NCBI GenBank assembly: GCA_044337585.1 | Contig: JBIINH010000001.1 | Location: 9,087-73,086, forward strand | Source of the DNA: Bacteroidia bacterium | GTDB taxonomy: Bacteria > Bacteroidota > Bacteroidia > UKL13-3 | Length of the DNA: 64,000 nt | Direction: 5' to 3' | Shown: piece after piece, positions 1-64,000 of the stretch | Layout of the letters: the number at the start of each line of letters is the position of its first letter | How positions within the stretch are numbered: position 1 is the stretch's first letter | Position numbers and translations under genes: made by a program | The notes under the pieces: generated by a model | Told to the model about the DNA's origin: nothing | The model's input: the letters and a program-made list of their open reading frames with translations, nothing else | The model's database searches: none

Positions 1-1649
1 AATGCGAAATTTCAGAAATGTTTACTGGTCGCACTTATGTTTTGTTTCGCTACAAGCTTTTGAAGGATGTAAGAATGGTTTATGTGCCAGCCCGATCAGT
101 TGGTGAATATGGAGGAGAATTGGATAATTGGGTTTGGCCAAGGCATTCAGGCGACTTTGCTTTTCTTCGGGCATATGTTGCTCCTGACGGAAGCTCGGCT
201 GAATATAACGTAGCCAACGTGCCCTACAAACCAGCAAAACATTTAAAGGTTAATCCAAATGGGGTTCGAGAAAATGATTTCGTATTTGTGCTTGGTTATC
301 CGGGTCGTACATACCGCCATCAACCTGCTAAATTTTTTCAATATCATGAGCAGTACTTATTAAAGTATGTAAGCGATTTGTATGATTGGCAAATCAATAC
401 CATGCAAGAGTTAAGTTTAGGTAATGAAGCGTTGGCAATAAAGTATGCTGGTAAAGAAAAAAGTTTGGCCAATGTTACCAAAAACTATAAAGGAAAAATG
501 CAGGGCTTTAGTCGTTCAGGACTCACAAAACAAAAGTTTGAAGATGAACAACAATTGCAACAGTTTATTGATGCAGACGATTACTTGAAACAAAAATATG
601 CCAACATTATTCCACGTATCAATCAATTGTATGATACTATTATTCAATTTGCACAACGCAATTTGTGGTATGATTATATTTACAATGTAAGCCCAACTTT
701 ATTGTGCGCTGCTGTTATGGATAACTATGCAGACGAATATCGAAAACTAACTACCGATGCAGATCGCAAAGTGTTTATGGAAAAACAAACACCACGGTTA
801 AAAGCAGCGATAGCAAGGTATGTAGGTTTGTATGATAAGCCATTTGAACAAAGAGCCCTTGTAAAAATGATAAAAGATGCGTTGAAACATAAATCTGATA
901 ACCGTATTGCAGCCATCGACCAATTGAGTGCCAATTTTAAAACGGATGCAGATATTGAAAAGTACGTAGCATCCATATTTGCAAAAACTGTTTTTAACAA
1001 TCCAATTAAAGCAAATGAATTGTTTACCAAAGATTCTCTTAAATTTATGTTGATGAAAGATCCGATTATTATGTTGGCATCAGCATTGAATGAGGAAATG
1101 AATATGTTAGATGCAATGGACCGAACTAGAGAAAGTGAACTGAGCCTATTGATGGCTAAATATGTTGATGCCAAAAGTGAATGGAAAAGCAAGCAATTTG
1201 TTCCTGATGCCAATGGAACCTTGAGATTTACGTATGGATATGTGAAGGGATATAGCCCTAATGATGGAGAGTTTCACAAGCCATTTACCACCTTACGTGG
1301 TGTGATAGAAAAAGAAAGTCCCGAATATGAATTACTAGCCGCCATTAAGGAGTTATATGCACAAAAAGATTATGGAGATTTTATACATCCCGATTTGGGC
1401 GACTTGCCAGTAAATATTTTATATAATTTAGATACAACAGGTGGCAACAGTGGAAGTCCTGTTATGGATAAAAATGGCGACCTCATAGCTGTAAATTTTG
1501 ACAGGGCATACACGGCCACAATTAATGACTATGCATGGAATGAAAGTTATAGCCGTTCTGTAGCTGTTGATATTCGTTATGTGCTTTGGGTTACACAAAA
1601 AGTAGCCAAAGCAGATTATCTGCTACAAGAAATGCAAGTTTTGAAATAG
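1..1649 (+). CDS. S46 family dipeptidyl-peptidase (DPP7/DPP11-like), 5'-truncated at the window edge
   Basis: The ORF is open to position 1 with no upstream stop. The C-terminal region carries the serine-protease motif TGGNSGSPV and matches S46 peptidase organisation. About 170 N-terminal residues, including the catalytic His, lie outside the window. Confidence 0.75.
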   Translation, partial: CEISEMFTGRTYVLFRYKLLKDVRMVYVPARSVGEYGGELDNWVWPRHSGDFAFLRAYVAPDGSSAEYNVANVPYKPAKHLKVNPNGVRENDFVFVLGYPGRTYRHQPAKFFQYHEQYLLKYVSDLYDWQINTMQELSLGNEALAIKYAGKEKSLANVTKNYKGKMQGFSRSGLTKQKFEDEQQLQQFIDADDYLKQKYANIIPRINQLYDTIIQFAQRNLWYDYIYNVSPTLLCAAVMDNYADEYRKLTTDADRKVFMEKQTPRLKAAIARYVGLYDKPFEQRALVKMIKDALKHKSDNRIAAIDQLSANFKTDADIEKYVASIFAKTVFNNPIKANELFTKDSLKFMLMKDPIIMLASALNEEMNMLDAMDRTRESELSLLMAKYVDAKSEWKSKQFVPDANGTLRFTYGYVKGYSPNDGEFHKPFTTLRGVIEKESPEYELLAAIKELYAQKDYGDFIHPDLGDLPVNILYNLDTTGGNSGSPVMDKNGDLIAVNFDRAYTATINDYAWNESYSRSVAVDIRYVLWVTQKVAKADYLLQEMQVLK

Positions 1650-1684
1650 CCAAACTTTATACTGATTGAGAAGTTTAAAGTGAG

Positions 1685-2692
1685 ATGGCACTAATTGAAT
1701 TTACGGAAAAGGGAATGTATGTTGCCCAAGCAGGTGTATACATCGATCCATGGAGAGGCGTAGATCGCGCCATCATCACTCACGGGCACAGTGATCATGC
1801 CAGAAGCGGAAGCGAACACTACCTATCTCATGTGCAATCGTTACCCATTTTGAGAAGAAGAATAGGAAATCAACAATTTCAAGGTGTGGTTTATGGTGAA
1901 TCAATTAATATAAATGGAGTAAAGTTTTCATTACATCCTGCGGGTCATGTTTTGGGTTCATCACAAGTGAGGGTTGAATACAAAGGTGAGATATGGGTTG
2001 CTAGTGGCGATTATAAATTAGAAAATGATGGGGTGAGCCCTGCCTTTGAGCCCGTAAATTGCCATACATTCATCACAGAGTCTACTTTTGGTTTACCTGT
2101 ATTTAATTGGCAACCCCAACATACAATCATGAATGAGATTAACGATTGGTGGAAACTTAATAAGGAAAAAGGAATGTGCAGCATATTGCTTGCATACTCA
2201 TTAGGAAAAGCGCAACGTATCCTTCAACATATCGACCCATCAATTGGTAATGTATATGTGCATGGCTCAGTCGCATCTATGAACGAAGCCTATGAGGAAG
2301 CTGGCATAACTTTAAATAAATATCAAAAGCCTACAGCTGATTTGCCTAAATCTGCTTATGCCGGAGCCTTGGTTATTGCACCATCGAGCACAGAAAACTC
2401 ATCATGGATGAAACGATTTGAACCTTACAGCACTGGTATTGCAAGCGGTTGGATGGCCATGCGTGGATTTAGGAGAAGGATGTCGGCTGATAGGGGATTT
2501 GTATTAAGTGACCATGCTGATTGGGCCGGATTGAATAAAGCCATTTCTGCTACAGGTGCCTCTAAAATATTGGTTACTCATGGATATACACAGCCTTTCT
2601 CCCGTTGGCTAAACGAAAAGGGATTAGAAGCACATGCCGTTCAAACCCGATTTACGGGTGAGTCTCCGGAAAATAAAGACGAACCAGTGTGA
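1685..2692 (+). CDS. ligase-associated DNA damage response exonuclease (metallo-beta-lactamase/beta-CASP fold)
   Basis: Carries the HGHSDH metallo-beta-lactamase motif. It ends 4 nt inside the start of the ATP-dependent ligase (2689), so the two are translationally coupled. Co-operonic with the Lhr-like helicase. Confidence 0.8.
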   Translation: MALIEFTEKGMYVAQAGVYIDPWRGVDRAIITHGHSDHARSGSEHYLSHVQSLPILRRRIGNQQFQGVVYGESININGVKFSLHPAGHVLGSSQVRVEYKGEIWVASGDYKLENDGVSPAFEPVNCHTFITESTFGLPVFNWQPQHTIMNEINDWWKLNKEKGMCSILLAYSLGKAQRILQHIDPSIGNVYVHGSVASMNEAYEEAGITLNKYQKPTADLPKSAYAGALVIAPSSTENSSWMKRFEPYSTGIASGWMAMRGFRRRMSADRGFVLSDHADWAGLNKAISATGASKILVTHGYTQPFSRWLNEKGLEAHAVQTRFTGESPENKDEPV

Positions 2693-4269
2693 AAGCATTT
2701 GTTGATTTGTTTCAGGCTCTTGATCGCACTACCCGCACCAATGAGAAAATAGATGCGCTCTGTAAATATTTGCAGAACGCTAGTGATGAAGATAAACTAT
2801 GGACCATCGCCTTATTTACAGACCGGCAACCTAAGCGAGCAGTAAAATCAACAGAGTTGAGGGCTTGGGCTGCCGATGCTGCTAGTATTCCTTTGTGGTT
2901 GCTTGAGGAATCATGGCATACCGTGGGTGATTTGTCTGAAACGATTGCTTCTATTTTACCTAATTACATTTCCGAAAAAGAACAACCGTTAACCTACTGG
3001 ATTCAGTATATCCGCAATATGTATGGACTGAAAGAAGAAGAGAAAAAATCGCAGTTGCTCCAAGCATGGAAATCATTTTCGAAAGAGGAACGATTTGTAT
3101 TCAATAAGTTAACTTCAGGTAATTTTCGAGTGGGTGTTTCGCAAAAAATATTGGTAAAAGCACTTGCCAAATATTCAGATATTGCTGAAAATACCATTAC
3201 GCACCGATTAATGGGCAATTGGCATCCAGATGATGTTTCTTACGGAGAATTAATTACTGTGGGTAATGAAACCGATGATTTTTCGAAACCCTATCCCTTT
3301 TACTTAGCTTATTCATTAGAAAAGCAATTACCTGAATTAGGGGATATCAATGAATGGCAGGCAGAATATAAATGGGATGGTATTCGTTGCCAACTTATCA
3401 AACGAAATGGACAATTGTTTATTTGGTCTAGAGGCGAAGAACTCATCACCTCAGGTTTTCCCGAATTTGAGGATTTGATTGGAAAATTACCAGATGGAAC
3501 TGTTTTAGATGGAGAGTTATTGGCATGTAATAAAGGTATTCCAATGCCATTTCAAGAATTGCAAAAGCGTATTAGCCGCAAAAAAGTAACAACAAAGATT
3601 AAGGAACAAATTCCTGTTTCAATATTCGCATATGATTTGTTGGAGTTTGATAAAATAGATATTAGGGCCAACCCTTTGCGCGAAAGACGCTTCTTGCTTG
3701 AAGAGCTTGTTCGTAAAATAGACACACCATTATTACAGCTATCAGCAAAAATTGAAGTGAATCAATGGGAAGACCTAAAGGATATTCAACAAGCAGCAAG
3801 AAATAAAATGGCAGAAGGCTTGATGTTGAAGCAAATTCATTCGCCTTATCTTTCGGGTAGGAAAAAAGGCGATTGGTGGAAGTGGAAAGTAGATCCCTAT
3901 ACTGTTGATGCAGTTTTGCTGTATGCCCAAAGTGGCAGTGGTCGCAGGGCAAATCTCTACACTGACTATACTTTTGCCGTGTGGAATGATTCAGGGCAAT
4001 TGGTCCCTTTTGCAAAAGCATATTCTGGTTTGACGGATTCTGAAATATTGCAAGTAGATACTTGGATACGAAAAAACACAATTGAGAAATTTGGACCAGT
4101 TAGAAGTGTGAATCCTACACTAGTTTTCGAAATTGGATTTGAAGGCATTAATGCATCACCTAGGCATAAGTCAGGAATTGCAGTTAGGTTTCCCCGTATA
4201 CTTAGGTGGCGAAAGGATAAGCCAGCCTCAGAGGCTGACCATATTAACATTCTAAAGGGGCTGATGTAG
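2689..4269 (+). CDS. ATP-dependent DNA ligase (LADDR-associated, LigC-like)
   Basis: Ligase motif I (EYKWDGIR, KxDG adenylation lysine) is followed by OB-fold region motifs. 526 aa. Confidence 0.9.
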   Translation: MKAFVDLFQALDRTTRTNEKIDALCKYLQNASDEDKLWTIALFTDRQPKRAVKSTELRAWAADAASIPLWLLEESWHTVGDLSETIASILPNYISEKEQPLTYWIQYIRNMYGLKEEEKKSQLLQAWKSFSKEERFVFNKLTSGNFRVGVSQKILVKALAKYSDIAENTITHRLMGNWHPDDVSYGELITVGNETDDFSKPYPFYLAYSLEKQLPELGDINEWQAEYKWDGIRCQLIKRNGQLFIWSRGEELITSGFPEFEDLIGKLPDGTVLDGELLACNKGIPMPFQELQKRISRKKVTTKIKEQIPVSIFAYDLLEFDKIDIRANPLRERRFLLEELVRKIDTPLLQLSAKIEVNQWEDLKDIQQAARNKMAEGLMLKQIHSPYLSGRKKGDWWKWKVDPYTVDAVLLYAQSGSGRRANLYTDYTFAVWNDSGQLVPFAKAYSGLTDSEILQVDTWIRKNTIEKFGPVRSVNPTLVFEIGFEGINASPRHKSGIAVRFPRILRWRKDKPASEADHINILKGLM

Positions 4270-4294
4270 GAAATCTACATGAAATTAATTAACA

Positions 4295-4594
4295 TTGAAA
4301 TCGTTAAAAAATATGCTTATGTTACTCGCTAAAAGAATTAGAATGATACGCAAACAAAAGATGAAAACTCAAGAAGAGATTTGTCAAATAATTGGTATCA
4401 CCCAACCTGCCTACTCTCAATATGAGAATGAAGCTGCAAATATGACCTTTGGCACCATCATAAAAATTGCTGAAGCATTAGAGGTTCCAATCCCATTCTT
4501 AACAGATATTTATTCTGAACATACCGATTATGACGCTTGGAGAAATGATTTGCAATCTTATAAAGTAGTAAAAAAATTTGTAACAAATGAATAG
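4295..4594 (+). CDS. XRE-family helix-turn-helix transcriptional regulator (short, no peptidase domain)
   Basis: Lambda-Cro/XRE-like HTH (QEEICQIIGITQPAYSQYENE). The real start may be an internal Met (MLMLLAKRIR...). It overlaps the next gene by 8 nt. Confidence 0.7.
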   Translation: MKSLKNMLMLLAKRIRMIRKQKMKTQEEICQIIGITQPAYSQYENEAANMTFGTIIKIAEALEVPIPFLTDIYSEHTDYDAWRNDLQSYKVVKKFVTNE

Positions 4595-5132
4595 TATAAT
4601 AAAAACGTTAGCCTGGCCATTAGGAATTATTTCTTTAGCCTTACTAGTGATAGGACTTATTGCAGTTACCGCACCCAATATGACCATAGAAACACTGGTT
4701 TTATATTTTGCAGTAATGTTGCTGATTATTGGCAGTGTTCAGTTATTGATAGCCATTGTGCTAAGAAACAAAATGAAGCTTTGGTTGGCATTGGCATCCT
4801 TATCAGCGTTGTTTTTAGTTGCTGGGGGATACATGATCTACAACCCTGAAAAATCGAAAGTAGCATTCGAGAATGCCATTTCAATTTGGGCTGTTTCAAC
4901 AGGGATTATTCAGCTGTTTTTAGCCTTTCGCAACCAATCAACCCGCATATTCTTATTAAGCGGTGGCATATTGTCTATCATTATTGGCCTTATACTTTAT
5001 TTAAATGACAATACTCAGAATATGCAGTTTTTGTTCGGATTTTACACATTATTACTTAGCTTATTTATGTTACTTGTTGTGTTCAAAATTTTCAGAATGA
5101 AAACAGAACCAATTGAGTCTAGAAAGGTTTAA
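4587..5132 (+). CDS. DUF308/HdeD-like small multipass membrane protein
   Basis: 181 aa with about six hydrophobic helices and repeated GxxxG-like spacing typical of HdeD/DUF308. Translationally coupled to the HTH gene. Confidence 0.55.
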   Translation: MNSIIKTLAWPLGIISLALLVIGLIAVTAPNMTIETLVLYFAVMLLIIGSVQLLIAIVLRNKMKLWLALASLSALFLVAGGYMIYNPEKSKVAFENAISIWAVSTGIIQLFLAFRNQSTRIFLLSGGILSIIIGLILYLNDNTQNMQFLFGFYTLLLSLFMLLVVFKIFRMKTEPIESRKV

Positions 5133-5138
5133 CCTTAA

Positions 5139-7580
5139 GTGAACTCATCTCGTAACAAGCTAAATATTTCAAATGAATGGTTCCTTCTAAAAAAGTGGGA
5201 GCCATTTTTGTTTCAACTACAGTGCTGGGAAGCCTTTGATAAAGGAAAAAGCGGATTGCTAAATGCGCCAACAGGTTCTGGAAAAACCTATGCTTTGGCC
5301 CTACCTGCATTGGAATATATTGCTTCAAAAAAACAAAAAGGTGTAAAAGGGCTAATGGTTATTTGGATTACGCCAATAAGGGCATTAGCAAATGATTTAC
5401 AACATGCTATTTCCGATGCCGCTTCTTTTATATGTCCTGATGCAATTATAGCTGTTCGCACAGGAGATACTTCAACAAAAGAAAGGCAACAACAAAAACG
5501 AAATAGTCCAAATTTCCTTATCACCACACCAGAGAGTTTGCAATTGATGTTGGCACAAAAAGGCAGCACAACTATTTTTGAAAATTTAAGTTGCGTAGTT
5601 ATTGATGAATGGCACGAACTAATTGGAGGTAAACGTGGCGTTTTGGTTGAGTTAGCATTATCACGTTTGCGCAGCTTGATGCCTCAATTAAGAATATGGG
5701 GAATTAGCGCCACCATTGGCAATTTGGAAGAATCGATGGAAGTATTGCTTGGAAACAATGCTGCAAAAGGGGTGATGATAAAATCCAACTTACAAAAGCA
5801 AATTGAGGTTATTTCAATCATTCCGGATGAAATGGATACCTTTCCATGGGCAGGGCATTTGGGCACAAAACTCATTGATAAAGTTTTGCCCATCATACAT
5901 CAAGCAAAAACAACATTGGTGTTTACCAACACCCGTGCGCAAACTGAAATTTGGTATCAAGCATTATTAAATGCTATGCCAGAGTTGGCAGGCAGTATGG
6001 CCATGCATCATGGCTCAATCAATAATGATTTGCGCTATTGGGTGGAGCAACAATTGCACACCGGTGAATTAAAAGTAGTTGTCTGCACATCCAGTCTTGA
6101 CCTTGGCGTTGATTTTAGGCCGGTAGAGCAAGTGATTCAGGTTGGCGGTCCAAAGGGAATTGCACGTTTTTTGCAACGTGCAGGCAGAAGTGGGCATCAA
6201 CCAGGGGCGAAGAGCAAAATCTATTTTTTGCCAACACATGCTATTGAATTGATGGAAGCCTCTGCCATGCGTAAAGCCATCTCATTGCAAAAAATGGAAA
6301 GTAAAATTCCAGTTATACGTGCATTTGATGTGTTGTGTCAATACCTTGTTTCATTGGCCGTTGGAGATGGATTGGATGATAAAAAAGTTTATCAGGAAGT
6401 AAAATCAACATACTGTTTCAATAGCATCACGGATGATGAATGGGATTGGGTGATGCATTTCATCACACAAGGGGGAAAATCTTTGTATGCCTACGATGAG
6501 TTTAAAAAAGTGGAGTTGGATACAGATGGAAAATACCGTGTATTGAATAAGCGCATAGCCCTAAGGCATCGCCTATCAATTGGTGTTATTGTTAGTGATC
6601 CATCTATCGAAGTGAAATACATGAGCGGTTCGCGATTGGGAACAGTTGAAGAATATTTTATATCAAAAATGAAGCCCGGAGATGTGTTCACATTTGCTGG
6701 AAAAAGTTTAGAAATTGTACAATTCAAGGATTTGTCAGTTTTGGTTAGAAAGGTAAACAGAAAAGGAGCCATTGCCAGCTGGCAGGGTGGTCGATTGCCT
6801 TTATCAAACAAGCTTTCTGAAATGTTGCGAGAGGGTATTAGTGAATACCAAAACGGAGCCGAAAGGGATACCGAATATGCTGCTGTAGATAGGGTGTTGT
6901 CATTTCAACAAAAGCGTTCGTTATTGCCCACTAAACAAGAATTATTGATTGAGAAATTGCAGACCAAAGAAGGTTATCATGTATTTGTATATCCATTTGA
7001 AGGCCGAAACGTGCATGAAGGATTATCAGGATTGATGGCGTATCGCATTTCGCGTCAATTGCCCATTTCATTTTCAATTGCATTTAATGACTACGGATTT
7101 GAACTGCTAAGCGACCAACCCATACCAATAGAAAATGCTTTGGAAGAAGATGTATTTAGTGACAACGATTTGATAGCGGATATGATGCATAGTATCAATA
7201 GTATGGAAATGGCAAAAAGAAAATTCAGGGACATAGCCAATATAGCCGGACTAATCTTTACCGGGTTTCCCGGGAAAAACATGAAAACAAAACACTTGCA
7301 AGCATCCTCTTCTATGTTCTTTAAAGTACTATCCGAACATGAGCCCGATAATTTATTGGTGAAGCAAGCCTACGAAGAAGTATTGCTCGATCAGTTAGAA
7401 GAACTGAGGCTTCGCGAAACACTAAAAAGAATTGGCCAACAACAAATCAGGTTAGTTGAGTTGTCTCAGCCTTCGCCATTTGCTTTCCCAATAATGGTGG
7501 ACAGGCTTAGAGAAAAAATGTCTTCAGAAACAATTGAAGACAGAGTGAAGAAAATGCAAATCAAATTAATGAAAAGCTAA
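5139..7580 (+). CDS. ligase-associated DNA damage response DEXH-box helicase (Lhr-core-like)
   Basis: Walker A (NAPTGSGKT), DEWH box (VVIDEWHEL) and helicase C motifs (QRAGRSGH). 813 aa. Same operon as the ligase and exonuclease. Confidence 0.9.
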   Translation: MNSSRNKLNISNEWFLLKKWEPFLFQLQCWEAFDKGKSGLLNAPTGSGKTYALALPALEYIASKKQKGVKGLMVIWITPIRALANDLQHAISDAASFICPDAIIAVRTGDTSTKERQQQKRNSPNFLITTPESLQLMLAQKGSTTIFENLSCVVIDEWHELIGGKRGVLVELALSRLRSLMPQLRIWGISATIGNLEESMEVLLGNNAAKGVMIKSNLQKQIEVISIIPDEMDTFPWAGHLGTKLIDKVLPIIHQAKTTLVFTNTRAQTEIWYQALLNAMPELAGSMAMHHGSINNDLRYWVEQQLHTGELKVVVCTSSLDLGVDFRPVEQVIQVGGPKGIARFLQRAGRSGHQPGAKSKIYFLPTHAIELMEASAMRKAISLQKMESKIPVIRAFDVLCQYLVSLAVGDGLDDKKVYQEVKSTYCFNSITDDEWDWVMHFITQGGKSLYAYDEFKKVELDTDGKYRVLNKRIALRHRLSIGVIVSDPSIEVKYMSGSRLGTVEEYFISKMKPGDVFTFAGKSLEIVQFKDLSVLVRKVNRKGAIASWQGGRLPLSNKLSEMLREGISEYQNGAERDTEYAAVDRVLSFQQKRSLLPTKQELLIEKLQTKEGYHVFVYPFEGRNVHEGLSGLMAYRISRQLPISFSIAFNDYGFELLSDQPIPIENALEEDVFSDNDLIADMMHSINSMEMAKRKFRDIANIAGLIFTGFPGKNMKTKHLQASSSMFFKVLSEHEPDNLLVKQAYEEVLLDQLEELRLRETLKRIGQQQIRLVELSQPSPFAFPIMVDRLREKMSSETIEDRVKKMQIKLMKS

Positions 7581-7589
7581 GTAGCTTTT

Positions 7590-8027
7590 TTATGCTGGCC
7601 TAACAACAGCCATGCTGCTATTCGCCCTCGCTACTTCTATTTTTATACCATTGTTCTCGGTCCATAATTCAGACTCACAGAAATATAGCATCTTACCTGC
7701 TTTTACCACGTTTCCTTTTGCATATATATAATCGCCTATGGCAGGATTAAGAAATGCGTTTTGCAACTGGGCTGTTACTACATGTTCGCCCTCATTCACC
7801 AATGTAAAAGCAGCAACACCCATAACTATGTCAGCGATGGTCATGGTGAGCCCACCGTGTAGAAACCCTATTTGTTGTTTAAATTCCTCTTTTATGGCCA
7901 TTCTACCAAAGCATTCACCAGGTGTTAATTGGGTGAGTTCAAATCCGATATAGTTGGTAAAATGATTTGCAGCAAGCTTTTCTCTTATCATTTGCTCATA
8001 CGCTGCTTGTTTGGGTGTGTATTTCAT
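7590..8027 (-). CDS. PaaI-family hotdog-fold thioesterase
   Basis: 145-aa hotdog-fold protein with PaaI-like composition (HGGLTMTIADIVMG). Confidence 0.7.
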   Translation of the reverse strand: MKYTPKQAAYEQMIREKLAANHFTNYIGFELTQLTPGECFGRMAIKEEFKQQIGFLHGGLTMTIADIVMGVAAFTLVNEGEHVVTAQLQNAFLNPAIGDYIYAKGNVVKAGKMLYFCESELWTENNGIKIEVARANSSMAVVRPA

Positions 8028-8114
8028 CTTATGTGTGAGGTGTCGAATTATTTCTTTATTTGTTTACTTTTGAGGCATTACAAAAGTAACCGTTTGGTAT
8101 ATTAATCAACAAAC

Positions 8115-8969
8115 TTGGGAAATATAAAAAGATATATTGATAATGAATACATACAGCAGCATGCTGTGGACTTAGATGTATGGTATTATTTTTATGAATC
8201 GCGCATTGCTTGTTTGATTTGCAATCGGCATGATAAACGAGTGGCTGGTCTAATAACCATTGAGCATAAACATGTATTTGAGCTCAGTTTGTCGCAGCTA
8301 AAAGATGCGCTTTCTCAGATTGGATTGCCAGAGTTGTCATCAGAGCAAAAACATCCTGTTATTGTAGATAGCAGATTTACCATTGTGCCTGAACCCCTCT
8401 ATGTTGGTGAAAAAGCAGAAATCATGTTTAAGTTGGTGCACCCACTGCATAGTACAGATCATTTAGGCGTATCTCAATTTGGTGGAAAAGTACTGTTGTA
8501 TGCTACCAGTGAGCTGTTTTACCGCACACTCAGAATTATTTTTCCAGGTTCAGAAATGCATCATTATGCCACCGATTTATTTAAATATCTAGAGCAGTTT
8601 GGTAACAATCCAGCTAATCGTGTTTATGTACATTTGCATGCAACCTATTTTGATGTAATTAATTACCAAAAACAAAACCTTACCTATCACAATACTTTTC
8701 CATACGAAGCAGATACCGATATTATTTATTTCTTGCTATCGGTATGTGAAAACCTGCAAATTCAATCCGAAAAAATTGAAGTAGTTTTATCCGGAGATTT
8801 TAATATTAACCATACACTTACAGGATTGATGAAAAAGTATATTCCAACAGTAACAATCATGCAGCGAAATGAAGAGTGGACCTATGCAGCATCTATGCGT
8901 GAATTGCAGGAACAGCAATATTTTATGGAATTAACCGGATTATTGTGCGCATCATTTCAGGCTCATTAA
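8115..8969 (+). CDS. conserved hypothetical protein (DUF3822-like, the usual upstream neighbour of rsmD in Bacteroidota)
   Basis: Open frame with no in-frame ATG near the 5' end. The track start is TTG at 8115. No recognisable catalytic motifs. The synteny with rsmD-coaD is typical of the group. Confidence 0.4.
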   Translation: MGNIKRYIDNEYIQQHAVDLDVWYYFYESRIACLICNRHDKRVAGLITIEHKHVFELSLSQLKDALSQIGLPELSSEQKHPVIVDSRFTIVPEPLYVGEKAEIMFKLVHPLHSTDHLGVSQFGGKVLLYATSELFYRTLRIIFPGSEMHHYATDLFKYLEQFGNNPANRVYVHLHATYFDVINYQKQNLTYHNTFPYEADTDIIYFLLSVCENLQIQSEKIEVVLSGDFNINHTLTGLMKKYIPTVTIMQRNEEWTYAASMRELQEQQYFMELTGLLCASFQAH

Positions 8970-9484
8970 AAAGCATTGTGCTTCGCCCGCCTTCAGGCTT
9001 GCCGGTTAGGCCAACCACTGATAGAGCCAAAGAAAGTTTGTTTAATATTCTCGAAAATCAATTTGATATTTCAGCATTATCTGTTTTAGATATTTTTTCT
9101 GGAACTGGAAACATCAGTTATGAGTTTTGCTCTCGTGGTGCCAAACAAGTTATTGCTGTTGATATTCATTCAGGTTGCATTCAGTATATAAAAGAGGTAA
9201 AACAAAAACATTTGTTAAACCAACTATCGGTGTGTAGGAAGGATGCTTTTACATATCTTAATCAATGTGAACAAAACCAGTTTGATATCATTTTCGCTGA
9301 TGCACCTTATGCACTGCATCGCATTTTGGACATTCCAAGCATTGTTTTAAATAAGCAACTACTCAAATCCAATGGCTTACTTATAATTGAACATGATACC
9401 AATTTGGAAATGCAACTACAAATCGGTTTTTTTGATAAAAGAACCTATGGTCAATCTGCCTTTTCTTTTTTCAGATTTTCGTAA
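8945..9484 (+). CDS. rsmD: 16S rRNA (guanine966-N2)-methyltransferase RsmD
   Basis: N-terminus MRIISG...K is typical of RsmD. SAM-binding motif (LDIFSGTGNISYE) and DPPY-like motif (FADAPYA). Confidence 0.85.
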   Translation: MRIISGSLKSIVLRPPSGLPVRPTTDRAKESLFNILENQFDISALSVLDIFSGTGNISYEFCSRGAKQVIAVDIHSGCIQYIKEVKQKHLLNQLSVCRKDAFTYLNQCEQNQFDIIFADAPYALHRILDIPSIVLNKQLLKSNGLLIIEHDTNLEMQLQIGFFDKRTYGQSAFSFFRFS

Positions 9485-9496
9485 ACGCATATAACT

Positions 9497-9967
9497 ATGA
9501 CAGCACCCATCAGACGCAAAGCACTATTTCCAGGCACATTTGATCCGATTACGGTTGGACACGTTAATATCATAGAACGGGCTATGAACTTATTTGACGA
9601 AATAGTGGTGGGTATAGGAAAAAACAGCAGCAAAGCTACCTTGTTTCCACTAGAAAAACGTGAGCAATGGATTCGAGATATTTTTAAAGCCCATACCAAA
9701 GTAAGTGTAGCTACATACGATGGATTAACTGTAGACTTCTGCAGAGAGATAGGGGCGAATTTTGTCTTACGTGGCCTGCGCAATATGGCCGATTTTGATT
9801 ATGAAAAAAACATTGCCCAAATGAATAAGCTGGTTTATAATGAGGCGGAAACTGTTTTCTTAATGTGCGACCCAGCATATACCCCAATAAGCTCATCAGT
9901 TGTTCGCGACCTTATTCGCAACAATGGAAGTATTGAGGGATTTGTGCCCAAAGAAGTAAAACTGTAA
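9497..9967 (+). CDS. coaD: phosphopantetheine adenylyltransferase
   Basis: N-terminal nucleotidyltransferase motif GTFDPITVGH. 156 aa, the typical CoaD length. Confidence 0.9.
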   Translation: MTAPIRRKALFPGTFDPITVGHVNIIERAMNLFDEIVVGIGKNSSKATLFPLEKREQWIRDIFKAHTKVSVATYDGLTVDFCREIGANFVLRGLRNMADFDYEKNIAQMNKLVYNEAETVFLMCDPAYTPISSSVVRDLIRNNGSIEGFVPKEVKL

Positions 9968-10678
9968 TTACTTTGCCATTGCCTGAATTTTCAAATTAGC
10001 GGGCCATTTTTCTATGGCATATCGCAATGCTGTTCGCGGCATTTTTTGTTTGTTTTGCAGCACAAAATCTATAATTCGGTCAGGCTGTTTTTCAAAACTT
10101 ACTTTTAGCATCCATCCATATCCTTTCTGCACCATGTCATCCGGGTCTTTTAGAAGAATAGAGGCAATTTTTAATATTTCATTTGTAAACAATCCCCTTT
10201 TGCCGGGTATAATGAGCGATACGGCAGCAGCCCTTCGCATCCAGGTATTTTTGCTTTTTGCCCAAGCAAACAGTTTAGGCAATGAGTCAGGGTATTGCAT
10301 GATGTACGAGCCAACGCTGTGGTTGCAAAAAGTATCACACGTAGCCCAATTGGTAATGTATTTCGTTATCCATTTTTCAAAAATGGGAAGGTCATTTTCT
10401 AAAAAGTTTTTCTTTTGCCTATACGACCAATCACATGCAACCATCGCTTCTTCTTGTATGCCTGATTTCCATAGGATTTCGCAAAGTTTAAATACATCAA
10501 CTTTTGAGGGTTTGTCCAATAATCGGTAATATTTTCTGCTGAGCAGTTTCAAGTCAGCTGCTTTAATGCCAATACACTGAATCTCGTTCTTGAAAAAACG
10601 CTGCGTTGATAAGGCAATGGCTTCGTTAGATTGATCAGCCATTTCTTGTTTTAACTGTTGCAACACTTTTTTTGTCAT
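9968..10678 (-). CDS. DNA alkylation repair protein (AlkD-like HEAT-repeat family)
   Basis: 236-aa helical-repeat protein whose N-terminal pattern (STQRFFKNEIQCIGIKAADLKLLSRKYY) matches the DNA alkylation repair enzyme family. Confidence 0.65.
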   Translation of the reverse strand: MTKKVLQQLKQEMADQSNEAIALSTQRFFKNEIQCIGIKAADLKLLSRKYYRLLDKPSKVDVFKLCEILWKSGIQEEAMVACDWSYRQKKNFLENDLPIFEKWITKYITNWATCDTFCNHSVGSYIMQYPDSLPKLFAWAKSKNTWMRRAAAVSLIIPGKRGLFTNEILKIASILLKDPDDMVQKGYGWMLKVSFEKQPDRIIDFVLQNKQKMPRTALRYAIEKWPANLKIQAMAK

Positions 10679-11334
10679 GGGTTTGTTCTTTCTCCAAATA
10701 TGGTGCTACCTATGCGTATCATGTTGCTCCCGTTAGAAATGGCAATTTCATAGTCACTACTCATACCCATTGATAGTATATTAAAATCAGCTGATTTTAG
10801 TTCAGCGGCTTTGGAATCAAACAGGGTTTTAAGGTGTTTGAATTCAGCAGCTACCATATGCATATCATCGCTATTGCTTGCCATACCCATTAGTCCGCGT
10901 ATACGAATGCCACTCAATGATGTTGATGAAGCTAATAACTCCGTTAGCTCTTGTTGGTCGAGTCCAAACTTTGTTTCCTCTTTGGCAATGTATACCTGCA
11001 ACAAGCAATCAATAATGCGGTTATGTTTCAATGCATGCTTGTTAATTTCTTCCAACAATTTTAGGCTGTCAACCGAATGGATGAGGTAAACAAATGGAGC
11101 AATGTATTTTACCTTGTTGGTCTGCAGGTGACCAATTACATGCCAATGGATGTCATTTGGGAGTTCAGCAGCTTTGGCAACCAGCTCTTGTACTTTATTT
11201 TCTCCAAAGTGCCTATGTCCTGATTCATAGGCTTCTTGTATGTAGGAGGCGGGTTTGGTTTTGCTTACAGCAACCAATATTACTTCGGAAGGTATTTCCT
11301 GCTTTATTTTTTCAATATTTGCACCAATACTCAT
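10675..11334 (-). CDS. YggS-family pyridoxal-phosphate homeostasis protein
   Basis: Motifs HFGENKVQE and HVIGHLQTNK are hallmark YggS/PROSC motifs. 219 aa. Confidence 0.85.
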   Translation of the reverse strand: MSIGANIEKIKQEIPSEVILVAVSKTKPASYIQEAYESGHRHFGENKVQELVAKAAELPNDIHWHVIGHLQTNKVKYIAPFVYLIHSVDSLKLLEEINKHALKHNRIIDCLLQVYIAKEETKFGLDQQELTELLASSTSLSGIRIRGLMGMASNSDDMHMVAAEFKHLKTLFDSKAAELKSADFNILSMGMSSDYEIAISNGSNMIRIGSTIFGERTNP

Positions 11335-11337
11335 GAT

Positions 11338-11763
11338 ATGAAATTTTTACAAACATATACATACACTGCCATTCTTGCTATTTTGCTTTTTGGTTGTTCT
11401 GGAGGCGAAAAAAAAATGACAGTATCACAACCCGATACGTTGCTTACTCGCTCTGAAATGGCTAAGATACTAACCGATATTCATTTGGCAGATGTAATTA
11501 TTACAGACAAAGCATTGCCATCAGATTCGGCATCCGCCCTTCGACAAGGATTTTATGAAGCTATTTTTAAGAAATTTAATCATAGCGAAGAAACAATCAG
11601 AAGCAATTTTGCGTATTATAAAACAGATATGCCACAAATGGACTCTATTTATGCGGATATCATAAATCAATTGTCGCAAATGGAGGCATCCTACTCACGA
11701 ATTCCTGATAATATATCACTAACTAACGAAGGTAAATTTAATGCCATACCCACAAAACCTTGA
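11338..11763 (+). CDS. small lipoprotein of unknown function
   Basis: Start placed at MKFLQTYTYTAILAILLFGCSG, a lipobox-like signal. The longer track ORF begins inside the divergent yggS gene and is rejected. It overlaps the mutS2 start. Confidence 0.5.
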   Translation: MKFLQTYTYTAILAILLFGCSGGEKKMTVSQPDTLLTRSEMAKILTDIHLADVIITDKALPSDSASALRQGFYEAIFKKFNHSEETIRSNFAYYKTDMPQMDSIYADIINQLSQMEASYSRIPDNISLTNEGKFNAIPTKP

Positions 11764-14110
11764 GCATAAGCTCGAGTTTGATCAAATAAGAACCCGACTA
11801 AACGATTTGTGTATTTCGCCACTGGGGCAGCAATACGTTTCGCAAATCCGTTTCACTACCAAAAATGATAGGGTAGAAATGATGCTTAGGCAAACACACG
11901 AATTTGTTAGCATACTTTCAACAGACAAGCCATTTCCGTCAGAACATTTTTACCCAATTGACATTTACTTAAAAAAGGCTTCGCTAGAGGGAATGTTTTT
12001 GATTGAAGATGAACTGCATCACATTTTACTTATGATGCGCACTTTTACTCAAATATGTAAATATTTCGAAGACCGTAGTGAAAATTATCCAGAGCTTTTT
12101 CAAATTTTTGGAGGCATCACACTTCAGCCACATATCATCAAAAATATTGAGAAAGTGATTGATGAAGAAGGCATTATCAGGCCTAATGCATCGCCCGAAC
12201 TTTCAAAGCTTTCGAGCCAAATTGCAGATAAAGAAAAAGAAATTAGAAGGCGAATTAATAAGCTTTATGAGAAATACTACGAACTGAATTATTTAGGCGA
12301 TACGGGCATTACGGTTAGAGACGGACGTTTGGTATTGCCTGTTTTGGCCGATCATAAAAAACATGTAGTGGGGTTTGTGCACGATGAATCAGCAACTGGG
12401 CAAACCATTTTTATAGAGCCTACTGAAGTATTTGATTTGAATAACATATTGCGTGAATTGCAAATTGCCTATCGCAGGGAAAGAGAACGCATATTGACAG
12501 AGTTAACCTCACGCCTGAGGCCTGATTTGCCCGAGTTGGCCAAGTATACCCAGAAGATGGGAATTGCAGATTTCATTAGGGCAAAAGCATTGCTTGCAAT
12601 GCAATTGGACGCAAACATGCCAGTGCTCACCAAACATCCCGTCTTGCATTTGCAGAAAGCATTTCACCCCTTGCTTAAAATGCGCTTGCAGAAAAATAAA
12701 CAGGAAGTTGTTCCGCTCAATATAGTGATGAATAGAGATAGCCGCATTGTGGTGATATCGGGGCCAAATGCCGGAGGTAAATCTGTATGTCTGAAAACAG
12801 TTGGGTTATTGCAGTATATGGCTCAGTGTGGTTTGTTAATTCCAGCTTCACCAAATAGTGAAATATATGTGTTTAGCGATTTAATGGTTGATATTGGTGA
12901 CGAGCAATCAATAGAAAATGATTTGAGTACTTACAGCTCACACCTCAAGCACATGAAATATTTTACCGATTTTGTGAATGCCAAAACACTGTTTTTGATT
13001 GATGAATTTGGAACCGGTACCGACCCACAGTTTGGAGGACCACTGGCAGAAGCAATATTGGATAAATTGATGCGAAAAGGAGCATATGGTGTGGTAACAA
13101 CCCACTACAGTAACTTGAAAAATTATGCATCCAATACGCAGTTTATCCAAAATGCAAGCATGTTATTTGATAATGTAAATCTTATTCCATTATACATACT
13201 CGAGCAAGGCAAACCCGGAAGCTCTTATGCATTTGAAATAGCTCAAAAAACCGGTTTGCCTGATGATGTATTGCAGTATGCAAAAAGCAAGATAGGTGAT
13301 AAACAAAAAAGGGTAGATGATTTGCTGATTGAATTGGAGCGTGAGAAGAAACATGTGAGCGAACTCAAACAACGTTTTGAGAAACGGGATATAGAAGCGC
13401 AAACGATGTTGGAAAAGTATGAGTTGCTGACAAAAGAGATTGAAACACAAAAGAAAAAATTGATAGCAGCCGCTAAGCACGAAGCACGCTCATTGATTAG
13501 CGAGGCCAATAGCCGTATTGAAAATACCATTCGTGAAATCAAAGAGAAAAAAGCAGATACCGAAACCATCAGAAAAGTGAGGCAAGACATTAAGCAGGAA
13601 ACCGAAAAGCTAAAAATAACCGAAGCCCCTGCTGAAAAACCCAAACCCAAACCGATTCATTCTATCGCAATAGGCATGACAGTGAAGATGAGCGGGCAAA
13701 GTGAACCGGGTGAAATATTGGAACTTAAAAAAGGAAAAGCCCTTGTAAGTTTTGGATTCATACAAACATGGGTAGATACGGACAGGCTAGAGATTTCAAC
13801 CGTTGCCGATAAAAATAAAACAATTGCAAAATCGCCAATGGATTTGAATACTAAAATCCAACATTTTCAAACCGAACTTAACCTGATTGGTGTAAGGGGA
13901 GAAGATGCCATTCGGAAGTTGCAAGAGTATATGGATGATGCCTATTTATTAGGTTTCAAACAAGTGCGCATTGTGCATGGAAAAGGATATGGAATTTTAC
14001 GTAAGTTGGTACGCGAGTGGTTGCGTAAATCAGGCATGGTTGAATCTATTGCAGATGAACACATCGAAATGGGAGGAGATGGCGTAAGTATTGTTACGTT
14101 GAAACTTTGA
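11741..14110 (+). CDS. mutS2: endonuclease MutS2
   Basis: Typical MutS2 N-terminus (MPYPQNLEHKLEFDQIR), Walker A (ISGPNAGGKS) and a C-terminal Smr domain. 789 aa. Confidence 0.9.
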   Translation: MPYPQNLEHKLEFDQIRTRLNDLCISPLGQQYVSQIRFTTKNDRVEMMLRQTHEFVSILSTDKPFPSEHFYPIDIYLKKASLEGMFLIEDELHHILLMMRTFTQICKYFEDRSENYPELFQIFGGITLQPHIIKNIEKVIDEEGIIRPNASPELSKLSSQIADKEKEIRRRINKLYEKYYELNYLGDTGITVRDGRLVLPVLADHKKHVVGFVHDESATGQTIFIEPTEVFDLNNILRELQIAYRRERERILTELTSRLRPDLPELAKYTQKMGIADFIRAKALLAMQLDANMPVLTKHPVLHLQKAFHPLLKMRLQKNKQEVVPLNIVMNRDSRIVVISGPNAGGKSVCLKTVGLLQYMAQCGLLIPASPNSEIYVFSDLMVDIGDEQSIENDLSTYSSHLKHMKYFTDFVNAKTLFLIDEFGTGTDPQFGGPLAEAILDKLMRKGAYGVVTTHYSNLKNYASNTQFIQNASMLFDNVNLIPLYILEQGKPGSSYAFEIAQKTGLPDDVLQYAKSKIGDKQKRVDDLLIELEREKKHVSELKQRFEKRDIEAQTMLEKYELLTKEIETQKKKLIAAAKHEARSLISEANSRIENTIREIKEKKADTETIRKVRQDIKQETEKLKITEAPAEKPKPKPIHSIAIGMTVKMSGQSEPGEILELKKGKALVSFGFIQTWVDTDRLEISTVADKNKTIAKSPMDLNTKIQHFQTELNLIGVRGEDAIRKLQEYMDDAYLLGFKQVRIVHGKGYGILRKLVREWLRKSGMVESIADEHIEMGGDGVSIVTLKL

Positions 14111-14115
14111 TGCAG

Positions 14116-15216
14116 TTATTTTTTTAGCCTGTTGGGCCAAAAGTCTATTTTATTTTTTTTCTTTTTATTTTCATCCATAACTGAATCGCCAAGCAGCAAA
14201 GCTATGGGCTTAAGTTCAATGTATTGTTCACAAACTACTTTGAACATCGCAGCTAAAGGCAAAAACAAAATCATTCCGGCTACACCCCAAACAGAAGCAC
14301 CAATGATGATACTCAAAATGGAAGTGAGTGCATTAATTTTTAGGTTTCCTCCTACAATTTTGGGAGTTAGAAAATTGTTGTCAACAAACTGGATGAATGA
14401 GTAAAAAAGTGCAATAGAAATTGGCATCCATAATGAATCATACGTCATGAATGCATACACAATAGGAATGGCTGCACCTAATAATGTTCCAACATATGGG
14501 ATAATTGCCAATACCGCAGCTAAAAAACCAAATAACAATGGATTATCAATTCCAATAATCCATAACCCTAAACTATTTAAGCAGCCTAATATGAGCACAA
14601 TCATAAGCAATCCAGAAAGGTATTGTTGGCCAACCTGCTGAATGGATTTAAACATCTCAAAGGCCTTTTTTCTATTTTCCTGAGGATAAAAATGAATAAA
14701 CGCATGAACCAATCCTTTTCTATAGATTAATATCAAGAAGGTAAATACCATGGCTGTTACAAGTCCAAGTAAGAATTCAGATGTGCTGCTGAATGTTTGA
14801 CTTAAGAGTGAGCCCCATGAAATATTCAACCAACTTTTTAGTTTTTCATATAACTCACCTGTCTCCAGCGTACCTACGAACCCCAAGTTTTTATTCGTGT
14901 ATATAGTTATATCAGCAAATAGTCTAATTATTTTATCTTTAAAATCAGTGATGTTTTCAGTTTGATTCATGATGCTATTGGATAAAATAAGAACGATACC
15001 TCCAACAACAAGAAACAATGAAAGCATGGAAAGCGAAGTTGCCAATACCTTGCCTGCTCGCCACGACTCAATTTTTCGGCATATTGGAAAAAGGATAAAC
15101 GAAATTAAAAGGGCAAAAGCGAGTGGAATAAGAACCGATTTGGCCAAAATAAGTACCGCCAAAAAAGCAAATAGAGTGGCCAGTACGTAAAATATTTTTT
15201 GGAAAGACAGTTGCAT
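14116..15216 (-). CDS. AI-2E family transporter (PerM-like permease)
   Basis: 366-aa polytopic membrane protein with AI-2E/UPF0118-like topology and motifs. Confidence 0.75.
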   Translation of the reverse strand: MQLSFQKIFYVLATLFAFLAVLILAKSVLIPLAFALLISFILFPICRKIESWRAGKVLATSLSMLSLFLVVGGIVLILSNSIMNQTENITDFKDKIIRLFADITIYTNKNLGFVGTLETGELYEKLKSWLNISWGSLLSQTFSSTSEFLLGLVTAMVFTFLILIYRKGLVHAFIHFYPQENRKKAFEMFKSIQQVGQQYLSGLLMIVLILGCLNSLGLWIIGIDNPLLFGFLAAVLAIIPYVGTLLGAAIPIVYAFMTYDSLWMPISIALFYSFIQFVDNNFLTPKIVGGNLKINALTSILSIIIGASVWGVAGMILFLPLAAMFKVVCEQYIELKPIALLLGDSVMDENKKKKNKIDFWPNRLKK

Positions 15217-15574
15217 ATTTATAATAGTTATTCATTTAGTGTAATACATTTATTATACTAAATATTGATATCACAGGCCTCATCCTATGAAACCTTATCA
15301 AATATACGCTTTACTTCTCTTCGGACAGTATTTTATTATTCTTCAGCGGTAGACAACTACATTAAGCAAATTCACCTATTTCGACTACTATTCATTAGCC
15401 ACTTTGTAAAACAACTGCATAAGTACAAAATATGGTAAGTTGATGTACGCGATTAAGGTGAATAGATGGGCCCAAAAGAATTCTGTAAGTACCCTGAAAA
15501 TCGGATTGATCAAAAGGCTTTTTCGACCCCAACTTCATTTTCTTACTGATAAGTTATTCGGACTTATGAGAGAA

Positions 15575-15620
15575 CTCTTTATATTTAATTTACCCAAACA
15601 AGTAAATTAAATATAAAGAG
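15575..15620. repeat. perfect 19-bp inverted repeat with an 8-nt loop (ctctttatatttaatttac / ccaaacaa / gtaaattaaatataaagag)
   Basis: Read directly from the sequence. The A-run follows on the plus strand and the T-run precedes on the minus strand, so it is not a canonical intrinsic terminator in either orientation. Confidence 0.6.
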
Positions 15621-15802
15621 GAAAAAAACTGTAAACTATTTTCCCAATATTTTATGTTCGATATTAATTATTGAATCAAGCATGGCTTTTTCTTTTGTAA
15701 TTAAGGTGTCCAATAGCATTACTTTTGACATTTCTACATTGAGGGTTGAGTCCAATGAATTTAGTTTACCATCTAAAATACGTTGCTTTTCTTCTAGCTT
15801 AG

Positions 15803-16006
15803 CTAGCGGCAACATTTTGCATCATCTTCTTCGTTTAGCTCTCGTTCAACACACATTTTATCGCCATTTGGAATTTCTTCTTTGTTGTCGAAAGCCAAAT
15901 TAGTAGATTTATAATCAGCAACTTGTGAATTGAAAGCGACATTTGAATATGAGGCGTATGCCTGACACAGCAAGAAGGCAAATAAAATGTATATCCTCAG
16001 TTTCAT
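15803..16006 (-). CDS. small secreted Cys-containing protein (hypothetical)
   Basis: 67 aa with an N-terminal signal peptide (MKLRIYILFAFLLCQAYA) and a C-terminal CxxxxxxxxxxxCC pattern. It lies in an otherwise empty 900-bp intergenic region. Unsupported by homology. Confidence 0.25.
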   Translation of the reverse strand: MKLRIYILFAFLLCQAYASYSNVAFNSQVADYKSTNLAFDNKEEIPNGDKMCVERELNEEDDAKCCR

Positions 16007-16111
16007 TTCGCAGCAAATATAACTTTACCTTTTCAACAATATAGACTTTATTGAGTTTTACTTTATTTTTACTTATCTGCCAAAAACAAAAAAAGGTAAT
16101 TTATAGTACTA

Positions 16112-17716
16112 TTATTTAATCACGATTCTGATGGCCGCTTTTTCATAAAGGGTTTCAATTTTCAGTATGAAGTTTCCAATTAATTGTGGTCCATTGTTTT
16201 TTCGCACAAAATTATTTTCTCCAATCTTCACATCGGTCATAACATTTTCCTCCATCAATTTTCCATTCACATCATAAATTGAGATTTTAGTTGTTGTAGG
16301 TTTGTTTAAATAAAATTTAACCATAAAGTTTCCATCGTTGGGATTAGGAAAAACCTTAATTTTTAAGCTGCCATTGCTATGTGTGTTCAATTCATGAATT
16401 CCAACAGGGTTATTTTTAATAACGTAAACTTTAAATATTTGGCTGCTCGCAATGCTTTGAGTGCCGGTATTGGTAAAGAAAATATTTGCAGCGGTGCTGC
16501 TTATTCCTCCAAATATATACCCAACCAAAGTGCTATCAGCTGTTATGCTATCAAGTTTAAATACTTCATTGTTGTATTGAGGAACTGTTGGTAAAGGGAT
16601 AAATTCGGCACTGGCACCAAGCAATGTTGGCATTTCATTTGGTAGTTTGTATTCAGCCATTGCGCCATCTGCAGTTCTGGTTACCCGTGCGATGGTTTTC
16701 ACAAACGGCACATTATTATCCTGAACCAATATGCCTGCGCTGTCATAATACTGTGCGATGCCACCAAAAAACACATTGTGCATTTCATTTTCTTTTGCTG
16801 AGTATAAAGGCAAAACCCCACAGTGGTAGTGATTGTAATATTGTTGGAAAGCATTGTTTACCCAATAGCTAGCACTATCAATGTTTACACAATTTAGAAA
16901 TGGGATATTGGCGGTAGGTTGAAAAACACCTGAGAAAGCAGTTAAGCCCTCGTTACCATTAGGCATTATCTGTGGTACTGCATTGTAATCTCTTCGGTGC
17001 AGGTTAGTTGCATCAGTAATGGTTGGCAGATGATTTATGTTTACTGTAGTGCCGTTATCCAATATATTAAATTTGCGAATGGCATCTGTATATACTTGTG
17101 TATAAGTTGCATTACCCATTGGATTATAGTTTCCATCAAATCTATTGCCCCCAATAAGGTAGTAAGTATTATTGATTTTTTTTAAGTGCCCACCTGTTAC
17201 TGCAAAAGATGTGTCGCTAATTTGGCGAAAATAACTAGTAAATGATGTACCCATGACCACTGCATTGATAACAGCAGGTACGTCAACGGCTGTTAATTTA
17301 TCAAATGTTTTTCGGCTGGAAGTGGCTGTGTGGAATCCATATCCACCAACCAAATAAAGGTATTTCCCATCTTGGTGAAACTCCATGTTCGTAGAACTTA
17401 ATTGTTCTTGCAACGCTACAGAAAGTGAAGTTAATGGTGCGGCCCATTTTTGTTTCATAACTGGATCAATTACAATAAGCTGGTTATTATTTCCTGCTAC
17501 ATCAAATGCTGCGAAGGGTTGTCTTCGGTGTAGCCCATCAAGCCGGCCACCAATGATTAGCCATTTTCCATCGTGCTGACCAAATGCGTAGGATTGTATT
17601 CCCCCAAGTTCGGAAATGCTAATAGATTCAATATATACATTGAAAGGAGAGGTTTGTGCATATAATGATGTGCCAGAAATAAATAGCATCCATAATATTG
17701 ACAGTTTTTTTCTCAT
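16112..17716 (-). CDS. Kelch-repeat beta-propeller protein with T9SS C-terminal sorting domain
   Basis: Signal peptide, repeated Kelch-like blades (GGxxxxG / YxxIGG patterns) and a C-terminal about 80-aa Por/T9SS type-A sorting domain (KIKVFPNPNDGNF...). Confidence 0.7.
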   Translation of the reverse strand: MRKKLSILWMLFISGTSLYAQTSPFNVYIESISISELGGIQSYAFGQHDGKWLIIGGRLDGLHRRQPFAAFDVAGNNNQLIVIDPVMKQKWAAPLTSLSVALQEQLSSTNMEFHQDGKYLYLVGGYGFHTATSSRKTFDKLTAVDVPAVINAVVMGTSFTSYFRQISDTSFAVTGGHLKKINNTYYLIGGNRFDGNYNPMGNATYTQVYTDAIRKFNILDNGTTVNINHLPTITDATNLHRRDYNAVPQIMPNGNEGLTAFSGVFQPTANIPFLNCVNIDSASYWVNNAFQQYYNHYHCGVLPLYSAKENEMHNVFFGGIAQYYDSAGILVQDNNVPFVKTIARVTRTADGAMAEYKLPNEMPTLLGASAEFIPLPTVPQYNNEVFKLDSITADSTLVGYIFGGISSTAANIFFTNTGTQSIASSQIFKVYVIKNNPVGIHELNTHSNGSLKIKVFPNPNDGNFMVKFYLNKPTTTKISIYDVNGKLMEENVMTDVKIGENNFVRKNNGPQLIGNFILKIETLYEKAAIRIVIK

Positions 17717-17872
17717 TAAAGTTGATAATTATTAAACAACAATACGTAAATGAGTTTTCACAATTGGTAACAAAAGTTACGTATCTCAACAATATACTTT
17801 TTTAATGCTTGTGCTTAACAACATGAAGGATAGGGTGAAAGCATTATGCTTTTGCAAAACGAATAGAGAAAT

Positions 17873-19879
17873 CTACAACTGAACCCTATTTTTTTTGTAA
17901 AAAAGGTCCATACTTAATACATGTGGAATGCTGATGCAAGAAAGTAGAATAAAGAAAATGCTAATATAATCTGCACGGTTTAGCAACATAAATGCAACGA
18001 TTATAAATGCACCACCCATGCTAAATGGAAGCGATTTTTTCCAAAGTTGATACGTATTGGTTTTTAATGCTGTTTTTAAATGGCTCCATCCATGAAAGCT
18101 GTGTTGAATAACAAAGTATATGCCAAATGAAACTAGTAATGGCAACATACTTGAAATAAGGAGGTAGCTGAAAGTTAGAGCCATGCGCTTAGACTTATTG
18201 TAAACAATCATCAATATTGAAAGCATAGAAACGATAAGTTTCGAATACAATATTATTGGTTGGGTTAATGTTTGTAAATAGGTGTTAAGTTTCAAACCTT
18301 TTATGTGTTCAAGAACTGAAAGTGTTTCTTCGAAATGGAAAATCAAAATGAGCGCAAGCACCGATAGTCCCCACAAAAAAGAATTAGGGCCTTGTTTTAA
18401 ATTCCACTCATTGGTATCAGCTTGTCCGAAATGCCAAGCCGAGTATGCAATAAATGTAATTAATGCCAAATCGGGTAGGATAAACCAAATAGCGCCTAAC
18501 AAAGCGCCTTTGGCAAGATAGGCTGCAATAAATTTGATAAATTGCCTCTGCCCGTTAATTTTCTGATCGGTTAAATGATCAACTGCACCATGTGATAAAC
18601 CAATTGTTAAAAAGCCCAAACCTAAGAAAATCCAAAGTACTTCTTGCCATTGATTTATGTGCAAAAACAAAGATGCGAGTGTGAAGAGAAGTGCAGCTAA
18701 AGTGGGGGTGAGTGCAGATATTTTGTAGCTCACATCTTTTACTGCGGTTTTTAAAAAAAGTGCGATAGGGAGTTTCGAAAAAATATGAATCTCGTTAGGT
18801 ATACTTGTTTTTTCATTTAAAAAAGTGAGAACCTTAGAGATGGGAATATTTGTGAATAAGCATTGAAAAATTTCTTTGCCTCGGCTGGGTGATAATTCTA
18901 AAATTTTAAGTAATAACCTATCGTAGAATTTAAATCTAGAAATACGATTATTGCGTTTATATAATTCTCCTTTTTGGATTGCCTCGGCTAGGCTTTTAGC
19001 ATCTTTAGCCATAGCATGAAAAGCATATCCAGTTGAGGGTTTTATCATATTTGCTTTTGCACCCGTATATAACCAATTTGCTCCATAATGATTATTGGCT
19101 ATTGTTGCCGAAGACATTGGAACCACACCTATCTCTTTGTCTAAAATAGTATAGTTGATTCCCAATTTTTGGATATACTCTTTAAATATGATTTCGGCAT
19201 CATGCTTGGAGATAATCTCTTTACCAAATCTAGTAATTTCAAATAGCGCAGTGCGATCTGTGAATGGGAGTATATACATAAATTGGCATGCATCATTTTG
19301 TGCAATGTCAAAATCCATCATCGTTGCTGTGCTAGTATCAAATTCAGCATTTGTTGTTTGAATTTCCCAACCATAAAAAGATTGGTACAAATGGCTTTGG
19401 TTGTTTTTAGGTGGAGAAAATATAGGTGGTCGGCTGTCGAATACTTTTTGGGCAATTATTTTGTCATTTCCTACATCAACCTGATATGAGTTGTTGTTGA
19501 GTATGTTTGGTTCGTTGCTAAGTGAGGTTGTGTAGAATTGAGTTGTTTCCTTCTTTAGGATTTCTTTGGCTTTGTTGTATAAATCTATTCCCTTGATATG
19601 GAAATAATTTAGGGGAGTGATGTGCTGTTTCAAGCCATTCACGTTAATGTGGCTCCATGATGAACTGATGAGTTGTTGAAGATTTAGTTCAGATACTTCT
19701 TCTTCACTTGTCCAGAAACAGAAGGTTCTGTCATTTACATTTTTGCTACTAGGTTCAATTACAGCAATCTTTTTATCCTTCAATAGGCCTTTTTCAAACA
19801 AGTTAAGCAACAACAAAGAATTGGCTGCTCCTAATCCAATAAATAGGAAGTCAACTTCGATGTTCATATTACTTTTCAT
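17873..19879 (-). CDS. fusion protein with an N-terminal CrtY-type lycopene beta-cyclase domain and a C-terminal Brp/Blh beta-carotene 15,15'-dioxygenase domain
   Basis: N-terminal about 380 aa has the FAD/Rossmann motif DFLFIGLGAANSLLL and the CrtY blocks (DRTFCFW, QFMYILPF...LFEITRF, KPSTGYAF). C-terminal about 290 aa is a 7-TM domain with conserved His residues (GAVDH, WHFGQAD, QHSFHGWSH) typical of Blh. It is one uninterrupted 668-aa ORF. Confidence 0.8.
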   Translation of the reverse strand: MKSNMNIEVDFLFIGLGAANSLLLLNLFEKGLLKDKKIAVIEPSSKNVNDRTFCFWTSEEEVSELNLQQLISSSWSHINVNGLKQHITPLNYFHIKGIDLYNKAKEILKKETTQFYTTSLSNEPNILNNNSYQVDVGNDKIIAQKVFDSRPPIFSPPKNNQSHLYQSFYGWEIQTTNAEFDTSTATMMDFDIAQNDACQFMYILPFTDRTALFEITRFGKEIISKHDAEIIFKEYIQKLGINYTILDKEIGVVPMSSATIANNHYGANWLYTGAKANMIKPSTGYAFHAMAKDAKSLAEAIQKGELYKRNNRISRFKFYDRLLLKILELSPSRGKEIFQCLFTNIPISKVLTFLNEKTSIPNEIHIFSKLPIALFLKTAVKDVSYKISALTPTLAALLFTLASLFLHINQWQEVLWIFLGLGFLTIGLSHGAVDHLTDQKINGQRQFIKFIAAYLAKGALLGAIWFILPDLALITFIAYSAWHFGQADTNEWNLKQGPNSFLWGLSVLALILIFHFEETLSVLEHIKGLKLNTYLQTLTQPIILYSKLIVSMLSILMIVYNKSKRMALTFSYLLISSMLPLLVSFGIYFVIQHSFHGWSHLKTALKTNTYQLWKKSLPFSMGGAFIIVAFMLLNRADYISIFFILLSCISIPHVLSMDLFYKKNRVQL

Positions 19880-19896
19880 GATTGTAGTGTTAGTTT

Positions 19897-19935
19897 AAAA
19901 AAAGAAGACACCTGTTATAATAAACAGATGTCTTC
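19897..19935 (-). terminator. rho-independent terminator downstream of the rhodopsin gene
   Basis: On the minus strand: 12-bp stem (gaagacatctgt/acaggtgtcttc, one mismatch), 8-nt loop, then a TTTTTTT run. It sits between the rhodopsin stop (19957) and the crtY-blh start (19879). Confidence 0.55.
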
Positions 19936-19956
19936 TTCAATTTCTTTTGTAAAGGA

Positions 19957-20673
19957 TTAGTCTTCAGTTCTGCTTAAAGCATAAATTACTAAACCAAAAC
20001 CAATTTTGTTAATGGCATCTGCAATATTGTAAACGATGTCCATAGCTTTGAGTGCTGCAGTAGTATCTGATACTAATTGCATTCCAAATAATCCACCTGG
20101 AGTTCCCAAAATGTAACCTAGTGGATAAATAGCCCATCCCACTAGAACAAACCATCCTAAAATCTTGGTTGCTTTGGCTACTTGTGCACCTGCATTTTGC
20201 GAAAGTTGCGCAACTTCTCCAAACCATACCAAATAAACAATGTAGAAATAAGCGATACCAGATAAAACTCCCCACAATACACTTCCGTCTCTGTCTAAAA
20301 CTTCACCTACATAACCAGTAACCAACATCACAAGTGATGCAAAAATAAGTTTCCATAATAACCCAATCTTAGCACCCGCTTTTTTGGTGATTAAATAAAA
20401 CTCAACACACATTAATGGCACTGTCAATATCCAATCTACATAACGGAAGAAGGTTGGAGAATCACCAGTTTCTAAATTGTAACCTCTCATGTAGTAGTAA
20501 TGTACTGCTGCGATAAAGGTAATAAGTCCAGAAACAAGGACTGAAGTGCGCCATTTTTGAGAAGTGTTGCCTAACTCAAAAAAGAAGAATACAGATGCGG
20601 CCATCATGGCCATAGTTCCGATAAAAAATGTGAATGCCACATAATTATCACTAGCGATTTTTAAGTGTTCCAT
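19957..20673 (-). CDS. microbial rhodopsin, proteorhodopsin/xanthorhodopsin-type light-driven proton pump
   Basis: Seven-TM protein. Helix C reads RYVDWILTVPLMCVEFYL, giving Asp proton acceptor, Thr, Glu proton donor (DTE motif) and Met at the position-105 tuning site. Helix G carries the Schiff-base Lys in DAINKIGFGL. Confidence 0.9.
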   Translation of the reverse strand: MEHLKIASDNYVAFTFFIGTMAMMAASVFFFFELGNTSQKWRTSVLVSGLITFIAAVHYYYMRGYNLETGDSPTFFRYVDWILTVPLMCVEFYLITKKAGAKIGLLWKLIFASLVMLVTGYVGEVLDRDGSVLWGVLSGIAYFYIVYLVWFGEVAQLSQNAGAQVAKATKILGWFVLVGWAIYPLGYILGTPGGLFGMQLVSDTTAALKAMDIVYNIADAINKIGFGLVIYALSRTED

Positions 20674-20992
20674 GTTTATTTGTTTAATTATTGTTACGAA
20701 GACTTGAACAAGATGAGTTCTTTAAAAGTTTTTATATTTTGTTTGTTTAAGACATATTATTTTTGTTTAATTAAACTTAAACAGTCTCTAAAGGCTTGTT
20801 ATTCCTGATAGTTTACTGTTTTTTATTCACAGGTTAACTTTTATTTAATCAAAAAATTTAAGTTAGTTTTAATGTGCAAAATAAAAATGATATTAGGTTT
20901 AGTTAATAATATAGGACAGACTTTAACCTCTTTTTTAAGTCTATTTATAAGGAAAAAGAAGCAGACGTGGGTTGTAAAGTAAATTTGTAACT

Positions 20993-21922
20993 TTAGCTAT
21001 TCGTCTGTGTATGTTTATCTGTATTTTTATAGGAATTGTGTATGAGCAATATTAAGTACCCAAATACAACTGCACTAATTATGAGTGCATTATTAATTAA
21101 TCCTTCCACCGAAAATGACAATTTGATCAGTATTGTAGAGATGACAAAGCCTGAATTACGAATGATGGTATGAAAACTGTCTGAATAGAAAAATGAAAAC
21201 AAAAGCAATAGCACATCAATGATGATTAGGAGAATAAAAAAGTCTTCAAAAAATACATTGTTGATGTACTTAAATGTGGTGATATCGTTCCAATTGCTTT
21301 GATTACTTATAATAATCCATTGTGCAAACGAGTATAAAGCAAGGATGATAACTATAGGTATCAATACTTTTGCAATGATATTCTTCAGTTGTATAAATGT
21401 GCCAATTCGTAGCTTTTCAACTTCGCTTTTGTTTGTGCTGCTGTTCAGTGAGAATTTCTCGAGGTTGCGGTAAAATTGTTGAATTAAGAAAAATAGAATA
21501 ATGGCCGTTGCCAAATCATAGGTAAACTGAAGGTCATTTTGAAGATTAAACCAGTTGGAAGACATTTCAATATTCCCAATGTCTTTGAAAATTCTACGGA
21601 TTACTATGAGGGTGATGATTTCGTATTGCTTACCTATGTATGTAGAGGTGGATTTTGGTAAATAATAAACCAAAAGAAAAACTTCATAAACAAGAATAAA
21701 AGAGAAAGGGGTGTAAACAGCAGATATTGGATTTTTAGTGAGTTTGGAATTAAGGTGAATGATATCTTCGCTTACCAAAAAAATTACAGATAAGTGTAAG
21801 AGAAAACTGATTATTGCAATCCAAATTGTGGTTTGCTCTAGTTTTTCCCTGAACTTGTCAGTAAGTAAATGATTGAAAATATTTAGCATTTTTATCAAAC
21901 TAATCCATTTCGGATTAATCAC
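20993..21922 (-). CDS. polytopic membrane protein of unknown function (about 8 TM)
   Basis: 309 aa, very hydrophobic, with no recognisable channel or transporter signature. It lies directly upstream of, and co-directional with, the rhodopsin gene. Confidence 0.5.
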   Translation of the reverse strand: MINPKWISLIKMLNIFNHLLTDKFREKLEQTTIWIAIISFLLHLSVIFLVSEDIIHLNSKLTKNPISAVYTPFSFILVYEVFLLVYYLPKSTSTYIGKQYEIITLIVIRRIFKDIGNIEMSSNWFNLQNDLQFTYDLATAIILFFLIQQFYRNLEKFSLNSSTNKSEVEKLRIGTFIQLKNIIAKVLIPIVIILALYSFAQWIIISNQSNWNDITTFKYINNVFFEDFFILLIIIDVLLLLFSFFYSDSFHTIIRNSGFVISTILIKLSFSVEGLINNALIISAVVFGYLILLIHNSYKNTDKHTQTNS

Positions 21923-22038
21923 AAGTAAACATAGAATACCTATTTAAGTTTACAATGATGCGTTTTTATTGCGGATTTACTTTAAACGAGGGAACGTGCC
22001 ACTGACATATTTGATAAAAATTGGATATTGAAAAGAGG

Positions 22039-22749
22039 TTACAATGTATTCAGCAGCTGTTCCATCATTTTGCCGTTCCACTTGCCATGAAACTTGTAAG
22101 GAACAAATCGGGCAAACATTTCCTCATTATACCAATTGAGTTTTCGGGTGAGTTGCACAACTTCCTTATGATGTTGATTTTTATAGGCATAATCCATCAT
22201 TTCTGCTTTAGTCTTCCATACGCTTAAGGTTGCTTGCTGTATCAAAGGCCATTCGCCCACACCAATGGATAATACTAGTCCCGTGTAATTTTCTAAGCTT
22301 TTACTCACTTTGCCCACTTTGCTCCAAAACGAAAGCAGTTTCGAGAAACGGATTGTGGCCCTTGTTAAAACCATTACAGGTTTATCTGCTACCAATTGGG
22401 CAGATTGCTCGAAAGGTTGCATTCCATCCCATTTGCCATGTACCTCAGCTGCTTGAGCATAAACCGTAAAATATTCTGTACTTTTTGATTGGTATTTTTT
22501 TAAGTAGTTTTTTGTAGTTAAAAATTGATTAGCTGCTTCTTCAGATTTCCAAACACACAACAAAACGTAAGTGCCAAAGTTGGGTATTGCACTAAATCCA
22601 TTCTTTGCTCCGGAGCCTAATAATTTATAGAAAACCAATCCATCTGCTCCCTTTATAGATTTGTGGCCGAATTGCATTTGGGTAAATGCCCACAATTTAT
22701 TTCTCAAACCCTCTAATTTAAAGAATGTACAGGTTGTAATTTGATTCAT
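22039..22749 (-). CDS. CrtA-like (spheroidene monooxygenase / carotenoid 2-hydroxylase-like) protein, tentative
   Basis: 236 aa. The N-terminal pattern (TCTFFKLEGLRNKLWAFTQMQFG...FYKLLGSG) recalls the CrtA/CrtA-OH family. Assignment is from memory of the family, not from a search. Confidence 0.4.
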   Translation of the reverse strand: MNQITTCTFFKLEGLRNKLWAFTQMQFGHKSIKGADGLVFYKLLGSGAKNGFSAIPNFGTYVLLCVWKSEEAANQFLTTKNYLKKYQSKSTEYFTVYAQAAEVHGKWDGMQPFEQSAQLVADKPVMVLTRATIRFSKLLSFWSKVGKVSKSLENYTGLVLSIGVGEWPLIQQATLSVWKTKAEMMDYAYKNQHHKEVVQLTRKLNWYNEEMFARFVPYKFHGKWNGKMMEQLLNTL

Positions 22750-22796
22750 TTATATATATAGATTTGAAATAGGAAGTTATTCTTATCAAAACAAAA

Positions 22797-23717
22797 TTAT
22801 TTTTTTTCTACCACAATGAGTTGGATACCGAATGGTAACAATTTTTCGAAAACAAATAGGGGTATTGTATATACCTTACGGAATACAAGTGGCCAAAATT
22901 CTTTTTCCATATTTCCCGACCAATTGATGCTTTTTTTCTCCATTATTCCCAACCACCATAGGGTAAAGGCGTCTAATGTTCCCAGCCGTAAGTATTTCAC
23001 AATATTCCATTTCTTTTTGTCAAACAAAACTTCAAAACTCTTTTGAGAAAATAAGGATAAGTGACGTGGACTATGCCAACCTTGCCAATATTGTTTTTGT
23101 ATTTTAGCAGTAAGGCTCTTGTAATCGGGAACTTCGATTATTAGTTTGCCCCCAGGTTCCAATAAGCCATATAGTTTTTCAATAGTTTCTATTGGTTGGT
23201 AATCATGCTCCAAATAATGCCATAGCGTAATGATATCGAATTTATTTATTGTGTCAAATGCTTCGATTGACGAATTGACTAACGTGATGTTTTCTACTTT
23301 TTTATTTTCCCATCCTGCATCCGAAAAATCAATTCCGGTACATGAAAAGTTAAGTTGTTTTTGCAAAACTTCTAAAAATGTGGGATTACCACAACCCACA
23401 TCTAAAATACGCACCTGTTTATTATTTGCGCCAACCCATCTTTTTACAAAGCGAACCCGTCTGATATCAAGTTGCTTTTGGCTTTTATCAACAAAGGAAG
23501 CGAACTTTCCCCATGCTTTCGATCCTTTATAAGGTAGATAGTTTTCGGTATAGTAAGTGGCTAAATTTTTTTCTGAAACAGGATTGGATAAAAATACCAA
23601 TTCGCATTGATTGCATTTATAAAAATGATACTGTTCATTATTTTTTTTGTGCATTAATGCACTGGTTGTAATATAAAATGAAGCACCGGCTTGATTACAA
23701 ATAGGGCAGCTAAACAT
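22797..23717 (-). CDS. class I SAM-dependent methyltransferase with N-terminal zinc ribbon
   Basis: CxxC...CxxC N-terminal zinc ribbon. SAM motif I (ILDVGCGNPTF) and a Methyltransf_13-like C-terminal region. Confidence 0.7.
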   Translation of the reverse strand: MFSCPICNQAGASFYITTSALMHKKNNEQYHFYKCNQCELVFLSNPVSEKNLATYYTENYLPYKGSKAWGKFASFVDKSQKQLDIRRVRFVKRWVGANNKQVRILDVGCGNPTFLEVLQKQLNFSCTGIDFSDAGWENKKVENITLVNSSIEAFDTINKFDIITLWHYLEHDYQPIETIEKLYGLLEPGGKLIIEVPDYKSLTAKIQKQYWQGWHSPRHLSLFSQKSFEVLFDKKKWNIVKYLRLGTLDAFTLWWLGIMEKKSINWSGNMEKEFWPLVFRKVYTIPLFVFEKLLPFGIQLIVVEKK

Positions 23718-23997
23718 AAATTATTAATTGATTACACACTAAGTTCAATAACGAAGGTATGCAAAGAATTAATGATTGGTCATTTATATTTAAGCTGCTG
23801 ACTTTTATAAATTTTGTTACTTACAATTTAATTAATAAACGTGCTTACATTAAGCGATTAATTTATAGTAATAATTAAATAGATAAAATACTCAAATTTA
23901 TATTTTACCTCTAATGGATATTGACCTATCTGTCATCTAGCTCTGTAAGTTGTTGTTCATTTCTTTTCTTCTGATATTAATGCTTCGTAATTCGAAC

Positions 23998-24606
23998 TCA
24001 TCTTCTCCACTTAATTCCACAACCAATCGCTTTTGTACTTGTAGTGGTTACAGCTTTGTTGCTAAGTAGTGCATCAACAGCTTGCTCAACGTATTTGGAT
24101 TTTACCTGTGATGGGTCTTCGTAGTTGTCGTCAATGGCCCCAATATATTGAACAGTAAGTCCTTTATCGCCTTTTTTCAATACATATACATGAGGGGTTC
24201 GGGTGGCTCCGTAGATTTTAGCCGTGCCTTGTGTTTCATCAATTAAATACGGAAATCCATATTTCATTTCTTTCGCACGTTTTTGCATGTTTTGATATGA
24301 ATCCTCTGGTTCGCGTGCAGGATCGTTGGGGTTGATAGCAATTACCGGAAATCCTTTGGCTGCATATTTTTTGTGCAAGTCTATCATGCGGTTTTCGTAT
24401 GCTTTGGCAAAAGGACAATGGTTGCAGGTGAATACAATAATAAATCCTTTGGCTGATTTGTAGTTGGCCAATGAAACCATTTTTCCATCAATATTTTTTA
24501 GTGAAAAATCAGCTGCAATATCACCAGGTTGATAACCCATAGGCGCAGGGGTTTGGAAGGCGCTTAATGCAAAAGCCAATACGGTAATCAGGATTATTTT
24601 TTTCAT
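23998..24606 (-). CDS. thioredoxin-fold thiol:disulfide oxidoreductase (secreted)
   Basis: Signal peptide and a CxxC active site (CNHC) in a thioredoxin/redoxin fold. Confidence 0.7.
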   Translation of the reverse strand: MKKIILITVLAFALSAFQTPAPMGYQPGDIAADFSLKNIDGKMVSLANYKSAKGFIIVFTCNHCPFAKAYENRMIDLHKKYAAKGFPVIAINPNDPAREPEDSYQNMQKRAKEMKYGFPYLIDETQGTAKIYGATRTPHVYVLKKGDKGLTVQYIGAIDDNYEDPSQVKSKYVEQAVDALLSNKAVTTTSTKAIGCGIKWRR

Positions 24607-24621
24607 GTTATTATGTTTTTA

Positions 24622-25194
24622 TTAATATGGATTTTTTTGTGCTTCTAATATTTTTAGCTGTATGTCGCCAATGGTAACTTCGCCTTCTTGAAACCACATG
24701 TATCCATTGTGTTTGTTAAAAACCAAGGTGGCAGGAATAGCTCCACTCCAATTTGGGTTCACTGTATTTATCCAATCATTTGGGTTTGATTCATTCATCC
24801 ATAGTACTTGTGAGCGGATGTCTTTTTCTGTAATAAAAGTAGCCAATTTGGTATCGCGAATTTTTTTGCTGTCGGTACTTATCAAGAGTACGGTTACATT
24901 TTGTCCTACAAATCCATCGCGTACCAAATTAAATATAGGAAGCTCTTCTACGCAAGGTTTACACCAGGTGGCCCAAAAATTAATTACATAGGTGCTGTCA
25001 CTCATTTGGTTAAAACGTTCTTCGAGCCATTCTTTGTTTACGTAGGTAAAAGGTACAGATGCGGCAGGCTGTGGACTCAAATTGCCACTATTTGCTGGGT
25101 TTACTGATGCTTTATCATCGGGCAATGCTACCGATTGGGCTTTGACAAAAGTGCTAAGAAACAGAAGTGGGATAAAAAATAAAAGGTATTTCAT
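24622..25194 (-). CDS. TlpA-family thiol-disulfide oxidoreductase
   Basis: Signal peptide and a WCxPC active site (WATWCKPC). Confidence 0.75.
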   Translation of the reverse strand: MKYLLFFIPLLFLSTFVKAQSVALPDDKASVNPANSGNLSPQPAASVPFTYVNKEWLEERFNQMSDSTYVINFWATWCKPCVEELPIFNLVRDGFVGQNVTVLLISTDSKKIRDTKLATFITEKDIRSQVLWMNESNPNDWINTVNPNWSGAIPATLVFNKHNGYMWFQEGEVTIGDIQLKILEAQKNPY

Positions 25195-25226
25195 TACAAT
25201 TATGCTTGGTTTTAAAGTGGGTCAAG

Positions 25227-25874
25227 TTACAATTTTATTCCAAATGACAAATCACCTGCATCGCCCAAGCCAGGAATGATGTATTTGTGTTCGTCAATAT
25301 CGTCATCAAGTGCGGCAATCCACAAGGTTGCAAAGGGTAATTTTTCCGTAAGGTAAGCCACACCTGCTTTGCTGGCTAACAAGCAAATGATGTGAAGCGA
25401 TTTAGGTTGGCCATGCGCAAGTAAACATTTGTAGGCAGTTTCAATAGATAAACCCGTAGCCAACATCGGGTCAATCAATACCACGGTGCGGTTGGTTAGA
25501 TCAGGCGTAGCCATATATTTTGAAATAATTTCAAAATGTTCTTCATCAAGTTGGTTGCGGTAGGCCGAAATAAATCCACAATCAGATTGGTCGAAAAAAG
25601 AAAGTACGCCTTGGTGCATACTCAGACCGGCTCTTAAAATAGTAAGCAAAACTGGATGCTCGCTCAGCACATTCACTTGTTTTTGTCCAAGTGGAGTCGC
25701 AACATCTTTGGCTTGATAAGTCAGCGTTTTGCTTAATTCGTAGGCCATAACTTGTCCGATACGCTCAATGTTTTTGCGAAAACGCATACGGTCTTTTTGT
25801 ATGGCTACATCTCGCAACTCCGAAACAAATTGCTGTATAATAGAGTTTTCTTTTTCTAAGTGGTAGATATTCAT
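25227..25874 (-). CDS. upp: uracil phosphoribosyltransferase
   Basis: PRPP-binding motif VVLIDPMLATG and the C-terminal IPGLGDAGD motif. Confidence 0.9.
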   Translation of the reverse strand: MNIYHLEKENSIIQQFVSELRDVAIQKDRMRFRKNIERIGQVMAYELSKTLTYQAKDVATPLGQKQVNVLSEHPVLLTILRAGLSMHQGVLSFFDQSDCGFISAYRNQLDEEHFEIISKYMATPDLTNRTVVLIDPMLATGLSIETAYKCLLAHGQPKSLHIICLLASKAGVAYLTEKLPFATLWIAALDDDIDEHKYIIPGLGDAGDLSFGIKL

Positions 25875-25952
25875 TTAGCGAAACTAATCATTTGTTTTAA
25901 ATCATGAATACCGCACATTTGCAACCTAATTTATTTTGAAACGGATTAACAC

Positions 25953-27356
25953 ATGAAAATAACTTTTCACGGAGCAGCTAGGCAGGTGACGGGGAGCATG
26001 CATTTGCTTACCCTCGACAATGGCTATAATATCTTATTGGATTGTGGGATGAACTACGAGCAAAAGCGTGAGTTGAATGCTGATGCTTTTGAATTTCCGT
26101 TTCGTGCTGCCGATATAGATGTCTTGGTCCTTTCTCACGCCCATATTGATCATTCGGGCAATATTCCAAAGTTGGTGTCTGATGGATTTAAAGGACAAAT
26201 TCTGTGTACACCACCTACGTTTGATTTGGTAAAATACCTGTTGTTTGACAGTGCCAATATTCAGCTAAATGAGTATAAGCAACGTTTGAATAGGGCTGGT
26301 AAAAATAGGCGACAGTTTATTGCTCCACCCATATACAGCGACCGCGAAGTAGAGATAGCACTTGACAAATTTGTGACACTGAATTTCGGTAAGCCATTTC
26401 AGCTATCACCAACAGTAAGTATTGAGTTGATAGAGGCAGGTCATTTACTTGGCGCAGCCAGTGTGGTTATTCAATACGATGAGAATGACACCACAAGAAG
26501 GATTGGTTTTAGTGGAGATATTGGCCGAAGCCATGCTGAACTTATTCGTACTCCGGTGGTCATGAAAAACCTAGACTACCTTATTACAGAAACCACATAC
26601 GGGGGGCGAAAACACAAGTCGGGTGTGCATGCTGAAACCGATTTGCTCAAGTATTTTGACGAAGTAGAGCGTATGCGTGGTCGCCTCATTATCCCTGCAT
26701 TTAGTGTGGGTCGTACACAATCAATCGTGTTTGCATTGCACAAGCTTTACCGCAAGGGATTGTTGCCTCCTGTAAAAGTATTTGTAGACAGTCCGTTAGC
26801 AGTTCGCTCAACGTATATTTATGAAAAATACCCAGAGTTATTGAATGACGAAGCAAAAGCATTTATGGAACAACACGGAGCCTTGTTTGATTTTGAGCAA
26901 CTGGAATTGTTAGAAGATTACGAAGACCACGAAAAATTGATGTATTATACAGAGCCTTGTATCATCATTTCTGCTGCAGGTATGGTTGAAGGCGGTCGCA
27001 TTCAAGAGCATGTTCGCAATAATGTGCAAAACCCTTTTAGTACCATTCTCATTGCCGGCTATTGTGCCGAAGGTACTCTAGGGCATCGTTTGTTGCAAGG
27101 GCAAAAAAACCTGCGCATGAATGGCCGCGACTACCAAATATATTCGAAAATTGCGCATACAGATGTGTTTAGTTCGCACCCTGATAGCGATGAAATATTT
27201 TCGTATATCCATGCACATGTACAGCCACAACTTAAAAATATTTTTCTGGTGCATGGCGATGGCAACAACTTAGATGAAATGCAAAAAAGATTGGAAGACA
27301 ATGGTATTCATCAATCGGTGATTCCCGAAATGGGACAATCGTTTTATTTAGATTAG
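25953..27356 (+). CDS. MBL-fold beta-CASP ribonuclease (RNA-specificity domain family)
   Basis: HAHIDHSG (HxHxDH) motif and beta-CASP region. 467 aa. Confidence 0.8.
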   Translation: MKITFHGAARQVTGSMHLLTLDNGYNILLDCGMNYEQKRELNADAFEFPFRAADIDVLVLSHAHIDHSGNIPKLVSDGFKGQILCTPPTFDLVKYLLFDSANIQLNEYKQRLNRAGKNRRQFIAPPIYSDREVEIALDKFVTLNFGKPFQLSPTVSIELIEAGHLLGAASVVIQYDENDTTRRIGFSGDIGRSHAELIRTPVVMKNLDYLITETTYGGRKHKSGVHAETDLLKYFDEVERMRGRLIIPAFSVGRTQSIVFALHKLYRKGLLPPVKVFVDSPLAVRSTYIYEKYPELLNDEAKAFMEQHGALFDFEQLELLEDYEDHEKLMYYTEPCIIISAAGMVEGGRIQEHVRNNVQNPFSTILIAGYCAEGTLGHRLLQGQKNLRMNGRDYQIYSKIAHTDVFSSHPDSDEIFSYIHAHVQPQLKNIFLVHGDGNNLDEMQKRLEDNGIHQSVIPEMGQSFYLD

Positions 27357-27380
27357 AAACCTATATTTGACCCATCAAAC

Positions 27381-27452
27381 GGTCTCGTAGTACAACGGAT
27401 AGTATTTGGGTCTCCGGAACCCAAGATTCAGGTTCGATTCCTGACGAGACCG
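27381..27452 (+). tRNA. tRNA-Arg (anticodon CCG)
   Basis: Cloverleaf folded by hand: 7-bp acceptor stem (GGTCTCG/CGAGACC), D-arm, anticodon stem TGGGT/ACCCA with loop CTCCGGA (anticodon CCG), T-arm TCAGG-TTCGATTC-CCTGA, discriminator G. A T-run follows. Confidence 0.85.
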
Positions 27453-27463
27453 CTTTTTTTTCA

Positions 27464-28546
27464 TTGCCTGTATTTTTCATAGCTTTGGCATTAGGTTTGT
27501 TCGCAAAATCTGCTTTGGCACAAGACTCTGCTTCCCGTTTTCATTTCGATATGTATGCAGAAATGTACTATAACATTAGTAATCCCAAGCCCTTAAACCA
27601 AGAGTTAAATCCAGTATTTTGTTTTAATCATTCAATTACAGATGCGTTGCGCCCTAACATTATAATGGGGCGGGCAAAATATATGCATAAACGTTTGCGT
27701 GGTTCGCTTGGATTGATGGCCGGTACTTATGCCATGTACAATTTAGCTGCAGAACCCCTATGGGCGCAATATATTTATGAAGCCAATATTGGATATAAGC
27801 TAAAAAAAGATGGGACCTTTTGGCTCGAAGCAGGGGTTTTTGAGTCGTATCTTGGTTATGAAAGTGTCACTTCAATGGATAATCTTCTACTTAGCCGTTC
27901 CTTTGCTTCAGAGTTATCTCCATATTACATGTCAGGAGTGCGGTTGTTTCACACATCAAAAAACCAAAAATGGGACATGAGCTTGAATGTGAACAATGGT
28001 TGGCAACATATTGTGGAACCCCTTTCAATAAATCGATTGTCAGTTGGCATACAACTGACATGGAAAAAAAACAAACAGCTGTTATTAAACTATAGTAACT
28101 TTTATGGAGCAGCCTATATATATGGATTGGGCTACAGCGACAGTATTCGAGTTGATCGTGCATTTCATGATTTTTATGTGATTTACAATCCCACTTCGCG
28201 GCTTCAATTACGCTCGCAGCTTGACATAGGCATTGATGATTGGCAAAAATATTGGATTCAAACCAATATGATGGTAGCTTACCAACTCACCCAAATGGTT
28301 TCGGTTGCGGCACGTGCCGAATGGTTTAGAGATATTGATGAGGCATTGGTTTACATACCCAAACAAGGGGGTTCTATGATGCATGCTTTTTCGGCTAATG
28401 TAAAAGTGAAAATGTGGAAAGACAAAATGGCCTTGCGGATAGAATCGAAATTTGCAGAATCAACTAAGCAAATGTTTATCAACGAAGTAGGAAGCTATCA
28501 AACATCGCAATTTATACATGGTATCAGCCTAAGTGTAAAGCTATAA
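27464..28546 (+). CDS. putative outer-membrane beta-barrel porin
   Basis: Signal peptide (MPVFFIALALGLFAKSALAQ) and alternating amphipathic beta-strand pattern. The start codon is TTG per the track, so the start is uncertain. Confidence 0.5.
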   Translation: MPVFFIALALGLFAKSALAQDSASRFHFDMYAEMYYNISNPKPLNQELNPVFCFNHSITDALRPNIIMGRAKYMHKRLRGSLGLMAGTYAMYNLAAEPLWAQYIYEANIGYKLKKDGTFWLEAGVFESYLGYESVTSMDNLLLSRSFASELSPYYMSGVRLFHTSKNQKWDMSLNVNNGWQHIVEPLSINRLSVGIQLTWKKNKQLLLNYSNFYGAAYIYGLGYSDSIRVDRAFHDFYVIYNPTSRLQLRSQLDIGIDDWQKYWIQTNMMVAYQLTQMVSVAARAEWFRDIDEALVYIPKQGGSMMHAFSANVKVKMWKDKMALRIESKFAESTKQMFINEVGSYQTSQFIHGISLSVKL

Positions 28547-28604
28547 ATAAGCATTGCCGGTTATGCAATAGAAATGCTACATTCGCACGTAATTTTTAGG
28601 TTTC

Positions 28605-30062
28605 ATGGAAATTGACTATTCAGCATACGAACCCGTAATTGGTTTAGAAGTACATGCACAAATGCTTACTAAAAGTAAAGCATATAGTGATGATGCGACA
28701 GATTATGGTGCATCGCCAAACACACAAGTAAGCCCTATTACTCTTGGTCATCCAGGTACATTGCCTGTACATAATTTAGAGGCAGTGAAATTTGCAATCA
28801 AAATGGGAATAGCCTGCCAATGTGATATTGCCGAATATAATTACTATGCACGCAAAAATTATTTCTATGCAGATTTGCCTAAAGGCTATCAAATTACTCA
28901 GGATAAAACACCAATATGTACCAATGGATACATTGATATTAAACTTAAAGATGATACAGAGAAGCGCATCAACCTTACCCGCATACACATGGAGGAAGAT
29001 ACAGGTAAAAGCATGCACGATCAAGATGTGTATGATACATTAATTGACTATAACCGAGCAGGTACTCCGCTTATAGAAATTGTAACTGAACCTGATATAC
29101 GAACCGGTGAAGAGGCTTATCAATATTTAACTGAAATACGCCAATTGGTTCGATACCTAGAAATATGTGATGGCAATATGGAAGAAGGATCAATGCGCTG
29201 CGATGCCAATGTTTCAGTTAGGAAAAAAGGTGCTTCAGGTTATGGTACAAAGGTGGAAGTAAAAAACATGAATTCTATTCGCAACGTGCAACGAGCCATT
29301 GATTTTGAAATAAAAAGGCAAATAGAAGCATTGGAGAATGGTGAAAAAATTTACCAAGAAACACGCACATTTGAGGCAACCAAAGGTATCACTATCGTGA
29401 TGCGTACCAAAGAAGGAGCTAGCGATTACCGTTACTTTCCCGAACCTGATTTGCCACCTTTGCGCATTACACCAAGCTATATTGAAAGTGTAAAGGCTCA
29501 AATGCCTGATTTGCCAAAAGCCCTTTTTCAAAAATTTACCTCAGCATATAAACTAAGTGACTATGATGCCGGAGTGCTTACCGAAAATAGGTATGTAGCC
29601 GAGTATTTTGAAATATTGTTGAAACATACCGACAATATCAAAGCAGCAGCAAATTGGCTGATGGTGCAAATAAAAGGTTACTTGAATGAAAATGCACTTG
29701 ATATCAAAGACTTTGTGCTTTCACCTTCCAAAATTGCAGATATCATTGGCTTGATTGATGCAGGAAAAATAAGTCACTCATTGGCATCAAAAAATTTATT
29801 TCCTGCCATGATTGCGCACCCTGATATGTCAGCAGCAGCCTTGTCAGAAAAATTAAATCTTACCCAAGACAATGATACTGGTGAATTGGAAAAAATTATA
29901 GCTCAGGCTTTGGCTAAGTATCCTGAAAAAGTAGCTGAATACAAAGCAGGAAAAACATCACTTATCGGCTTGTTTATGGGCGAAGTAATGAAGCTAAGCA
30001 AAGGCAAAGCCGATCCAAAAATAGCCAATCAATTAGTAAAAGAACAATTAGACAAATCATAA
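28605..30062 (+). CDS. gatB: Asp-tRNA(Asn)/Glu-tRNA(Gln) amidotransferase subunit B
   Basis: GatB N-terminal motifs (EPVIGLEVHAQ) and full length of 485 aa. Confidence 0.95.
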   Translation: MEIDYSAYEPVIGLEVHAQMLTKSKAYSDDATDYGASPNTQVSPITLGHPGTLPVHNLEAVKFAIKMGIACQCDIAEYNYYARKNYFYADLPKGYQITQDKTPICTNGYIDIKLKDDTEKRINLTRIHMEEDTGKSMHDQDVYDTLIDYNRAGTPLIEIVTEPDIRTGEEAYQYLTEIRQLVRYLEICDGNMEEGSMRCDANVSVRKKGASGYGTKVEVKNMNSIRNVQRAIDFEIKRQIEALENGEKIYQETRTFEATKGITIVMRTKEGASDYRYFPEPDLPPLRITPSYIESVKAQMPDLPKALFQKFTSAYKLSDYDAGVLTENRYVAEYFEILLKHTDNIKAAANWLMVQIKGYLNENALDIKDFVLSPSKIADIIGLIDAGKISHSLASKNLFPAMIAHPDMSAAALSEKLNLTQDNDTGELEKIIAQALAKYPEKVAEYKAGKTSLIGLFMGEVMKLSKGKADPKIANQLVKEQLDKS

Positions 30063-30066
30063 CAAA

Positions 30067-31188
30067 ATGCAAAAAATATCATACCTATTTATCGTAGGAT
30101 TTGTGCTGCTAAGCTCAGCTTGCAGCCAGTCAAAAGAAAAGCCAGGCAACTTTTCGGTTAAAGGCAATATTAAAAATTATACCGGTCCTGCTTTGCAATT
30201 AAGCGAAATCACAACAACTGGTCTAAAATTTATCGACTCCACTTTGGTAGATGCCAAAGGCAATTTTGAATTTAAAAACAGCGTATCGCATCCTACATTT
30301 GCCATTATTGGTTTTAGCAATACAGCAATTGTACTGTTGCTCGACTCTGGTGCTACAACCACCTTATCCATTGATTCAAAAACACCAGAAGCTTATGGCG
30401 TATCTGGCACATTAGAAAACGAACAATTGCGTCAAATCATTTTAATGAATAACAAATACATGATGCAAGTAAATGAATTGGAACGTAGATATACAGAAGC
30501 GGCCCAACAAAAAACCATGACTGTTGAAATGGAAAACAAAATTAAAACAGAATATCAAGGTTTGATGGATGCCCGTACCAATGAGCTTAAGGAAAAAACA
30601 TTGTCAATTGAAAGTGGCTTGGTTCCTTATTTTGTTACCAACTTTTTGATGCCTGAAGCCGACTTCGAATTTTTCAACAAAGTAGATGAAAAGTTTTACA
30701 ACCGCTACACTGATTCTAAATATGCACAAGACTTACACAAAAGGGTAGTGAAGCTAAAAGGTACCGCCACTGGCCAGCAGGTAGCAGATATTGTGTTACA
30801 AGATCCATATGGAAAAACCATTGCACTATCATCACTCAGGGGAAAATATGTACTTATTGATTTTTGGGCAAGTTGGTGTGGTCCCTGTAGGCGCGAAAAT
30901 CCAAACGTGGTAAAGATGTATCAGAAATATAAAGACAAAGGATTTGATATTTACAGTGTGTCGCTTGACGACAATAAAGATTCTTGGATGAAAGCCATCA
31001 ATGCCGACCAATTGCTATGGCCAAATCATGTGAGCGACTTGCAAAAATGGAATTCATCGGTGGTTCCACAATTTAATATTGAAAGTATACCCTTTACTAT
31101 GTTGATTGATGCTGAGGGTAAAATTATAGGCAAAAACCTTAGAGGTGAAGCGCTTGAGCAAAAATTGAAAGCTATTTTCAATTATTAA
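30067..31188 (+). CDS. TlpA/AhpC-TSA-family thioredoxin lipoprotein (DUF4369-like N-terminal domain + thioredoxin domain)
   Basis: Lipobox LLSSAC and a WCGPC active site (WASWCGPCRRE). Confidence 0.75.
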   Translation: MQKISYLFIVGFVLLSSACSQSKEKPGNFSVKGNIKNYTGPALQLSEITTTGLKFIDSTLVDAKGNFEFKNSVSHPTFAIIGFSNTAIVLLLDSGATTTLSIDSKTPEAYGVSGTLENEQLRQIILMNNKYMMQVNELERRYTEAAQQKTMTVEMENKIKTEYQGLMDARTNELKEKTLSIESGLVPYFVTNFLMPEADFEFFNKVDEKFYNRYTDSKYAQDLHKRVVKLKGTATGQQVADIVLQDPYGKTIALSSLRGKYVLIDFWASWCGPCRRENPNVVKMYQKYKDKGFDIYSVSLDDNKDSWMKAINADQLLWPNHVSDLQKWNSSVVPQFNIESIPFTMLIDAEGKIIGKNLRGEALEQKLKAIFNY

Positions 31189-31267
31189 TTAATGGTGCTT
31201 AACATTAATTTAAATATAGCTTAATATTGAATACAGAATGTAATCCTAATGTTACCAAAAAAAAGAT

Positions 31268-31945
31268 ATGGAAAACCCTTACAAAATTTTGGTTGTTGAC
31301 GATGAAATTGATATTCTTGAGTTTATTCAATATAATCTTAGAAAAGAAGGTTATGAAGTTCATTTAGCTCACAATGGTCAAGAAGCAATTGATGTATCCA
31401 AAAAAGTAAAGCCTGATTTGATTTTGCTGGATGTGATGATGCCTGTGATGGATGGGATAGAGGCTTGCAAACAAATCAAATCTAATTCCGATCTGGAAAA
31501 AATATTTATTGTGTTCCTTACAGCCCGTGCCGAAGAGTATTCTGAAATAGCAGGTTTCAATGCTGGAGCAGATGATTATATTTCGAAACCTATAAAGCCA
31601 AGGGTTTTGCTAAGTCGCATTAGTGCCATATTGCGCAGAAAAGGGAAAGAAATTGTAGAATCAAAAATCGTAGCCGGAGACATCACCATAGATCGCGAAA
31701 CTTTTTTGGTATACAAAAATGGTGCGAAAATTCAGTTGGCACGCAAAGAGTTTGAATTGCTTTACCTGTTAGCTGGTAAACCCGGTAAGGTTTTTACCCG
31801 CGATTTTATTTTAGAAAAAGTGTGGGGCGATGAAGTGCTTGTGGTTGATAGAACAATTGATGTTCACATTCGTAAATTGCGCGAGAAAATTGGAGATGAA
31901 TACATTGGCACCGTAAAGGGCGTTGGCTATAAGTTTGAAGCATGA
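31268..31945 (+). CDS. OmpR-family response regulator
   Basis: Receiver domain (VVDDE...D...K) followed by a winged-helix trans_reg_C domain. Confidence 0.9.
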   Translation: MENPYKILVVDDEIDILEFIQYNLRKEGYEVHLAHNGQEAIDVSKKVKPDLILLDVMMPVMDGIEACKQIKSNSDLEKIFIVFLTARAEEYSEIAGFNAGADDYISKPIKPRVLLSRISAILRRKGKEIVESKIVAGDITIDRETFLVYKNGAKIQLARKEFELLYLLAGKPGKVFTRDFILEKVWGDEVLVVDRTIDVHIRKLREKIGDEYIGTVKGVGYKFEA

Positions 31946-32994
31946 TAAGAAACCCGAAACCTATTTTCATTGCCTTTGTTATTTCTATTATTCTAGCATT
32001 GTTTGTAGGCCTCATTACTTTCTTTGTTGCGGATATTACGTTTAGCAATGTCCTCATATCTGCCATTGCTACTTTATTGTTTTCGGTTTTGCTTTTTTTC
32101 TACTCACTAGAGTTTTTTATTTACAAAAAAATAAAACTCATATACAAAACCATCCATAGCCTCAAAACCCAAAAATACGATGCTAAATTAAGTAATTTTG
32201 ATTGGCGAAGTGACCCGATTTCCAATATGAATAAAGAGGTAATCAGTTGGGCACGAGACCAAAAAGAACAGATGGAGCAACTGAAAAAACTTGCAGACTT
32301 TAGAAAAGAATTTTTAGGCAATGTATCGCACGAACTCAAAACCCCAATTTTTAATATTCAGGGTTATTTGCATACCCTTATTGATGGTGCCATTGATGAC
32401 CCCGAAGTGAATGTGCGTTTTTTGCAAAAAGCAGCCCGCAGCGCAGATAGATTAAGCGATCTTGTAGCCGATTTGTTGGCCATCTCACAACTCGAGTCAG
32501 GTGAACTTCTCATGGAGCTGGAGCGATTTGATATTAACGCATTGGTGAAAGATGTATACGAACAATTTGAAGTAAGGGCAAAAGAACGTGGCATTACCTT
32601 GCTGATAAAAGATGGATGCAACAAACCATTCTTTGCATATGGCGATCGTTATCGCATTCGACAAGTCATTGTCAATCTTGTTCTCAACTCTATTAAATAC
32701 GGAAGAGACTTGGGAACTACTACAGCAGCTTATTATGATATGGACCAAAATACATTAGTAGAAATTGGCGACAACGGTGAGGGCATGACACAAGAACATT
32801 TGCCCCGCATATTCGAACGTTTTTACCGTGTTGACAAAAGCCGCGCACGCGAGGGCGGACCAGGAGGTACCGGGTTAGGATTGGCTATTGTAAAACACAT
32901 TATAGAAGCACATGGGCAAACTATTAATGTACGTAGTACGGTGGGGCAGGGTACCACATTTGGCTTCACTCTGAAAAAGGCAGCAGGAAATTAA
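31942..32994 (+). CDS. sensor histidine kinase
   Basis: Two TM helices, H-box (SHELKTP), and N, G1, G2 boxes (GGTGLGLAI). It overlaps the response regulator gene by 4 nt. Confidence 0.9.
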   Translation: MIRNPKPIFIAFVISIILALFVGLITFFVADITFSNVLISAIATLLFSVLLFFYSLEFFIYKKIKLIYKTIHSLKTQKYDAKLSNFDWRSDPISNMNKEVISWARDQKEQMEQLKKLADFRKEFLGNVSHELKTPIFNIQGYLHTLIDGAIDDPEVNVRFLQKAARSADRLSDLVADLLAISQLESGELLMELERFDINALVKDVYEQFEVRAKERGITLLIKDGCNKPFFAYGDRYRIRQVIVNLVLNSIKYGRDLGTTTAAYYDMDQNTLVEIGDNGEGMTQEHLPRIFERFYRVDKSRAREGGPGGTGLGLAIVKHIIEAHGQTINVRSTVGQGTTFGFTLKKAAGN

Positions 32995-33051
32995 GCTTTT
33001 CATCTATAGAGCTTTAGAACTTACGTATTTTTATTTCTATACTCGCATGTC

Positions 33052-33948
33052 ATGAATAGATTTTTGGTGTGTATTGTAGGTCCAACAGCTGTGGGAAAAA
33101 CTACCCTTACCATCCACCTTGCACAAAAATTTAAAACTGTCATTGTATCAGCCGACTCTAGACAATTTTATAAAGAAGTTTCCATTGGTACGGCAAAGCC
33201 AAATGCAGCAGAATTGACCGCAGTACCTCATTATTTCATCAACAATAAATCTATTTGGGAAACATACAATGCAGGCGATTTTGAACGAGAGGCTGTATCA
33301 TTTATCAATACATATTTACAAGATCATCAGTTGATACTCCTTTGTGGCGGATCGGGATTGTACGTAAAAGCGGTGCTTGAAGGCTTTGATCCATTGCCTA
33401 CCGCAAATGAGCTGCTAAGAAAAGAATTGCAACAGCAATATGCAGAATTTGGAATAACCATATTGCAAACAAGGCTATTGAGCCTTTCACCAACGGCAAC
33501 TGAAAATATAGAAATGCACAATCCGCAGCGCCTTATGCGGGCCATTGAAATAGCAACAGGTTTTACACCTTCAGATACAGAATTATTACGAAATTTTACA
33601 CCTATCATCATTGGTCTAGATATGCCTAGGGAGTCCTTATATAATAAAATAAATTTGCGTGTAGACCAAATGATGGCCTCTGGCTTGGAGGATGAAGCAC
33701 GATCTATGCTACCCTACAGAAATACATATGCCATGAAAACGGTGGGATATGCAGAGCTTTTCGATTATTTTGATGGGAAACTATCAAAAGAAAATGCCGT
33801 AGCAAAGATCAAACAACATTCAAGAAACTATGCCAAAAAACAGCTTACATGGTTTCGCAAAACAACCAGTATAAAATGGTTTTTGAATGATGAAACAGAT
33901 GCCATTATTAGTTATATAGAAACACAAATAAAAAATTACAACACCTAA
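33052..33948 (+). CDS. miaA: tRNA dimethylallyltransferase
   Basis: P-loop GPTAVGKT and MiaA core motifs. Confidence 0.9.
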   Translation: MNRFLVCIVGPTAVGKTTLTIHLAQKFKTVIVSADSRQFYKEVSIGTAKPNAAELTAVPHYFINNKSIWETYNAGDFEREAVSFINTYLQDHQLILLCGGSGLYVKAVLEGFDPLPTANELLRKELQQQYAEFGITILQTRLLSLSPTATENIEMHNPQRLMRAIEIATGFTPSDTELLRNFTPIIIGLDMPRESLYNKINLRVDQMMASGLEDEARSMLPYRNTYAMKTVGYAELFDYFDGKLSKENAVAKIKQHSRNYAKKQLTWFRKTTSIKWFLNDETDAIISYIETQIKNYNT

Positions 33949-33962
33949 TAATTAGTTGCAAT

Positions 33963-34322
33963 ATGCCATATACCAAACAAGATAACCCATTTGTAGTGCC
34001 TACGACCGATAATAAATTGATTGAAGAACATTACGGAATGGCAACCACAGGCGACAAAGGCTTTTCCATTGCCCACATGATTGCACCAGTAGGATGGAGC
34101 GAGCCATACCAATATCCACAATTTGATGAAGTGACAATTGTGATTAGCGGGCGTAAACAATTTGAAGTGGATGATGAAGTGGTGGTATTGAATGCTGGAG
34201 AAAGTATATTAATACGTAAAGGCTCCAAAGTAAAATATGCCAACCCATTTGATACGCCTTGTGAATATTGGAGTTGTTGTGTGCCTGCATTTACCCTTGA
34301 AACAGCCAACCGTGAATCATGA
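33963..34322 (+). CDS. cupin-domain protein
   Basis: 119-aa small beta-barrel protein with cupin-like motifs. Confidence 0.55.
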   Translation: MPYTKQDNPFVVPTTDNKLIEEHYGMATTGDKGFSIAHMIAPVGWSEPYQYPQFDEVTIVISGRKQFEVDDEVVVLNAGESILIRKGSKVKYANPFDTPCEYWSCCVPAFTLETANRES

Positions 34323-35284
34323 AAAAAATTAGCCTTACTATAGCCTGCTGTCTGTTTATCATCCATGGTTTCTCGTGGGGATTTTTTGCACACAAAGCCA
34401 TTAACAGACTTGCTGTTTTTGCGCTGCCAGCAGAGATGTTCGGTTTTTATAAAGCCAATATAGATTTCATTACAGAGCATGCTGTTGACCCCGACAAAAG
34501 AAGGTACAGCGACCCAGATGAAGCTTGCCGGCATTATGTTGACTTGGATTATTTTGAAAAATCTGCTCCGATAGATACCGTTCCATTCAGGTGGGATGAT
34601 GCCGTAAAAAAATATTCAGAAGATACTTTGAAAGCTTACGGCATTGTACCTTGGCATATACAAATCATGGTATTGCGTTTGACCAAAGCATTTAAAGAAA
34701 ATGATAAAGAACGAATATTGCGAGTATCAGCTGAAATAGGACATTATATTTCTGATGCGCATGTGCCTTTACATGCCACAATGAACTATAATGGACAGCT
34801 TACCAATCAACATGGAATACATGGCTTTTGGGAATCGCGTTTGCCAGAACTGTATAGCAGTAATTATGATTTTTTTGTAGGTAAAGCACGATACCTAGAC
34901 CAAACATTACAAGCTGCTTGGATGGCTTCGCAAGGTAGTTTTGCAGCTAAAGATTCGGTGCTTGATTTTGAAAGGAAACTTAATGCCTCATTTAGCCAGG
35001 ACAATAAATATACTTATGAAATGAGGGGGCAAACCAAAATCAAGCAATACTCTAAGGGATATGCACAGGCCTATCACCAAATGCTAGGCGATCAAGTGGA
35101 GCGCAGGATGCGCGAATCAGTATTGATGGTAGCAAGTTTTTGGTACACGGCTTGGGTAAATGCTGGACAGCCTCAATTGCAAGATCAAGCTATCATTAAA
35201 CTTTCAGAAGAAGAAATGAAGCAACAGCTAGAAGCCGAAAAGAAATTGTTATACGAAGAAAAAATGATTGGGAGAGAAGAATGA
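34319..35284 (+). CDS. zinc-dependent phospholipase C / S1-P1 nuclease-like family protein
   Basis: Signal peptide then WGFFAHK (N-terminal Trp and His zinc ligands) and HVPLHA motifs. Confidence 0.6.
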   Translation: MKKISLTIACCLFIIHGFSWGFFAHKAINRLAVFALPAEMFGFYKANIDFITEHAVDPDKRRYSDPDEACRHYVDLDYFEKSAPIDTVPFRWDDAVKKYSEDTLKAYGIVPWHIQIMVLRLTKAFKENDKERILRVSAEIGHYISDAHVPLHATMNYNGQLTNQHGIHGFWESRLPELYSSNYDFFVGKARYLDQTLQAAWMASQGSFAAKDSVLDFERKLNASFSQDNKYTYEMRGQTKIKQYSKGYAQAYHQMLGDQVERRMRESVLMVASFWYTAWVNAGQPQLQDQAIIKLSEEEMKQQLEAEKKLLYEEKMIGREE

Positions 35285-36424
35285 TTATTGGGTTGCCAAT
35301 ACCCATGCATCAGGATTAATTTCCTGTTTTGCTTTTCGCAAATATTTTTCAGCATCGGTCTTACTAGCAAATCCACCAATACTTACCCGGTTGCATTTGA
35401 ATGCAGGATTATCTAACACTTGCGCATCAATACCTTTATGCTTCAATTCATTCACATAATTCACAGCGTTTTTCTCAACACAAAATACACCTGCAATAAC
35501 ATAATAGTTGATTTGCAAAGTTATTAAGGTCTTTTCATTAGCTGTTGGCATTTCTTCTTCTAAGGTTGTTAATTTCGGTTGCTCCATTATAGGAGGAAAG
35601 GCCCAATTGGCACGTGCAATAGTTAGGCTATTTAATACGTCAATCGGATTAGCTGACTCTGTGATTTCTACAAGTTCTACAATTGGTTGTTCAACAATTG
35701 CCTTAGCAACAGGTTCCACAATCATTTCACTTGATTCAATGGGAGCTTCAGTTGGCGTTGCTGTATCGTCATGTTTAGCAGAATCAAACCACGAAGTGAG
35801 GCTTAACGTACTATTGCTTATAATTTGATTGTCAGGTTGAGCGAAGTAGATCCAACTATTTACCACCAATAGCAGACATAATGTTGCTGCTAACGTGGTT
35901 TGCCAAAATTTCAACCTGCTTTTTGAACGTGCTGGTTTGGCAGGTTTCAATTCTTTGAAAATGCGGGATGATCTTGTTTTGATTTGACGAGATCCAATAA
36001 CTTGTGCTTGATGAGGCGTAAGCCCAAAACTTCTAAAATCGTATCTATTTGCGTGGTCGGGAATGAAAACATAGTTGGCTTCTGCGTTCACCCTAAACCT
36101 GCCAAAATGAGGTATCTCTAAATTTTTTTCTTGCAATAAATGTGATTTAAATGCTTCTACCCATTTATCAATCGAATGTAGAGCATCGGTGTATGAAACA
36201 TCTTGGTTGCTGGCAAAATTGGCTATCAATAAGCCATCATTTGTTTTTAAATTTGGGTTGAATATAATGTGTTTGCCTGGAGGGATAATTACATGGGTAA
36301 CCTGATCTATTCGGGCATGTTCCATATTGCAAACAAACCCGCCAAATCCGGGAATAATGACGCAATCATGCTTATATAAAAGCTTCTCTATTACCTGCCA
36401 TATGGGGTGTTTTGCAAATTCCAT
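35285..36424 (-). CDS. HU-CCDC81-like / SPOR domain protein
   Basis: N-terminal HU-like domains and a C-terminal SPOR domain (YYVIAGVF...NPAFKCNRVSIGGF). Confidence 0.65.
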   Translation of the reverse strand: MEFAKHPIWQVIEKLLYKHDCVIIPGFGGFVCNMEHARIDQVTHVIIPPGKHIIFNPNLKTNDGLLIANFASNQDVSYTDALHSIDKWVEAFKSHLLQEKNLEIPHFGRFRVNAEANYVFIPDHANRYDFRSFGLTPHQAQVIGSRQIKTRSSRIFKELKPAKPARSKSRLKFWQTTLAATLCLLLVVNSWIYFAQPDNQIISNSTLSLTSWFDSAKHDDTATPTEAPIESSEMIVEPVAKAIVEQPIVELVEITESANPIDVLNSLTIARANWAFPPIMEQPKLTTLEEEMPTANEKTLITLQINYYVIAGVFCVEKNAVNYVNELKHKGIDAQVLDNPAFKCNRVSIGGFASKTDAEKYLRKAKQEINPDAWVLATQ

Positions 36425-36496
36425 TCATATGCAAAATAAGTTAATTTCAGTTTTTACGCAAATGGAATTACAAATTAGGCTTTTGATATTTGCTTA

Positions 36497-38113
36497 TCAG
36501 AAACTTACGGCAAGACCACCCAATATGTTAAATCCATATACTGGAAGTGCGAACCAACGTTGGTATTTGTTGTTGGTAAGATTATTTAGGTTCAAAAACA
36601 AGGCAACTGTTTTGGAATAGCGGTACTCAATGCCAATGTTTAAATCCACAAAACTATTGATTGATGCTTCTACATTGGAATTATTCAATTGAACGGTTCT
36701 TTTATCCCATGTAAAGGCTTCGCCACGCAACAAAAATTTATTGGAAATATTGTATAATAAATTCGTGCTGGTGGTAAAAGTTGGTCTTGAAAATGGTGCA
36801 CTGATTGACAAATCGTAACCGTAATAATTGGCTGTGAATCCCAAATGGAAATGCTCGTAAAACTCATGGTTAAGTTCGGCAGTAAACTTAAATAGGCCAG
36901 CAGATGAGTTGTCATACACGGTGTATTGACTCGCCAATGAACTATCAGAGCCGTAGAATAACATATTTTGTATGGTTGACCATGATGTGCGAACCAAGAA
37001 AGATGTTTGTGCACTAATCAATCCCCTGAAACCAATAAAAGATTCAAACTGATTTAAGGTATTTTCTAATGACAACCCGCGCACAAAAGCATTTTCTGTG
37101 GTAATGCTTCTTAAGGTATTGCGTTGCAGGTTTCCAGTAATTCCTCCAAACACAGTAAGCGAACGAGGGATGATTTGATAAGCCACATCAGCTACTGGGA
37201 AAAAATGATATTTGAGTCCGTTTGAGTCGTTAAAGAAAGTAGAATTAAAGCCGAGGTTGAGGTTGAATTTGCTACTTATATTAAGAGAATAATTTGGATT
37301 TACATCAACAAACACCCTGTTGTAATTGAGTGTAGGTGTATTGGTATTATTTTGCTGAATTGCAGTATAAACATTAAGCGGATTGCCTTGAATGCTCTTC
37401 CTAAAATCACCCGACAAGATAAAGTCATTTTCGTCTATATCACGATTAGTGGAGTAGTTGTAGTATTTCAATCCAATTTTATACATCAATTTACTTGTGT
37501 CTTTTTGCACATTACCATATGCAGCACCAAGTTGAAACAATCCAAATTCATTGCGAAGTAAATCCGCATTGGATGTTATATCTGTTGGTTTTGCTCCGTA
37601 AAGATTAACAACATTTCGGTGATATAAGAAATCACTTTCCACCACTCCTTTGTCTACAAAACGTTTAGCATATACACCGGCAGTGTTGTTGCTAAACTGT
37701 TGGAGGTTTTCGGCATCGGCTGACAAGTGTTTATAGAATGCACCCAGTTGGTAATTCTTATTTCGTTTGGAGTTGAGGTAGATTTCTGCCAAAGGCATGC
37801 TGTAATTTCCAAACCCAAGTCGGGTGTAGTTGTTTTTAATTTTTGGCAACAAAGCCGTACCCAACGACAATGGTTTGATGGTATAAATAGTTGGGATATC
37901 GTTGTGCTTTATTTCTGGTAATTTGTATGAAAATTCAGGTTTGCGCACCTCCGGTATTTCTGGATTTGGATTGCTTTGAATTTTAATTGACTCACTTAAT
38001 GTAGCCTTAAAAGGTTTGATCACATCAATGATATCAGTCCTAAGGGTATCGGTTTGTGCATGCACCACAGTCGATAAAATCATAAATATTGCAAGTGTTA
38101 ATGATATTCTCAT
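36497..38113 (-). CDS. putative outer-membrane beta-barrel protein
   Basis: Signal peptide, amphipathic beta-strands and a C-terminal Phe. Conserved partner of the adjacent large TPR protein. Confidence 0.5.
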   Translation of the reverse strand: MRISLTLAIFMILSTVVHAQTDTLRTDIIDVIKPFKATLSESIKIQSNPNPEIPEVRKPEFSYKLPEIKHNDIPTIYTIKPLSLGTALLPKIKNNYTRLGFGNYSMPLAEIYLNSKRNKNYQLGAFYKHLSADAENLQQFSNNTAGVYAKRFVDKGVVESDFLYHRNVVNLYGAKPTDITSNADLLRNEFGLFQLGAAYGNVQKDTSKLMYKIGLKYYNYSTNRDIDENDFILSGDFRKSIQGNPLNVYTAIQQNNTNTPTLNYNRVFVDVNPNYSLNISSKFNLNLGFNSTFFNDSNGLKYHFFPVADVAYQIIPRSLTVFGGITGNLQRNTLRSITTENAFVRGLSLENTLNQFESFIGFRGLISAQTSFLVRTSWSTIQNMLFYGSDSSLASQYTVYDNSSAGLFKFTAELNHEFYEHFHLGFTANYYGYDLSISAPFSRPTFTTSTNLLYNISNKFLLRGEAFTWDKRTVQLNNSNVEASINSFVDLNIGIEYRYSKTVALFLNLNNLTNNKYQRWFALPVYGFNILGGLAVSF

Positions 38114-38120
38114 GGGTATA

Positions 38121-41100
38121 TTAATTATCAGATGGAGCTATTTTTTTATTTGAAGCTTCTTCAGAAGCAATAATTACTTTGAGTTTTTCGGATGCAATTG
38201 ATTTCACATCTTCACCGTCATAGTTTTCTAAAATACTTTGCAGGGTGGCTTTGGCTTGGAAATTATCTTTTTCAGCTACATACACGTCAGCCAAAAGTAA
38301 GTATGATTTTGCAACCCAATATTCGTGTACAGATAGGTTATCTGCAATATCAAAAATTGTTTTCTTGCATGCCTTTAAGTCTTTACGTAGGTATTGTATA
38401 AATGCAATTTGGTATTTCGATTCAGCCGCCCATATATTTTTGGTTTCTTTCGCCACAAACTGATAGTCAATCATTGCCGAATCAATCTGATTGCGTGATT
38501 GATAGAACCTTGCCATGTTTAAGCGGGCTTCAATAATTCCATCTTTTTGCGTTACGGTGGAGTTTAAATAACGAATGGAAGCCGCAGCTGCAGCTTCGGT
38601 ATTCCCTAATTGGGCTGCCGATTTAATTTGACCAGTTAAGGCAATGCTTAAGTTATCGCGGTTGCTGGCAATGCGCTCAAGGGAAGCGTAATTATCGAGT
38701 GCTTTCGCAAAATTCTTTTTCATATAATACAATACGGCCGTTTGTCTGGTAGACTTCTCTGTAAATTCATTTCTGTTTTGTAATGAAACGAACTCATAGC
38801 AAACCAAGGCACTATCATAATTTTTTAAGCTGAAATCACATTCTGCTTTATAGTAATTGGCACGTAAAATAAAAAAGCCTCCAGGGAAACGGTTTATATA
38901 GTTACCAAAAAGTTTGCTTGATTTATTGCAATCACCCGATTTGTATGCATTAAATGCCGACTCATATGTTATTGAATCTTGGTATGTAGGTGATAGCTCT
39001 ACATTTGGCAATACTTTTACATATTCCAAATAGCCATCGGCATCTGAGTTTGATACAAAAATATTTTTCGCTACCATCAATGCATCTCTTGCTTCAGGTG
39101 TGTTTGGATATTCGGTAATCAGTTGTTTGAAAACCTCTAATGCTTCTTTGTCACGATTGGTATTATAATAGCACAAGCCTTTGTTTTGAATGGCTTTACG
39201 CAAGTATTGGCTTCTTGGGTAGTTATCAATAATATTTTGGTAACCTGTTATGGCATCATTGAAACGTTCACTTTGCATTTTAACTAAAGAAATTTCATAA
39301 ACAGCATCATCGATATAGGTTGATTTTTTGTATTGGTTTATGATCACCGAGAGCATGGCTATTTTATCATCTGGCCTATTTAAAACCCCATAAATCGTGG
39401 CTTTTTGATATAATGCATAGTCGCTGCCATTCAAATTTTTTTCTGTAATAAAGCTGTATTGGTCAAGTGCTTTTTGATATTGCCTAAGCACCAAATAGCA
39501 ATCAGCAATACGCATATTGGCATCGGTATAAATTTCAATATTGTTTAAGGCATATTCTGTTGCTGTAAATTTTTTCATTTCGGAAATACAATTGTCATAA
39601 TCTTCTACTTTTAGGTGGCTATAGGCCATATTGTAAAATGACAGTGGGTAGAAACGAGTATCTTTTACCTCAGGATATTTTTGGAAGTTTTTGTACAAAC
39701 GAATGCTCTCAGCAAATTGTCCTTCACGAAAAGCGATTTCAGCAAGCCAAAAAGAAGCAAGTGCATATAGTTTTTTATCCAATTCATACAATTGCGATTT
39801 CGTGAAGGTTGATTTGGCGCCTACGTAATCATTATTTAAATATAATTCTTCGGCTCGGTAATAACAAACACGCTGGTAAGCAAGCTGGGTGGTTGTATTT
39901 GGTTTGTTGATGCTTTCGATTATTGGAATGGCATCTTTATAGTTTTTGGTTGCCGTAAGCAAATCAGACATCATGCTTTTTGCTTCATCAATTATATCAG
40001 AAGAAGAATAATCATTTACAAACTTTACCAAGTCTTTTAGTGCTTCTTGTTGAAACGATAATTCGAAAGAAAGTTTTGCATGATTAAACAAAGACAACTC
40101 TGTAACTTGTGAATTAAATCCATTGTGATAAGCTCTATCGAATGCCAATCGGGCAGCTTGCTTTTGATTTGTAGCCAAGTAAGCTTCGGCCAAGTGATAG
40201 CTTGCAAACTGCGAAGTGGAATCTTTTTCTATTGCAATTTTACTAAGATATTCAATTGCTTTTGCATGATCACCTACTCGTAAGTATGAATAACCTAGCC
40301 TATATATATCTTGGTTTGTTTTTCCATTAGGCGATTTGCTATGAAACCTTTCTAGGAATGGCAAGGCTTTATTATAATTGCCAAGTTGAAAGTAAGACTG
40401 ACCCACAATACCAGCAACGTCATTTACTATTTCTTTATTGGTAATGGTATCGGCAAAGCTTACCACATCAACATATTTTTTCTGGGCAAAATAAATCTGC
40501 GCAATATATACCTGTGATAGTCCACCAAAGATTTTGTTTTTTCCTACTTTTGTAAAGTGCTCCAATGCCTGTTCATACTTACCTTCACGGTAAATGATGT
40601 ATCCATAATAATAGTTGGCACTTTCTAAATATTTATTCGGGTTGTCAATGATATTTCCGAGACTTTTCTTTGCATTTTCAAAATCATCTAATTTAAAATA
40701 GCAATATCCTTTGATAAAAAACATATGCTCCGCTTGTTCAGGAGTAAGGTCTTCGGCACCTACTAGTGAAAGGTATTTTACAGCATTTTTATTGTCTTTG
40801 AGTCGATAAAAATATTTGCCTAGTTGAAAAAGAGCAGGTTTTGATTTTGAGTGGTCGGTATATTGGGTACCAACCTTAAGCAATAAATTTACGGCATCAG
40901 GGTTGAGCAACTCCATGGCACAAACACCTGCAAAATAGTAGGCATTAATTTTCATCTCTCGCTCGGTCGTCCGTTCGGCAAACATGATGAAATGTTTTTG
41001 CGCCTCTCCAAACATATCATGGTTGTAAAGTTCGGTAGCCCGATTGTAAATGCGTTGGTTATTTGCATACACCTCACTTTTTTGCGCAAATGAAAGTGTA

Positions 41101-41153
41101 GTGAGCAAGCAAAACAATATTGTGATGGTAAATTTGTGAATCTGATTTCGCAT
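38121..41153 (-). CDS. tetratricopeptide-repeat protein (about 1010 aa, secreted)
   Basis: Signal peptide and multiple TPR-like helical repeats throughout. Confidence 0.8.
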   Translation of the reverse strand: MRNQIHKFTITILFCLLTTLSFAQKSEVYANNQRIYNRATELYNHDMFGEAQKHFIMFAERTTEREMKINAYYFAGVCAMELLNPDAVNLLLKVGTQYTDHSKSKPALFQLGKYFYRLKDNKNAVKYLSLVGAEDLTPEQAEHMFFIKGYCYFKLDDFENAKKSLGNIIDNPNKYLESANYYYGYIIYREGKYEQALEHFTKVGKNKIFGGLSQVYIAQIYFAQKKYVDVVSFADTITNKEIVNDVAGIVGQSYFQLGNYNKALPFLERFHSKSPNGKTNQDIYRLGYSYLRVGDHAKAIEYLSKIAIEKDSTSQFASYHLAEAYLATNQKQAARLAFDRAYHNGFNSQVTELSLFNHAKLSFELSFQQEALKDLVKFVNDYSSSDIIDEAKSMMSDLLTATKNYKDAIPIIESINKPNTTTQLAYQRVCYYRAEELYLNNDYVGAKSTFTKSQLYELDKKLYALASFWLAEIAFREGQFAESIRLYKNFQKYPEVKDTRFYPLSFYNMAYSHLKVEDYDNCISEMKKFTATEYALNNIEIYTDANMRIADCYLVLRQYQKALDQYSFITEKNLNGSDYALYQKATIYGVLNRPDDKIAMLSVIINQYKKSTYIDDAVYEISLVKMQSERFNDAITGYQNIIDNYPRSQYLRKAIQNKGLCYYNTNRDKEALEVFKQLITEYPNTPEARDALMVAKNIFVSNSDADGYLEYVKVLPNVELSPTYQDSITYESAFNAYKSGDCNKSSKLFGNYINRFPGGFFILRANYYKAECDFSLKNYDSALVCYEFVSLQNRNEFTEKSTRQTAVLYYMKKNFAKALDNYASLERIASNRDNLSIALTGQIKSAAQLGNTEAAAAASIRYLNSTVTQKDGIIEARLNMARFYQSRNQIDSAMIDYQFVAKETKNIWAAESKYQIAFIQYLRKDLKACKKTIFDIADNLSVHEYWVAKSYLLLADVYVAEKDNFQAKATLQSILENYDGEDVKSIASEKLKVIIASEEASNKKIAPSDN

Positions 41154-41208
41154 GGGTTTTGGAGCGTTAACTGATTGATTAACGTCAAAGCTATATGCAG
41201 AACGATTT

Positions 41209-43515
41209 TTAGAAGGAATAATTTATCCCCACTGTTGGCATTATTGGAAGTTGATCTATCCTTCGGTAATTAACCCTATCGAAATAAAAGATGTTGGCAC
41301 GGTTGTAAACGTTGGTACACGCGACAGTGATCATAAGAATGCGTGTTTCAGAGAATGTTATTTTTTTAGACAGTGAAACATCCAGACGGTGGAAAGTTGG
41401 TAGTCTTCCGGTATTGATGTCAGTAAAATATGGAGTTAATGTACCGTTGGTTGAAAGTGGATTGGATGATACACCTTGGTTGAAAGGTATTTGTTCATAA
41501 AATCCTTGCGTTTGTGTAAACGGAAAACCCGAACCAAAATTCCATCTACTATTAAAGTTCCAAGAGTTTTTCTTGCCAAAAGCAATCGTGCCGACTAAAT
41601 TGATATTATGTCTTCTGTCAAAATTGGGGAAGTAATTTCTTGTTCCATCAAAACGATTGACGTAGGTTAACGAATAAACTGCCCAGATATAAAATCTTTT
41701 GTAATCATATTTATAAAGCACGTCAAGTCCATATGCATCCCCATTTTCTACAATATAGCTTACTCTTTCTAATTCGGGTTTATTTCGGTTTTCAAAAGTG
41801 TTCTCATATTTCTTGTCACGGTTGATATTGGTTAGCTGGGTAAATTTTTTGTAGTAACTCTCTACACTTAACATACCGTGCAACCCGATGTCGAATTCAA
41901 CACCACCAATTGCGTGCCAAGCAGTTTGCATACGGTAGGTTACAGGTTGGCCATTAAACGTGCTTGAAAGGTCGTTTTCCGGACTGCTTAAGAAGCCATA
42001 AAACAAGTTCACCACATCTTGGTCAGACACGGCACTCATTAAGTTTTGTGAGTAGGTACCAATTGAACCAATAATACGCATATAATCTTTGGCATTCCAT
42101 TTTACAGCAAGACGAGGCTCTACAGAAATATCGCCAATGGAAGCATAATACTGAATGCGAACACCTGGATCAAATACAAACCTGCCTGCTACTTTTTTAT
42201 ATTTTAAAAATCCATTCAGTTCGGTTGAGTTTTCATTCTGACTTAGCTTTAACCCGAAAGGATTGTAATATTCAAAAGAAGTGTTGAAACCATTAATTTC
42301 AAATCCGTATTTTATATCATCTTTTCCGATGATATTGGTAAAATTGAGGGCAATATTAAAACCACCTATTCCGCTACTTCTTGGCAATCCATCATTTTCA
42401 ATTTGCTCCATATTATAGTTGGAGTAGTTAACTGTACCATTTATAAGTGTTGAGCCTTCAGGTATTAAAAAGAAACTGCTGCCAAAACCATATGAGTTCC
42501 AATTATATTTGGTTTGAGGATAATTTACCTTGTCATTAAAATTAAATCCGAATAAATTAATTTTACTACCACCGGAACCAATTTTTGAGAATTTGGCATA
42601 AATATCATTAAACGAAAAAGGCAATCCGTTGTAAATATTATCAGGGTCGGCATATGGATAAAATGTTTGAGAAGTACGATCAAGATATGATGTTTTGTAA
42701 GAAATTATAAATGAAGAGCTCCCCCCATCTGAGAATTTACTTAATGGACCTTCAAGTAAAAACTTAGAAGCAATGGTGGATACATTTACTTTACCAGAAA
42801 GTCGTTTTTTATTTCCTTCTCGAGTTGATACGTCAATAATTGATCCAATACGTCCGCCATATTGTGCACCAAATCCCCCAGCATATACATCAGCTGTTCG
42901 TATGATATCTGCATCAAAAACTGAAAATAAACCAATAGAATGGAATGGGTTATAAATGGTCATCCCATCAATCATTACTTTGTTTTGCACGGGTGGTCCA
43001 CCTCGTAAGTATAATTGGCCACCTTGGTCTCCACTAAATACGGCCCCGGGTATTACTTGTAGGTATTGGGCTAGATCAGGTTCACCACCAAAGCTTGGCA
43101 ATTGCTTAAGGTCTTTGTTGGTAATGGTTATATTTGAAACCTTTGCATCGTATTTCTTTTTATCCCGCTCTCCTCTGATTTCTACTTCCTCTAATTGTTT
43201 CGAAATACGTGTGAGGTAAAAGTTTTGTTTAACAATTTGGTCTTCTTTTAGGTTGATCGTAAATTTAGCTGAGTCATATCCAAGGGCATAGCAACGCAGC
43301 ACATACGTTCCTGGTCTAAGTTTGGTGAGCGCATAAAATCCATTGACATCGGTAGCCATTCCAATCTTTGTACCCTCTAGGTAAACAGGAGTATAAATTA
43401 CCGGTTCACCACTTTCTTTGTCATAAACAAAGCCCCTTATTTCTCCGTTGTTTTGAGCCAAAAGCACACAACTTTGTAGTAATATATATATTAATGTAGA
43501 ATATTTTTTTAGCAT
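41209..43515 (-). CDS. TonB-dependent receptor with N-terminal CarboxypepD_reg domain
   Basis: Signal peptide, CarboxypepD_reg-like beta-sandwich, plug domain, 22-strand barrel region and a terminal aromatic residue (..INYSF). Confidence 0.85.
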   Translation of the reverse strand: MLKKYSTLIYILLQSCVLLAQNNGEIRGFVYDKESGEPVIYTPVYLEGTKIGMATDVNGFYALTKLRPGTYVLRCYALGYDSAKFTINLKEDQIVKQNFYLTRISKQLEEVEIRGERDKKKYDAKVSNITITNKDLKQLPSFGGEPDLAQYLQVIPGAVFSGDQGGQLYLRGGPPVQNKVMIDGMTIYNPFHSIGLFSVFDADIIRTADVYAGGFGAQYGGRIGSIIDVSTREGNKKRLSGKVNVSTIASKFLLEGPLSKFSDGGSSSFIISYKTSYLDRTSQTFYPYADPDNIYNGLPFSFNDIYAKFSKIGSGGSKINLFGFNFNDKVNYPQTKYNWNSYGFGSSFFLIPEGSTLINGTVNYSNYNMEQIENDGLPRSSGIGGFNIALNFTNIIGKDDIKYGFEINGFNTSFEYYNPFGLKLSQNENSTELNGFLKYKKVAGRFVFDPGVRIQYYASIGDISVEPRLAVKWNAKDYMRIIGSIGTYSQNLMSAVSDQDVVNLFYGFLSSPENDLSSTFNGQPVTYRMQTAWHAIGGVEFDIGLHGMLSVESYYKKFTQLTNINRDKKYENTFENRNKPELERVSYIVENGDAYGLDVLYKYDYKRFYIWAVYSLTYVNRFDGTRNYFPNFDRRHNINLVGTIAFGKKNSWNFNSRWNFGSGFPFTQTQGFYEQIPFNQGVSSNPLSTNGTLTPYFTDINTGRLPTFHRLDVSLSKKITFSETRILMITVACTNVYNRANIFYFDRVNYRRIDQLPIMPTVGINYSF

Positions 43516-43675
43516 GAGCGGGGCGAATATAGCATTTCTGTATATACATCGGTTGATGTCAAAAATAACTTACTTAGCCAAGTACTACAGTAGTCAAATA
43601 GGCGTTTACATAAGTTGCACAGCATGGAATAAATGTTATTTTTGCCTTATTCATAACAACCTAAATTCTATACAA

Positions 43676-46216
43676 TTGAATTATATATTTGATAATAAGA
43701 GACTTAGCATTTTTGTGTTGCTTTCTTCTTTTGTCTTTATCCTCACCATGCAGCCATTTTCAAATGTGCAAGCACAACAATCACAAGGTCAGGGAGGTAT
43801 CATCACAATGCAAAATTTGTCATCGGTAAAAGTAGATCAATTAACCGATGATCAGGTTATTAGATTTTGGCGCGAGGCACGAGCCAGTGGGCTAACCAAA
43901 ATGCAGCTTGAGGCAATGGCTAGAGAAAGAAGTATGCCCGAGCAGGAATTACAAAAACTGATGTTGCGCATAGAGAATATTGAAGATAAAGCGTTGGAAA
44001 ACAACAAAAAAAAGGATAAGGGAATAGACAAAAAAGAAGAAATAGATAAAGATAGTAAGTCTAAAAAGATATTAACGGAAGAAGAACAAGCCAATCGTGA
44101 CATGGACTTAGATGCTGCATTTGCCATGCTTACTCCAAAAGTTTTTGGGGTAGATGTTTTTCAAAATAAGAATATCACGTTTGAGCCTTCACTTAATATT
44201 CCCACACCATCCAATTATGTATTAGGTGCAGGCGATGAGTTGAGTGTTGATATTTATGGATATTCAGAAGCGAGTTATGATTTGAAAGTGACTTCAGACG
44301 GTAACCTGCGCATACCAGGAATTGGTTTGGTAAAAGTTGGTGGAACCACCATTGAGCAAGCTAAAGCAAAAATCACCAGTAAGCTAAGGCAAGTATATAG
44401 CACTATTGCTACAGGACAAACAAAAGTAAATGTATCTGTCACAAATATTCGCAGCATCAAAGTCACCATCATGGGTGAAGTATCAGTACCAGGAACATAC
44501 ATGCTACCTTCTTTAGCAACAGTGCTCAATGCTTTGCATTCATGTGGTGGTCCAAATGACAATGGTTCGCTTAGGAATATTTCTATCATTAGAGGCGGTA
44601 AAACTATTGGAACTGTTGATGTGTATGACTATTTGATAAAAGGCAAAAGTGCTGCACATGTAACTTTGCAAGACCAAGATATCATCAAAATAAATGCATA
44701 TCAAAACAGAATTGAAATCAGAGGCCAAGTAAAAAGACCTGCATTGTATGAAGTGAATGGAAAAGAAACATTGAAAGAGGTTATTGAATTTGCAGGAGGG
44801 TTTACCAACAAGGCTTATGCAGCAAAAATTAAAGTTCAAAGAAACACCTCAACGCAAGTGAGTGTGGCAGATGTTTCGGAGGAATTGTATTCCATGTTTT
44901 TACCAATCAACGGAGATGTGTACACAGTAGGTGAGCTGCTAGAGAGATTCGAAAATCGGGTGATAGTTGAAGGAGCTGTATTTAGGCCGGGTGAGTATGC
45001 ATTAGAAAATGGACTAACTATAAAACGCCTAATTGAAAAGTGTGATGGACTAACCGAGGATGCATTTTTAACTCGTGCCATCATTTATCGTTTGAAGGAT
45101 GATAATTCATTAGAAATATTATCATTTGACGTTGGCAAAGTGATTAAAAGCGAAGTAGCGGATATTACCCTTAAAAGGGAAGATAAAGTAATCATTGCTT
45201 CAAAACTTGAAATGCGCGAAGCTTATAAAGTTAGAATTGAAGGGGAAGTGATGGTCCCTGGGGATTACGAGTTTGGCGAAAATATGAAGTTGCAAGATTT
45301 GATAATTGCAGCCGGTGGATTGAAAGAGGCTGCATCATACAAACGCATTCAAGTGGGCAGGAGGTTAGATACAGCCGACAGGAGTTCTGCAATTACCAAT
45401 ATAGCACAAGTTTTCTCTGTAGACATTGAAAAAGATTTGAAAGACAACCCAGCAGCAGCATCATTTGTGTTGCGCCCCTTTGATATTATTACGGTATACC
45501 AAAATCCAGGCTATATCAAGCAAAGCACAGTTAAAATTTATGGGCAAGTGATGTTTCCTGGAGAGTTTGTAATACTTAAAAATAAAGAACGTATTTCAGA
45601 TATAATAAAACGATCTGGCGGTTTAACCAATGAAGCCTTCCCTGACGGAGCCATTTTGGTTCGCTACAGGTTAAGTAATTTAAACCAGCAACTTATCAAT
45701 ACTAATAAACTTAGGGCACTTAAGAAAGTAGTGGATTCTGAAAATGCCAAAGAACTTTCTAAAGACGAAGAGTTTAAAAGAAGTTTCGACTTGGTGGCGA
45801 TTGACTTGAATAAAATCATGAAAAATCCGGGGGGTAAAGAAGATGTTTTTGTTACCGACCGTGATATCATTAATATTCCAAAAATACAACAAACTGTTTT
45901 GGTGAGCGGGGAAATACTGTTTCCTGTAAAAACCGTTTATGAAAAAGGTTTAACATTTAGAGAATGTATTTCAAATTCTGGCGGATATACGACACAAGCA
46001 ATTAAAAGAAAAGCATATGTGGTATATGCAAACGGATCGGCCAAGTCAACTAAGAACTTTTTATTTTTCCATTTTAGGCCAAAAATTAAACCCGGCTGCG
46101 AAATTATAGTGCCACCAAAAGAGAAAAAAGAAGGTTTATCTACAGTTGAAACAGTTTCAATTATTACAAGTATGACAACACTTTTGGTTATCATTACTAC
46201 CACTTTTATCAAATAA
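43676..46216 (+). CDS. Wza-like polysaccharide export protein with multiple SLBB domains
   Basis: Poly_export/SLBB repeats and a C-terminal TM helix. Start placed at in-frame TTG 43676, which gives a signal peptide (NYIFDNKRLSIFVLLSSFVFILT). The track ATG at 43514 would overlap the divergent TonB receptor start and is rejected. Confidence 0.75.
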   Translation: MNYIFDNKRLSIFVLLSSFVFILTMQPFSNVQAQQSQGQGGIITMQNLSSVKVDQLTDDQVIRFWREARASGLTKMQLEAMARERSMPEQELQKLMLRIENIEDKALENNKKKDKGIDKKEEIDKDSKSKKILTEEEQANRDMDLDAAFAMLTPKVFGVDVFQNKNITFEPSLNIPTPSNYVLGAGDELSVDIYGYSEASYDLKVTSDGNLRIPGIGLVKVGGTTIEQAKAKITSKLRQVYSTIATGQTKVNVSVTNIRSIKVTIMGEVSVPGTYMLPSLATVLNALHSCGGPNDNGSLRNISIIRGGKTIGTVDVYDYLIKGKSAAHVTLQDQDIIKINAYQNRIEIRGQVKRPALYEVNGKETLKEVIEFAGGFTNKAYAAKIKVQRNTSTQVSVADVSEELYSMFLPINGDVYTVGELLERFENRVIVEGAVFRPGEYALENGLTIKRLIEKCDGLTEDAFLTRAIIYRLKDDNSLEILSFDVGKVIKSEVADITLKREDKVIIASKLEMREAYKVRIEGEVMVPGDYEFGENMKLQDLIIAAGGLKEAASYKRIQVGRRLDTADRSSAITNIAQVFSVDIEKDLKDNPAAASFVLRPFDIITVYQNPGYIKQSTVKIYGQVMFPGEFVILKNKERISDIIKRSGGLTNEAFPDGAILVRYRLSNLNQQLINTNKLRALKKVVDSENAKELSKDEEFKRSFDLVAIDLNKIMKNPGGKEDVFVTDRDIINIPKIQQTVLVSGEILFPVKTVYEKGLTFRECISNSGGYTTQAIKRKAYVVYANGSAKSTKNFLFFHFRPKIKPGCEIIVPPKEKKEGLSTVETVSIITSMTTLLVIITTTFIK

Positions 46217-46220
46217 TTAG

Positions 46221-46631
46221 ATGGATACCAAGGAAACAACATTTCAATTGGTGAATTTGCCAAAGTTTTTAGATGAACGGGGAAACCTTTCATTTATAGA
46301 AGCCAAAAGACAGGTGCCATTTGATATTGCTCGCTCATATTGGATATACGATGTGCCTGGAGGTGAAACACGCGGTGGGCACAGTTATTATCAAAATGAA
46401 GAATTGATAGTTGCACTCTCTGGCAGCTTTGATGTGGTGATTGATGATGGCAAACAATCGCATAAAATTTCACTCAACCGATCTTATTACGGTTTGTATA
46501 TTCCAAAAGGATTTTGGCGTCACATGGAAAATTTTTCCACCAATGCATTGGCGCTTGTGCTAGCATCAACTGCATTTGATGCTTCCGATTATGAAAGAGA
46601 CCACGAACGATATATCAATAGCAAAGCATGA
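46221..46631 (+). CDS. FdtA/WxcM-like sugar 3,4-ketoisomerase cupin (paralog 1, divergent active site)
   Basis: WxcM-like C-terminal/FdtA cupin fold. The catalytic His-x-His position reads GHSYY. Confidence 0.7.
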   Translation: MDTKETTFQLVNLPKFLDERGNLSFIEAKRQVPFDIARSYWIYDVPGGETRGGHSYYQNEELIVALSGSFDVVIDDGKQSHKISLNRSYYGLYIPKGFWRHMENFSTNALALVLASTAFDASDYERDHERYINSKA

Positions 46632-47047
46632 TTAAGAAACCATCTGTATATGATTGCTCTTTGGTTCAGTTACCAAAAATACATTTTAGGGCTGGCAACA
46701 TAACTCCCGTGCATGGCAACAAAGAAATACCATTTGATATCAAACGTGTATTTTATTTATATGATATTCCAGGAGGAGAGTCAAGAGGTGCCCATGCACA
46801 TTTTGAATGCCATCAGTTTTTAATTGCTGCAAGCGGGAGCTTCGAAGTATTATTAGATGATGGAAAGGTGAAAAGACAAGTGCAGCTCAACCAACCTTAT
46901 ATCGGCTTACACATTCCACCAATGATTTGGGCATCTGAAGTCAATTTTTCATCAGGTGCCATTTGTTTGGTGATGGCCTCTCATGGCTATAATGAATTAG
47001 ATTATATACGCGATTACAATACATTTTTGAAGGAGGTAAATCGATGA
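46628..47047 (+). CDS. FdtA/WxcM-like sugar 3,4-ketoisomerase cupin (paralog 2, canonical HxH)
   Basis: Same fold with a canonical RGAHAHFE His pair. ATGA overlap with paralog 1. Confidence 0.75.
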   Translation: MIKKPSVYDCSLVQLPKIHFRAGNITPVHGNKEIPFDIKRVFYLYDIPGGESRGAHAHFECHQFLIAASGSFEVLLDDGKVKRQVQLNQPYIGLHIPPMIWASEVNFSSGAICLVMASHGYNELDYIRDYNTFLKEVNR

Positions 47048-47586
47048 CCATACATCCACTTGCAGATGTGCAATCAAACAAAATTGGAGAAGGAACTAGG
47101 GTGTGGCAGTTTGCCATCATACTTGAGGGCGCAATTATTGGCAAAGATTGTAATATTAATTGCCACACGTTTATAGAAAATGATGTTATTATTGGGAATC
47201 ACTGTACCATCAAATCTGGTGTGTATGTATGGGATGGTATACAAATGGAAGACGATGTTTTTGTAGGTCCAAATGTGACATTCATAAATAATAATACTCC
47301 ACGTTCACAGCAATATCCTGAAAAACATATTGGTGTTAGCATTCGCAAAGGCGTATCTATCGGTGCAGCTAGCACTATAAAAGGAGATATTGAAATTGGT
47401 GATTTTGCCATGATTGGCGCAGGCAGTTTACTCACCAAATCCGTTCCTGCGTTTCAGCTATGGTATGGACATCCTGCTTCGCATAAAGGTTATGTAACAA
47501 GGGATGGCATCTTGCTCGATCTAAATCTTAAAGATAATAAAGGCAACCAGTTTCAATTAATTAATCAAGAACCCAAAGCAAAATAA
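47044..47586 (+). CDS. hexapeptide-repeat sugar N-acetyltransferase (WbpD/WlbB/FdtC-like)
   Basis: Left-handed beta-helix hexapeptide repeats. The N-terminus MTIHPLADV... is like WlbB/WbpD. Confidence 0.8.
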   Translation: MTIHPLADVQSNKIGEGTRVWQFAIILEGAIIGKDCNINCHTFIENDVIIGNHCTIKSGVYVWDGIQMEDDVFVGPNVTFINNNTPRSQQYPEKHIGVSIRKGVSIGAASTIKGDIEIGDFAMIGAGSLLTKSVPAFQLWYGHPASHKGYVTRDGILLDLNLKDNKGNQFQLINQEPKAK

Positions 47587-47594
47587 TAATATTC

Positions 47595-48881
47595 ATGTCT
47601 TCAACACACATTACAGACAAGTATAAAATAGGCATTATTGGCCTAGGTTATGTTGGACTCCCGCTTGCAGTTGAATTTGCTAAGAAATTTCATACCATTG
47701 GTTTTGATATTAACCAACTACGTATTGATGAATTAAAAAAGGGAGTAGACCGCACGCTCGAGGTTGATAATCACGAACTTTTAGCAAGTAGTTTATTGAC
47801 TTTTTCTTCGCAAACCGAAGATCTTGCCAAGTGCAATTTTTTTATTGTAACCGTACCAACACCAGTTGATCGATTCAATCATCCCGATCTGACGCCACTA
47901 AAAAAAGCGAGCGAAACAGTAGGCAAGGTGCTCAAGAAAAATGATATTGTGGTGTATGAGTCAACCGTGTATCCGGGTGCCACAGAAGATGAATGTATCC
48001 CTGTGCTTGAAAGAATGTCAGGCCTTATTTTTAATAAAGATTTTTTTGCAGGCTACTCTCCCGAGCGCATTAACCCTGGAGATAAAGAACATACGGTTTC
48101 AAAAATACTCAAAGTGACATCTGGTTCTACACCCGAAATAGCAGATGAGGTTGATGCAGTGTACAGAAGCGTAATTGTAGCAGGTACCCACAAAGCACCT
48201 TCGATAAAAGTAGCTGAAGCAGCAAAAGTGATTGAAAATGCACAACGTGATATCAATATTGCTTTTGTAAATGAGCTTTCTAAAATCTTTAATTTATTAG
48301 GTATTGATACATCAGCAGTATTGGAAGCAGCCGGCACAAAATGGAACTTTTTAAAGTTTAAACCAGGCCTGGTAGGAGGTCATTGTATTGGTGTGGATCC
48401 TTATTATCTAGCTCAAAAAGCACAAGAAGCCGGATATCATCCTGAGATAATACTTGCCGGAAGACGACTAAATGACAGCATGGGAAAATACGTTGCTGAT
48501 GAGGCTGTAAAACTTATTGTAAAAAAAGAACTCAATGTAAAAGGAGCCAATGTTCTAATATTAGGAATCACCTTTAAAGAAAATTGTCCTGATGTGCGCA
48601 ATACCAAGGTAGTTGACATCATTAGTGAGCTAAATACTTATAATGTAAATATAACTATTCTTGACCCATGGGCCGACAAACACAGCGTGGTCGAAGAATA
48701 TGGTTACTCAATCATCAACGAATTGAGTGAGTCAACTATTAAGAAGTTTGAATGTGTAATATTTGCAGTAGCGCATAAGCAATTTCAAAATATAAATATA
48801 AAAGATATTACTGTGCCCAATGCCGTAGTAGTTGATGTAAAAAGTATATTACCCCTTAATCAAGTAGATTTTAGATTGTAA
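47595..48881 (+). CDS. UDP-N-acetyl-hexosamine 6-dehydrogenase (nucleotide-sugar dehydrogenase; WbpA/WbpO/TviB-like)
   Basis: N-terminal Rossmann [13 protein letters not shown] and a catalytic Cys in [11 protein letters not shown]. Confidence 0.85.
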
Positions 48882-49990
48882 TGAAAGAAATAAAATTTTT
48901 AGACCTACAAGCAATTAACAAACGGCACGAAAAACATTTTCATGACGGGTTGCAGCGTGTGATTGAATCAGGTTGGTTTATTCTGGGAAAAGAAGTGGAG
49001 GCATTTGAGAAAGAGTATGCAGCTTATTGCACTTCTTCTTATTGTGCAGGTGTAGCCAACGGACTCGATGCACTCATTCTAATTCTTCGGGCCTACAAAG
49101 AATTAGGGCTTATGAAGGATGGTGACGAAGTTATCGTTCCTGCCAATACTTATATCGCTACCATACTTGCCATATCTGCAAATGGATTAATACCTGTATT
49201 GGTAGAGCCTGATTTAGATACCTATTTATTGGATGCAAATCAAATTTCAAAACACATCAGTTCAAATACAAAGGCCATCATGGTTGTGCACCTTTACGGA
49301 CAATGTGCTGATATGGATGCCATAAATGAATTAGCACAAGCGCATAATTTAAAGGTAATTGAAGATTGTGCGCAATCACATGGTGCTGGATACAAAAATA
49401 AAAAATCTGGTAATTTAGGACATGCAGCAGCCCATAGTTTTTATCCAGGAAAAAATTTAGGCGCACTCGGTGATGGAGGAGCAATTACAACTAATGATGA
49501 ATTATTGTTTTCAACTATTAAAGCTTTGCGTAATTATGGTTCTCATAAAAAATATGAAAATATTTACAAAGGACTTAATAGCAGGTTAGATGAATTGCAG
49601 GCACCTTTTTTAAGGGCCAAACTTATAGATCTTGATGCAGACAATAACTTTCGAAGTCAAATTGCACATCGCTACATTACTGAAATTAAGAACAAGCATA
49701 TTGTTTTGCCAATTGTGCCTTCCTATAGTGAGCCGGTTTGGCATCTTTTTGTAATAAGGGTAAAGAATAGAAATACTTTTCAAGAGTATCTTTCGAATAA
49801 CGGAATTCAAACCGTAATTCACTATCCAATACCCCCACACCAACAGCAAGCCTACAAAGAACTTTCCCATTTAAATTTTCCAATTACTGAGCTTATACAC
49901 CAACAAGTTATCAGTTTGCCTGTAAGTCCTGTAATGCCTGACTCTGAAGTGACTTATGTGATTGACATATTAAATAAATGGGAAGGATGA
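48881..49990 (+). CDS. DegT/DnrJ/EryC1/StrS-family sugar aminotransferase
   Basis: PLP-dependent fold-I sugar aminotransferase motifs and a Lys-containing region. 369 aa. Confidence 0.85.
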
Positions 49991-49993
49991 GTT

Positions 49994-51046
49994 ATGAGTA
50001 AGCAGGAATTAACATTAAAAGACATTATTGGTATAGCAACAGATTGGTTTAATTTTTTGCTATCTAAGTGGAAGACAATTGTGCTGTCAGGATTTATTGG
50101 GTTAGCATTAGGCATTGGTTATTCAATGATAAGTCCTAAGATATATGAAGCAGAACTTACATTTGCATTGGAAGAAAAAGGTGGAGCTATGAATGCATAT
50201 GCAGGACTTGCAAGCCAATTTGGATTAGATATTTCTAAAGGAAGTGAGAGTGGTGCTTTTGTTGGAGAAAACATAATGGAATTGTTTAAGTCTCGATTGA
50301 TTATGGAGGCCGCCTTGCTAGAACCAGCTTTGTTTAACGGTGAAAAAGATTTATTGATTAATAGGTATTTAAAATTTCATAAAATTGATGAGAAACTTGT
50401 GGCAAATGAAGTCACTAAAGACCTAAAGTTTATAGAAGGACAGCCAAGAGAGGAATTTTCAAGGGCACAAGACAGTTTATTACACGCTGTATCTAAAAAG
50501 TTGAAGAAAGAGAACTTATTTGTATTTAAAGTAGATAAGAAACTAAATATTATAAGCATGGTTGTGAAATCAGCTGATGAGCAATTTGCAAAATTGTATT
50601 GCGAAGTTTTAGCAAAAAATGTAAGAGATTTGTATATTGAAACAAAGACCAAAAAAGCAAGAAAAAATGTTGATTTACTAACATTTAAAGCAGATTCTGT
50701 TCAGCAAGTATTGAATGCTGAGATGTATGGAGCAGCGGCCAATATGGATCAAAATATTAATCTAGTACGTACCGAATTGCGTGTGCCTTACGCTAAAAAG
50801 CAAATGAATGTGGAGCTATTAACCGCAGTATATGCAGAGCTGCTAAAGAATCTTGAATTAAGCAAACTCAGTTTGCAACGGGAAGAACCAATTATTCAAT
50901 TAATTGATAGGCCTATCTATCCTCTTTATTATTCCAAGCCCGGAAAAACTAAATCTGGTATTATTGGCGGCATATTATTTGGATTTCTTTCTGTACTCTT
51001 TTTCGTTGTTAAGCGTCAGTATTCAATTATCATGCAGGAGCAATAA
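49994..51046 (+). CDS. Wzz-like polysaccharide chain-length determinant protein (no kinase domain)
   Basis: N-terminal TM helix, large periplasmic coiled region and a C-terminal TM helix (IIGGILFGFLSVLFFVV). Confidence 0.65.
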   Translation: MSKQELTLKDIIGIATDWFNFLLSKWKTIVLSGFIGLALGIGYSMISPKIYEAELTFALEEKGGAMNAYAGLASQFGLDISKGSESGAFVGENIMELFKSRLIMEAALLEPALFNGEKDLLINRYLKFHKIDEKLVANEVTKDLKFIEGQPREEFSRAQDSLLHAVSKKLKKENLFVFKVDKKLNIISMVVKSADEQFAKLYCEVLAKNVRDLYIETKTKKARKNVDLLTFKADSVQQVLNAEMYGAAANMDQNINLVRTELRVPYAKKQMNVELLTAVYAELLKNLELSKLSLQREEPIIQLIDRPIYPLYYSKPGKTKSGIIGGILFGFLSVLFFVVKRQYSIIMQEQ

Positions 51047-52183
51047 ATGAGTACTAGTCAAAAAAAAATACAGATGGTAGACTTGAAAGGGCAGTACCTG
51101 AAAATAAAGTCTGAGGTTGATAGCGCAATTCAGGATTGTCTTTCAAACGCAACATTTATCAATGGTCCTGAAGTTGCTAATTTTGCAAATGGTTTAGCAA
51201 AATATCTCAATGCGGCTTATGTTATTCCTGTAGCTAATGGTACAGATGCACTACAAATAGCCATGATGGCTTTGGGCTTGAAGCCAGGCGATGAAGTTAT
51301 TGTCCCAGCATTTACATATGTAGCCACTGCCGAGGTTATTGCTTTATTGGGATTAACACCTGTTTGGGTTGATGTTGATTCAGATACATTTACAATTGAT
51401 GCAAACAAAGTTGAGTCAATCATTACTCCTAAAACTAAAGCAATTGTTCCGGTGCACTTGTATGGACAAACGGCATCAATGGAACAATTGATGGCAATTG
51501 CTAGAAAGCATCATTTGTTTGTGATTGAAGACAATGCGCAAGCATTAGGAGCTGATTATCATTTTTCTGATAGTACTGTGGTTAAAGCTGGTGTAATTGG
51601 TGATATTGGATGCACTTCATTTTTTCCATCTAAAAATTTAGGATGTTATGGTGATGGAGGTGCATTGTATACTAATAATAAACAACTTGCCGAATCCATA
51701 AAAATGATTGCAAATCATGGTCAGAAAGTAAAATATTATCATGATGTAATTGGTGTAAACTCAAGACTAGATTCTTTGCAAGCAGCAATACTAAATGTAA
51801 AGTTGACATATTTAGATGAATATACCTCGGCACGTCAGCTTGCTGCATCACGTTATGATAAATTACTTTCAGGTATAAATCAAATTAATACGCCTGTAAG
51901 AAATAAACACTCCTCACATGTGTTTCATCAATATACCATAAAAGTGAAAGATGACCGAGATGGTTTGAAGTCATACTTAGAGTCGCATGGTGTGCCTACT
52001 ATGATTTACTATCCTGTTCCGATGCATCAGCAAAAAGCATATGTAAATGATGGCTATCCTTTAGGTTCATTTCCTGTTTCCGAACTACTAAGTAAAGAAG
52101 TAATATCATTGCCTATGCATACAGAATTAGATGAGGCAACACAAGTATTTATAGCAGATAAAATTAAAGCCTTTTTTACATAA
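51047..52183 (+). CDS. DegT-family sugar aminotransferase (WbpE-like)
   Basis: Second fold-I aminotransferase, a paralog of 48881..49990. Confidence 0.85.
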   Translation: MSTSQKKIQMVDLKGQYLKIKSEVDSAIQDCLSNATFINGPEVANFANGLAKYLNAAYVIPVANGTDALQIAMMALGLKPGDEVIVPAFTYVATAEVIALLGLTPVWVDVDSDTFTIDANKVESIITPKTKAIVPVHLYGQTASMEQLMAIARKHHLFVIEDNAQALGADYHFSDSTVVKAGVIGDIGCTSFFPSKNLGCYGDGGALYTNNKQLAESIKMIANHGQKVKYYHDVIGVNSRLDSLQAAILNVKLTYLDEYTSARQLAASRYDKLLSGINQINTPVRNKHSSHVFHQYTIKVKDDRDGLKSYLESHGVPTMIYYPVPMHQQKAYVNDGYPLGSFPVSELLSKEVISLPMHTELDEATQVFIADKIKAFFT

Positions 52184-53205
52184 TGTCAGATAATCAAAAG
52201 ATAAAATTTGCAGTAGTAGGATGTGGGCATATCGGTAAACGACATGCTGAAATGATTCAAAGAAATGAACAGGCAGAGTTGGTTGCCCTTATTGATACAA
52301 AGGAGAAATCAGACTTAGGCATTGACAATTATACCATTCCTTATTTTCAATCACTTGAATCATTTATAGTATCAGATATTGCATGTGATGTAATAAATAT
52401 TGCTACCCCAAATGGATTTCATGCATTGCAGGCTATGCAAGCACTTCAAGCAAAAAAACATGTAGTTATTGAAAAGCCTATGGCCTTATCAAAAAACGAT
52501 GCTGAGAAAGTAGTATTTAAAGCACTTGAGGAGCATAAGCATGTATTTGCAGTGATGCAAAACAGATATTCTCCTCCATCTGTATGGATAAAAGAAATAG
52601 TCACATCCGGTTTGCTTGGAAAAGTTTTTATGGTGCAGCTAAATTGTTATTGGAATAGAGATGACAGGTACTATAAATCGGGAAGTTGGCATGGTAATAA
52701 AGCACTTGATGGGGGCACGTTGTTTACTCAGTTTTCACATTTTATTGATATCATGTACTGGCTATTTGGTGATATAGAAAATATCCAAACCAGACTAAGA
52801 GATTTCAATCATACTACACTAACTGAATTTGAAGACAGTGGATTTGTTAGTTTTGATTTTATTAACGGTGGAATAGGTTGTATTAATTATTCTACATCTG
52901 TATGGAATACAAACCTAGAAAGCAGCATGACAATTGTTGCCGAAAATGGAAGTGTGAAAATCGGAGGACAATATATGAACGAAGTAGAATATTGTCATAT
53001 TAAAAATTATCACTTGCCTGAGTTAGCACCAACAAACCCTGGTAATGATTATGGAGCTTATAAAGGGTCTGCACAAAATCACCACTATGTTATTCAAAAT
53101 GTAGTTGATGTATTGAACGGCAAAGCTCCTATCACAACCAATGCGTTAGAAGGACTGAAAGTAGTAGATATGATAGAGAGAATTTATGCAAATGCTTCAA
53201 AATAA
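52183..53205 (+). CDS. Gfo/Idh/MocA-family oxidoreductase (WbpB-like UDP-sugar 3-dehydrogenase)
   Basis: N-terminal Rossmann KFAVVGCGHIGKRH. 340 aa. Confidence 0.85.
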   Translation: MSDNQKIKFAVVGCGHIGKRHAEMIQRNEQAELVALIDTKEKSDLGIDNYTIPYFQSLESFIVSDIACDVINIATPNGFHALQAMQALQAKKHVVIEKPMALSKNDAEKVVFKALEEHKHVFAVMQNRYSPPSVWIKEIVTSGLLGKVFMVQLNCYWNRDDRYYKSGSWHGNKALDGGTLFTQFSHFIDIMYWLFGDIENIQTRLRDFNHTTLTEFEDSGFVSFDFINGGIGCINYSTSVWNTNLESSMTIVAENGSVKIGGQYMNEVEYCHIKNYHLPELAPTNPGNDYGAYKGSAQNHHYVIQNVVDVLNGKAPITTNALEGLKVVDMIERIYANASK

Positions 53206-54200
53206 TGAGTCCATTTGATAAAAATATAAAAGGTAAGTCCTTCTTAGTTACTGGTGGAGCAGGTTTTATTGGCTCCAATTTGGTTGAACATTTATTATAT
53301 AATGAAGCTGGCAGGGTTGTGGTATTAGATAATTTAAGCAATGGTTTCTATAAAAATATTGAACCTTTTTTTTCAAACTTATCATTTCATTTTATAGAAG
53401 GTGATATCAGAAATTTGGAAGATTGTAAGCGTGCATGCGAAGGTGTTGATTATATAAGTCATCAAGCTGCTTTAGGTTCTGTACCACGAAGTCTTGCCGA
53501 TCCTATTACCACGAACGAAGTGAATGTGAGCGGATTTCTAAATATGCTAGTGGCGGCCAGTGAAGCCAAGGTGAAACGGTTTGTTTATGCAGCTTCATCT
53601 TCTACATATGGTGATAGTCAATTTTTACCCAAAGTAGAAGATGTAATAGGGAAGCCATTGTCGCCATATGCAGTAACAAAATATGTAAATGAGTTGTATG
53701 CGCATGTGTTTGCTTTAAATTACAATTTACCCGTTATAGGACTTAGATATTTTAATGTATTTGGTCCAAAACAAGATCCAAATGGTGCTTATGCTGCTGT
53801 AATCCCGTTATTTATTCAAGCGATTATTGAAGGGAAGAATCCTGTTATTAATGGAGATGGTATGCAAACCCGTGATTTTACTTATATTGATAATGCTATA
53901 CAAGCAAATATTCATGCTTTACTTATCGATAATTCAGCGGCACTCAATCAAGTATTTAATATTGCCGTTGCACAAACCACTTCAATTAACCAAATGATTG
54001 AAATGCTTGCACAAATTAGTGGTAAGGATTTGAAGCCTCAATACAGAGAAGCCAGAGTTGGTGATGTTAGAAACAGTTTAGCTGATATCAGTAAGGCTGC
54101 TTCAATGCTATCGTATCAACCTTTTGTAAAATTTTCTGACGGACTTCGTAAAACTTATGAATGGTTTGAATCGAATCAAGCATTTATAGGGAAAATATAA
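53205..54200 (+). CDS. NAD-dependent UDP-sugar 4-epimerase (WbpP/TviC-like SDR)
   Basis: GGAGFIGS Rossmann, YxxxK catalytic motif (YAVTKYVNE), extended SDR. Confidence 0.85.
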   Translation: MSPFDKNIKGKSFLVTGGAGFIGSNLVEHLLYNEAGRVVVLDNLSNGFYKNIEPFFSNLSFHFIEGDIRNLEDCKRACEGVDYISHQAALGSVPRSLADPITTNEVNVSGFLNMLVAASEAKVKRFVYAASSSTYGDSQFLPKVEDVIGKPLSPYAVTKYVNELYAHVFALNYNLPVIGLRYFNVFGPKQDPNGAYAAVIPLFIQAIIEGKNPVINGDGMQTRDFTYIDNAIQANIHALLIDNSAALNQVFNIAVAQTTSINQMIEMLAQISGKDLKPQYREARVGDVRNSLADISKAASMLSYQPFVKFSDGLRKTYEWFESNQAFIGKI

Positions 54201-54209
54201 TTGAGCTAC

Positions 54210-55496
54210 ATGAGAGCCAAATTAAATAGTATATTAACCTCTCAATTCTTTTCGGTATCCGTTTTTACATCTTTATCAACTGCAATAAAATTAATCACTT
54301 CATTTCTTTCCGCAAAAATTATAGCAATTTATATAGGACCAGAAGGGCTTGGTATGTTGGGGCAGCTGAGTAGTTTTATTGCTATTGCTTTATCTGGATC
54401 AACGGGTGCTATTAATAATGGGGTTATTAAATATTTATCAGAATACCAAGATGACGAAGTAAAGCAACACAGAATTTTAAATGCATCACTTAAAATAACC
54501 TTGATGGGTTCTATAATTACTGGAAGTATTTCCATAATTTTTTCCAGCTTTTGGTCAACATTATTGTTTAATGAATTAGCTTATTCCTATATCTTTATCG
54601 TTTTAGGAGCAACCCTATTTTGCCATGCTATATTTATGTTATTCTCGTCAGTGCTAAATGGCTTGAGGGAATACCGAAAATATAATCAATTAGCTATTGT
54701 GGCAAGTATGTTGGGCTTAATTACCACATACTTGTTTATACGCTATTATGGAATTAGAGGTGGCATGATTTCTCTTGTATTATATCAAGCTTTTGTATTT
54801 GTAGCTGTTTTAATATTTTATAAAAGTTTAAGAAGAATTCAGTGGCGAAATATTTGGAAACAAAAAGCCCTCCAATCTGATTACAAATCACTGATGGCAT
54901 TTTCAATTATGGCATTGGTAACAACAGCAATAACTCCTGCAACACAAATTTTTATAAGGAAATACATGGGTATTCATACCAGTGCTATTGAAGTAGGTTT
55001 TTATGAAGGCGTACTTCGAATTTCACAATTGTACTTACTAATCATAACCACAACACTTTCTGTATATTATTTGCCAAAACTTTCAGGAATTAAAAACGCA
55101 GCATTACTTAGATCTGAATTAGGAAAGGGGTATAGTTACATTCTTCCTGCTACAGCCCTAATTCTTGTTGTTGTTTTTCTACTACGGTACTTTGTAATAA
55201 ACATTGTGTTTGCCCCTAGTTTTGAGCCAATGGCGGATTATTTTATACCACAATTGATAGGAGATTTTTTTAAAATTGGCAGTTGGTTATTGGCTTTCTT
55301 AATGATTGCAAAAGCAAAAACAAAACTTTACATCACAACGGAACTTCTTTTTGGTGGATTTTTAATACTGCTTTCCGTACTAGGCATTCAATATTTTGGA
55401 GCAATAGGAGCCATCTATGCTTATGCCTTAAATTATATGCTGTATTTTGTTTTGATGATTTTTGTATTCAGTAAAATAATTTGGCTGAAACGATGA
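54210..55496 (+). CDS. Wzx-type oligosaccharide flippase (MOP superfamily)
   Basis: About 12-TM polysaccharide biosynthesis protein. Start moved to the first ATG (54210, MRAKLNS...) because the track start is TTG. Confidence 0.75.
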   Translation: MRAKLNSILTSQFFSVSVFTSLSTAIKLITSFLSAKIIAIYIGPEGLGMLGQLSSFIAIALSGSTGAINNGVIKYLSEYQDDEVKQHRILNASLKITLMGSIITGSISIIFSSFWSTLLFNELAYSYIFIVLGATLFCHAIFMLFSSVLNGLREYRKYNQLAIVASMLGLITTYLFIRYYGIRGGMISLVLYQAFVFVAVLIFYKSLRRIQWRNIWKQKALQSDYKSLMAFSIMALVTTAITPATQIFIRKYMGIHTSAIEVGFYEGVLRISQLYLLIITTTLSVYYLPKLSGIKNAALLRSELGKGYSYILPATALILVVVFLLRYFVINIVFAPSFEPMADYFIPQLIGDFFKIGSWLLAFLMIAKAKTKLYITTELLFGGFLILLSVLGIQYFGAIGAIYAYALNYMLYFVLMIFVFSKIIWLKR

Positions 55497-56608
55497 AGAA
55501 ACAAAACATACTATTGGTTGGGGAATTCAGCAATGTGCATTGGACACTGGCCGAAGGTTTAAGAAGCCTTGGTCATCAAGTTGATGTAGCTTCAAAAGGT
55601 GATGGATGGAAAGGGTATAAACGTGATATTGACTTATCATTTAAAAATAAGTTAGATGTAATGCGATTTTTCCTTGAATTATTTTTTACCAAAAAGTTTA
55701 GTGGCTATGATGTTGTACAATTAATCAATTTCAGGTTTTTGTATCCAGAGGAAAGAGATTTGTACAATAAAATTATATTTAATGTCTTAAGGAAAAGAAA
55801 TAAATCTGTGTTCCTTGCTGCTTACGGGGATGATTACTATTGGTCTTCTGCTTGCAGGAGTGGCGCATTTCCATATTCGCCTTACGATGCATTGGATAAA
55901 GGATATGCACCAAATGTGTATTATGACCAAATGATGCAATTGAATAATTTTGCCTCACGTGAGTTGAATGAAATGATGGCACAAAAATCAAATGGAATTA
56001 TTGCAGGACTTTATGATTATTATTACAGTTATGCCATTTCATCATTTAAGAACAAATTGGAGTTTATTCCCTTTCCGATAAATACGAAAGAGATTAGCTA
56101 CAAAAAAAATACATTGAATCAAGGCGAAAAGATGCGCATATTTATGGGGATTCAAACCCAACGTTCTGTATGGAAAGGAACTGACGTGTTGTTGCAGGTA
56201 TTAACCGAATATGTAGCAAAATACAGCGATGAAATGGAATTGATAATTGCTGAAAGTGTACCTTTTGACACCTACATCAAAATGTATGAAGATGCGCATG
56301 TTTTTGTAGATCAGTTATATTCCCAAGGGTTTGCCATGAATGCGCTTTATGCGATGGCAAAGGGTAAAGTAGTACTGAGTGGAGGCGAAAATAAAATGTA
56401 TGCGCTTTATGGAGATTCAGAAATCGAAAAACCTGTGATTAATATTGTGCCTGAAAAAGAAAAGATTATTGGGGTATTGGATCAGATAAGGCAAAACAAA
56501 AACCGATTGGAAGAGATGGGATTAGCATCACGAAAGTTTGTTGAACAATATCATGATTATAAAGTAGTAGCCAGACAGTACGTGCAAGTATGGGAGAGTG
56601 CCATATGA
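55493..56608 (+). CDS. glycosyltransferase-like protein (GT4-like fold, divergent)
   Basis: Start at ATG 55493 in an ATGA overlap with the wzx stop. GT-B-like C-terminal region. Weak family assignment. Confidence 0.5.
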   Translation: MKKQNILLVGEFSNVHWTLAEGLRSLGHQVDVASKGDGWKGYKRDIDLSFKNKLDVMRFFLELFFTKKFSGYDVVQLINFRFLYPEERDLYNKIIFNVLRKRNKSVFLAAYGDDYYWSSACRSGAFPYSPYDALDKGYAPNVYYDQMMQLNNFASRELNEMMAQKSNGIIAGLYDYYYSYAISSFKNKLEFIPFPINTKEISYKKNTLNQGEKMRIFMGIQTQRSVWKGTDVLLQVLTEYVAKYSDEMELIIAESVPFDTYIKMYEDAHVFVDQLYSQGFAMNALYAMAKGKVVLSGGENKMYALYGDSEIEKPVINIVPEKEKIIGVLDQIRQNKNRLEEMGLASRKFVEQYHDYKVVARQYVQVWESAI

Positions 56609-57690
56609 TTTATTATGTAATCATATGGGTATTGGCCACACTAGCCGCATTGGAATTATATCCTACTAAGCGTAGTTTGATGGTAGGCTTAGCTGCATTG
56701 GCGGCAATATTTCTAATTTTATTTGCTGCCTTGCGCAAACATACCGGACCCGATTATGGTTCGTATTTACTGATTTGGAACGATGCTCACCCATCCGACC
56801 CGTATGATAGAGCTACCGAACCGCTGTATTTTTATGTACAGTATGTATTAAAATTTGTTTTTGGATTTGAATATCAATCTATCATTGCCCTATTTGCAAT
56901 CGTAAGTGTTTCACTAAAGTTTAGGGCTATTCAAAAATGGTCACCTTTTGTATTTGTGTCCTTATTGGTTTATTTTAATATCAGTTATTTAAATCAAGAT
57001 TTTGGACAAATCAGACAAGGCTTAGCTACCAGCATAACCATTTTAGCTATTCAATATGTAATTGATCGTAGGTTCTTTCCATTTTTAGGGTGGGTATTAT
57101 TAGCTGCATCTGTACACTATACGGCTATTGTATTTTTGTTGTTATATCCATTAGCCAACATGCGCCTTAGCTTGCGCAGCATGGTGCTAATTTGGATAAT
57201 TGCTTTTGGCATTAGTTATTTTTTTACGGCTTTTGAAAGCATTTTGGCTTACGTTGGAGCGGTATTATTTCCTGAATTAAACAGTAAAATATTTATTTAC
57301 CTCACAGATGAGGTGTATAGCAAACGATTAGGATTTACACCGGGAATGAGTTTGCGTTTTATCAATCTAGCAATAATGTATTTAGCAGTTTACCGTGTGC
57401 AAGAACCATCCACACCACATTTATCTAGGGTACTTATCAATGCATATTTTATAGGTGGGTGTATATTTTTCTTATTCAATATCATGGCCATTTTTGCAGC
57501 ACGTATCTCAGTATATTTTACCGTAATAGATTTTATAGCCTTGCCTTTAGGATTAATGGCCATAACAAGTCGCCAGTTGCGCTATGCTGTTGCCGGGTAT
57601 ATATTGTTGTATGTAATTTACAATGTTTATTTGCTGATAAATGTAACCGAAGGAACTATGTTAGTGCCCTACAAAACTGTATTTGAATGA
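56605..57690 (+). CDS. EpsG/Wzy-like O-antigen polymerase
   Basis: About 10-TM protein with an EpsG-family pattern. Start at ATG 56605 (ATGA overlap). Confidence 0.6.
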   Translation: MIYYVIIWVLATLAALELYPTKRSLMVGLAALAAIFLILFAALRKHTGPDYGSYLLIWNDAHPSDPYDRATEPLYFYVQYVLKFVFGFEYQSIIALFAIVSVSLKFRAIQKWSPFVFVSLLVYFNISYLNQDFGQIRQGLATSITILAIQYVIDRRFFPFLGWVLLAASVHYTAIVFLLLYPLANMRLSLRSMVLIWIIAFGISYFFTAFESILAYVGAVLFPELNSKIFIYLTDEVYSKRLGFTPGMSLRFINLAIMYLAVYRVQEPSTPHLSRVLINAYFIGGCIFFLFNIMAIFAARISVYFTVIDFIALPLGLMAITSRQLRYAVAGYILLYVIYNVYLLINVTEGTMLVPYKTVFE

Positions 57691-58844
57691 GAAAACCAAA
57701 GGTATTAATACTTATAGATGCCATGAATGGCGGAGGGGCAGAGCGAGTTTTATCTTTTGTGTTGCGCGAAATTGACCAAACCCGTTTTGAGGTTACATTG
57801 TACCTTGTTGTAAAAGAAGGTATGTACCTCAACCAAATACCAGATACCATACCTGTACTGTATTTATTTGCAGGCGACTCTGCACTTAAGCATCCAATAA
57901 TACGCGTATTAAATAAAGCCTATCGTGCAGTGGCATACCGTTTAGCATTTCGCTACACATTTTTACTACCTTGGCTGTGCCGCATTAAGCCACATACCTA
58001 TGATTTGGCTGTTTCTTTTTGTGAAGGTTACAATACCCTTTTATTGGGTGCTATACGAAACAGATTTGCCAAAATTATTCAATGGCTTCAGGTAGATGTA
58101 AGGCAACACGAAGCTACCTTCAATCCTAAGGCATTTGCAAGGGCTATTTTAAAAATGGATGCATGGGTTGGCGTATCAACCGAAACACTTGTTGGATGCA
58201 ATGAGCGATATGGAGCTTTGGCTACTCACATACCCAAGCATGTAGTGTATAACCCCGTAGATGTAAACCGAATAGTGACTTTAGCTGAACATGCACATAT
58301 GCCGTATCAAGTTTTTACGTGCGTGGCAATAGGCAGACTACAACACCAAAAACGATTTGATCGTCTCATAGAGGCACATGCCTTACTTATAGCAAAAGGG
58401 TTTAATTTGCATACTATTATCTTAGGAAAGGGAGAGCTCTTGAAACAACTACAGGTATTATGTAAAAAATTAGGTATAACCGATTCGGTACGTTTTGAAG
58501 GTTTTCAACCCAACGTTTATCCTTGGATAAAACATGCGGATATGTTTGTGTTGAGTAGTGATTATGAGGGATTTCCAGGAGTGGTTTGTGAGGCTATGGT
58601 TTTGTGTAAGCCCATAGTGGCTACACGCATTACCGGTACGCTAGAGTTATTAGAAAATGGTAAATGGGGTTTATTGGCTGATGCCACCACTGAATCATTG
58701 GCTATGGCTATGGAACAAATGATAAGGGATGCTACTCTTCGCAACCAGTTCACAGATAAGTTAACCCAAAATCAAGGAAATTTTCTGTTTAAAAATCACA
58801 TTGATGACGTAGTTCACGTAATAGAACGGTATTTGCCTGCATGA
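57687..58844 (+). CDS. glycosyltransferase family 4
   Basis: GT-B fold with a C-terminal EX7E-like region (SDYEGFPGVVCEAM). Confidence 0.75.
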   Translation: MRKPKVLILIDAMNGGGAERVLSFVLREIDQTRFEVTLYLVVKEGMYLNQIPDTIPVLYLFAGDSALKHPIIRVLNKAYRAVAYRLAFRYTFLLPWLCRIKPHTYDLAVSFCEGYNTLLLGAIRNRFAKIIQWLQVDVRQHEATFNPKAFARAILKMDAWVGVSTETLVGCNERYGALATHIPKHVVYNPVDVNRIVTLAEHAHMPYQVFTCVAIGRLQHQKRFDRLIEAHALLIAKGFNLHTIILGKGELLKQLQVLCKKLGITDSVRFEGFQPNVYPWIKHADMFVLSSDYEGFPGVVCEAMVLCKPIVATRITGTLELLENGKWGLLADATTESLAMAMEQMIRDATLRNQFTDKLTQNQGNFLFKNHIDDVVHVIERYLPA

Positions 58845-59860
58845 AACTCAGTATCATTATTCCAGTATATCAAGTACAACAGTTCATTTATACCTGTTTA
58901 GCATCGCTGCACTGTGCAAACCGTACAGATACCGAAATTATAGTGGTAGATGATGGATCAACCGACCAGTCGTATGCAGAAATTTTGCGCTACACCGAGC
59001 AATTTACGCCCAAACAGTTTACGTATATTAAGCAAGCCAATGCCGGATTAAGTGAAGCCAGAAACACCGGTTTGCAAGCGGCTAAAGGGGAATACGTTTT
59101 TTTTATTGATGGCGATGACTGGTTAACTTCTGATGCTATGGAAACCATACACGCCAACTTGCACACAGCAGAAATAGATATGTGGATTTTTGATGTTTGG
59201 AAAAGCTACACCGATTTTCAAATACCCATGAAAGGTTCGCATATGCAACCACACCAAACGTACAGTGCTGCCGATGCCTTGGTTTATACATTTACTGGAA
59301 AAATGATGGTATCTGCATGGTCTAAAATTTTTAAACGAAGTGTGCTTATGCAACCTGTGTTTGCCTTTCCCAAGGGCATGTGGTATGAAGATTTGCAGTT
59401 GATAAAATTATATCTGGATCACCCGAATCTGAAAATAAAGTATTTGCCAAAAGCGCTTTATCACTATCGCCAACGCGAAGGTTCTATAACCCAAACATTT
59501 TCAGATAAAATATTTAATAAATACATAGCATTCGAAAATATAGCTCAGTGGTTGGTTCAATATGATAGAGCTAACGCATACAATACAATTTTTCAAAATT
59601 TTTATTTACGAGCGATGGTGTTAGAAATGGTAAATTCACTTTCGACAGCGAAGTTGAGTGAAGAGTATAGGAAATCTACAATAAATAAAATTATTGCACT
59701 TCCTATTTCAGTTGAAATGAGGCAAGGATATTTTATTAATAATACACTTACATTTATGCAACGTCTTAGCTTGTTTGTTATTTTTAGTACCCCAAAGGTT
59801 TATACTTTCTTATTTTCTTTGAGATATAAGATTCGCCCTTACATCAACCAATTTAAATGA
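58841..59860 (+). CDS. glycosyltransferase family 2
   Basis: N-terminus SIIIPVYQ...VVDDGSTD and a DGDD motif (FIDGDDW). Confidence 0.8.
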   Translation: MKLSIIIPVYQVQQFIYTCLASLHCANRTDTEIIVVDDGSTDQSYAEILRYTEQFTPKQFTYIKQANAGLSEARNTGLQAAKGEYVFFIDGDDWLTSDAMETIHANLHTAEIDMWIFDVWKSYTDFQIPMKGSHMQPHQTYSAADALVYTFTGKMMVSAWSKIFKRSVLMQPVFAFPKGMWYEDLQLIKLYLDHPNLKIKYLPKALYHYRQREGSITQTFSDKIFNKYIAFENIAQWLVQYDRANAYNTIFQNFYLRAMVLEMVNSLSTAKLSEEYRKSTINKIIALPISVEMRQGYFINNTLTFMQRLSLFVIFSTPKVYTFLFSLRYKIRPYINQFK

Positions 59861-60915
59861 AAGTATTGCATATCATAAATAACCTTGAAGGGGGTGGTGC
59901 TGAAAAATTGCTGACAGATTTATTACCGCTTTTCAAAAAGAAAGGGGTAGAAATAGCTTTGTTAACCATTACAAAAAGTAATTCTAAAACAACTTATGAA
60001 TCACAATTATTAAAGGAGCAAATACCGGTTTATAAGTTGGAAGTAGATAGAAGAAATTACTTTGTAATGCTCCTGAAAACATTTATATTTCTTTATAAAA
60101 AAAGGTTTGATATAGTACATACTCACCTGTTTCCGGTTATTTATATTGCAGCCATATGTAAAGTATTTCTTGGTTTCAAGTTGGTTATGACTGAACATGG
60201 TGTTTTCAATAAAAGAAAGAACATTTTTTTTCTACGGTTAACAGACAGATGGGTGTATAATAGTATGCATAAGATAATTGGAATATCAGATGAAGTGATT
60301 GATAGCTTGATTAAACAACATTGCAATCCGAGTAGCTTGATAAAAATACACAATGGAATTATACTTGATAAATATTTAATCAGACCAAAAGAATTTTTTA
60401 ATTACAAAATTGGGATGGCAGGAAGGCTTGAATTTCCCAAAGATCAAGAAACAATTATAAAGGCATTGAAATACTTGCCCAAACACATTCAACTTTATCT
60501 TGCAGGGAGTGGTAGTATGCATGCAAAATTAAATCAAATTGCCATTAGTAATGAAGTTGCTGATAGGGTTCATTTTCTTGGATTTATAAATGATATGCCA
60601 CATTTCTTTGAAAGCATTGATATCCATATTTTTTCTTCAAAAAATGAAGGTTTTGGCTTGGCTGTTGCCGAAAGTATGGCTATGGGAATTCCAACAATTG
60701 TTTCAAATATTCCAGCTTTAAAAGAAGTTGTGGGGGATTCAAGCCTTATCTTTGAAACCGGAAATGATTTGCATCTTGCCAAAATAATTCATGAATTGTA
60801 TTTGGATAAATCCAAATACAAGGAAATAAGTACTAAATCCATACTACAGGCAAAGCAATTTGATATAACAAAAACGGCTGATTCTTATTTTAATACATAC
60901 CAATCATTAATGTAA
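59857..60915 (+). CDS. glycosyltransferase family 4
   Basis: GT-B fold with E...E motif (SKNEGFGLAVAESM). Confidence 0.75.
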   Translation: MKVLHIINNLEGGGAEKLLTDLLPLFKKKGVEIALLTITKSNSKTTYESQLLKEQIPVYKLEVDRRNYFVMLLKTFIFLYKKRFDIVHTHLFPVIYIAAICKVFLGFKLVMTEHGVFNKRKNIFFLRLTDRWVYNSMHKIIGISDEVIDSLIKQHCNPSSLIKIHNGIILDKYLIRPKEFFNYKIGMAGRLEFPKDQETIIKALKYLPKHIQLYLAGSGSMHAKLNQIAISNEVADRVHFLGFINDMPHFFESIDIHIFSSKNEGFGLAVAESMAMGIPTIVSNIPALKEVVGDSSLIFETGNDLHLAKIIHELYLDKSKYKEISTKSILQAKQFDITKTADSYFNTYQSLM

Positions 60916-60921
60916 AAAAAC

Positions 60922-63900
60922 TTGATTCACCAAACCAAAATAGCGTTTGTTTCCAACTCATCATATAGCATGTATTATTTCCGTAAAGGAGTGCTAATTG
61001 ACATGATTGCTAATGGGCACGAAGTGCATCTTATCACTCCTTACGATTTTAAAACCCAGGATCTAATTGATATGGGGTGTATTCACCACGCAGTTAATTT
61101 CTCTACAAAATCATTAAATCCACTAGCAGATCTGACTTTGTTTTTTAAGCTGTTAAGCACATACAAAAGAATAAGGCCTGATATGATATTTCATTACACC
61201 ATTAAGCCAAATATTTATGGTACGGTGGCCGCAAAAATGTTATTTATTAAGTCTATTGCAATTGTTACGGGTTTGGGCTATGCCTTCATCAACAATACAT
61301 GGATTAATCGTTTGGTACAGATGATGTATAAACTAGCGCTTGGTATGGCTCACCAAGTGTGGTTTTTAAATGATACCGATATCAATCACTTTATTGACAA
61401 TAAAATTGTTCGTAAATCATCTACATTCCATTTGCCAGGAGAAGGTGTAAATACAGAGGAGTATAGATTAAGTATTATGCCTCAAAAAAAAGTATTTACC
61501 TTTTTGCTTATTGCTCGAATGTTAAAGGATAAAGGTGTGTATGAATATGTGCAAGCAGCTGAACAAATTAAACTGCAATATCCAAACTGTAGGTTTCAAT
61601 TATTAGGTCCTACAGATAGTGATAATCCCTCTGCCATTTCATTTGCTCAAATAAACAATTGGAGTAATAGCGGTGTGGTTGAATATTTAGGAACTGCAAA
61701 TGATGTGAGGCCATTTATTGAAAAAGCAGATTGTATAGTATTGCCCTCATATCGTGAAGGTATTTCAAAGGTATTGATGGAAGCGGCTAGTATGGGAAGG
61801 CCATTAATTGCATCTAATGTGCCCGGTTGTATAGAGTTGATTGATGAAGAAAAAAATGGTTTTATAGTTGAAGCAAGGAGTGCAAAAAGTCTTGAGGATG
61901 GTATGTTGCGGATGATGCAAGTGCCGTATGACGTACGATTGAGAATGGGATTATATAGCCGAGAAAAAATACGCAATGAGTTTGATGAAAAAATCATTGT
62001 TGATATTTACAACAAGGTAATTCGCCAAAATATAGATGGAAGGAATGTTGTGGCTTATGTAGTGAATACGGACTGGTTTTTTATTTCACATCGTTTGCCA
62101 CTTGCGATAGAAGCTAAACAAATAGGGTTCAATCCTGTAGTTATTTCAACAGATACTGGAAAAGCAGATGAGATTAGAAAATATGGTATCACATTCATTG
62201 ATTTAAACTTGACCCGAAGCGGGATTAATCCCATTACGGAGTTTAAAGTGGTGTGGAGATTACTGATAATTTATTTAAAGTATAAGCCAGTTATAGTACA
62301 TCATGTAACTATTAAACCTGTGCTTTACGGAACACTTGCTGCAAGTCTTAGCTTCTACAAGATTCGAGTTGTCAATGCAATTAGTGGGCTTGGTTATGCT
62401 TTTATCAATACATATAAAACACTTTCATTTTGGGCCATTCGTTTTTTAATGAGGGTTTTATTCAAATCCAAGCAAGTGAACTATATATTTCAAAATCCTG
62501 ACGACTTGGCATTTTACGAAAAACTTGGATACCTCTCTGCCTCAAACTATACATTGATAAGGGGTGCGGGCATTGATATAGAGAAATGGAAGTTCTCTAA
62601 ACCAAACCCCAAGCCCAAAATTAGGGTTGTTTTTTCAGGTAGGATGCTTCAAGATAAAGGAATTATGGAGTTTATTAATGCAGCTACACTGCTGTATGAT
62701 AAATGGAAAGACAAAGCTGAATTTGTTATGGTTGGCGGCACTGATATAGGTAATCCAAAATCATTGAATGAAACAGACATTGCAAAATACTTAATTCCCG
62801 ATTACTTAATTTGGGAGGGCCACCAAGAGGACATGCTTACACAATGTGAGTTAGCCGATATTTTTTGTTTGCCATCATACAGAGAAGGATTACCCAAATC
62901 AATATTAGAAGCAATGTCGGTTGGTAGGCCTATCGTAACCACCGATGTGCCAGGCTGTAGGGAATGTGTTGATCAAAATATAAACGGCTTTTTGGTGCCA
63001 GTTAAAAATAGCGTGGCTTTAGCAGATGCAATCGACAACTTACTTTTTGATGAGCCACTCAGGTTACGGATGGGAGAAGCCTCCCGCAGAAAAGCGGAAA
63101 AAGAATTTTCACTTGAAACTGTTAAGCATCAGACATTCGAGTTCTATCAGAAGATTTTGAAACGAGACATCCTAAAAAAAGCCGTATCTCCAAAAATAAC
63201 AGTGATTACAGCTGTCTACAACAATAAGCGATTTATTAAGGATGCCATCGAGTCTGTTTTAAGTCAAACGTATGGCAATATTGAATATATCATAATTGAT
63301 GGTGGCTCTACAGACGGCAGTATTGAAATCATTAACCAATATGCAGATCGAATCAATTTAATTGTGTCAGAACCTGATAAAGGCTTATATGATGCACTAA
63401 ACAAAGGTATTTCAGTTGCAACAGGAGATGTTATCGGCATTATGCATTCCGATGATTTTTATGCCCACAGAAACGTACTAAGCAAAGTAGCTCGAAAATT
63501 TGCCACTAATACCGAGGCCGTATTCGGGGATTTAGATTATGTAAGCAATCACGATTCGCAAAAGATTATTAGAAAATGGCGCACCCAAAAATACTCAAAA
63601 ACCAAATTTAAGTCCGGGTGGATGCCTCCACATCCTACCGTGTTTATTCGTAAAGCCATATTAGTGAAATTTGGGGCCTACAATACGTCCCTTCGTTCTT
63701 CAGCAGATTACGAATTGTTGCTTAGGTTATTTTACCTACACCATATAAACGTTAATTTCTTGAAGGATGTATTGGTAAAAATGAGAATTGGCGGGCAAAG
63801 TAACCGAACTTTGGGAAATAGAATTCGCGCACATATTGAAGATTACAAAGCATGGAAAACAGCGGGATTAAAACCAGCACTGTACACTATGTGGTTCAAA

Positions 63901-63933
63901 CTTTTACGAAAACTGCCTCAATATCGTTTCTAG
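60922..63933 (+). CDS. tri-domain glycosyltransferase (GT4-GT4-GT2 fusion, 1003 aa)
   Basis: Two internally similar GT4 modules (IKPNIYGTVAAKMLFIKSIAIVTGLGYAFIN vs IKPVLYGTLAASLSFYKIRVVNAISGLGYAFIN, each ending in SYREG..K..LEAM) followed by a GT2 domain (ITVITAVYN...IIIDGGSTD). Non-ATG (TTG) start per the track. Confidence 0.75.
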   Translation: MIHQTKIAFVSNSSYSMYYFRKGVLIDMIANGHEVHLITPYDFKTQDLIDMGCIHHAVNFSTKSLNPLADLTLFFKLLSTYKRIRPDMIFHYTIKPNIYGTVAAKMLFIKSIAIVTGLGYAFINNTWINRLVQMMYKLALGMAHQVWFLNDTDINHFIDNKIVRKSSTFHLPGEGVNTEEYRLSIMPQKKVFTFLLIARMLKDKGVYEYVQAAEQIKLQYPNCRFQLLGPTDSDNPSAISFAQINNWSNSGVVEYLGTANDVRPFIEKADCIVLPSYREGISKVLMEAASMGRPLIASNVPGCIELIDEEKNGFIVEARSAKSLEDGMLRMMQVPYDVRLRMGLYSREKIRNEFDEKIIVDIYNKVIRQNIDGRNVVAYVVNTDWFFISHRLPLAIEAKQIGFNPVVISTDTGKADEIRKYGITFIDLNLTRSGINPITEFKVVWRLLIIYLKYKPVIVHHVTIKPVLYGTLAASLSFYKIRVVNAISGLGYAFINTYKTLSFWAIRFLMRVLFKSKQVNYIFQNPDDLAFYEKLGYLSASNYTLIRGAGIDIEKWKFSKPNPKPKIRVVFSGRMLQDKGIMEFINAATLLYDKWKDKAEFVMVGGTDIGNPKSLNETDIAKYLIPDYLIWEGHQEDMLTQCELADIFCLPSYREGLPKSILEAMSVGRPIVTTDVPGCRECVDQNINGFLVPVKNSVALADAIDNLLFDEPLRLRMGEASRRKAEKEFSLETVKHQTFEFYQKILKRDILKKAVSPKITVITAVYNNKRFIKDAIESVLSQTYGNIEYIIIDGGSTDGSIEIINQYADRINLIVSEPDKGLYDALNKGISVATGDVIGIMHSDDFYAHRNVLSKVARKFATNTEAVFGDLDYVSNHDSQKIIRKWRTQKYSKTKFKSGWMPPHPTVFIRKAILVKFGAYNTSLRSSADYELLLRLFYLHHINVNFLKDVLVKMRIGGQSNRTLGNRIRAHIEDYKAWKTAGLKPALYTMWFKLLRKLPQYRF

Positions 63934-64000
63934 TAAAAAAATCTTTACTTAAGTTAGAATAAATTAGGGGTTTTGTTCGTTGTATTATGATAAATTTGAG

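Follow-up and report, generated by a model that had tools for sequence, protein, structure and literature searches.

The question raised by this locus is why a bacterial DNA repair operon should carry, between two of its enzymes, the genes of a small DNA-binding protein and of an integral membrane protein. In the window (the whole stretch of DNA that was analysed, 64 kb), five close-packed genes lie on the + strand at 1685–7580, and all of them are open reading frames at the coordinates given here: the beta-CASP/MBL exonuclease (Exo) of the ligase-associated DNA damage response (LADDR) at 1685–2692 (335 aa), an ATP-dependent DNA ligase of the LigB/LADDR type at 2689–4269 (526 aa), a minimal XRE/Cro-C1-type HTH protein at 4319–4594 (91 aa), a DUF308 six-TM membrane protein at 4587–5132 (181 aa), and the Lhr-Core-type DExH helicase of LADDR at 5139–7580 (813 aa, GTG start). 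In gene order the junctions measure −4, 25–49, −8 and +6 nt. The GTG start of the ligase overlaps the exo stop by 4 nt (GTGA), as a preliminary description of the locus had noted; the HTH stop overlaps the DUF308 start by 8 nt (ATGAATAG), a gap of 6 nt separates DUF308 from the helicase, and the length of the spacer between ligase and HTH (4270–4318) is set by the HTH start codon. This is the same-strand, closely spaced, operon-like arrangement by which LADDR loci are recognized. The operon is flanked by an S46 peptidase gene upstream and by a hotdog/4HBT gene downstream; the latter had been called a PaaI thioesterase, yet its product scores 31 bits against a PaaI model cutoff of 119 and is better described in generic terms.

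The identity of the three enzymes is clear. TIGR04120–04123 are the NCBI "ligase-associated DNA damage response" families, and each enzyme exceeds the cutoff of its equivalog model, in agreement with the beta-CASP exonuclease, KxDG ligase and Lhr-like helicase of the preliminary description. Exo matches TIGR04122 over its full length at 462 bits (cutoff 325) and carries the motif HGHSDH at residue 33. The ligase scores 627 bits against TIGR04120 (cutoff 400) and 703 bits against NF006701, contains the N, M and C ligase domains in Pfam, and presents its KxDG motif as KWDG with K228. The helicase scores 1094 bits against TIGR04121 (cutoff 850), combines DEAD, Helicase_C, WH_Lhr (PF19306) and DEAD_assoc (PF08494) domains, and has the motifs GSGKT and DEWH; its start at GTG 5139 is preferred over a 790-aa call because the N-terminus is conserved from about residue 8. 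This is therefore a genuine LADDR repair operon of the Exo-LigB-Lhr-Core kind, present here in a five-gene form that is specific to one clade.

[quoted passage not shown] The nucleic-acid repair gene cluster of the Pseudomonas putida type (PMC7826289, PMC7470946) has the same three enzymes, encoded close together on one strand as exo, lig and lhr in that order. The window differs in having no MPE/PdeM within 64 kb and in the addition of the XRE HTH and DUF308 genes between lig and lhr, neither of which is mentioned in these two accounts. The locus is a modest variant of a known repair system, not a new type of system. Three-gene exo-lig-lhr clusters in Christiangramia, Salegentibacter, Zunongwangia and a metagenome-assembled genome (MAG L002) resemble it in enzymes, in gene order and in the absence of pdeM within 10 kb, and L002 even shares the upstream S46 peptidase gene; unlike the window, they have a lig-hel junction of 9–150 nt or unrelated inserts, with no HTH or DUF308.

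A profile built from 43 PdeM relatives, of which a representative scores 237 bits against TIGR04123, finds no match at E ≤ 10 in a six-frame translation of the whole window, nor any in loci L081–L117, and PdeM is missing from every locus of the DUF308-bearing clade. This could be taken to mean that the inserted pair functionally replaces the missing PdeM/MPE endonuclease. However, about a third of the sampled Bacteroidota exo-lig-hel loci (25/71) have no pdeM within 10 kb and no such pair either, the insert-free sister lineage L002 is also without pdeM, and neither inserted protein shows a nuclease or phosphoesterase fold. Since L002 and these 25 loci do without both pdeM and the pair, the pair is not a replacement for PdeM, and we regard that explanation as very improbable. 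The same counts mean that the missing PdeM, previously read as a sign of remodelling, is not distinctive. By the time of the apparent capture of the HTH and DUF308 genes, pdeM had already left the operon.

The HTH protein matches PF01381 (HTH_3) at 51.8 bits against a cutoff of 23. Alternative starts are present at ATG 4313 and TTG 4295, and the 99-aa protein first reported was read from the latter; an MLLAKRI N-terminus conserved in all homologs makes ATG 4319 (or 4313) the most likely start, giving 91–93 aa. The AlphaFold2 model (pLDDT 83) shows a five-helix XRE fold (residues 3–13, 18–25, 29–37, 44–53 and 58–62) with one additional C-terminal helix. Pfam and NCBIfam scans reveal no peptidase or sensor domain, which bears out the earlier assignment as an XRE-type HTH without a peptidase domain. 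We rejected a LexA/CI-type self-cleaving SOS repressor, as there is no C-terminal S24 peptidase domain and the protein has only 91 aa. The protein resembles small Cro/C1-type XRE regulators (phage Cro/RstR-like proteins, R-M controllers, HipB) in its five-helix HTH_3 domain, length of ~90 aa and lack of an effector domain, but it stays below the cutoff of every specific model: 42.3 bits against 79 for the HipB antitoxin model NF007271, and weak matches to phage repressor and controller-protein models. PADLOC and PHROGs return generic XRE matches only. It differs from these regulators, too, in that it is encoded within a repair operon, by a gene that overlaps that of a membrane protein. Sister HTH groups stand alone at unrelated loci. 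Its dN/dS, taken against the closest species (L090), is 0.105.

To our knowledge, the molecular function of the large DUF308/HdeD family of membrane proteins is not known. The DUF308 protein of the window matches PF03729 in two stretches at 60.6 bits (cutoff 25), and it has six hydrophobic segments; its AlphaFold2 model (pLDDT 83.8) contains six helices, and the loops on the cytoplasmic side are very short (3–8 residues). Of the earlier designation as an HdeD/DUF308-like 6-TM protein, the Pfam family and the six TM segments therefore stand, whereas HdeD itself does not, the score against the HdeD equivalog NF007577 being 22.8 bits against 189. Escherichia coli HdeD belongs to the same family (DUF308/PF03729), is of similar size and has six TM helices, but is encoded in an acid fitness island and not in a DNA-repair context; the molecular role of this acid-resistance membrane protein is itself described as "poorly understood" (PMC5861431). 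Structural searches with the model gave no informative homolog, PADLOC and PHROGs gave no match, and we found no sequence or structural tie to nucleic-acid metabolism and no mechanistic tie to DNA repair. Between L096 and L108 the dN/dS of DUF308 is 0.073, as compared with 0.039–0.060 for the repair enzymes, and its dN of 0.070 is close to the 0.079 of the helicase. By these estimates the gene is under purifying selection and about as constrained as the helicase.

The preliminary description had proposed a synteny comparison and had named two outcomes that would count against a module belonging to the operon, namely a strain-specific insertion or a conserved independent unit found in unrelated loci. 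Neither was found. Exact and near-exact copies with identical gene order occur on 15 metagenome contigs. DUF308 homologs at 90, 58, 54 and 50–51% identity all lie between a LADDR ligase and helicase, and this branch (≥50% identity, "group A"), to which the window protein belongs, was seen only in that position, in at least four divergent lineages. The flanks of these loci differ (S46/4HBT, PriA-LMWPc/ClpB, FdhD, and LeuRS/TsaE), and the insert is held between lig and hel nonetheless. Homologs at 30–39% identity stand alone and were never seen in LADDR; group B DUF308 genes are stand-alone and housekeeping-like, and they also adjoin DNA-binding response regulators. Distant relatives of the HTH and of DUF308 do occur at unrelated loci, but never as a pair, and when the surroundings of 80 other LADDR loci were searched by tblastn and profile HMM, the pair did not turn up.

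In a concatenated exo+lig+hel tree, the DUF308-bearing loci form a clade with 100% bootstrap support, sampled through metagenome contigs and MAGs at only ~5–6 independent lineages, and the insert-free L002 is its sister, also at 100%. Helicase identity across the clade is 66–89%, and all five genes co-diverge. Nested within it (82% bootstrap) is a sublineage, comprising L096–L098, L107 and L108, in which DUF308 is kept without the HTH; in L096 and L108 the DUF308 start overlaps the ligase stop. These observations bear directly on whether the pair is a recent strain-specific insertion or mobile or defence cargo. GC does fall to 0.33–0.35 over 4251–5250, and the weak HTH matches to phage repressor and controller-protein models might also point that way. 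However, low GC is the expectation for a membrane protein rich in Leu, Ile and Phe, the open reading frames and repeat search reveal no integrase, transposase or repeats beside the insert, and DUF308 matches nothing in PADLOC or PHROGs. With conservation across a deep clade, co-divergence of the five genes and vertical inheritance in the tree, recent insertion is effectively refuted.

The pair had also been proposed to act as a dedicated regulator or membrane-sensor module, with operators to be sought as palindromes in 4270–4294 and upstream of 1685. In one such reading, the XRE protein represses or activates the LADDR operon under the control of DUF308, which would respond to a signal from the membrane or envelope. 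The HTH has a clean Cro/C1-type fold whose extra C-terminal helix could bind a partner, the gene overlap suggests stoichiometric co-production, and group B DUF308 genes adjoin response regulators, all of which would suit this reading. The conservation data do not. Inspection, repeat search and enumeration against shuffles, an approach of low power with four lineages, revealed no inverted repeat common to at least three of the four HTH-bearing lineages, and those present are confined to the species level. The lig-HTH spacer holds short AT-rich palindromes only (AATTAATT at 4283–4292), its sequence is not kept in L090, L092 or L094, and it has no terminator-like site on the + strand. In the spacer between the S46 peptidase and exo genes (1650–1684), an imperfect inverted repeat (1654–1663/1672–1681; 10 nt arms, 90% complementary) was found by repeat search; it is partly kept in L090 and missing from other lineages. 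Scans for sigma-70 type promoters and for terminators gave counts equal to those of shuffles and are uninformative for Bacteroidota, and matches to the Bacteroidota −7 box (TAnnTTTG) within exo and lig reflect coding conservation rather than promoters, since they fall at fixed codon positions and are also present in L002. An Rfam search gave no match within the operon. The HTH gene sits mid-operon behind a non-conserved 25–50 nt spacer with no recognizable promoter, and the short DUF308 cytoplasmic loops also speak against this reading. The loss of the HTH from one sublineage that kept DUF308 argues against DUF308 being merely its sensor. We therefore consider the sensor arrangement unlikely. 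A toxin-antitoxin-like pair, with the XRE protein as antitoxin and the membrane protein as toxin, appears far less credible still: gene order and overlap are like those of type II TA operons and the HTH reaches 42 bits with the HipB model, but that score is under the cutoff of 79, the pair lies within an operon without a promoter of its own, and DUF308 occurs without the HTH in the same sublineage, which already implies that it is not toxic by itself, and as stand-alone, housekeeping-like genes in group B.

The reading we favour, at a probability of about 0.5, is that a co-expressed accessory module was acquired a single time, in an ancestor, with DUF308 as the selected cargo and the HTH as an optional tuner. 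What is shown is that the HTH gene and the overlapping DUF308 gene entered the operon once, between lig and lhr, in the ancestor that gave rise to a small, uncultured clade of Bacteroidota, apparently from fresh water. Since then both have been passed on vertically as part of the operon and kept by purifying selection, although its chromosomal neighbours were fully replaced. From their spacing, the five genes are probably co-transcribed and translationally coupled, so that the membrane protein would be produced each time the repair enzymes are. That DUF308 is the selected part is suggested by its being kept, and re-coupled to the ligase stop codon, where the HTH was lost. The HTH may then be an accessory small DNA binder of the repressor type which tunes expression of the unit, rather than the output of a DUF308 sensor, and DUF308 would most plausibly serve in membrane homeostasis or in a small-solute function of benefit during the same stress as that which requires LADDR.

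It is also possible, though we find it doubtful, that the two genes are hitch-hikers that take no part in repairing DNA or in controlling its repair, which landed once in a permissive slot and persist because they are individually useful and harmless mid-operon deletion is rare. Among the 80 other Bacteroidota loci, unrelated genes fill the identical junction, each of the two proteins has its nearest paralogs in unrelated contexts, and DUF308 has no structural or sequence tie to nucleic-acid metabolism. Indeed, the lig-hel junction is permissive in Flavobacteriia, so retention could reflect hard excision from an operon rather than a common function. However, this explanation fits less well with a module that stayed in the operon in at least four lineages despite full turnover of its flanks, with the re-coupling rather than loss of DUF308 when the HTH disappeared, with the restriction of group A to LADDR, and with a constraint on DUF308 that equals that on the helicase. 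A stronger version of the capture, in which DUF308 is a working partner of Lhr-Core, LigB and Exo, tethering the enzymes at the membrane or acting as a small-solute channel for a genotoxic agent or its consequences, seems improbable to us. If it were true, it would provide the first mechanistic context for the large DUF308/HdeD family and would bring a membrane component into a bacterial repair pathway of still unknown substrate.

Taken as capture and retention, the locus provides a guilt-by-association lead both for DUF308/HdeD and for the repair pathway, as a DUF308 branch is kept in a repair operon across a whole clade. The lead is limited because the clade is small, uncultured and seen only as metagenome contigs and MAGs: a metagenome scan with the DUF308 alignment recovered 11 loci, and the branch itself is very small, only 2 representatives out of 1.84 billion scoring more than 200 bits. 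Overall, the preliminary description is confirmed in its families and motifs, with an operon of the LADDR type that lacks PdeM and in which genes for an XRE HTH and a DUF308 protein separate lig from hel, while the regulator or membrane-sensor module it offered is weakened by the retention of DUF308 without the HTH and by the absence of an operator common to the lineages. Finally, the lig-lhr junction is an evolutionary slot where accessory genes gather. In LADDR operons of Flavobacteriia (21 of the 80 loci), an extra small same-strand gene with a DUF559 endonuclease domain occupies the identical position; it differs from the insert described here in encoding a soluble protein (63.8 bits against NF007294, below the cutoff of 218) and in that PdeM is usually kept downstream. 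Other inserts at this junction are a lipoprotein-like ORF (6 loci), a two-gene insert (6), a CBM9 lipoprotein (2) and an IS transposase (1).

The ORF list shows five plus-strand ORFs in a row at positions 1685–7580 of the window. The products of three of them, the exonuclease (exo; TIGR04122, 462 bits, cutoff 325; motif HGHSDH), the ligase (lig; TIGR04120, 627 bits, cutoff 400; KWDG at K228) and the helicase (hel; TIGR04121, 1094 bits, cutoff 850; motifs GSGKT and DEWH), score well above the curated cutoffs of the NCBIfam equivalog models for the ligase-associated DNA damage response (LADDR) and carry the expected Pfam domains, which bears out the operon identity proposed in the preliminary description. 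Between lig and hel lie genes for an XRE-type HTH (PF01381, 51.8 bits) and a DUF308 protein. The exo/lig overlap of 4 nt (GTGA) and the overlapping HTH/DUF308 pair (−8 nt, ATGAATAG) are both seen as described; 25–49 nt separate lig from the HTH gene, and 6 nt separate DUF308 from hel. We infer that the five genes are co-transcribed and translationally coupled. The S46 peptidase gene on one flank is as reported, but the supposed PaaI thioesterase gene on the other, on the strand opposite to the operon, encodes a generic hotdog thioesterase (31 bits with the PaaI model, cutoff 119). An AlkD-type DNA alkylation repair gene (9968–10678, minus strand; PF08713, 200 bits) and a MutS2/Smr gene (11741–14110, plus strand) lie 2.4–4 kb downstream of hel, and the same synteny in the related loci L082 and L090 points to a loose repair-gene neighborhood.

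The HTH protein is XRE-type, but shorter than the 99 residues first assigned. Every homolog begins with MLLAKRI, which places the start at ATG 4319 (or 4313) rather than TTG 4295 and gives 91–93 aa. It is modeled (pLDDT 83) as a canonical Cro/C1 fold of five helices with one further C-terminal helix of lower confidence; as claimed, it has no peptidase domain, nor any effector domain. The DUF308 assignment is likewise upheld (PF03729, 60.6 bits), the model (pLDDT 83.8) showing a bundle of six membrane helices joined by short loops of 3–10 residues. Basic residues in loops 2–3 and 4–5 and in the C-terminal tail favor an N-in/C-in topology, under which the invariant VTAPNM(T/S) motif would lie at the outer end of TM1.

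Comparison of LADDR loci reveals that the flanks differ while DUF308 stays between lig and hel throughout one clade. An identical DUF308 protein is found in the window's gene order on 15 metagenome contigs, and at 90% identity (L090/L091) both order and flanks are as in the window. At 58% (L092/L093) the arrangement is LMWPc-exo-lig-HTH-DUF308-hel between PriA and ClpB, and at 54% (L094/L095) exo-lig-HTH-DUF308-hel is followed by FdhD. At 50–51% (L096–L098, L107 and L108) exo-lig-DUF308-hel lies between LeuRS and TsaE; the HTH is missing and the ligase stop overlaps the DUF308 start. In L092 the gene for the low-molecular-weight phosphatase (LMWPc; 6601–7101) overlaps the first 4 nt of the exonuclease gene, in the manner of a sixth member of the operon. 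No DUF308 gene was found within 10 kb of 80 other LADDR loci, profile search included. When 1.84 billion representatives were searched exhaustively by profile, only two sequences scored above 200 bits, so the LADDR-embedded branch is very small.

In a tree of concatenated exo, lig and hel (1623 columns, 200 bootstraps), the DUF308-bearing operons all group together (100% support), with the insert-free locus L002 as sister to that clade (100%) and the HTH-less lineage nested beside the window and L090 (82%); a helicase-only tree agrees. DUF308 thus spans lineages in which the protein is 90–50% identical to that of the window, contrary to the strain-specific insertion that had been considered. 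The simplest history is a single capture of HTH and DUF308 followed by a single loss of HTH. The five genes diverge in step (window against L092: exo 69, lig 63, HTH 65, DUF308 58 and hel 68% amino acid identity). Between L096 and L108, where synonymous sites are unsaturated, dN/dS is 0.073 for DUF308 and 0.039–0.060 for the enzymes; between the window and L090, DUF308 dN (0.070) is as low as that of the helicase (0.079), and HTH dN/dS is 0.105. Both genes are real and under constraint. These data show that the HTH/DUF308 module forms a single part of the operon that spans the clade, is inherited vertically and is kept by selection; in one lineage DUF308 is retained without HTH.

The HTH profile search recovered ∼55 clusters of 76–95 aa proteins. 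LADDR-linked members share the recognition region QPAYSQYE...EAAN(M/C)TF, in place of which a larger sister group carries EQSTYSGYE...EAGNLKF. Sister-group members are stand-alone genes: P0051 precedes an M43/T9SS peptidase gene, P0082 forms a one-gene unit next to a desaturase gene, and P0033 comes first in a separate unit where its contig ends. The pairing is therefore confined to this operon clade, rather than being an independent unit of unrelated loci. Two independent assemblies (L118:8237–8259 and L119:6912–6944) both end ∼20–30 nt past P0033, inside a short tandem ACTATGAAGTATGA repeat.

PdeM (MPE), the fourth gene of the known exo-lig-lhr-MPE cluster, is indeed absent from the window, though this is not distinctive. 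A profile built from the 43 PdeM sequences encoded directly 3′ of hel in related loci (representative 237 bits against TIGR04123) gave no match at E ≤ 10 in the six-frame translation of the 64 kb window, and none in any DUF308-clade locus. In the 71 Bacteroidota loci whose sequence extends 3 kb or more past hel, PdeM is present in 42 and absent in 29, 25 of the latter being complete exo-lig-hel clusters. As L002 also lacks it, loss of pdeM from the operon is older than, and independent of, the insertion, and its absence here is ordinary. With three of the four defining genes above cutoffs and two extra genes, the operon is neither a full member of the four-gene cluster nor a new system, and is best filed as an architectural variant, one that is real and evolutionarily stable. 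The literature searched makes no mention of DUF308 in LADDR operons, with or without an XRE HTH, making this a modestly interesting, previously undescribed association.

We put the probability that HTH and DUF308 are an integrated accessory of the operon at about 0.5. DUF308 would then be the selected cargo, and co-expression with the repair enzymes would be what selection maintains; the HTH, we infer, is an optional tuner. The main rival, that the two genes are hitch-hikers with no functional link to the operon, in a slot that tolerates insertions, we consider less likely. The same junction in Flavobacteriia is variable and takes unrelated genes. There the slot (about locus 8000–10000; L011, L015, L017, L020, L027, L034, L038, L039, L056 and others) is occupied by a gene with a DUF559 endonuclease domain in 21 of 80 loci, a lipoprotein-like ORF of 172–181 aa in 6 of 80, a two-gene insert of an opposite-strand 350-aa gene with a bestrophin-like 225-aa membrane protein in 6 further loci, a CBM9 lipoprotein in 2, and an IS transposase in L056. 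Recent insertion, a TA module and replacement of PdeM are effectively excluded.

That the HTH is a regulator with DUF308 as its sensor we regard as improbable; DUF308 persists where the HTH has been lost. Stand-alone relatives of DUF308 (group B, 30–39% identity) have a different conserved neighborhood, beside response regulators and a methyltransferase, and none adjoins LADDR genes. In L099–L106 (about locus 7200–8600) the neighbor is a divergent GerE-type response regulator with a 7TMR-DISM kinase, and in L103/L104 a co-directional LytTR-type regulator, an arrangement similar to that of hdeD beside gadE in E. coli, which hints at a habitual association between this subfamily and transcription regulators. 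For the operon itself, the proposed operator search yielded no inverted repeat, whether ahead of the operon or ahead of the HTH gene, that at least three of the four lineages with an HTH have in common, so autoregulation is presumed from the usual behavior of the family. The spacers hold only short species-level inverted repeats (e.g., 1654–1663/1672–1681), and sigma-70-type scans were no better than shuffles. The TAnnTTTG motifs that recur within the exo and lig genes are present in insert-free L002 as well and so mirror conserved codons.

Elsewhere in the window, a single 668-aa ORF (17873–19879, minus strand) encodes a fusion of lycopene cyclase and Blh-type beta-carotene 15,15′-dioxygenase domains, suggesting retinal synthesis and a light-exposed lifestyle. 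A long plus-strand array (43514–63933) for polysaccharide export and biosynthesis includes Poly_export/SLBB, UDP-glucose dehydrogenase, flippase and 1003-aa multi-glycosyltransferase fusion genes, and tRNA-Arg(CCG) (27381–27453, plus strand) is the sole Rfam/ARAGORN match in the 64 kb. Finally, two GTDB records, L001 (CAYSBE010000144.1) and L004 (CAZGVO010000018.1), are titled "uncultured Bifidobacteriaceae" and "Bifidobacterium sp."; the L001 helicase is 91% identical to that of the window, with the same hel-thioesterase-DUF3822 synteny, and both contigs are probably mislabeled or mis-binned.

Follow-up and report, generated by a model that had tools for sequence, protein, structure and literature searches.

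Marine Proteobacteria and Verrucomicrobiota carry proteorhodopsin photosystem clusters (PR-crtE-crtI-crtB-crtY-blh) with distinct crtY and blh genes, accompanied by crtE, crtI and crtB; blh comes directly after crtY, and this gene order has been described as common to prokaryotic groups (PMC10284914). In the marine Bacteroidota Dokdonia PRO95, MED134 and 4H-3-7-5 and Gillisia R-8282 the proteorhodopsin gene adjoins the gene for the final retinal-forming step, blh stands alone and crtY is a separate gene. Consecutive or nearby carotenoid steps are also found in one chain, as in the fungal CrtYB/CarRA/AL-2, the thraustochytrid CrtIBY and the verrucomicrobial CrtIB proteins, and it has been argued that carotenoid-enzyme fusions help intermediates to pass from one step to the next, but these proteins join other enzyme pairs and none includes the retinal cleavage step. 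In the natural fusion CrtI-CrtB-CrtYc/d-Blh of Thecamonas trahens (PMC10016063) a lycopene cyclase does lie directly N-terminal to Blh; this protein, however, is eukaryotic and has four domains, and the cyclase in it is of the CrtYc/d type, which is embedded in the membrane and unrelated to the flavoprotein CrtY. The locus analyzed here lies in a stretch of 64,000 nucleotides (the window) and shares with the marine clusters the opsin linkage and the order crtY then blh, with the flavobacterial ones the proximity of proteorhodopsin to the last gene of retinal synthesis, and with the natural fusions the union of carotenoid steps in one polypeptide. It differs in that crtY and blh form one ORF, and in that crtE, crtI and crtB were absent from the scanned ORFs of the 64-kb window, so that the proteorhodopsin photosystem cluster is cut down here to a cassette of two genes.

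The crtY::blh fusion gene is a single ORF with an ATG start on the minus strand (17873..19879) that encodes a 668-aa protein, exactly where the first-pass annotation had placed it. In a Pfam scan, PF05834 (Lycopene_cycl) matched residues 10-374 (E 2e-43, 149.3 bits vs a cutoff of 23.4) and PF15461 (BCD) matched residues 423-660 (E 4e-34, 119 bits vs a cutoff of 28), and with the NCBIfam models the TIGR03753 (blh) score was 139.2 bits vs a cutoff of 95.25. The domain scan that had been proposed as a check therefore gave PF05834 at the N-terminus and TIGR03753 at the C-terminus, both above cutoff, and with the conservation of the catalytic motifs and His residues described below it bears out the claim that a CrtY-family cyclase and a Blh dioxygenase reside in one polypeptide. 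The AF2 model of the whole fusion had a pLDDT of 89.4 and a pTM of 0.78. A sequence search of the PDB returned no match to either half of the fusion, and the matches of the fold searches were to the flavoprotein half only, with none listed for the Blh half. We infer both enzyme activities and the membrane topology.

The N-terminal half (residues 10-374; 18758..19852, minus strand) has a flavoprotein fold with an FAD (dinucleotide) binding motif at its N-terminus. It had been described as a complete CrtY-type domain, and this was correct as far as PF05834 is concerned, since the match spanned model positions 1-374 of 380, i.e., the full model. However, the half scored well below the curated CrtY thresholds of NCBIfam (87 vs a cutoff of 209.5 for TIGR01790, and 51 vs 215.2 for the CrtY equivalog TIGR01789), and it should not be filed as a TIGR01789 equivalog. 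These low scores, an identity of ~21% to Pantoea CrtY and the fast evolution of the fusion (median identity ~47% vs ~70% for GatB when the window was compared with four related loci) would all fit an N-terminal half that is inactive as a cyclase, i.e., a degenerate flavoprotein, or one repurposed for carotenoid binding and delivery or as a redox helper of Blh, the beta-carotene being provided by another cyclase. We consider this improbable. Eight standalone relatives of the cyclase half scored equally low (82-106 with TIGR01790 and 48-73 with TIGR01789), so that the sub-threshold score is a property of the whole clade, including its standalone, blh-coupled members. Furthermore, the motifs FxYxLP...LxExT, ExGxxP and TGY, which we take to be the catalytic motifs of lycopene cyclase, were common to the fusion and to the CrtY of Pantoea deleyi, a pathway-verified reference from a crtE-X-Y-I-B-Z cluster. 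In the alignment with this reference F200, Y202, L204, P205, L212, E214, T216, E249, G251, P254, G284 and Y285 were invariant, and the shared motif positions remained so even in members that are 27-28% identical. No candidate for the other cyclase was apparent, because neither a second PF05834 cyclase nor a second Blh was found in the 64-kb window or in 80 loci with ~10 kb of flank, with a profile that is blind to the CrtYcd and CruA types.

The C-terminal dioxygenase domain (17900..18625, minus strand), which is supported by PF15461, TIGR03753, the conserved His residues and the AF2 helices, covers residues ~419-660 overall. It had been annotated as a 7-TM domain, but the AF2 model gave about nine Blh helices (residues 412-667) and one extra helix, TM0, ahead of them (residues 392-408); the Blh of 66A03 has been described with nine TM helices (preprint 10.64898/2026.08.06.743266). 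H430, H483, H515, H593, H600 and H653 were invariant in an alignment of 84 sequences, and H596 was nearly invariant in an alignment of 19. [quoted passage not shown] H430, H483, H593, H596 and H653 would correspond to His-21, His-78, His-188, His-192 and His-256, judging from a roughly constant offset (+397 to +409) rather than from a direct alignment. The 66A03 enzyme cleaves beta-carotene and, in vivo and in vitro, gamma-carotene, but it does not cleave lycopene (preprint 10.64898/2026.08.06.743266). A cyclase step is therefore needed ahead of Blh, which is a further argument against an inactive N-terminal half.

The substrate range of Blh would also accommodate a cyclase half that acts as a monocyclase, in which case gamma-carotene would give one retinal and one acyclic analogue, half the yield that had been assumed earlier. 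Monocyclic carotenoids are produced by many Bacteroidota, one flavobacterium is known to have a monocyclase of the CrtY type, and a CrtA-like ORF is located 2 kb from the fusion, all of which speak for this alternative. The sequence has no feature that tells a mono- from a bicyclase, and the strong coupling of this cyclase lineage to blh and to opsins suggests selection for retinal yield. We regard a monocyclase as unlikely.

The two halves are joined by a connector helix (residues 372-388; 18716..18766, minus strand; AF2 pLDDT ~87-94), which is amphipathic and lysine-rich and closes the cyclase half, and by TM0 (18656..18706, minus strand; AF2 pLDDT ~95), which coincides with a hydropathy peak at residues 387-408. 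Three Lys are present in residues 376-392 vs none in residues 410-416. TM0 precedes the first Blh helix and falls outside both Pfam models, and its T400 was invariant across the aligned homologs. A comparable helix would have no room in the 66A03 enzyme, whose first His is at position 21, whereas the Blh of the window is preceded by TM0. The distance between P371 and H430 was exactly 59 residues, with no indels, in 84/84 aligned homologs. This invariant length, the confident structure of the connector and the pTM of the model hint at a constrained two-domain geometry.

Given that unfused crtY-blh pairs with an ATGA overlap exist, a single-base error could mimic a fusion, and the ORF might then be an assembly or sequencing artefact in which a frameshift error has merged overlapping crtY and blh genes. 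A few database entries are indeed clearly split or truncated copies of the fusion, and in one related locus (L040) the frame is broken. Nevertheless, one open frame ran across both domains in 79/80 independent, related species-level genome loci and in more than 90 of the 50%-clusters, and the identical protein was present in JGI and ENA data. The artefact is effectively refuted by the conservation of the single frame and of the fixed 59-residue spacing, and we give it almost no weight. Both domains, in a protein of ~665-685 aa, were found in 120/120 of the 90%-clusters among the matches listed, and among the best 150 representatives of the 50%-clusters 94 were full fusions, with identities as low as 28%. 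The layout is common in Bacteroidota, mostly from freshwater; no relatives of the fusion were found on viral contigs. These comparisons indicate that the architecture is real and ancient.

The condition of the unfused relatives was informative about the origin of the fusion. Of eight standalone relatives of the cyclase half that were sampled, seven had blh directly downstream (overlapping or within ≤45 nt) and five had an adjacent opsin gene. Unfused opsin-crtY-blh modules were found in uncultured Bacteroidota (loci L085, L089, L092, L093 and L094), and two further loci carried crtY-blh only (L088 and L091). They consist of two polypeptides, whereas the window has one, but they share the cyclase lineage, the Blh clade and the opsin association with the fusion. 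The cyclases of L085 and L088 were 38-42% identical to that of the fusion in a direct comparison (35-43% for the representatives), and the Blh proteins of these two loci begin with an additional hydrophobic stretch corresponding to TM0. In the split pairs the connector helix forms the end of the CrtY protein, and TM0 forms the start of the Blh protein. The two genes often share an ATGA stop/start overlap, and therefore a one-base change can join them. On the comparative evidence, a conserved crtY→blh pair that is associated with opsin genes is present here as one polypeptide. A crude tree of cyclase halves showed the fused and the split state intermingled, and the two appear to have interconverted repeatedly.

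This history leaves considerable room for an explanation in which both halves are active but fusion brings no gain in channelling, i.e., in which the stop codon between overlapping, translationally coupled genes was lost in a near-neutral way, with 1:1 stoichiometry and co-localisation as the only consequences. The interleaving of the two states agrees with it, as do the split state filling whole clusters (e.g., one of 8 members, all of 394 aa) and the fact that the overlap makes fusion a matter of one indel. On the other side, the invariant, confidently structured connector and the pTM of 0.78 suggest a defined domain arrangement, and the fused state was dominant, the 94 fusions comparing with 33 N-only entries, some of them fragments, in the best 150 representatives. 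We take near-neutral fusion to be a serious possibility, though short of an even chance. Substrate channelling is plausible. The fuller proposal, which we advance only tentatively and consider on balance doubtful, is that of an enzyme that would take in lycopene and give out retinal with no release of beta-carotene, the 59-residue connector with TM0 setting the exit of the cyclase over the substrate cavity of Blh. Opsin and fusion would then make up a two-gene phototrophy cassette for any lycopene-making host, including Bacteroidota with a monocyclic pigment pathway or with a rapid hydroxylation of beta-carotene.

The presumed user of the retinal is encoded by the 238-aa opsin ORF (19957..20673, minus strand), a member of the bacteriorhodopsin family (PF01036, E 1e-41) whose best solved relatives were proteorhodopsins (9jov/9jou, E 1e-86; green PR, E 1e-48), with D80/T84/E91 (DTE motif), M88 and the Schiff-base K223. 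The fusion starts 77 nt downstream, in agreement with the earlier statement that it lies directly 3′ of the opsin gene, and a same-strand opsin gene was located upstream of the fusion in 50 related loci. Recent horizontal transfer as the cause of the high conservation of the opsin was ruled out, the four-fold degenerate sites being near saturation. The 77-nt spacer contains a terminator-like hairpin (19897..19938, minus strand) with a 16-bp stem, a 6-nt loop and a U-run (dG -22.1 kcal/mol, z -5.6), and 0/200 shuffled sequences folded equally well. An equivalent hairpin with a U-run was present in 39/50 related opsin-fusion spacers vs 1/50 coding controls, with stems that were not homologous in sequence across loci. 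We infer partial read-through at this hairpin, which probably keeps the expression of the enzyme low relative to that of the abundant opsin. Attenuation of this kind fits the situation in Dokdonia, where the expression of crtY and blh is weak beside that of the opsin gene (PMC3587595). Alternatively, transcription could stop completely at the hairpin and start anew for the fusion at a separate promoter; in a scan, the Bacteroidota promoter motif TAnnTTTG occurred only at chance frequency. As for the surroundings, no crtE, crtI or crtB was among the genes called on either side of the fusion on two large contigs, some members of the family had no opsin within 10 kb, and these opsin-less loci had unrelated neighbours and no crt cluster. 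A 309-aa neighbour gave an AF2 model of very poor quality. The idea of a minimal opsin plus retinal-synthase module was hence sound with regard to the conserved adjacency of the two genes, but it has to allow for the conserved hairpin between them, for the members with no opsin nearby, and for the location of the lycopene genes crtE/B/I outside the window.

Taking the data together, we consider it likely that the fusion is a bifunctional, membrane-anchored lycopene-to-retinal synthase that serves the neighbouring opsin, and that it represents the fused state of the crtY→blh pair. Lycopene made by CrtE/B/I enzymes encoded elsewhere in the genome would be its substrate. The N-terminal flavin-dependent cyclase, at the cytoplasmic face of the membrane, would convert lycopene to beta-carotene, or at least as far as gamma-carotene; the connector of fixed length (amphipathic helix and TM0) would tie the cyclase to the Blh domain of about nine helices, where the His set proposed to hold iron would support 15,15′ cleavage to retinal, and the retinal would then be bound by the proteorhodopsin encoded upstream.

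The literature searched, with most subscription journals outside its scope, contained no description or test of a bacterial CrtY-Blh fusion, and the table of carotenoid fusions of Klassen 2010 lists CrtBYcd and CrtBI only, in line with the earlier remark that no characterisation of this fusion was known. A crtY-blh fusion in Salinibacter ruber was considered but is not supported, for this species has crtYcd and not crtY (PMC5877348). The reservation that the architecture might already be widespread and annotated proved largely true in its first part, given the clusters and the 80 loci, and partly true in its second. The names given at the source refer to only one of the two halves ('lycopene beta-cyclase', 'Brp/Blh family dioxygenase'), and a single RefSeq name is composite ('Brp/Blh family beta-carotene 15,15'-monooxygenase/lycopene cyclase-like protein'). 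The annotation of the fusion is thus patchy and inconsistent, and with such half-based names, surveys of retinal-pathway genes by product name could miscount the fusions.

The fusion is a modest variant of the known proteorhodopsin/retinal system. For microbial retinal production, whose yield is limited by the escape of beta-carotene and by competing hydroxylation, it offers a fusion already made by nature, and the coexistence of fused and split forms offers a natural experiment on the channelling of hydrophobic intermediates at the membrane. If both halves are active, the opsin and the fusion would lead from lycopene to a working rhodopsin with two genes, fewer than on any other known route, and this would help to account for the persistence of rhodopsin phototrophy in many Bacteroidota, mostly of freshwater, whatever the carotenoids of the host.

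The fusion gene occupies positions 17873..19879 on the minus strand and encodes a protein of 668 aa, as the first-pass annotation had placed it. Both domains assigned there were recovered in profile searches: Lycopene_cycl (PF05834) matched residues 10-374 with 149 bits, and the Brp/Blh profile TIGR03753 (NCBIfam) matched the C-terminal half with 139 bits, against a cutoff of 95; residues 423-660 are also covered by PF15461 (BCD; Pfam, 119 bits). The His correspondence of the Blh half was derived from offsets. Directly upstream lies the opsin ORF (19957..20673, minus strand, 238 aa), a member of the bacteriorhodopsin family (Pfam). Among solved structures it is closest to proteorhodopsins (9jov/9jou, E 1e-86; green PR, E 1e-48). 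For proton pumping it has D80/T84/E91, for spectral tuning M88, and for the Schiff base K223. The window is AT-rich (GC ~36%), and some of its proteins carry T9SS sorting domains, which places its source among the Bacteroidota.

A single ORF of this kind could be produced by an assembly or frameshift artefact. Among the matches listed, however, both Pfam domains were found in 120/120 clusters at 90% identity, which were 48-88% identical to the window fusion and nearly all ~665-685 aa long. In a scan of one genome per species, 198 pattern-matched stretches were confirmed; in all of the best 80 the match ran over approximately residues 1-663, with identity down to 36%, and a single open frame passed through both halves in 79. 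The sole frame broken among these 80 loci, early in the Blh half (L040:481-2558), reflects a frameshift, pseudogenisation or faulty assembly of that MAG. An exhaustive search of 50%-level representatives yielded 4219 relatives, and complete fusions made up 94 of the best 150, with identity as low as 28%. Across 84 homologs the junction was free of indels, so that P371 and H430 were exactly 59 residues apart in 84/84. Because the fused architecture, the open frame and the junction spacing are conserved in relatives, an artefact is excluded, its probability being close to nil. The cassette is of Bacteroidota type, yet contigs that bear it (L010, L021, L036, L045 and several 'Chitinophaga pinensis' or 'Chryseobacterium gleum' MAGs) have record titles such as Synechococcus, Methylacidiphilales, Methylotenera or Sphingomonadales, or those of named type species. 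These labels suggest binning contamination or placeholder taxonomy, and taxon names for the fusion family should therefore be used with caution.

The standalone proteins most closely related to the N-terminal half do not come from pigment clusters. In seven of the eight sampled (P0227, P0235, P0237, P0249, P0253, P0264, P0240 and P0266) a Blh gene lay directly downstream, overlapping or ≤45 nt away, and in 5/8 an opsin adjoined the crtY-blh pair. The fusion is thus the single-chain form of a cyclase lineage that is coupled to blh and linked to opsins, and this context is evidence that the N-terminal half feeds Blh; that this half is inactive or repurposed is improbable. In two split loci, L085 and L088, crtY stops and blh starts within a shared ATGA, and a single indel would join the genes. 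In both, the CrtY protein ends with an amphipathic helix and the Blh protein (291-296 aa) starts with a hydrophobic segment resembling TM0, the transmembrane helix that precedes the first Blh helix in the fusion. When the cyclase halves were placed in a crude neighbour-joining tree, standalones were interleaved with fusions and also formed two blocks of their own, which suggests that fusion and fission may have occurred repeatedly. Some entries that look standalone are in fact fusions that were split or truncated.

Residues 375-418 of the fusion fall outside both Pfam models. From hydropathy and the AF2 model, an amphipathic lysine-rich helix (residues 372-388) is followed by TM0 (residues 392-408); after a turn of 3 residues comes the first Blh helix with H430. 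Sequence conservation is lower in the connector than in the domains (majority-residue frequency 0.49 versus 0.66), but the connector is invariant in length in the 84 homologs and has a pLDDT of 87-95. Three lysines precede TM0 and none follows it, a pattern that fits an inferred topology in which the cyclase half is cytoplasmic and TM0 crosses outward and hands over to Blh.

The fusion is quite probably a membrane-anchored lycopene-to-retinal synthase serving the neighbouring proteorhodopsin. Lycopene would be supplied from elsewhere in the genome; neither crtE/I/B nor another cyclase was found among the window ORFs scanned or in the regions flanking the fusion at the 80 loci. The flavin-dependent cyclase half would put beta-rings on lycopene, the Blh half would cut the cyclase product to retinal, and the adjacent proteorhodopsin would take this up. 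A monocyclase route via gamma-carotene is an unlikely alternative. It is a tentative but real possibility, compatible with the synthase model, that both halves are active and that the fusion helps through stoichiometry and co-localisation, with no added benefit from channelling.

The 77-nt spacer between opsin and fusion folds into a hairpin of 16 bp (dG -22.1 kcal/mol, z -5.6). A U-run comes next, only ~21 nt from the fusion ATG. By strict criteria an equivalent hairpin with U-run was present in 39/50 related spacers versus 1/50 coding controls, with stems that share no sequence homology. We read this hairpin as a putative terminator or attenuator that would keep the enzyme scarce relative to opsin, which would match the weak expression of crtY and blh in Dokdonia RNA-seq (PMC3587595). 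The fusion may be transcribed by read-through from the opsin or have a promoter of its own; the promoter motif TAnnTTTG occurred at chance frequency in our scan.

An opsin lies upstream of the fusion on the same strand in 50 related loci, and some fusion loci have none within 10 kb. A second opsin type, with 56-64% identity to that of the window, is found on the other strand: it lies upstream of the fusion in L056, L062, L068, L078 and L080 and downstream in L031. Fusion-linked opsins (window and L001-L082) are 85-95% identical in amino acids, while the fusions of these hosts are only 37-60% identical and GatB is ~70% identical between the window and four of the loci. This indicates that purifying selection on this clade of proteorhodopsins is unusually strong. 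Recent transfer was rejected as the cause, since changes at four-fold degenerate sites have almost saturated (median identity 0.43 for opsin versus 0.32 for the fusion).

In a 3.25-Mb contig and a Pedobacter assembly, opsin and fusion form a two-gene cassette amid unrelated housekeeping genes, which differ between these two genomes. In both the window (28605-31188, plus strand) and L081 (4457-7041), genes for GatB and a DUF4369-thioredoxin protein are no farther than ~8-10 kb from the cassette, so some local synteny has been kept between distant hosts; the window GatB is ~70% identical to those of L081, L016, L020 and L022. Just upstream of the opsin, 20993-21922 (minus strand) encodes a multi-helix membrane protein with no Pfam or NCBIfam match and a low-quality AF2 model (pLDDT 57.8). 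Its family, made up of Bacteroidota 'hypothetical proteins', is very large and highly conserved (7983 matches; 67-85% identity among aligned homologs). The protein (~294-309 aa) recurs beside the fusion or a split crtY-blh pair in eight other loci (L002, L003, L011, L021, L031, L035, L077 and L088:91-1002); its linkage may be incidental. Located 1.4-3 kb upstream of the opsin are a CrtA-like ORF (22039-22749, minus strand), which scores 214 bits with NF045923 (spheroidene monooxygenase; cutoff 300) and matches DUF3291 weakly, and a gene for a class I methyltransferase (22797-23717, minus strand); the pair recurs directly downstream of the fusion in L035 (12250-12936 and 12961-13863). Flavobacterial CrtA relatives are carotenoid 2-hydroxylases, and by analogy this neighbour may hint at the host's carotenoid types. 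Farther away, ~15 consecutive plus-strand ORFs of 180-1003 aa (47044-63933) could form a large locus for biosynthesis or polysaccharides.

In described proteorhodopsin photosystems crtY and blh are separate genes, as the first-pass annotation had stated, and usually adjacent in that order (PMC10284914), whereas here they form one ORF. Marine flavobacteria likewise keep a standalone blh beside PR and crtY as a separate gene (PMC3587595); the window joins both, also next to the opsin. Natural carotenoid-enzyme fusions include fungal CrtYB, thraustochytrid CrtIBY, verrucomicrobial CrtIB and the Thecamonas CrtI-CrtB-CrtYc/d-Blh protein; the last, from a eukaryote, also places a cyclase ahead of Blh, but one of the unrelated CrtYc/d type. 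The supposed novelty held only in part: the databases contain very many copies of the fusion, patchily annotated and inconsistently named, with a composite name for one in RefSeq, while no paper describing or testing a bacterial CrtY::Blh fusion was found in a search with thin coverage of subscription journals, so that as far as we could find it is uncharacterised. A specialist would probably regard the fusion as neat but hardly unexpected; it is of use chiefly because nature offers fused and split forms in which channelling can be compared, and because it is a compact building block for making retinal.

Follow-up and report, generated by a model that had tools for sequence, protein, structure and literature searches.

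The question raised by this locus is how a gene for retinal synthesis comes to be transcribed when it lies co-directionally behind a proteorhodopsin gene, across a 77-nt spacer that contains a hairpin of the kind that ends transcripts. The window, that is, the whole 64,000-nt stretch analysed here, comes from a freshwater-type Bacteroidota genome and holds an ordinary proteorhodopsin photosystem with a neat, conserved layout. A sequence-only reading had listed five minus-strand genes in the order methyltransferase, CrtA-like, membrane protein, rhodopsin and CrtY-Blh, and all of these open reading frames are present (Table 1). On comparison the five do not form one co-transcribed island: opsin and crtY-blh alone are linked across lineages, the methyltransferase and CrtA-like genes are a separate carotenoid-tailoring pair that occurs elsewhere in myxol-type clusters, and the core of the locus appears to be a two-gene unit. 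The reading's statement that crtE, crtB and crtI are not in the window holds for the ORFs scanned: Pfam showed no such domain in any of 47 (a set that left out two ORFs of ~1000 aa, 38121-41153 and 60922-63933, and two small ORFs at 46221-47047). Two of the 47, 1685-2692 and 55481-56608, matched no Pfam family at a threshold of 1e-5, and no sigma or anti-sigma gene was detected among the window ORFs scanned.

Table 1. Features of the locus, with positions counted from the first letter of the window.
Feature	Positions	Strand	Remarks
Bipartite motif, as before the opsin, preceding the gene of a downstream T9SS-sorted 534-aa protein	17735..17757	minus	tentative
CrtY-Blh fusion, 668 aa	17873..19879	minus	Pfam Lycopene_cycl + BCD
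Intrinsic-terminator-type hairpin	19897..19938	minus	16-bp stem, 6-nt loop, T7 run; structure conserved in relatives
Proteorhodopsin	19957..20673	minus	Bac_rhodopsin PF01036, 143 bits
AT-rich intergenic spacer	20674..20992	minus	319 nt, 23.2% GC vs 36.7% in the window
Opsin promoter-like motif AAACTTTTAAAGAACTCATCTTGTT	20707..20731	minus	ends 34 nt before ATG
Helical membrane protein, 298 aa	20993..21889	minus	ORF extends to GTG at 21922
AAAC-N16-TGTT motif before the membrane-protein gene	21928..21951	minus	same motif before the homologue in L081 and L077
CrtA-related protein	22039..22749	minus	NCBIfam spheroidene monooxygenase
SAM-dependent methyltransferase	22797..23717	minus	Methyltransf_23, 86.7 bits (Pfam); N-terminal Cys-rich ribbon

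The residues of the opsin suggest a proton-pump-type proteorhodopsin of the Bacteroidota clade. It carries the DTE motif of proton pumps (D80, T84 and E91 at BR positions 85, 89 and 96), a methionine (M88) at the colour-tuning site, and a helix G Schiff-base lysine, K223, which aligns with BR K216 and, in 9jov, with the lysine of NKIGFG. Among solved structures, 9jov and 9jou come nearest (E = 1e-86) and, from their residue numbering, are probably NM-R1 of Nonlabens marinus; D80 and E91 correspond to D87 and E98 of that protein (offset +7). G135 is the putative counterpart of BR W138, equivalent to the fenestration at XR position 156, as judged from an alignment to a BR sequence. The study of NM-R1 (bioRxiv 10.1101/2024.11.08.622755) states that almost all Bacteroidota proteorhodopsins keep this glycine, and reports that myxol and zeaxanthin bind to NM-R1 and act as its antennae. 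The DTE motif, the tuning methionine and the XR-156 glycine are common to both proteins; whereas NM-R1 binds carotenoid, the window opsin may be antenna-capable, as judged by the glycine residue.

The second member of the unit is predicted to fuse a lycopene beta-cyclase to a beta-carotene 15,15'-dioxygenase, and would thus convert lycopene to beta-carotene and on to retinal. Its CrtY half (residues 10-374) matches Pfam Lycopene_cycl (149 bits; cutoff 23.4) and falls below the cutoffs of two NCBIfam cyclase models (87 vs 209.5 and 51 vs 215.2 bits); the Blh half (residues about 419-660) matches BCD PF15461 at 119 bits and exceeds the curated threshold of the NCBIfam Brp/Blh model TIGR03753 (139.2 vs 95.25 bits). 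The fusion is widespread and common in metagenomic Bacteroidota, and all 120 of the best 120 database matches listed carry both domains. It is named in NCBI records, and our literature search found no description of it.

Between these genes, the stem-loop and T run claimed from the sequence are confirmed. The hairpin begins 19 nt past the opsin stop codon, and its stem (19938-19901, minus strand) contains five G-C pairs, with a G/C core at 19935-19904. It is directly followed by TTTTTTT at 19903-19897, which leaves 17 nt before the crtY-blh ATG. The anatomy is that of an intrinsic terminator, namely a G-C-containing stem-loop with an immediate U tract, on the same strand as, and downstream of, a stop codon. 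The predicted folding energy is -22.1 kcal/mol (z-score -5.25), and when we scanned the window on either strand for hairpins with T runs, this candidate ranked first, with a core of -17.8 against -11.1 kcal/mol for the next. A consensus terminator scan of the window did not list it, apparently because some of the T run is able to pair with the A-rich flank upstream.

The sequence-only reading would have been undermined had relatives lacked the hairpin, and they do not. A strong hairpin lies in 41 of the 41 opsin-to-crtY-blh spacers analysed, starting 10-37 nt past the stop codon and folding at -14 to -32 kcal/mol (median -21.3), and the stem sequences are unrelated. Compensatory changes occur at 11 of 12 consensus pairs in a 20-sequence alignment, and in the close, 88%-identical relative L081 the stem is unchanged and the sole two substitutions both fall in the loop. 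A T run right after the stem is near-universal among related opsin 3' flanks. The hairpin is a genuine, conserved terminator-type structure, which is kept as a structure rather than as a sequence. It also follows all eight of the eight opsins examined that have no crtY-blh behind them. It thus belongs to opsin genes at large and is not a device evolved between these two genes; as the same kind of terminator stands behind opsins with no related downstream gene, it was not selected as an attenuator.

Upstream of the opsin, the predicted '320-bp AT-rich leader' bearing a promoter holds in part: the 319 nt are AT-rich, and most of them are spacer, not leader. The sole element conserved across lineages is a promoter-like motif 34-58 nt before the opsin ATG. 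Neither this nor any other part of the 400 nt upstream contains the TAnnTTTG of Bacteroidota sigma-A promoters (our criterion being a -7 box TAnnTTTG with a -33 TTTG ~19 nt upstream); the box is likewise lacking within 150 nt of crtY-blh and of the membrane-protein gene, and 11 other window genes have one. What is conserved upstream of opsins is the bipartite motif AAAC-N16-(T)GTT. In the form [AG]AAC-N15-17-TGT[TC] it has a single occurrence, at a fixed position, in 32 of the 40 regions upstream of opsins, compared with 1.5 in shuffles, and the bipartite motif precedes 36 of 48 opsins (75%) as against 4.5% of other genes. By pattern match alone it resembles ECF-sigma-type promoters (a -35 ending in AAC and a -10 with GTT or CGT, 16-17 nt apart). 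As the AAC...GTT core is an inverted repeat, the motif could instead be the binding site of a regulator, in which case the argument that crtY-blh has no promoter of its own would be weakened. No Rfam family was found in the 20674-20992 spacer. In several related loci (L012, L049, L058, L064 and L070; 60-65 bits vs a cutoff of 51.1) the DUF805 RNA motif (RF03081), a candidate Bacteroidota cis-regulatory RNA, fills the 5' UTR of the opsin orthologue, between the promoter-like motif and the ATG, whereas the window has no match to it at either gathering or permissive thresholds.

These observations are consistent with an account in which the opsin would be transcribed from the conserved AAAC-N16-TGTT element (20731-20707), which is not of sigma-A type, and its mRNA would have a 5' UTR of only some 25-30 nt; the majority of transcripts would stop at the strong intrinsic terminator just past the opsin stop codon, and the minority of polymerases that pass it would be the only source of crtY-blh mRNA. 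The outcome would be much opsin, a protein required stoichiometrically, and little of the catalytic cyclase/dioxygenase. We place the probability of this account as a whole at roughly 0.55; the role of the motif as a promoter, the partial nature of the termination and the resulting expression ratio are all three what we infer from sequence. Indirect signs of higher opsin expression come from protein conservation and from a modest difference in codon bias. Opsin Nc is 40.9, the third lowest among 51 genes, compared with 52.2 for crtY-blh, and opsin proteins are 85-95% identical across loci where CrtY-Blh proteins are 36-59% identical, while third codon positions are just 40-60% identical; this points to purifying selection rather than recent transfer. 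Expression of blh and crtY is weak in Dokdonia PRO95 (PMC3587595).

The strongest competitor holds that termination is complete, and that crtY-blh is served by a private promoter of a kind not recognised, which overlaps the hairpin and T run or lies in the late opsin coding sequence, such that two separate units abut. The hairpin does look very strong: under the rules known for E. coli, 16 perfect base pairs followed by seven U would make a very efficient terminator, and read-through may thus be too low to matter. The same terminator behind opsins without crtY-blh also fits an ordinary gene-end signal, and as ~5.5% of flavobacterial mRNAs are leaderless (PMC9723704), a promoter could in principle be squeezed in. 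The space available is, however, slight, with a median of just 26 nt from the hairpin end to the ATG (less than 50 nt in 37 of 41 spacers), and no sequence is common to the hairpins' 3' arms. Sigma-A boxes are near-absent from the 41 spacers (TAnnTTTG in one, TAnnTTGY in two), the 77-nt window spacer has neither such a box nor an AAAC-N16-GTT motif, and synonymous-site conservation at the opsin 3' end is no higher than average. Of the crtY-blh genes that lack a co-directional opsin, 13 of 26 are preceded by AAAC[AT]-N15-17-GTT (background 5.5%), in 11 cases at exactly -45, compared with six of 49 crtY-blh genes that lie behind an opsin. Three of these six motifs fall in the opsin coding sequence, one in the hairpin, and two in loci (L058 and L066) with unusually long spacers of 96-107 nt. 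We regard a private crtY-blh promoter as rather unlikely.

In another alternative, opsin and crtY-blh are efficiently co-transcribed and the hairpin mainly blocks 3'-to-5' decay, leaving a stable opsin-only segment after processing, so that the expression ratio stems from mRNA stability. The model for this is the Rhodobacter puf operon with its stem-loop-stabilised segment, and the same anatomy fits, in that a stable stem-loop closes the segment for the product made in larger amount; the idea is also compatible with a crtY-blh that has no promoter signal. Nevertheless, the near-universal T run is a signature of termination for which a decay barrier has no need, and we regard this explanation as decidedly improbable as the main one, although a decay barrier and termination are not mutually exclusive. 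A last reading takes the hairpin for an accidental palindrome, or for one copy of a repeat or mobile element, that has no bearing on expression. This is effectively refuted, for while short palindromes are frequent in AT-rich intergenic DNA and the consensus scan did not report this one, none of 200 shuffles folded equally well, no second copy was found in the window, and hairpins of differing sequence, with compensatory changes, occupy 49 of 49 related opsin 3' flanks.

Partial read-through from the opsin is the simplest account, given that there appears to be neither room for, nor recognised trace of, a crtY-blh promoter. The proposal of high opsin expression with attenuated read-through stands as far as the conserved terminator and the apparently promoterless crtY-blh are concerned, and needs correction in that the terminator is not specific to crtY-blh. 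The comparative data support the read-through idea without proving it, and crtY-blh is probably made solely via leakage through the stop signal. If true, this would be a tidy but unsurprising way to obtain much pump and little enzyme.

Classical operon-internal terminators and hairpins include the rplL-rpoB attenuator and the puf intercistronic hairpin. As in those systems, the window places a stem-loop between a structural gene whose product is required in bulk and a following gene of low need, which may grade expression from one promoter; unlike them, the terminator of the window type also ends opsins with no related gene downstream. Partial termination at predicted intrinsic terminators has been catalogued in Flavobacterium psychrophilum, where it is documented as '3'-PT' transcribed regions (PMC9723704), whereas in the window it is deduced from the letters. 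With respect to gene content, the opsin adjoins the last retinal-synthesis gene, as in marine Flavobacteriia (Dokdonia), where proteorhodopsin lies beside blh, and the PR-crtEIBY-blh cluster of marine Gammaproteobacteria is a related photosystem. Known photosystem clusters may have crtE, crtB and crtI elsewhere, as does the window among the ORFs scanned; it differs from them in the fusion of crtY and blh, whose 668-aa product is encoded on the same strand as the opsin and 77 nt downstream of it, beyond the opsin terminator.

Of the flanking genes, the CrtA-like product scores 214.5 bits, which is less than the equivalog cutoff of 300; it is related to spheroidene monooxygenase and is not an equivalog of it. 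It is probably a carotenoid 2-hydroxylase of the CrtA-OH type, as described in flavobacteria (PMC11855829). Its homologues (67-74% identity) adjoin crtD-like, CruF (Caroten_synth), CrtZ-like and CrtY genes, and in two of three clusters examined, from Flavobacterium luteum (L087) and a MAG (L088), a Methyltransf_23 gene directly precedes the homologue. The window methyltransferase, for which we found no published role, probably acts in carotenoid tailoring, its gene forming a pair with that of the CrtA-like protein. The window shares this pair with myxol-type carotenoid clusters, but carries it alone, adjoining the opsin and not crtD, cruF or crtZ; the two enzymes most likely modify a myxol-type carotenoid. 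A pigment of this kind might serve as antenna for the Gly135-bearing rhodopsin, a link that is circumstantial.

The helical membrane protein has no Pfam, NCBIfam or PDB match and belongs to an uncharacterised family. Its start is probably the ATG at 21889, since the database copy P0121 is 298 aa long. The AF2 model (pLDDT 93.1) has eight helices and no meaningful structural match. The bipartite motif before the T9SS-sorted protein gene could be due to chance, given a background of ~5% of genes. No gene other than that of the membrane protein recurs beside opsin and crtY-blh (nine of 82 sequences compared, window included), and L081 and L077, where the membrane-protein gene is preceded by the same motif as in the window, are the other loci in which it precedes the opsin.

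The locus represents a familiar type of proteorhodopsin photosystem, and the five minus-strand genes listed in the sequence-only reading are all present, in the order it gave (see table). Fusion of crtY and blh is already named in NCBI records and is common, both domains being present in all of the 120 best database matches listed. For the gene 5' of the opsin, encoding a helical membrane protein, the ATG at 21889 is the probable start, since an identical database protein is 298 aa long. The absence of crtE, crtB and crtI from the window was borne out for the 47 window ORFs covered by Pfam searches (all but four), none of which matched these families. Housekeeping genes, a TonB-dependent receptor and a polysaccharide-synthesis cluster make up the neighbourhood, which together with a GC content of 36.7% is consistent with an uncultured Bacteroidota genome; a tRNA at 27381-27452 is the sole Rfam match in the window. 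For comparison, a scan of species-representative genomes yielded 80 loci with crtY-blh (L001-L080), all in Bacteroidota-type MAGs, to which was added a close relative contig (L081; JGI 3300071635, Ga0620599_000192) with the same five-gene order and a CrtY-Blh 88% identical to that of the window. Across these 82 sequences (80 loci, L081 and the window), the only recurring families are crtY-blh, the opsin and the membrane protein, and the five genes should not be annotated as one operon.

Coordinates of genes, motif copies, RNA matches and the methyltransferase/CrtA-like pair, in the window unless a locus is named
Feature	Location	Strand	Basis or remark
Methyltransf_23 methyltransferase (MTase)	22797-23717	-	Pfam
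CrtA-related protein	22039-22749	-	NCBIfam spheroidene monooxygenase, 214 bits, below the 300-bit equivalog cutoff
Membrane protein ORF	20993-21922	-	no match in Pfam or NCBIfam
Rhodopsin (opsin)	19957-20673	-	domain match
CrtY-Blh, single 668-aa protein	17873-19879	-	N-terminal lycopene cyclase and C-terminal Brp/Blh beta-carotene dioxygenase domains
Motif before opsin	20707-20731	-	pattern match
Motif before membrane-protein gene	21928-21951	-	pattern match
Motif before T9SS-sorted protein gene, 3' of crtY-blh	17735-17757	-	pattern match
Motif before 67-aa ORF	16035-16058	-	pattern match
DUF805 RNA matches	L012:1950-2016; L049:9067-9134; L058:9004-9071; L064:9068-9135; L070:2813-2880		Rfam RF03081
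DUF805b match	L037:5418-5448		Rfam
Methyltransf_23 and CrtA-like pair	window 22039-23717; L087:7023-8696; L088:7023-8702		myxol-type clusters in Flavobacterium luteum (L087) and a Bacteroidetes MAG (L088)

Between the opsin and crtY-blh lies a hairpin (19938-19901, minus strand) with a 16-bp stem and a 6-nt loop, whose G/C-containing core (19935-19904) is directly followed 3' by seven T's (19903-19897); 17 nt lie between the T run and the ATG of crtY-blh. Its folding energy (-22.1 kcal/mol, z = -5.25) was equalled by none of 200 shuffles, and it headed a scan of both strands of the window (core -17.8, versus -11.1 for the runner-up). The other intergenic spacers of this gene run, those behind crtY-blh, the membrane-protein gene, the CrtA-like gene and the T9SS gene, show no folding beyond that of shuffled sequence. 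A consensus promoter and terminator scan did not list the hairpin, apparently owing to an A-rich 5' flank that can base-pair with some of the T's. No further copy of the sequence occurs in the window, which rules out a repeated element.

The proposed terminator is conserved in relatives. An opsin lies directly upstream of, and co-directional with, crtY-blh in about 50 loci, and all 41 spacers analysed (the window included) contain a hairpin that begins 10-37 nt past the opsin stop, with energies of -14 to -32 kcal/mol (median -21.3) and, in almost all cases, a T run behind it. Stem sequences are unrelated between lineages, and compensatory changes are found at 11 of 12 consensus pairs (RNAalifold, 20 spacers); in L081 the stem equals that of the window, both substitutions falling in the loop. 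Together with the shuffles, this conservation and the flanks of eight other opsins exclude a hairpin formed by chance. These eight, which have no crtY-blh behind them (divergent or convergent layouts), carry the same type of hairpin and T run; the predicted terminator goes with the opsin gene itself.

There are four arguments against a separate crtY-blh promoter in this position. The distance from hairpin end to crtY-blh ATG is short (median 26 nt; below 50 nt in 37 of 41 spacers), and perfect sigma-A -7 boxes occur in only one of the 41 spacers, with a TAnnTTGY variant in two. Over the final 100 nt of the opsin gene, synonymous sites do not exceed the gene average in conservation, and thus give no sign of a conserved embedded promoter. 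Further, AAAC[AT]-N15-17-GTT, a relaxed form of the bipartite element that precedes opsins, is found before 13 of 26 crtY-blh genes without a co-directional opsin, in 11 cases exactly at -45, versus only 6 of 49 crtY-blh genes behind an opsin, where the matches comprise three inside the opsin reading frame, one within the hairpin and the two of loci L058 and L066. This distribution suggests that crtY-blh has its own copy of the motif when it stands alone, and goes without one directly behind the opsin terminator. L058 and L066 have unusually long opsin/crtY-blh spacers (96-107 nt by one measure, 154-165 nt by another) with a separate AAAC-N-GTT motif before crtY-blh, and in L066 no T run follows the hairpin; these are apparent exceptions in which crtY-blh may have regained its own control element.

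The simplest reading, in line with the attenuated read-through proposed in the sequence-only reading, is that the opsin would be transcribed from the conserved bipartite element acting as a promoter, that the terminator would stop most transcripts, and that the fraction reading through would constitute the crtY-blh mRNA and set the ratio of opsin to enzyme. Such a layout fits a need for stoichiometric amounts of opsin and catalytic amounts of enzyme, and known regulatory layouts include terminators that divide the gene for a bulk product from an enzyme gene downstream. Weak expression of blh and crtY in Dokdonia PRO95 (PMC3587595), and the partial termination catalogued at predicted intrinsic terminators in Flavobacterium psychrophilum (PMC9723704), agree in kind with this mechanism. 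Two rivals remain: a crtY-blh promoter of unrecognised type could overlap the terminator, a proposal to be weighed against the four lines of evidence for a promoter-less gene, or the hairpin could serve chiefly as an mRNA decay barrier. Under read-through the design would be simple, comprising one promoter-like element, a strong terminator past the opsin and a retinal enzyme dependent on leakage, with the same rule in about 50 independent metagenomic loci.

The 320-bp leader to which the opsin promoter had been assigned is mostly spacer (319 nt, 23.2% GC); its sole cross-lineage element ends 34 nt before the ATG, which would imply a 5' UTR of roughly 25-30 nt. Nor is this promoter-like element of the sigma-A type; the region upstream of the opsin contains no TAnnTTTG, a box carried by eleven other window genes. 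One-mismatch sigma-A candidates seen by eye are shared only by L081 and are uninformative, and a consensus promoter scan of the window returned 35 matches versus 42 expected, which is chance level. Rfam gave no match in the opsin upstream stretch. The cross-lineage element, [AG]AAC-N15-17-TGT[TC], is present as a single copy in the 200 nt before 32 of 40 opsins, versus 1.5 ± 1.2 in shuffles, and its position is fixed at -52 to -60 from the ATG in short leaders, that of the window among them, and at -107 to -114 where a DUF805 RNA separates motif and ATG. It precedes 36 of 48 opsins (75%), compared with 4.5% of 750 other genes from these loci. With a spacing of 16-17 nt, AAC...GTT resembles the consensus of ECF-sigma promoters, a comparison that also draws on the CGT -10 box reported for flavobacterial ECF-type promoters (PMC9723704). 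As this core is an inverted repeat, a site for a dimeric regulator is equally possible. Across the 64 kb, AAAC-N16-TGTT precedes only four genes, all neighbouring and on the minus strand. Given a background rate of 5%, the copies before the T9SS gene and the 67-aa ORF may be due to chance. A small regulon, governed by an alternative sigma factor or by a dimeric regulator, is one possible meaning of the motif.

In the 5' UTR of orthologous opsins, the DUF805 RNA (RF03081), a candidate cis-regulatory RNA, lies between AAAC-N16-TGTT and the ATG. By sequence it is present in about 17 of 40 opsin leaders and lacking in the window. No published tie of this RNA to rhodopsin genes was found in the literature searched, PMC5737381 included.

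Compared with the window, the opsin is 85-95% identical in amino-acid sequence in those loci of L001-L080 whose adjacent CrtY-Blh reaches only 36-59%. Identity at its third codon positions is only 40-60%, which rules out recent horizontal transfer as the source of this conservation and points to unusually strong purifying selection. Codon bias is stronger in the opsin (Nc 40.9, third lowest among 51 genes) than in crtY-blh (52.2), which lends weak support to higher opsin expression. Alignment to a bacteriorhodopsin sequence places D80/T84/E91, the colour-tuning site at Met88 and the Schiff-base lysine at Lys223, with Gly135 presumably corresponding to bacteriorhodopsin W138. The nearest solved structures, 9jov and 9jou (E = 1e-86), fit NM-R1, the proteorhodopsin of Nonlabens marinus, by the numbering of D87 and E98. 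NM-R1 reportedly binds myxol and zeaxanthin as antenna pigments, and the same binding is reported for Bacteroidota proteorhodopsins with a fenestration Gly (2024 preprint, bioRxiv 10.1101/2024.11.08.622755).

Genes for CrtA-like homologues lie in carotenoid clusters alongside crtD-like, CruF, CrtZ-like and CrtY genes, and in two of three genomes examined the gene immediately follows a Methyltransf_23 gene. CrtA-OH, a carotenoid 2-hydroxylase related to CrtA, belongs to the flavobacterial myxol pathway (PMC11855829). Given this role and these cluster neighbours, the conserved MTase/CrtA-like pair is probably a carotenoid-tailoring module, and suggests an undescribed carotenoid methylation step. 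Its position beside a Gly135 opsin, an arrangement found only in the window lineage and locus L035, is suggestive of antenna-pigment supply because of the carotenoids reported to bind fenestration-Gly proteorhodopsins.

Besides each other, the opsin and crtY-blh have a single recurrent neighbour, the membrane protein, which is found in 9 of 82 sequences, variously behind crtY-blh, before it or before the opsin; its gene carries the bipartite motif in no more than three sequences, those in which it lies before the opsin. Constant linkage to rhodopsin is ruled out, as copies stand alone in Halpernia, Pedobacter and a soil MAG, and these lack the promoter-like motif. The family is very large, belongs to Bacteroidota and is without a Pfam model. 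A confident AF2 model from a deep alignment has eight helices (pLDDT 93.1), and found no convincing match in the PDB.

We put at roughly three in ten the probability of a joint reading, in which a dedicated, undescribed regulatory system would serve the opsins of a broad uncultured Bacteroidota clade. Its mark would be AAAC-N16-(T)GTT, as an alternative or ECF-type sigma promoter or a dimeric regulator site, which would also drive stand-alone crtY-blh and, in three lineages, the adjacent membrane protein, and would elsewhere be combined with an orphan DUF805 RNA in the opsin 5' UTR. In such a system crtY-blh would be a leak-dependent passenger, the MTase/CrtA-OH pair a myxol-type antenna supply, and the membrane protein a new photosystem accessory. 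No direct precedent came up in the literature searched on the crtY-blh fusion, on a terminator between PR and blh, on DUF805 beside rhodopsin genes or on ECF sigma control of PR. The apparent universality of the opsin terminator, a seemingly promoter-less crtY-blh tightly behind it in about 50 loci, and a putatively opsin-specific motif of non-sigma-A type all go beyond expectation. Three parts merit most attention, namely the regulatory motif, the DUF805 RNA found in leaders of related opsins and the family of the membrane protein, the first two offering handles on the regulator or ligand of light-energy capture in abundant freshwater bacteria.

Some smaller features emerged from comparison with L081. 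In the middle of the AT-rich spacer before the opsin (20815-20860, minus strand), about 43 nt (ACATTAAAACTAACTTAAATTTTTTGATTAAATAAAAGTTAACC) are almost invariant between the two, and the flanks diverge. Directly past the membrane-protein stop, a short hairpin (about 20910-20935, minus strand; L081:8930-8960) keeps its pairing by changes in both arms, from AGACTT/AAGTCT to TGTATT/AATACA; the region overall folds no better than shuffles. The 67-aa ORF (15803-16006, minus strand) has a signal-peptide-like N terminus and a Cys-rich C terminus, and is preceded by AAAC-N16-TGTT as well as by a perfect TATATTTG box, the latter at -15; in L081 a 67-aa gene is called at the matching position.

What the first reader, a model, noticed from the sequence alone, without database searches (positions are those of the whole stretch)
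19957..20673. Proteorhodopsin-type proton-pumping rhodopsin with DTE motif and Met at the spectral-tuning site
Helix C reads RYVDWILTVPLMCVEFYL. This gives the Asp97-equivalent proton acceptor, Thr101 and the Glu108-equivalent donor. The DTE motif indicates a proton pump rather than an NDQ sodium pump or NTQ chloride pump. The position-105 equivalent is Met, which in flavobacterial proteorhodopsins goes with green absorption. The Schiff-base Lys is present in helix G (DAINKIGFGL). A rhodopsin in this non-marine-looking Bacteroidota context, coupled to its own retinal-synthesis gene, suggests light-supplemented energetics.
Basis: partly seen in the sequence, partly recalled or inferred. Interest (0 to 1): 0.6.

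Follow-up and report, generated by a model that had tools for sequence, protein, structure and literature searches.

The report
Freshwater Bacteroidota green proteorhodopsin proton pump
This is a real but ordinary light-driven proton pump gene (a green-absorbing proteorhodopsin) from a lake Bacteroidota bacterium, next to a fused enzyme gene that makes its retinal pigment. It belongs to a very large clade that is already catalogued, and a freshwater flavobacterial pump of the same type has been tested experimentally.

Summary
A 238-aa ORF lies at 19957..20673 on the minus strand. It matches Pfam Bac_rhodopsin (9.7e-42). Its closest solved relative is the Nonlabens marinus proteorhodopsin NM-R1 (1e-86, about 61% identity, TM-score 0.86-0.89).

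Alignment to bacteriorhodopsin (BR), green proteorhodopsin (GPR) and NM-R1 fixes the register: R77, D80/T84/E91 (the DTE motif), M88 at the tuning site, H58, D219 and the Schiff-base K223.

- G135 sits at the "fenestration" position (XR G156). This marks the carotenoid-antenna-capable type typical of Bacteroidota.
- The downstream "retinal gene" is a lycopene cyclase-Blh fusion. It is fused in 50 of 80 related loci.
- A strong terminator hairpin separates the two genes. One is present in 75 of 78 orthologous loci, against 2 of 50 genes in this window.
- A CrtA-like carotenoid hydroxylase gene lies two genes upstream.

Thousands of proteins 86-96% identical occur in freshwater Bacteroidota MAGs. 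Synonymous sites are saturated (dN/dS about 0.04), so the conservation reflects purifying selection and not recent transfer. The exact protein is already public and annotated "bacteriorhodopsin". A fenestrated freshwater flavobacterial PR (EinA29G6) has been characterised.

Verdict: a new member of a known kind, of low interest.

The parts
19957..20673 (-). Proteorhodopsin-clade opsin gene, 238 aa, with no signal peptide-like extension
   Evidence: ORF. Pfam Bac_rhodopsin 9.7e-42. PDB best hit NM-R1 at 1e-86. AF2 model is a 7-TM bundle, pLDDT 82.5, pTM 0.80. Foldseek top hit is 9jou, TM 0.86/0.89.
20392..20445 (-). Helix C segment RYVDWILTVPLMCVEFYL: R77, D80 (proton acceptor), T84, M88 (spectral tuning site, GPR 105), E91 (proton donor)
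   Evidence: Alignment to BR, GPR and NM-R1. R77, T84, M88 and E91 are invariant in all 121 clade sequences; D80 is Asp in 120 of 121.
20269..20271 (-). Gly135 codon, the fenestration position (BR W138, GPR F152, NM-R1 G142, XR G156)
   Evidence: Alignment. Invariant in the clade. Role of this Gly taken.
20005..20007 (-). Lys223 codon, the retinal Schiff-base lysine in helix G. D219 (counterion, GPR D227) and N222 (GPR N230) lie just upstream of it in the protein.
20500..20502 (-). His58 codon, equivalent to GPR His75, the His that characterises the PR/XR clade and partners with the acceptor Asp
   Evidence: His in 119 of 121 clade sequences
20065..20085 (-). Seven-residue insertion in the F-G loop (FGMQLVS, residues 196-202) relative to NM-R1. 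It lies next to positions that clamp the carotenoid ring in NM-R1 (W201/Y202, which are G194/L195 here).
   Evidence: HMMER and MAFFT alignments agree on it. It is conserved across the clade as GGLFGxQLVxD. The model has low confidence here, pLDDT 64-74.
19894..19938 (-). Intrinsic-terminator-like element between the opsin stop codon and the crtY-blh start: a 16-bp perfect stem with a 6-nt loop (19901-19938), then U7 (19894-19900)
   Evidence: RNA fold gives -22.1 kcal/mol, z = -3.9, with 0 of 200 shuffles as stable. A hairpin plus T-run at the same place occurs in 75 of 78 orthologous loci, with unrelated sequences. Only 2 of 50 genes in this window have one.
17873..19879 (-). 668-aa fusion protein: a lycopene cyclase domain (aa 10-374) joined to a Brp/Blh beta-carotene 15,15'-dioxygenase domain (aa 419-660). 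It is the retinal supply gene.
   Evidence: Pfam Lycopene_cycl 2.1e-43 and BCD 3.8e-34. TIGR03753 at 139 bits, above its cutoff of 95; the cyclase models fall below NCBIfam cutoffs. Fused in 50 of 80 related loci. More than 1,200 homologues with both domains.
20674..20992 (-). 319-bp AT-rich (23% GC) upstream intergenic leader and promoter region. The promoter was not located.
   Evidence: There is no exact TAnnTTTG on the gene's strand, no Rfam family, and no DNA conservation with other species.
22039..22749 (-). CrtA-like (DUF3291) gene two genes upstream, probably a carotenoid psi-end 2-hydroxylase (CrtA-OH type) of the myxol pathway. This is a possible link to antenna carotenoids. The adjacency is specific to this lineage.
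   Evidence: NCBIfam NF045923 at 1.2e-63 and 214 bits, full length but below the equivalog cutoff of 300. CrtA-OH function from PMC11855829. No homologue lies near the rhodopsin in L001-L080.

Best explanation
The gene encodes a retinal-binding, light-driven outward proton pump of the proteorhodopsin clade, of the Bacteroidota subtype.

Inferred mechanism, by homology to GPR and NM-R1:
- All-trans retinal is bound as a protonated Schiff base to K223.
- Green light (Met88 at the tuning site) isomerises the retinal.
- The Schiff-base proton passes to D80, which sits in a counterion complex with R77 and D219 and is modulated by H58.
- The Schiff base is reprotonated from the cytoplasmic side through E91.
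- The net result is proton export and a supplement to the proton-motive force in a lake heterotroph.

Retinal supply. The adjacent CrtY-Blh fusion should cyclise lycopene to beta-carotene and cleave it at the 15,15' bond. The strong terminator conserved between the two genes suggests an abundant monocistronic opsin transcript. The enzyme would then be made at a lower level, either by read-through or from its own promoter.

Antenna. Position 135 is Gly, so the protein very probably has the lateral fenestration that lets a hydroxylated carotenoid (zeaxanthin, lutein or a myxol type) dock and act as a light-harvesting antenna. This has been shown for NM-R1, KR1 and the freshwater flavobacterial PR EinA29G6.

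What is shown: family membership, residue register, fold, synteny, the terminator structure and its conservation, and purifying selection.

What is inferred: proton pumping, the absorption maximum, carotenoid binding, bifunctionality of the fusion, and the transcript architecture.
For: - Family and fold.
- Residue register: DTE, M88, H58, R77, D219, K223, and the retinal-pocket residues W81, W180, Y183, P184 and Y187. All are invariant or nearly so in 121 clade members.
- Ranking of relatives: NM-R1 1e-86, then Med12 BPR 2e-51, GPR 1e-48, HOT75 BPR 2e-43, ESR 2e-34, XR 4e-27 and KR2 about 1e-11.
- NM-R1 is an experimentally shown DTE proton pump that binds myxol and zeaxanthin. Nearly all Bacteroidota PRs carry Met105 and Gly156.
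- The fenestrated freshwater flavobacterial PR EinA29G6 binds xanthophylls with 40% energy transfer, and the non-fenestrated GPR does not.
- Selection: median pS 0.72, dN about 0.08, dN/dS about 0.02-0.1 across 75 orthologues.
- Retinal gene.
- Terminator.
- The same 5.8-kb locus recurs at 99.8-99.9% nucleotide identity in three independent metagenomes.
Against: - No functional data exist for this protein or its immediate clade; everything mechanistic is by homology.
- No promoter could be assigned.
- The window holds no crtE, crtB, crtI or crtZ, so the host's ability to make lycopene or xanthophylls is not shown here. Pfam covered every ORF of at least 120 aa up to 55.5 kb. The ORFs from 55.5 to 64 kb were not scanned.
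- The cyclase half of the fusion scores below NCBIfam's cutoffs (87 bits against 209).
- Several residues that clamp the carotenoid ring in NM-R1 differ here: W139 to V132, M195 to I188, W201 to G194, Y202 to L195. The F-G loop also has a 7-aa insertion. Antenna binding may therefore differ or be absent despite the Gly.
Confidence: 0.88

Rival explanations
1. It is a sensory rhodopsin, as JGI labels some clade members. On this reading it would signal light to a transducer and not pump protons.
For: Several near-identical proteins carry the automatic JGI name 'sensory rhodopsin'.
Against: - It has a carboxylate proton donor (E91) together with the full D/T/E triad and the PR-clade His58. Own knowledge: sensory rhodopsins typically lack the donor carboxylate.
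- No transducer (HAMP/MCP) gene is adjacent. The neighbours are a retinal-synthesis fusion, an unannotated membrane protein and a CrtA-like gene.
- All the top-ranked solved relatives are proton pumps; a flotillin-associated rhodopsin appears only further down, at about 31% identity.
- The same JGI pipeline names other members 'bacteriorhodopsin', so the label carries no weight.
Confidence: 0.03
2. It belongs to the xanthorhodopsin/actinorhodopsin family, the family that dominates freshwater, and not to the proteorhodopsin family.
For: The habitat is freshwater. The protein has a DTE motif and a fenestration Gly, both also found in XRs.
Against: Sequence and fold both rank PRs well above XRs. 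NM-R1 scores 1e-86 and GPR 1e-48, against Gloeobacter rhodopsin 1e-29, XR 4e-27, Kin4B8 1e-23 and Rhodoluna ActR 2e-28. Identity is 61% to NM-R1 and 41% to GPR, against 28-33% to XR-family structures.
Confidence: 0.04
3. It pumps another ion (Na+ or Cl-), or pumps protons inward.
For: Bacteroidota often carry NaR and ClR paralogues alongside PR.
Against: The motif is DTE, not NDQ or NTQ. KR2-type pumps score only about 1e-11. The ClR NM-R3 does not appear among the top hits.
Confidence: 0.02
4. The gene was recently transferred horizontally. This would explain why it is 86-96% identical across orders while its neighbour is only 26-58% identical.
For: There is a large disparity in protein identity between the opsin and the adjacent fusion. 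Near-identical opsins appear in MAGs labelled with very different taxa.
Against: Synonymous sites are saturated: median pS is 0.72, nucleotide identity is only 71-82%, and dS exceeds 1 in every pair. The genes are therefore anciently diverged and held by purifying selection. The odd taxon labels (Methylotenera, Polynucleobacter, Synechococcus, Bifidobacterium) sit on contigs with the same Bacteroidota-type synteny and look like binning or label errors.
Confidence: 0.03

Closest known systems
NM-R1, the proteorhodopsin of Nonlabens marinus S1-08 (PDB 9JOV/9JOU; Fujiwara et al., bioRxiv 10.1101/2024.11.08.622755)
   Same: It is the closest solved relative (1e-86, about 61% identity, TM 0.86-0.89). 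It shares the DTE motif (D87/T91/E98 matching D80/T84/E91), Met at the tuning site (M95 matching M88), the fenestration Gly (G142 matching G135), His65 matching H58, and K223. It comes from the same phylum.
   Different: NM-R1 comes from a marine member of the Flavobacteriaceae, and this protein from a lake bacterium. This protein has a 7-aa insertion in the F-G loop. It also differs at four of the six residues reported to hold the carotenoid ring in NM-R1: W139 to V, M195 to I, W201 to G and Y202 to L.
EinA29G6 (GenBank UJI09384), a fenestrated PR from an uncultured freshwater flavobacterium, and KR1 of Dokdonia eikasta (Chazan et al., bioRxiv 10.1101/2022.08.24.505090)
   Same: Both are Bacteroidota PRs with Gly at XR position 156. 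EinA29G6 is also from freshwater. Both were shown to bind zeaxanthin and lutein and to transfer 35-40% of the absorbed energy to retinal.
Green-absorbing proteorhodopsin (GPR, SAR86; PDB 7B03, 2L6X)
   Same: It shares the fold, DTE, His75, R94, D227 and K231. Identity is 41%.
   Different: GPR has Leu at position 105 (Met here) and Phe152 blocking the fenestration (Gly here). It also has a signal peptide. In proteobacteria its retinal genes form a crtEIBY-blh operon (own knowledge).
PR loci of marine and other Flavobacteriia (Dokdonia MED134; Flavobacterium sp. TH167, PMC5887021)
   Same: PR lies directly next to blh, and the carotenoid genes are elsewhere in the genome.
   Different: In those loci blh is a stand-alone gene oriented opposite to PR. 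Here, and in 50 of 80 related freshwater loci, blh is fused to a lycopene cyclase. It is co-directional with the opsin in all but one locus, usually downstream of it. A terminator hairpin follows the opsin stop in 75 of 78 loci.
Xanthorhodopsin and Kin4B8
   Same: They share DTE, the fenestration Gly and the carotenoid-antenna principle.
   Different: They are a different family, at 28-29% identity and E-values of 1e-23 to 1e-27.

Membership tests
Microbial (type-1) rhodopsin, Pfam PF01036 | Significant match to the family profile over the full length | tested here: met
   E = 9.7e-42 at 143 bits against a cutoff of 24.6, covering residues 13-234 of 238
Microbial (type-1) rhodopsin, Pfam PF01036 | Seven-transmembrane helix bundle | tested here: met
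   AF2 model with pLDDT 82.5 and pTM 0.80 shows seven long transmembrane helices plus short extra segments. Foldseek gives TM 0.72-0.89 to rhodopsin structures.
Microbial (type-1) rhodopsin, Pfam PF01036 | Schiff-base Lys in helix G, plus retinal-pocket residues (BR W86, W182, Y185, P186) | tested here: met
   K223, W81, W180, Y183 and P184; invariant in the clade
Microbial (type-1) rhodopsin, Pfam PF01036 | Covalent retinal binding with visible absorption | not testable with these tools
   Needs expression and spectroscopy
Proteorhodopsin-clade outward proton pump | D-T-E at BR 85/89/96 (GPR 97/101/108) | tested here: met
   D80, T84 and E91, from two independent alignments
Proteorhodopsin-clade outward proton pump | Counterion complex (GPR R94, D227) and the clade-specific His75 | tested here: met
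   R77, D219 and H58
Proteorhodopsin-clade outward proton pump | Closer to PRs than to the XR, NaR, ClR or BR families | tested here: met
   PRs score 1e-86 to 1e-43, XR family 1e-23 to 1e-30, KR2 about 1e-11 and BR about 1e-10. Foldseek gives the same order. No formal phylogeny was built.
Proteorhodopsin-clade outward proton pump | Light-driven proton extrusion | not testable with these tools
   Needs a pH-electrode assay in E. coli or liposomes
Bacteroidota green, fenestrated (antenna-capable) PR (NM-R1 / KR1 / EinA29G6 type) | Met at GPR position 105 | tested here: met
   M88, present in 121 of 121 clade sequences.
Bacteroidota green, fenestrated (antenna-capable) PR (NM-R1 / KR1 / EinA29G6 type) | Gly at XR position 156 (fenestration) | tested here: met
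   G135 aligns with BR W138, GPR F152 and NM-R1 G142. XR itself was not aligned. The equivalence to XR G156 comes through BR W138 as stated.
Bacteroidota green, fenestrated (antenna-capable) PR (NM-R1 / KR1 / EinA29G6 type) | Carotenoid-ring pocket as in NM-R1 (W139, L143, Y194, M195, W201, Y202) | tested here: inconclusive
   The pocket here is V132, V136, Y187, I188, G194, L195, plus a 7-aa loop insertion. Only Y194 is identical and L143 to V is conservative. The gap placement in the loop is arbitrary, so F196 could substitute as the aromatic residue.
Bacteroidota green, fenestrated (antenna-capable) PR (NM-R1 / KR1 / EinA29G6 type) | Binding of a hydroxylated carotenoid and energy transfer to retinal | not testable with these tools
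   Needs reconstitution and excitation spectra
Na+ pump (NDQ) or Cl- pump (NTQ) rhodopsins | N-D-Q or N-T-Q at BR 85/89/96 | tested here: not met
   The motif is D-T-E
Brp/Blh beta-carotene 15,15'-dioxygenase (neighbouring gene, C-terminal half) | Profile match above the curated cutoff | tested here: met
   TIGR03753 at 139 bits against a cutoff of 95; Pfam BCD 3.8e-34
Lycopene beta-cyclase CrtY (neighbouring gene, N-terminal half) | Profile match above the curated cutoff | tested here: inconclusive
   Pfam Lycopene_cycl is met, at 149 bits against a cutoff of 23.4. The NCBIfam models fall below their cutoffs: TIGR01790 at 87 against 209 and TIGR01789 at 51 against 215. An N-terminal dinucleotide-binding motif, DFLFIGLGAANS, is visible in the sequence.

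The most novel reading that the evidence does not exclude
The freshwater Bacteroidota clade to which this gene belongs may be a distinct, uncharacterised photosystem module with three parts. The first is an opsin whose carotenoid site is remodelled: it has a 7-aa F-G loop insertion and lacks the Trp/Trp/Tyr ring clamp of NM-R1, so it may bind a different carotenoid or bind it in a different way. The second is a conserved terminator that sets the ratio of opsin to enzyme. The third is a bifunctional CrtY-Blh enzyme that converts lycopene straight to retinal. I found no description of this fusion in the searchable literature.
Probability: 0.3. Interest if true: 0.4.

Novelty: new member of a known kind. 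Interest (0 to 1): 0.2.

Why it matters
As a single gene it matters little, because it is one of thousands of near-identical and already annotated freshwater Bacteroidota proteorhodopsins. It does confirm that this lake heterotroph can supplement its energy budget with light.

The clade-level features are worth somewhat more. Purifying selection on the opsin is extreme. The cyclase-dioxygenase fusion is the dominant arrangement. A terminator lies between opsin and enzyme almost universally. The antenna site is altered. Together these would give a compact two-gene "lycopene-to-photosystem" cassette of possible use in synthetic biology. They also offer a test of how antenna binding varies between marine and freshwater PRs.

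Tried and rejected
1. Linkage of the unannotated 309-aa membrane protein (20993..21922) to rhodopsin. It is adjacent to the opsin/fusion pair in 4 of 80 loci, in different gene orders. However, the family is very large, and three diverged members (L084, L085, L087) sit in unrelated neighbourhoods. I treat it as a bystander.
2. Recent horizontal transfer as the cause of 86-96% identity. Rejected because synonymous sites are saturated.
3. Promoter assignment. The sigma-70 scan was no better than shuffles (15 found against 18.8 expected). There is no exact Bacteroidota -7 box (TAnnTTTG) on the gene's strand in the leader, and that motif is not enriched in the window (99 found against 98 expected). 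The promoter remains unassigned.
4. Riboswitch or other known RNA in the leader or the hairpin region. Rfam gave nothing credible.
5. DNA-level conservation of the leader in other species. None was found.
6. Other carotenoid genes (crtE, crtB, crtI, crtZ, crtD, cruF) in the window. None was found by Pfam in any ORF of at least 120 aa up to 55.5 kb. The ORFs from 55.5 to 64 kb were not scanned. The only addition is the CrtA-like gene.
7. CruF identity for the 309-aa protein. There is no Pfam hit even at E = 10.
8. Literature on a bacterial CrtY-Blh fusion. Three full-text searches found no description. NCBI annotation of a Pedobacter protein does already name both halves.
9. The built-in terminator scanner missed the 16-bp hairpin. 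Direct folding found it.
Full report
**Observation.** The window holds an ATG-initiated ORF of 238 aa at exactly 19957..20673. The translation contains both quoted strings. RYVDWILTVPLMCVEFYL is residues 77-94 (window 20392-20445), and DAINKIGFGL contains Lys223. Chance is excluded. Pfam Bac_rhodopsin matches at 9.7e-42 over residues 13-234. phmmer against all PDB sequences gives 1e-86 to 9JOV/9JOU, 2e-51 to Med12 BPR, 1e-48 to GPR, 2e-43 to HOT75 BPR, 4e-27 to xanthorhodopsin and about 1e-11 to KR2.

**Register of the functional residues.** The HMMER alignments to NM-R1 and GPR have no gaps around helix C. A MAFFT alignment with bacteriorhodopsin, GPR and NM-R1 gives the same mapping. The BR sequence came from my own knowledge, and I checked its numbering at D85, T89, D96, W138 and K216. 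The mapping is:
- R77 = GPR R94 = BR R82
- D80 = D97 = D85
- T84 = T101 = T89
- M88 = L105 = L93
- E91 = E108 = D96
- H58 = GPR H75
- W180, Y183 and P184 = BR W182, Y185 and P186
- D219 = D227 = D212
- N222 = N230
- K223 = K231 = K216

The DTE motif, the Met at the tuning site and the Schiff-base lysine are therefore correctly registered. NDQ and NTQ are excluded. An AlphaFold2 model built on 37 clade sequences is a seven-helix bundle (pLDDT 82.5, pTM 0.80). Its best structural matches are NM-R1 (TM 0.86/0.89), then GPR and BPR, with XR-family and BR structures lower.

Residue 135 is Gly. It aligns with BR W138, GPR F152 and NM-R1 G142, which is the "fenestration" position (XR G156). According to Chazan et al. 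(10.1101/2022.08.24.505090) and Fujiwara et al. (10.1101/2024.11.08.622755), a Gly here opens a lateral window onto the retinal ring. It is required for binding a carotenoid antenna, whereas Phe or Trp block the window. Fujiwara et al. state that almost all Bacteroidota PRs combine Met at position 105 with Gly at position 156. 9JOV/9JOU is their NM-R1, a DTE proton pump that binds myxol and zeaxanthin. Chazan et al. showed xanthophyll binding and 40% energy transfer for EinA29G6, a fenestrated PR from an uncultured freshwater flavobacterium. This kind of protein is therefore already characterised experimentally.

This protein differs from NM-R1 in two ways near the antenna site. It has a seven-residue insertion in the F-G loop. 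It also differs at four of the six residues that Fujiwara et al. list as holding the carotenoid ring: W139 to V132, M195 to I188, W201 to G194 and Y202 to L195. Both features are invariant across the clade. The model is of low confidence in that loop, so I cannot say what this does to antenna binding.

**Population and habitat.** The large protein search returned 7,962 hits below 1e-30, with the top 120 at 87-94% identity. The scan of species-representative genomes gave 592 confirmed loci. The best 80 are 86-96% identical, and nearly all come from lake, reservoir, pond or river MAGs of Chitinophagales, Flavobacteriales, Sphingobacteriales, Saprospiraceae and Cytophagia. The exact 238-aa sequence is already in NCBI, JGI, ENA and Logan on 22 contigs, named "bacteriorhodopsin". 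The same 5.8-kb locus recurs at 99.8-99.9% nucleotide identity in three independent metagenomes. Other features fit a chromosomal Bacteroidota context: a T9SS sorting-domain gene, a SusC-like receptor, housekeeping genes and 36% GC.

All key residues are invariant or nearly so in 121 aligned clade members. The high protein identity is not due to recent transfer. Against 75 orthologues, nucleotide identity is only 71-82%, median pS is 0.72 (saturated), dN is about 0.08 and dN/dS is about 0.02-0.1. The opsin is under unusually strong purifying selection, while its neighbour has drifted to 26-58% identity.

**The retinal gene.** The downstream gene (17873..19879, minus strand, 668 aa) is a fusion. 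Its N-terminal half is a lycopene cyclase (Pfam 2.1e-43, aa 10-374). Its C-terminal half is a Brp/Blh beta-carotene 15,15'-dioxygenase (Pfam BCD 3.8e-34; TIGR03753 at 139 bits against a cutoff of 95). The cyclase half is below NCBIfam's cutoffs, so its exact specificity is uncertain. Among the 80 related loci the arrangement is as follows:

| Arrangement next to the opsin | Loci |
|---|---|
| Single fused ORF | 50 |
| Separate, overlapping crtY and blh genes | 3 |
| blh alone | 6 |
| Cut by a contig end | 4 |
| Neither gene within the flank | 17 |

More than 1,200 two-domain homologues exist. NCBI names a Pedobacter one "Brp/Blh family ... /lycopene cyclase-like protein". In previously described PR-bearing Bacteroidetes, blh is a stand-alone gene oriented opposite to PR (PMC5887021). 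The co-directional fused arrangement is therefore a variant. I found no paper describing it.

**Transcript architecture.** The opsin stop codon and the start of the fusion gene are 77 bp apart. That gap holds a perfect 16-bp stem with a 6-nt loop, followed by U7. It folds at -22.1 kcal/mol, with z = -3.9 and none of 200 shuffles as stable. A hairpin of -14 kcal/mol or stronger followed by a T-run lies 12-50 nt after the opsin stop in 75 of 78 orthologous loci, and the sequences are unrelated. By the same test only 2 of 50 genes in this window qualify, and the opsin's hairpin is the strongest. My inference is that the opsin is made as an abundant, largely monocistronic mRNA. The chromophore enzyme would be expressed at a lower level, by read-through or from its own promoter. 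The 319-bp leader is 23% GC. It has no recognisable promoter, no Rfam family and no conservation across species.

**Other neighbours.**
- Two genes upstream, 22039..22749 (DUF3291) matches NCBIfam's CrtA model end to end (1.2e-63 at 214 bits, below the cutoff of 300). In Flavobacteriia, CrtA homologues are carotenoid 2-hydroxylases of the myxol pathway (PMC11855829). This is suggestive, since myxol is an NM-R1 antenna, but the adjacency is specific to this lineage.
- The 309-aa membrane protein between that gene and the opsin belongs to a huge unannotated Bacteroidota family. The family is not generally linked to rhodopsins.
- No other carotenoid genes lie in the window (the ORFs from 55.5 to 64 kb were not scanned).

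**Mechanism.** The most likely function is a green-light-driven outward proton pump, with confidence of about 0.88. Retinal is bound on K223. The Schiff-base proton goes to D80, within the R77/D219/H58 complex, and reprotonation comes through E91. Retinal is supplied by the adjacent CrtY-Blh. A hydroxylated carotenoid antenna is probable (about 0.6) because of G135. All of this is by homology and nothing was measured. The rival explanations (sensory rhodopsin, XR-family membership, another ion, recent transfer) are each contradicted by tests made here.

**Novelty and score.** This is a new member of a known kind, namely the fenestrated, Met105, DTE proteorhodopsins of Bacteroidota. That kind has an experimentally characterised freshwater representative and a solved structure of a marine one at about 61% identity. 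Interest is 0.2. The clade-level features hold the remaining interest. These are the fused lycopene-to-retinal enzyme, the near-universal terminator, the remodelled antenna site and the extreme conservation. They could be tested with the experiments listed.

Noticed in passing
window 17873-19879 (-); L002-L079: The retinal gene is a lycopene cyclase-Blh fusion. It is fused in 50 of 80 related freshwater Bacteroidota loci, and L062, L066 and L067 have separate overlapping crtY and blh genes. More than 1,200 two-domain homologues exist. No paper describing a bacterial CrtY-Blh fusion turned up in three searches.
   Followed up: partly
window 19894-19938 (-); the same position in L002-L080: A strong hairpin plus U-run follows the opsin stop in 75 of 78 orthologous loci, with unrelated sequences. 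This holds even where crtY-blh follows within about 100 bp. Only 2 of 50 genes in the window have a comparable element.
   Followed up: yes
window 22039-22749 (-): A 236-aa DUF3291 protein matches NCBIfam CrtA (spheroidene monooxygenase) over its full length at 1.2e-63, but below the equivalog cutoff. It is probably a CrtA-OH-type carotenoid 2-hydroxylase (myxol pathway). It lies two genes from the opsin in this lineage only.
   Followed up: partly
window 20993-21922 (-); L084, L085, L087: A 298/309-aa multi-pass membrane protein has no Pfam or NCBIfam hit. It belongs to a very large family (at least 8,000 hits) that is highly conserved (68-85% identity) in Bacteroidota and has unknown function. 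It sits next to the opsin/fusion pair in 4 of 80 loci but is unlinked elsewhere. One NCBI record calls it 'cation transport ATPase', which looks unfounded.
   Followed up: partly
L001-L080 versus window 19957-20673: The opsin is 86-96% identical in protein across several Bacteroidota orders, yet only 71-82% identical in DNA with saturated synonymous sites (dN/dS about 0.04). The adjacent fusion protein is only 26-58% identical. This is unusually strong constraint on the opsin.
   Followed up: yes
L020 577-1293 and 3958-4671: One Cryomorphaceae MAG contig carries two opsin copies about 3.4 kb apart. Both are 89% identical to the query, and a full-length fusion-gene match (35% identity) plus two short N-terminal matches lie on the same contig.
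   Followed up: no
L013, L022, L044, L048, L063, L071, L080 (record titles): Several MAGs labelled Methylotenera, Bifidobacterium, Comamonadaceae, Polynucleobacter, Rhizobium, Synechococcus or Competibacteraceae carry this Bacteroidota-type opsin at 86-90% identity. All except L080 also carry the fusion or blh gene next to it. This most likely reflects binning or labelling errors in public MAGs.
   Followed up: no
window 43514-60915 (+): This appears to be a long co-directional polysaccharide (capsule or O-antigen) biosynthesis cluster. It includes Poly_export/SLBB, two FdtA-like isomerases, a hexapeptide acyltransferase, UDP-sugar dehydrogenase, two DegT aminotransferases, Wzz, an epimerase and a flippase. 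The genes from 55.5 kb onward were not scanned by Pfam.
   Followed up: partly
window 1685-7580 (+): An ATP-dependent DNA ligase (2689-4269) and an Lhr-type helicase (5139-7580) lie downstream of a 335-aa ORF with no Pfam hit, with a small DUF308 gene between the ligase and the helicase. This may be a repair gene neighbourhood.
   Followed up: no
window 23998-25194 (-) and 30067-31188 (+): Three AhpC/TSA-thioredoxin-fold genes lie within 8 kb on the upstream side of the rhodopsin cluster. A possible link to light or oxidative stress is pure speculation.
   Followed up: no
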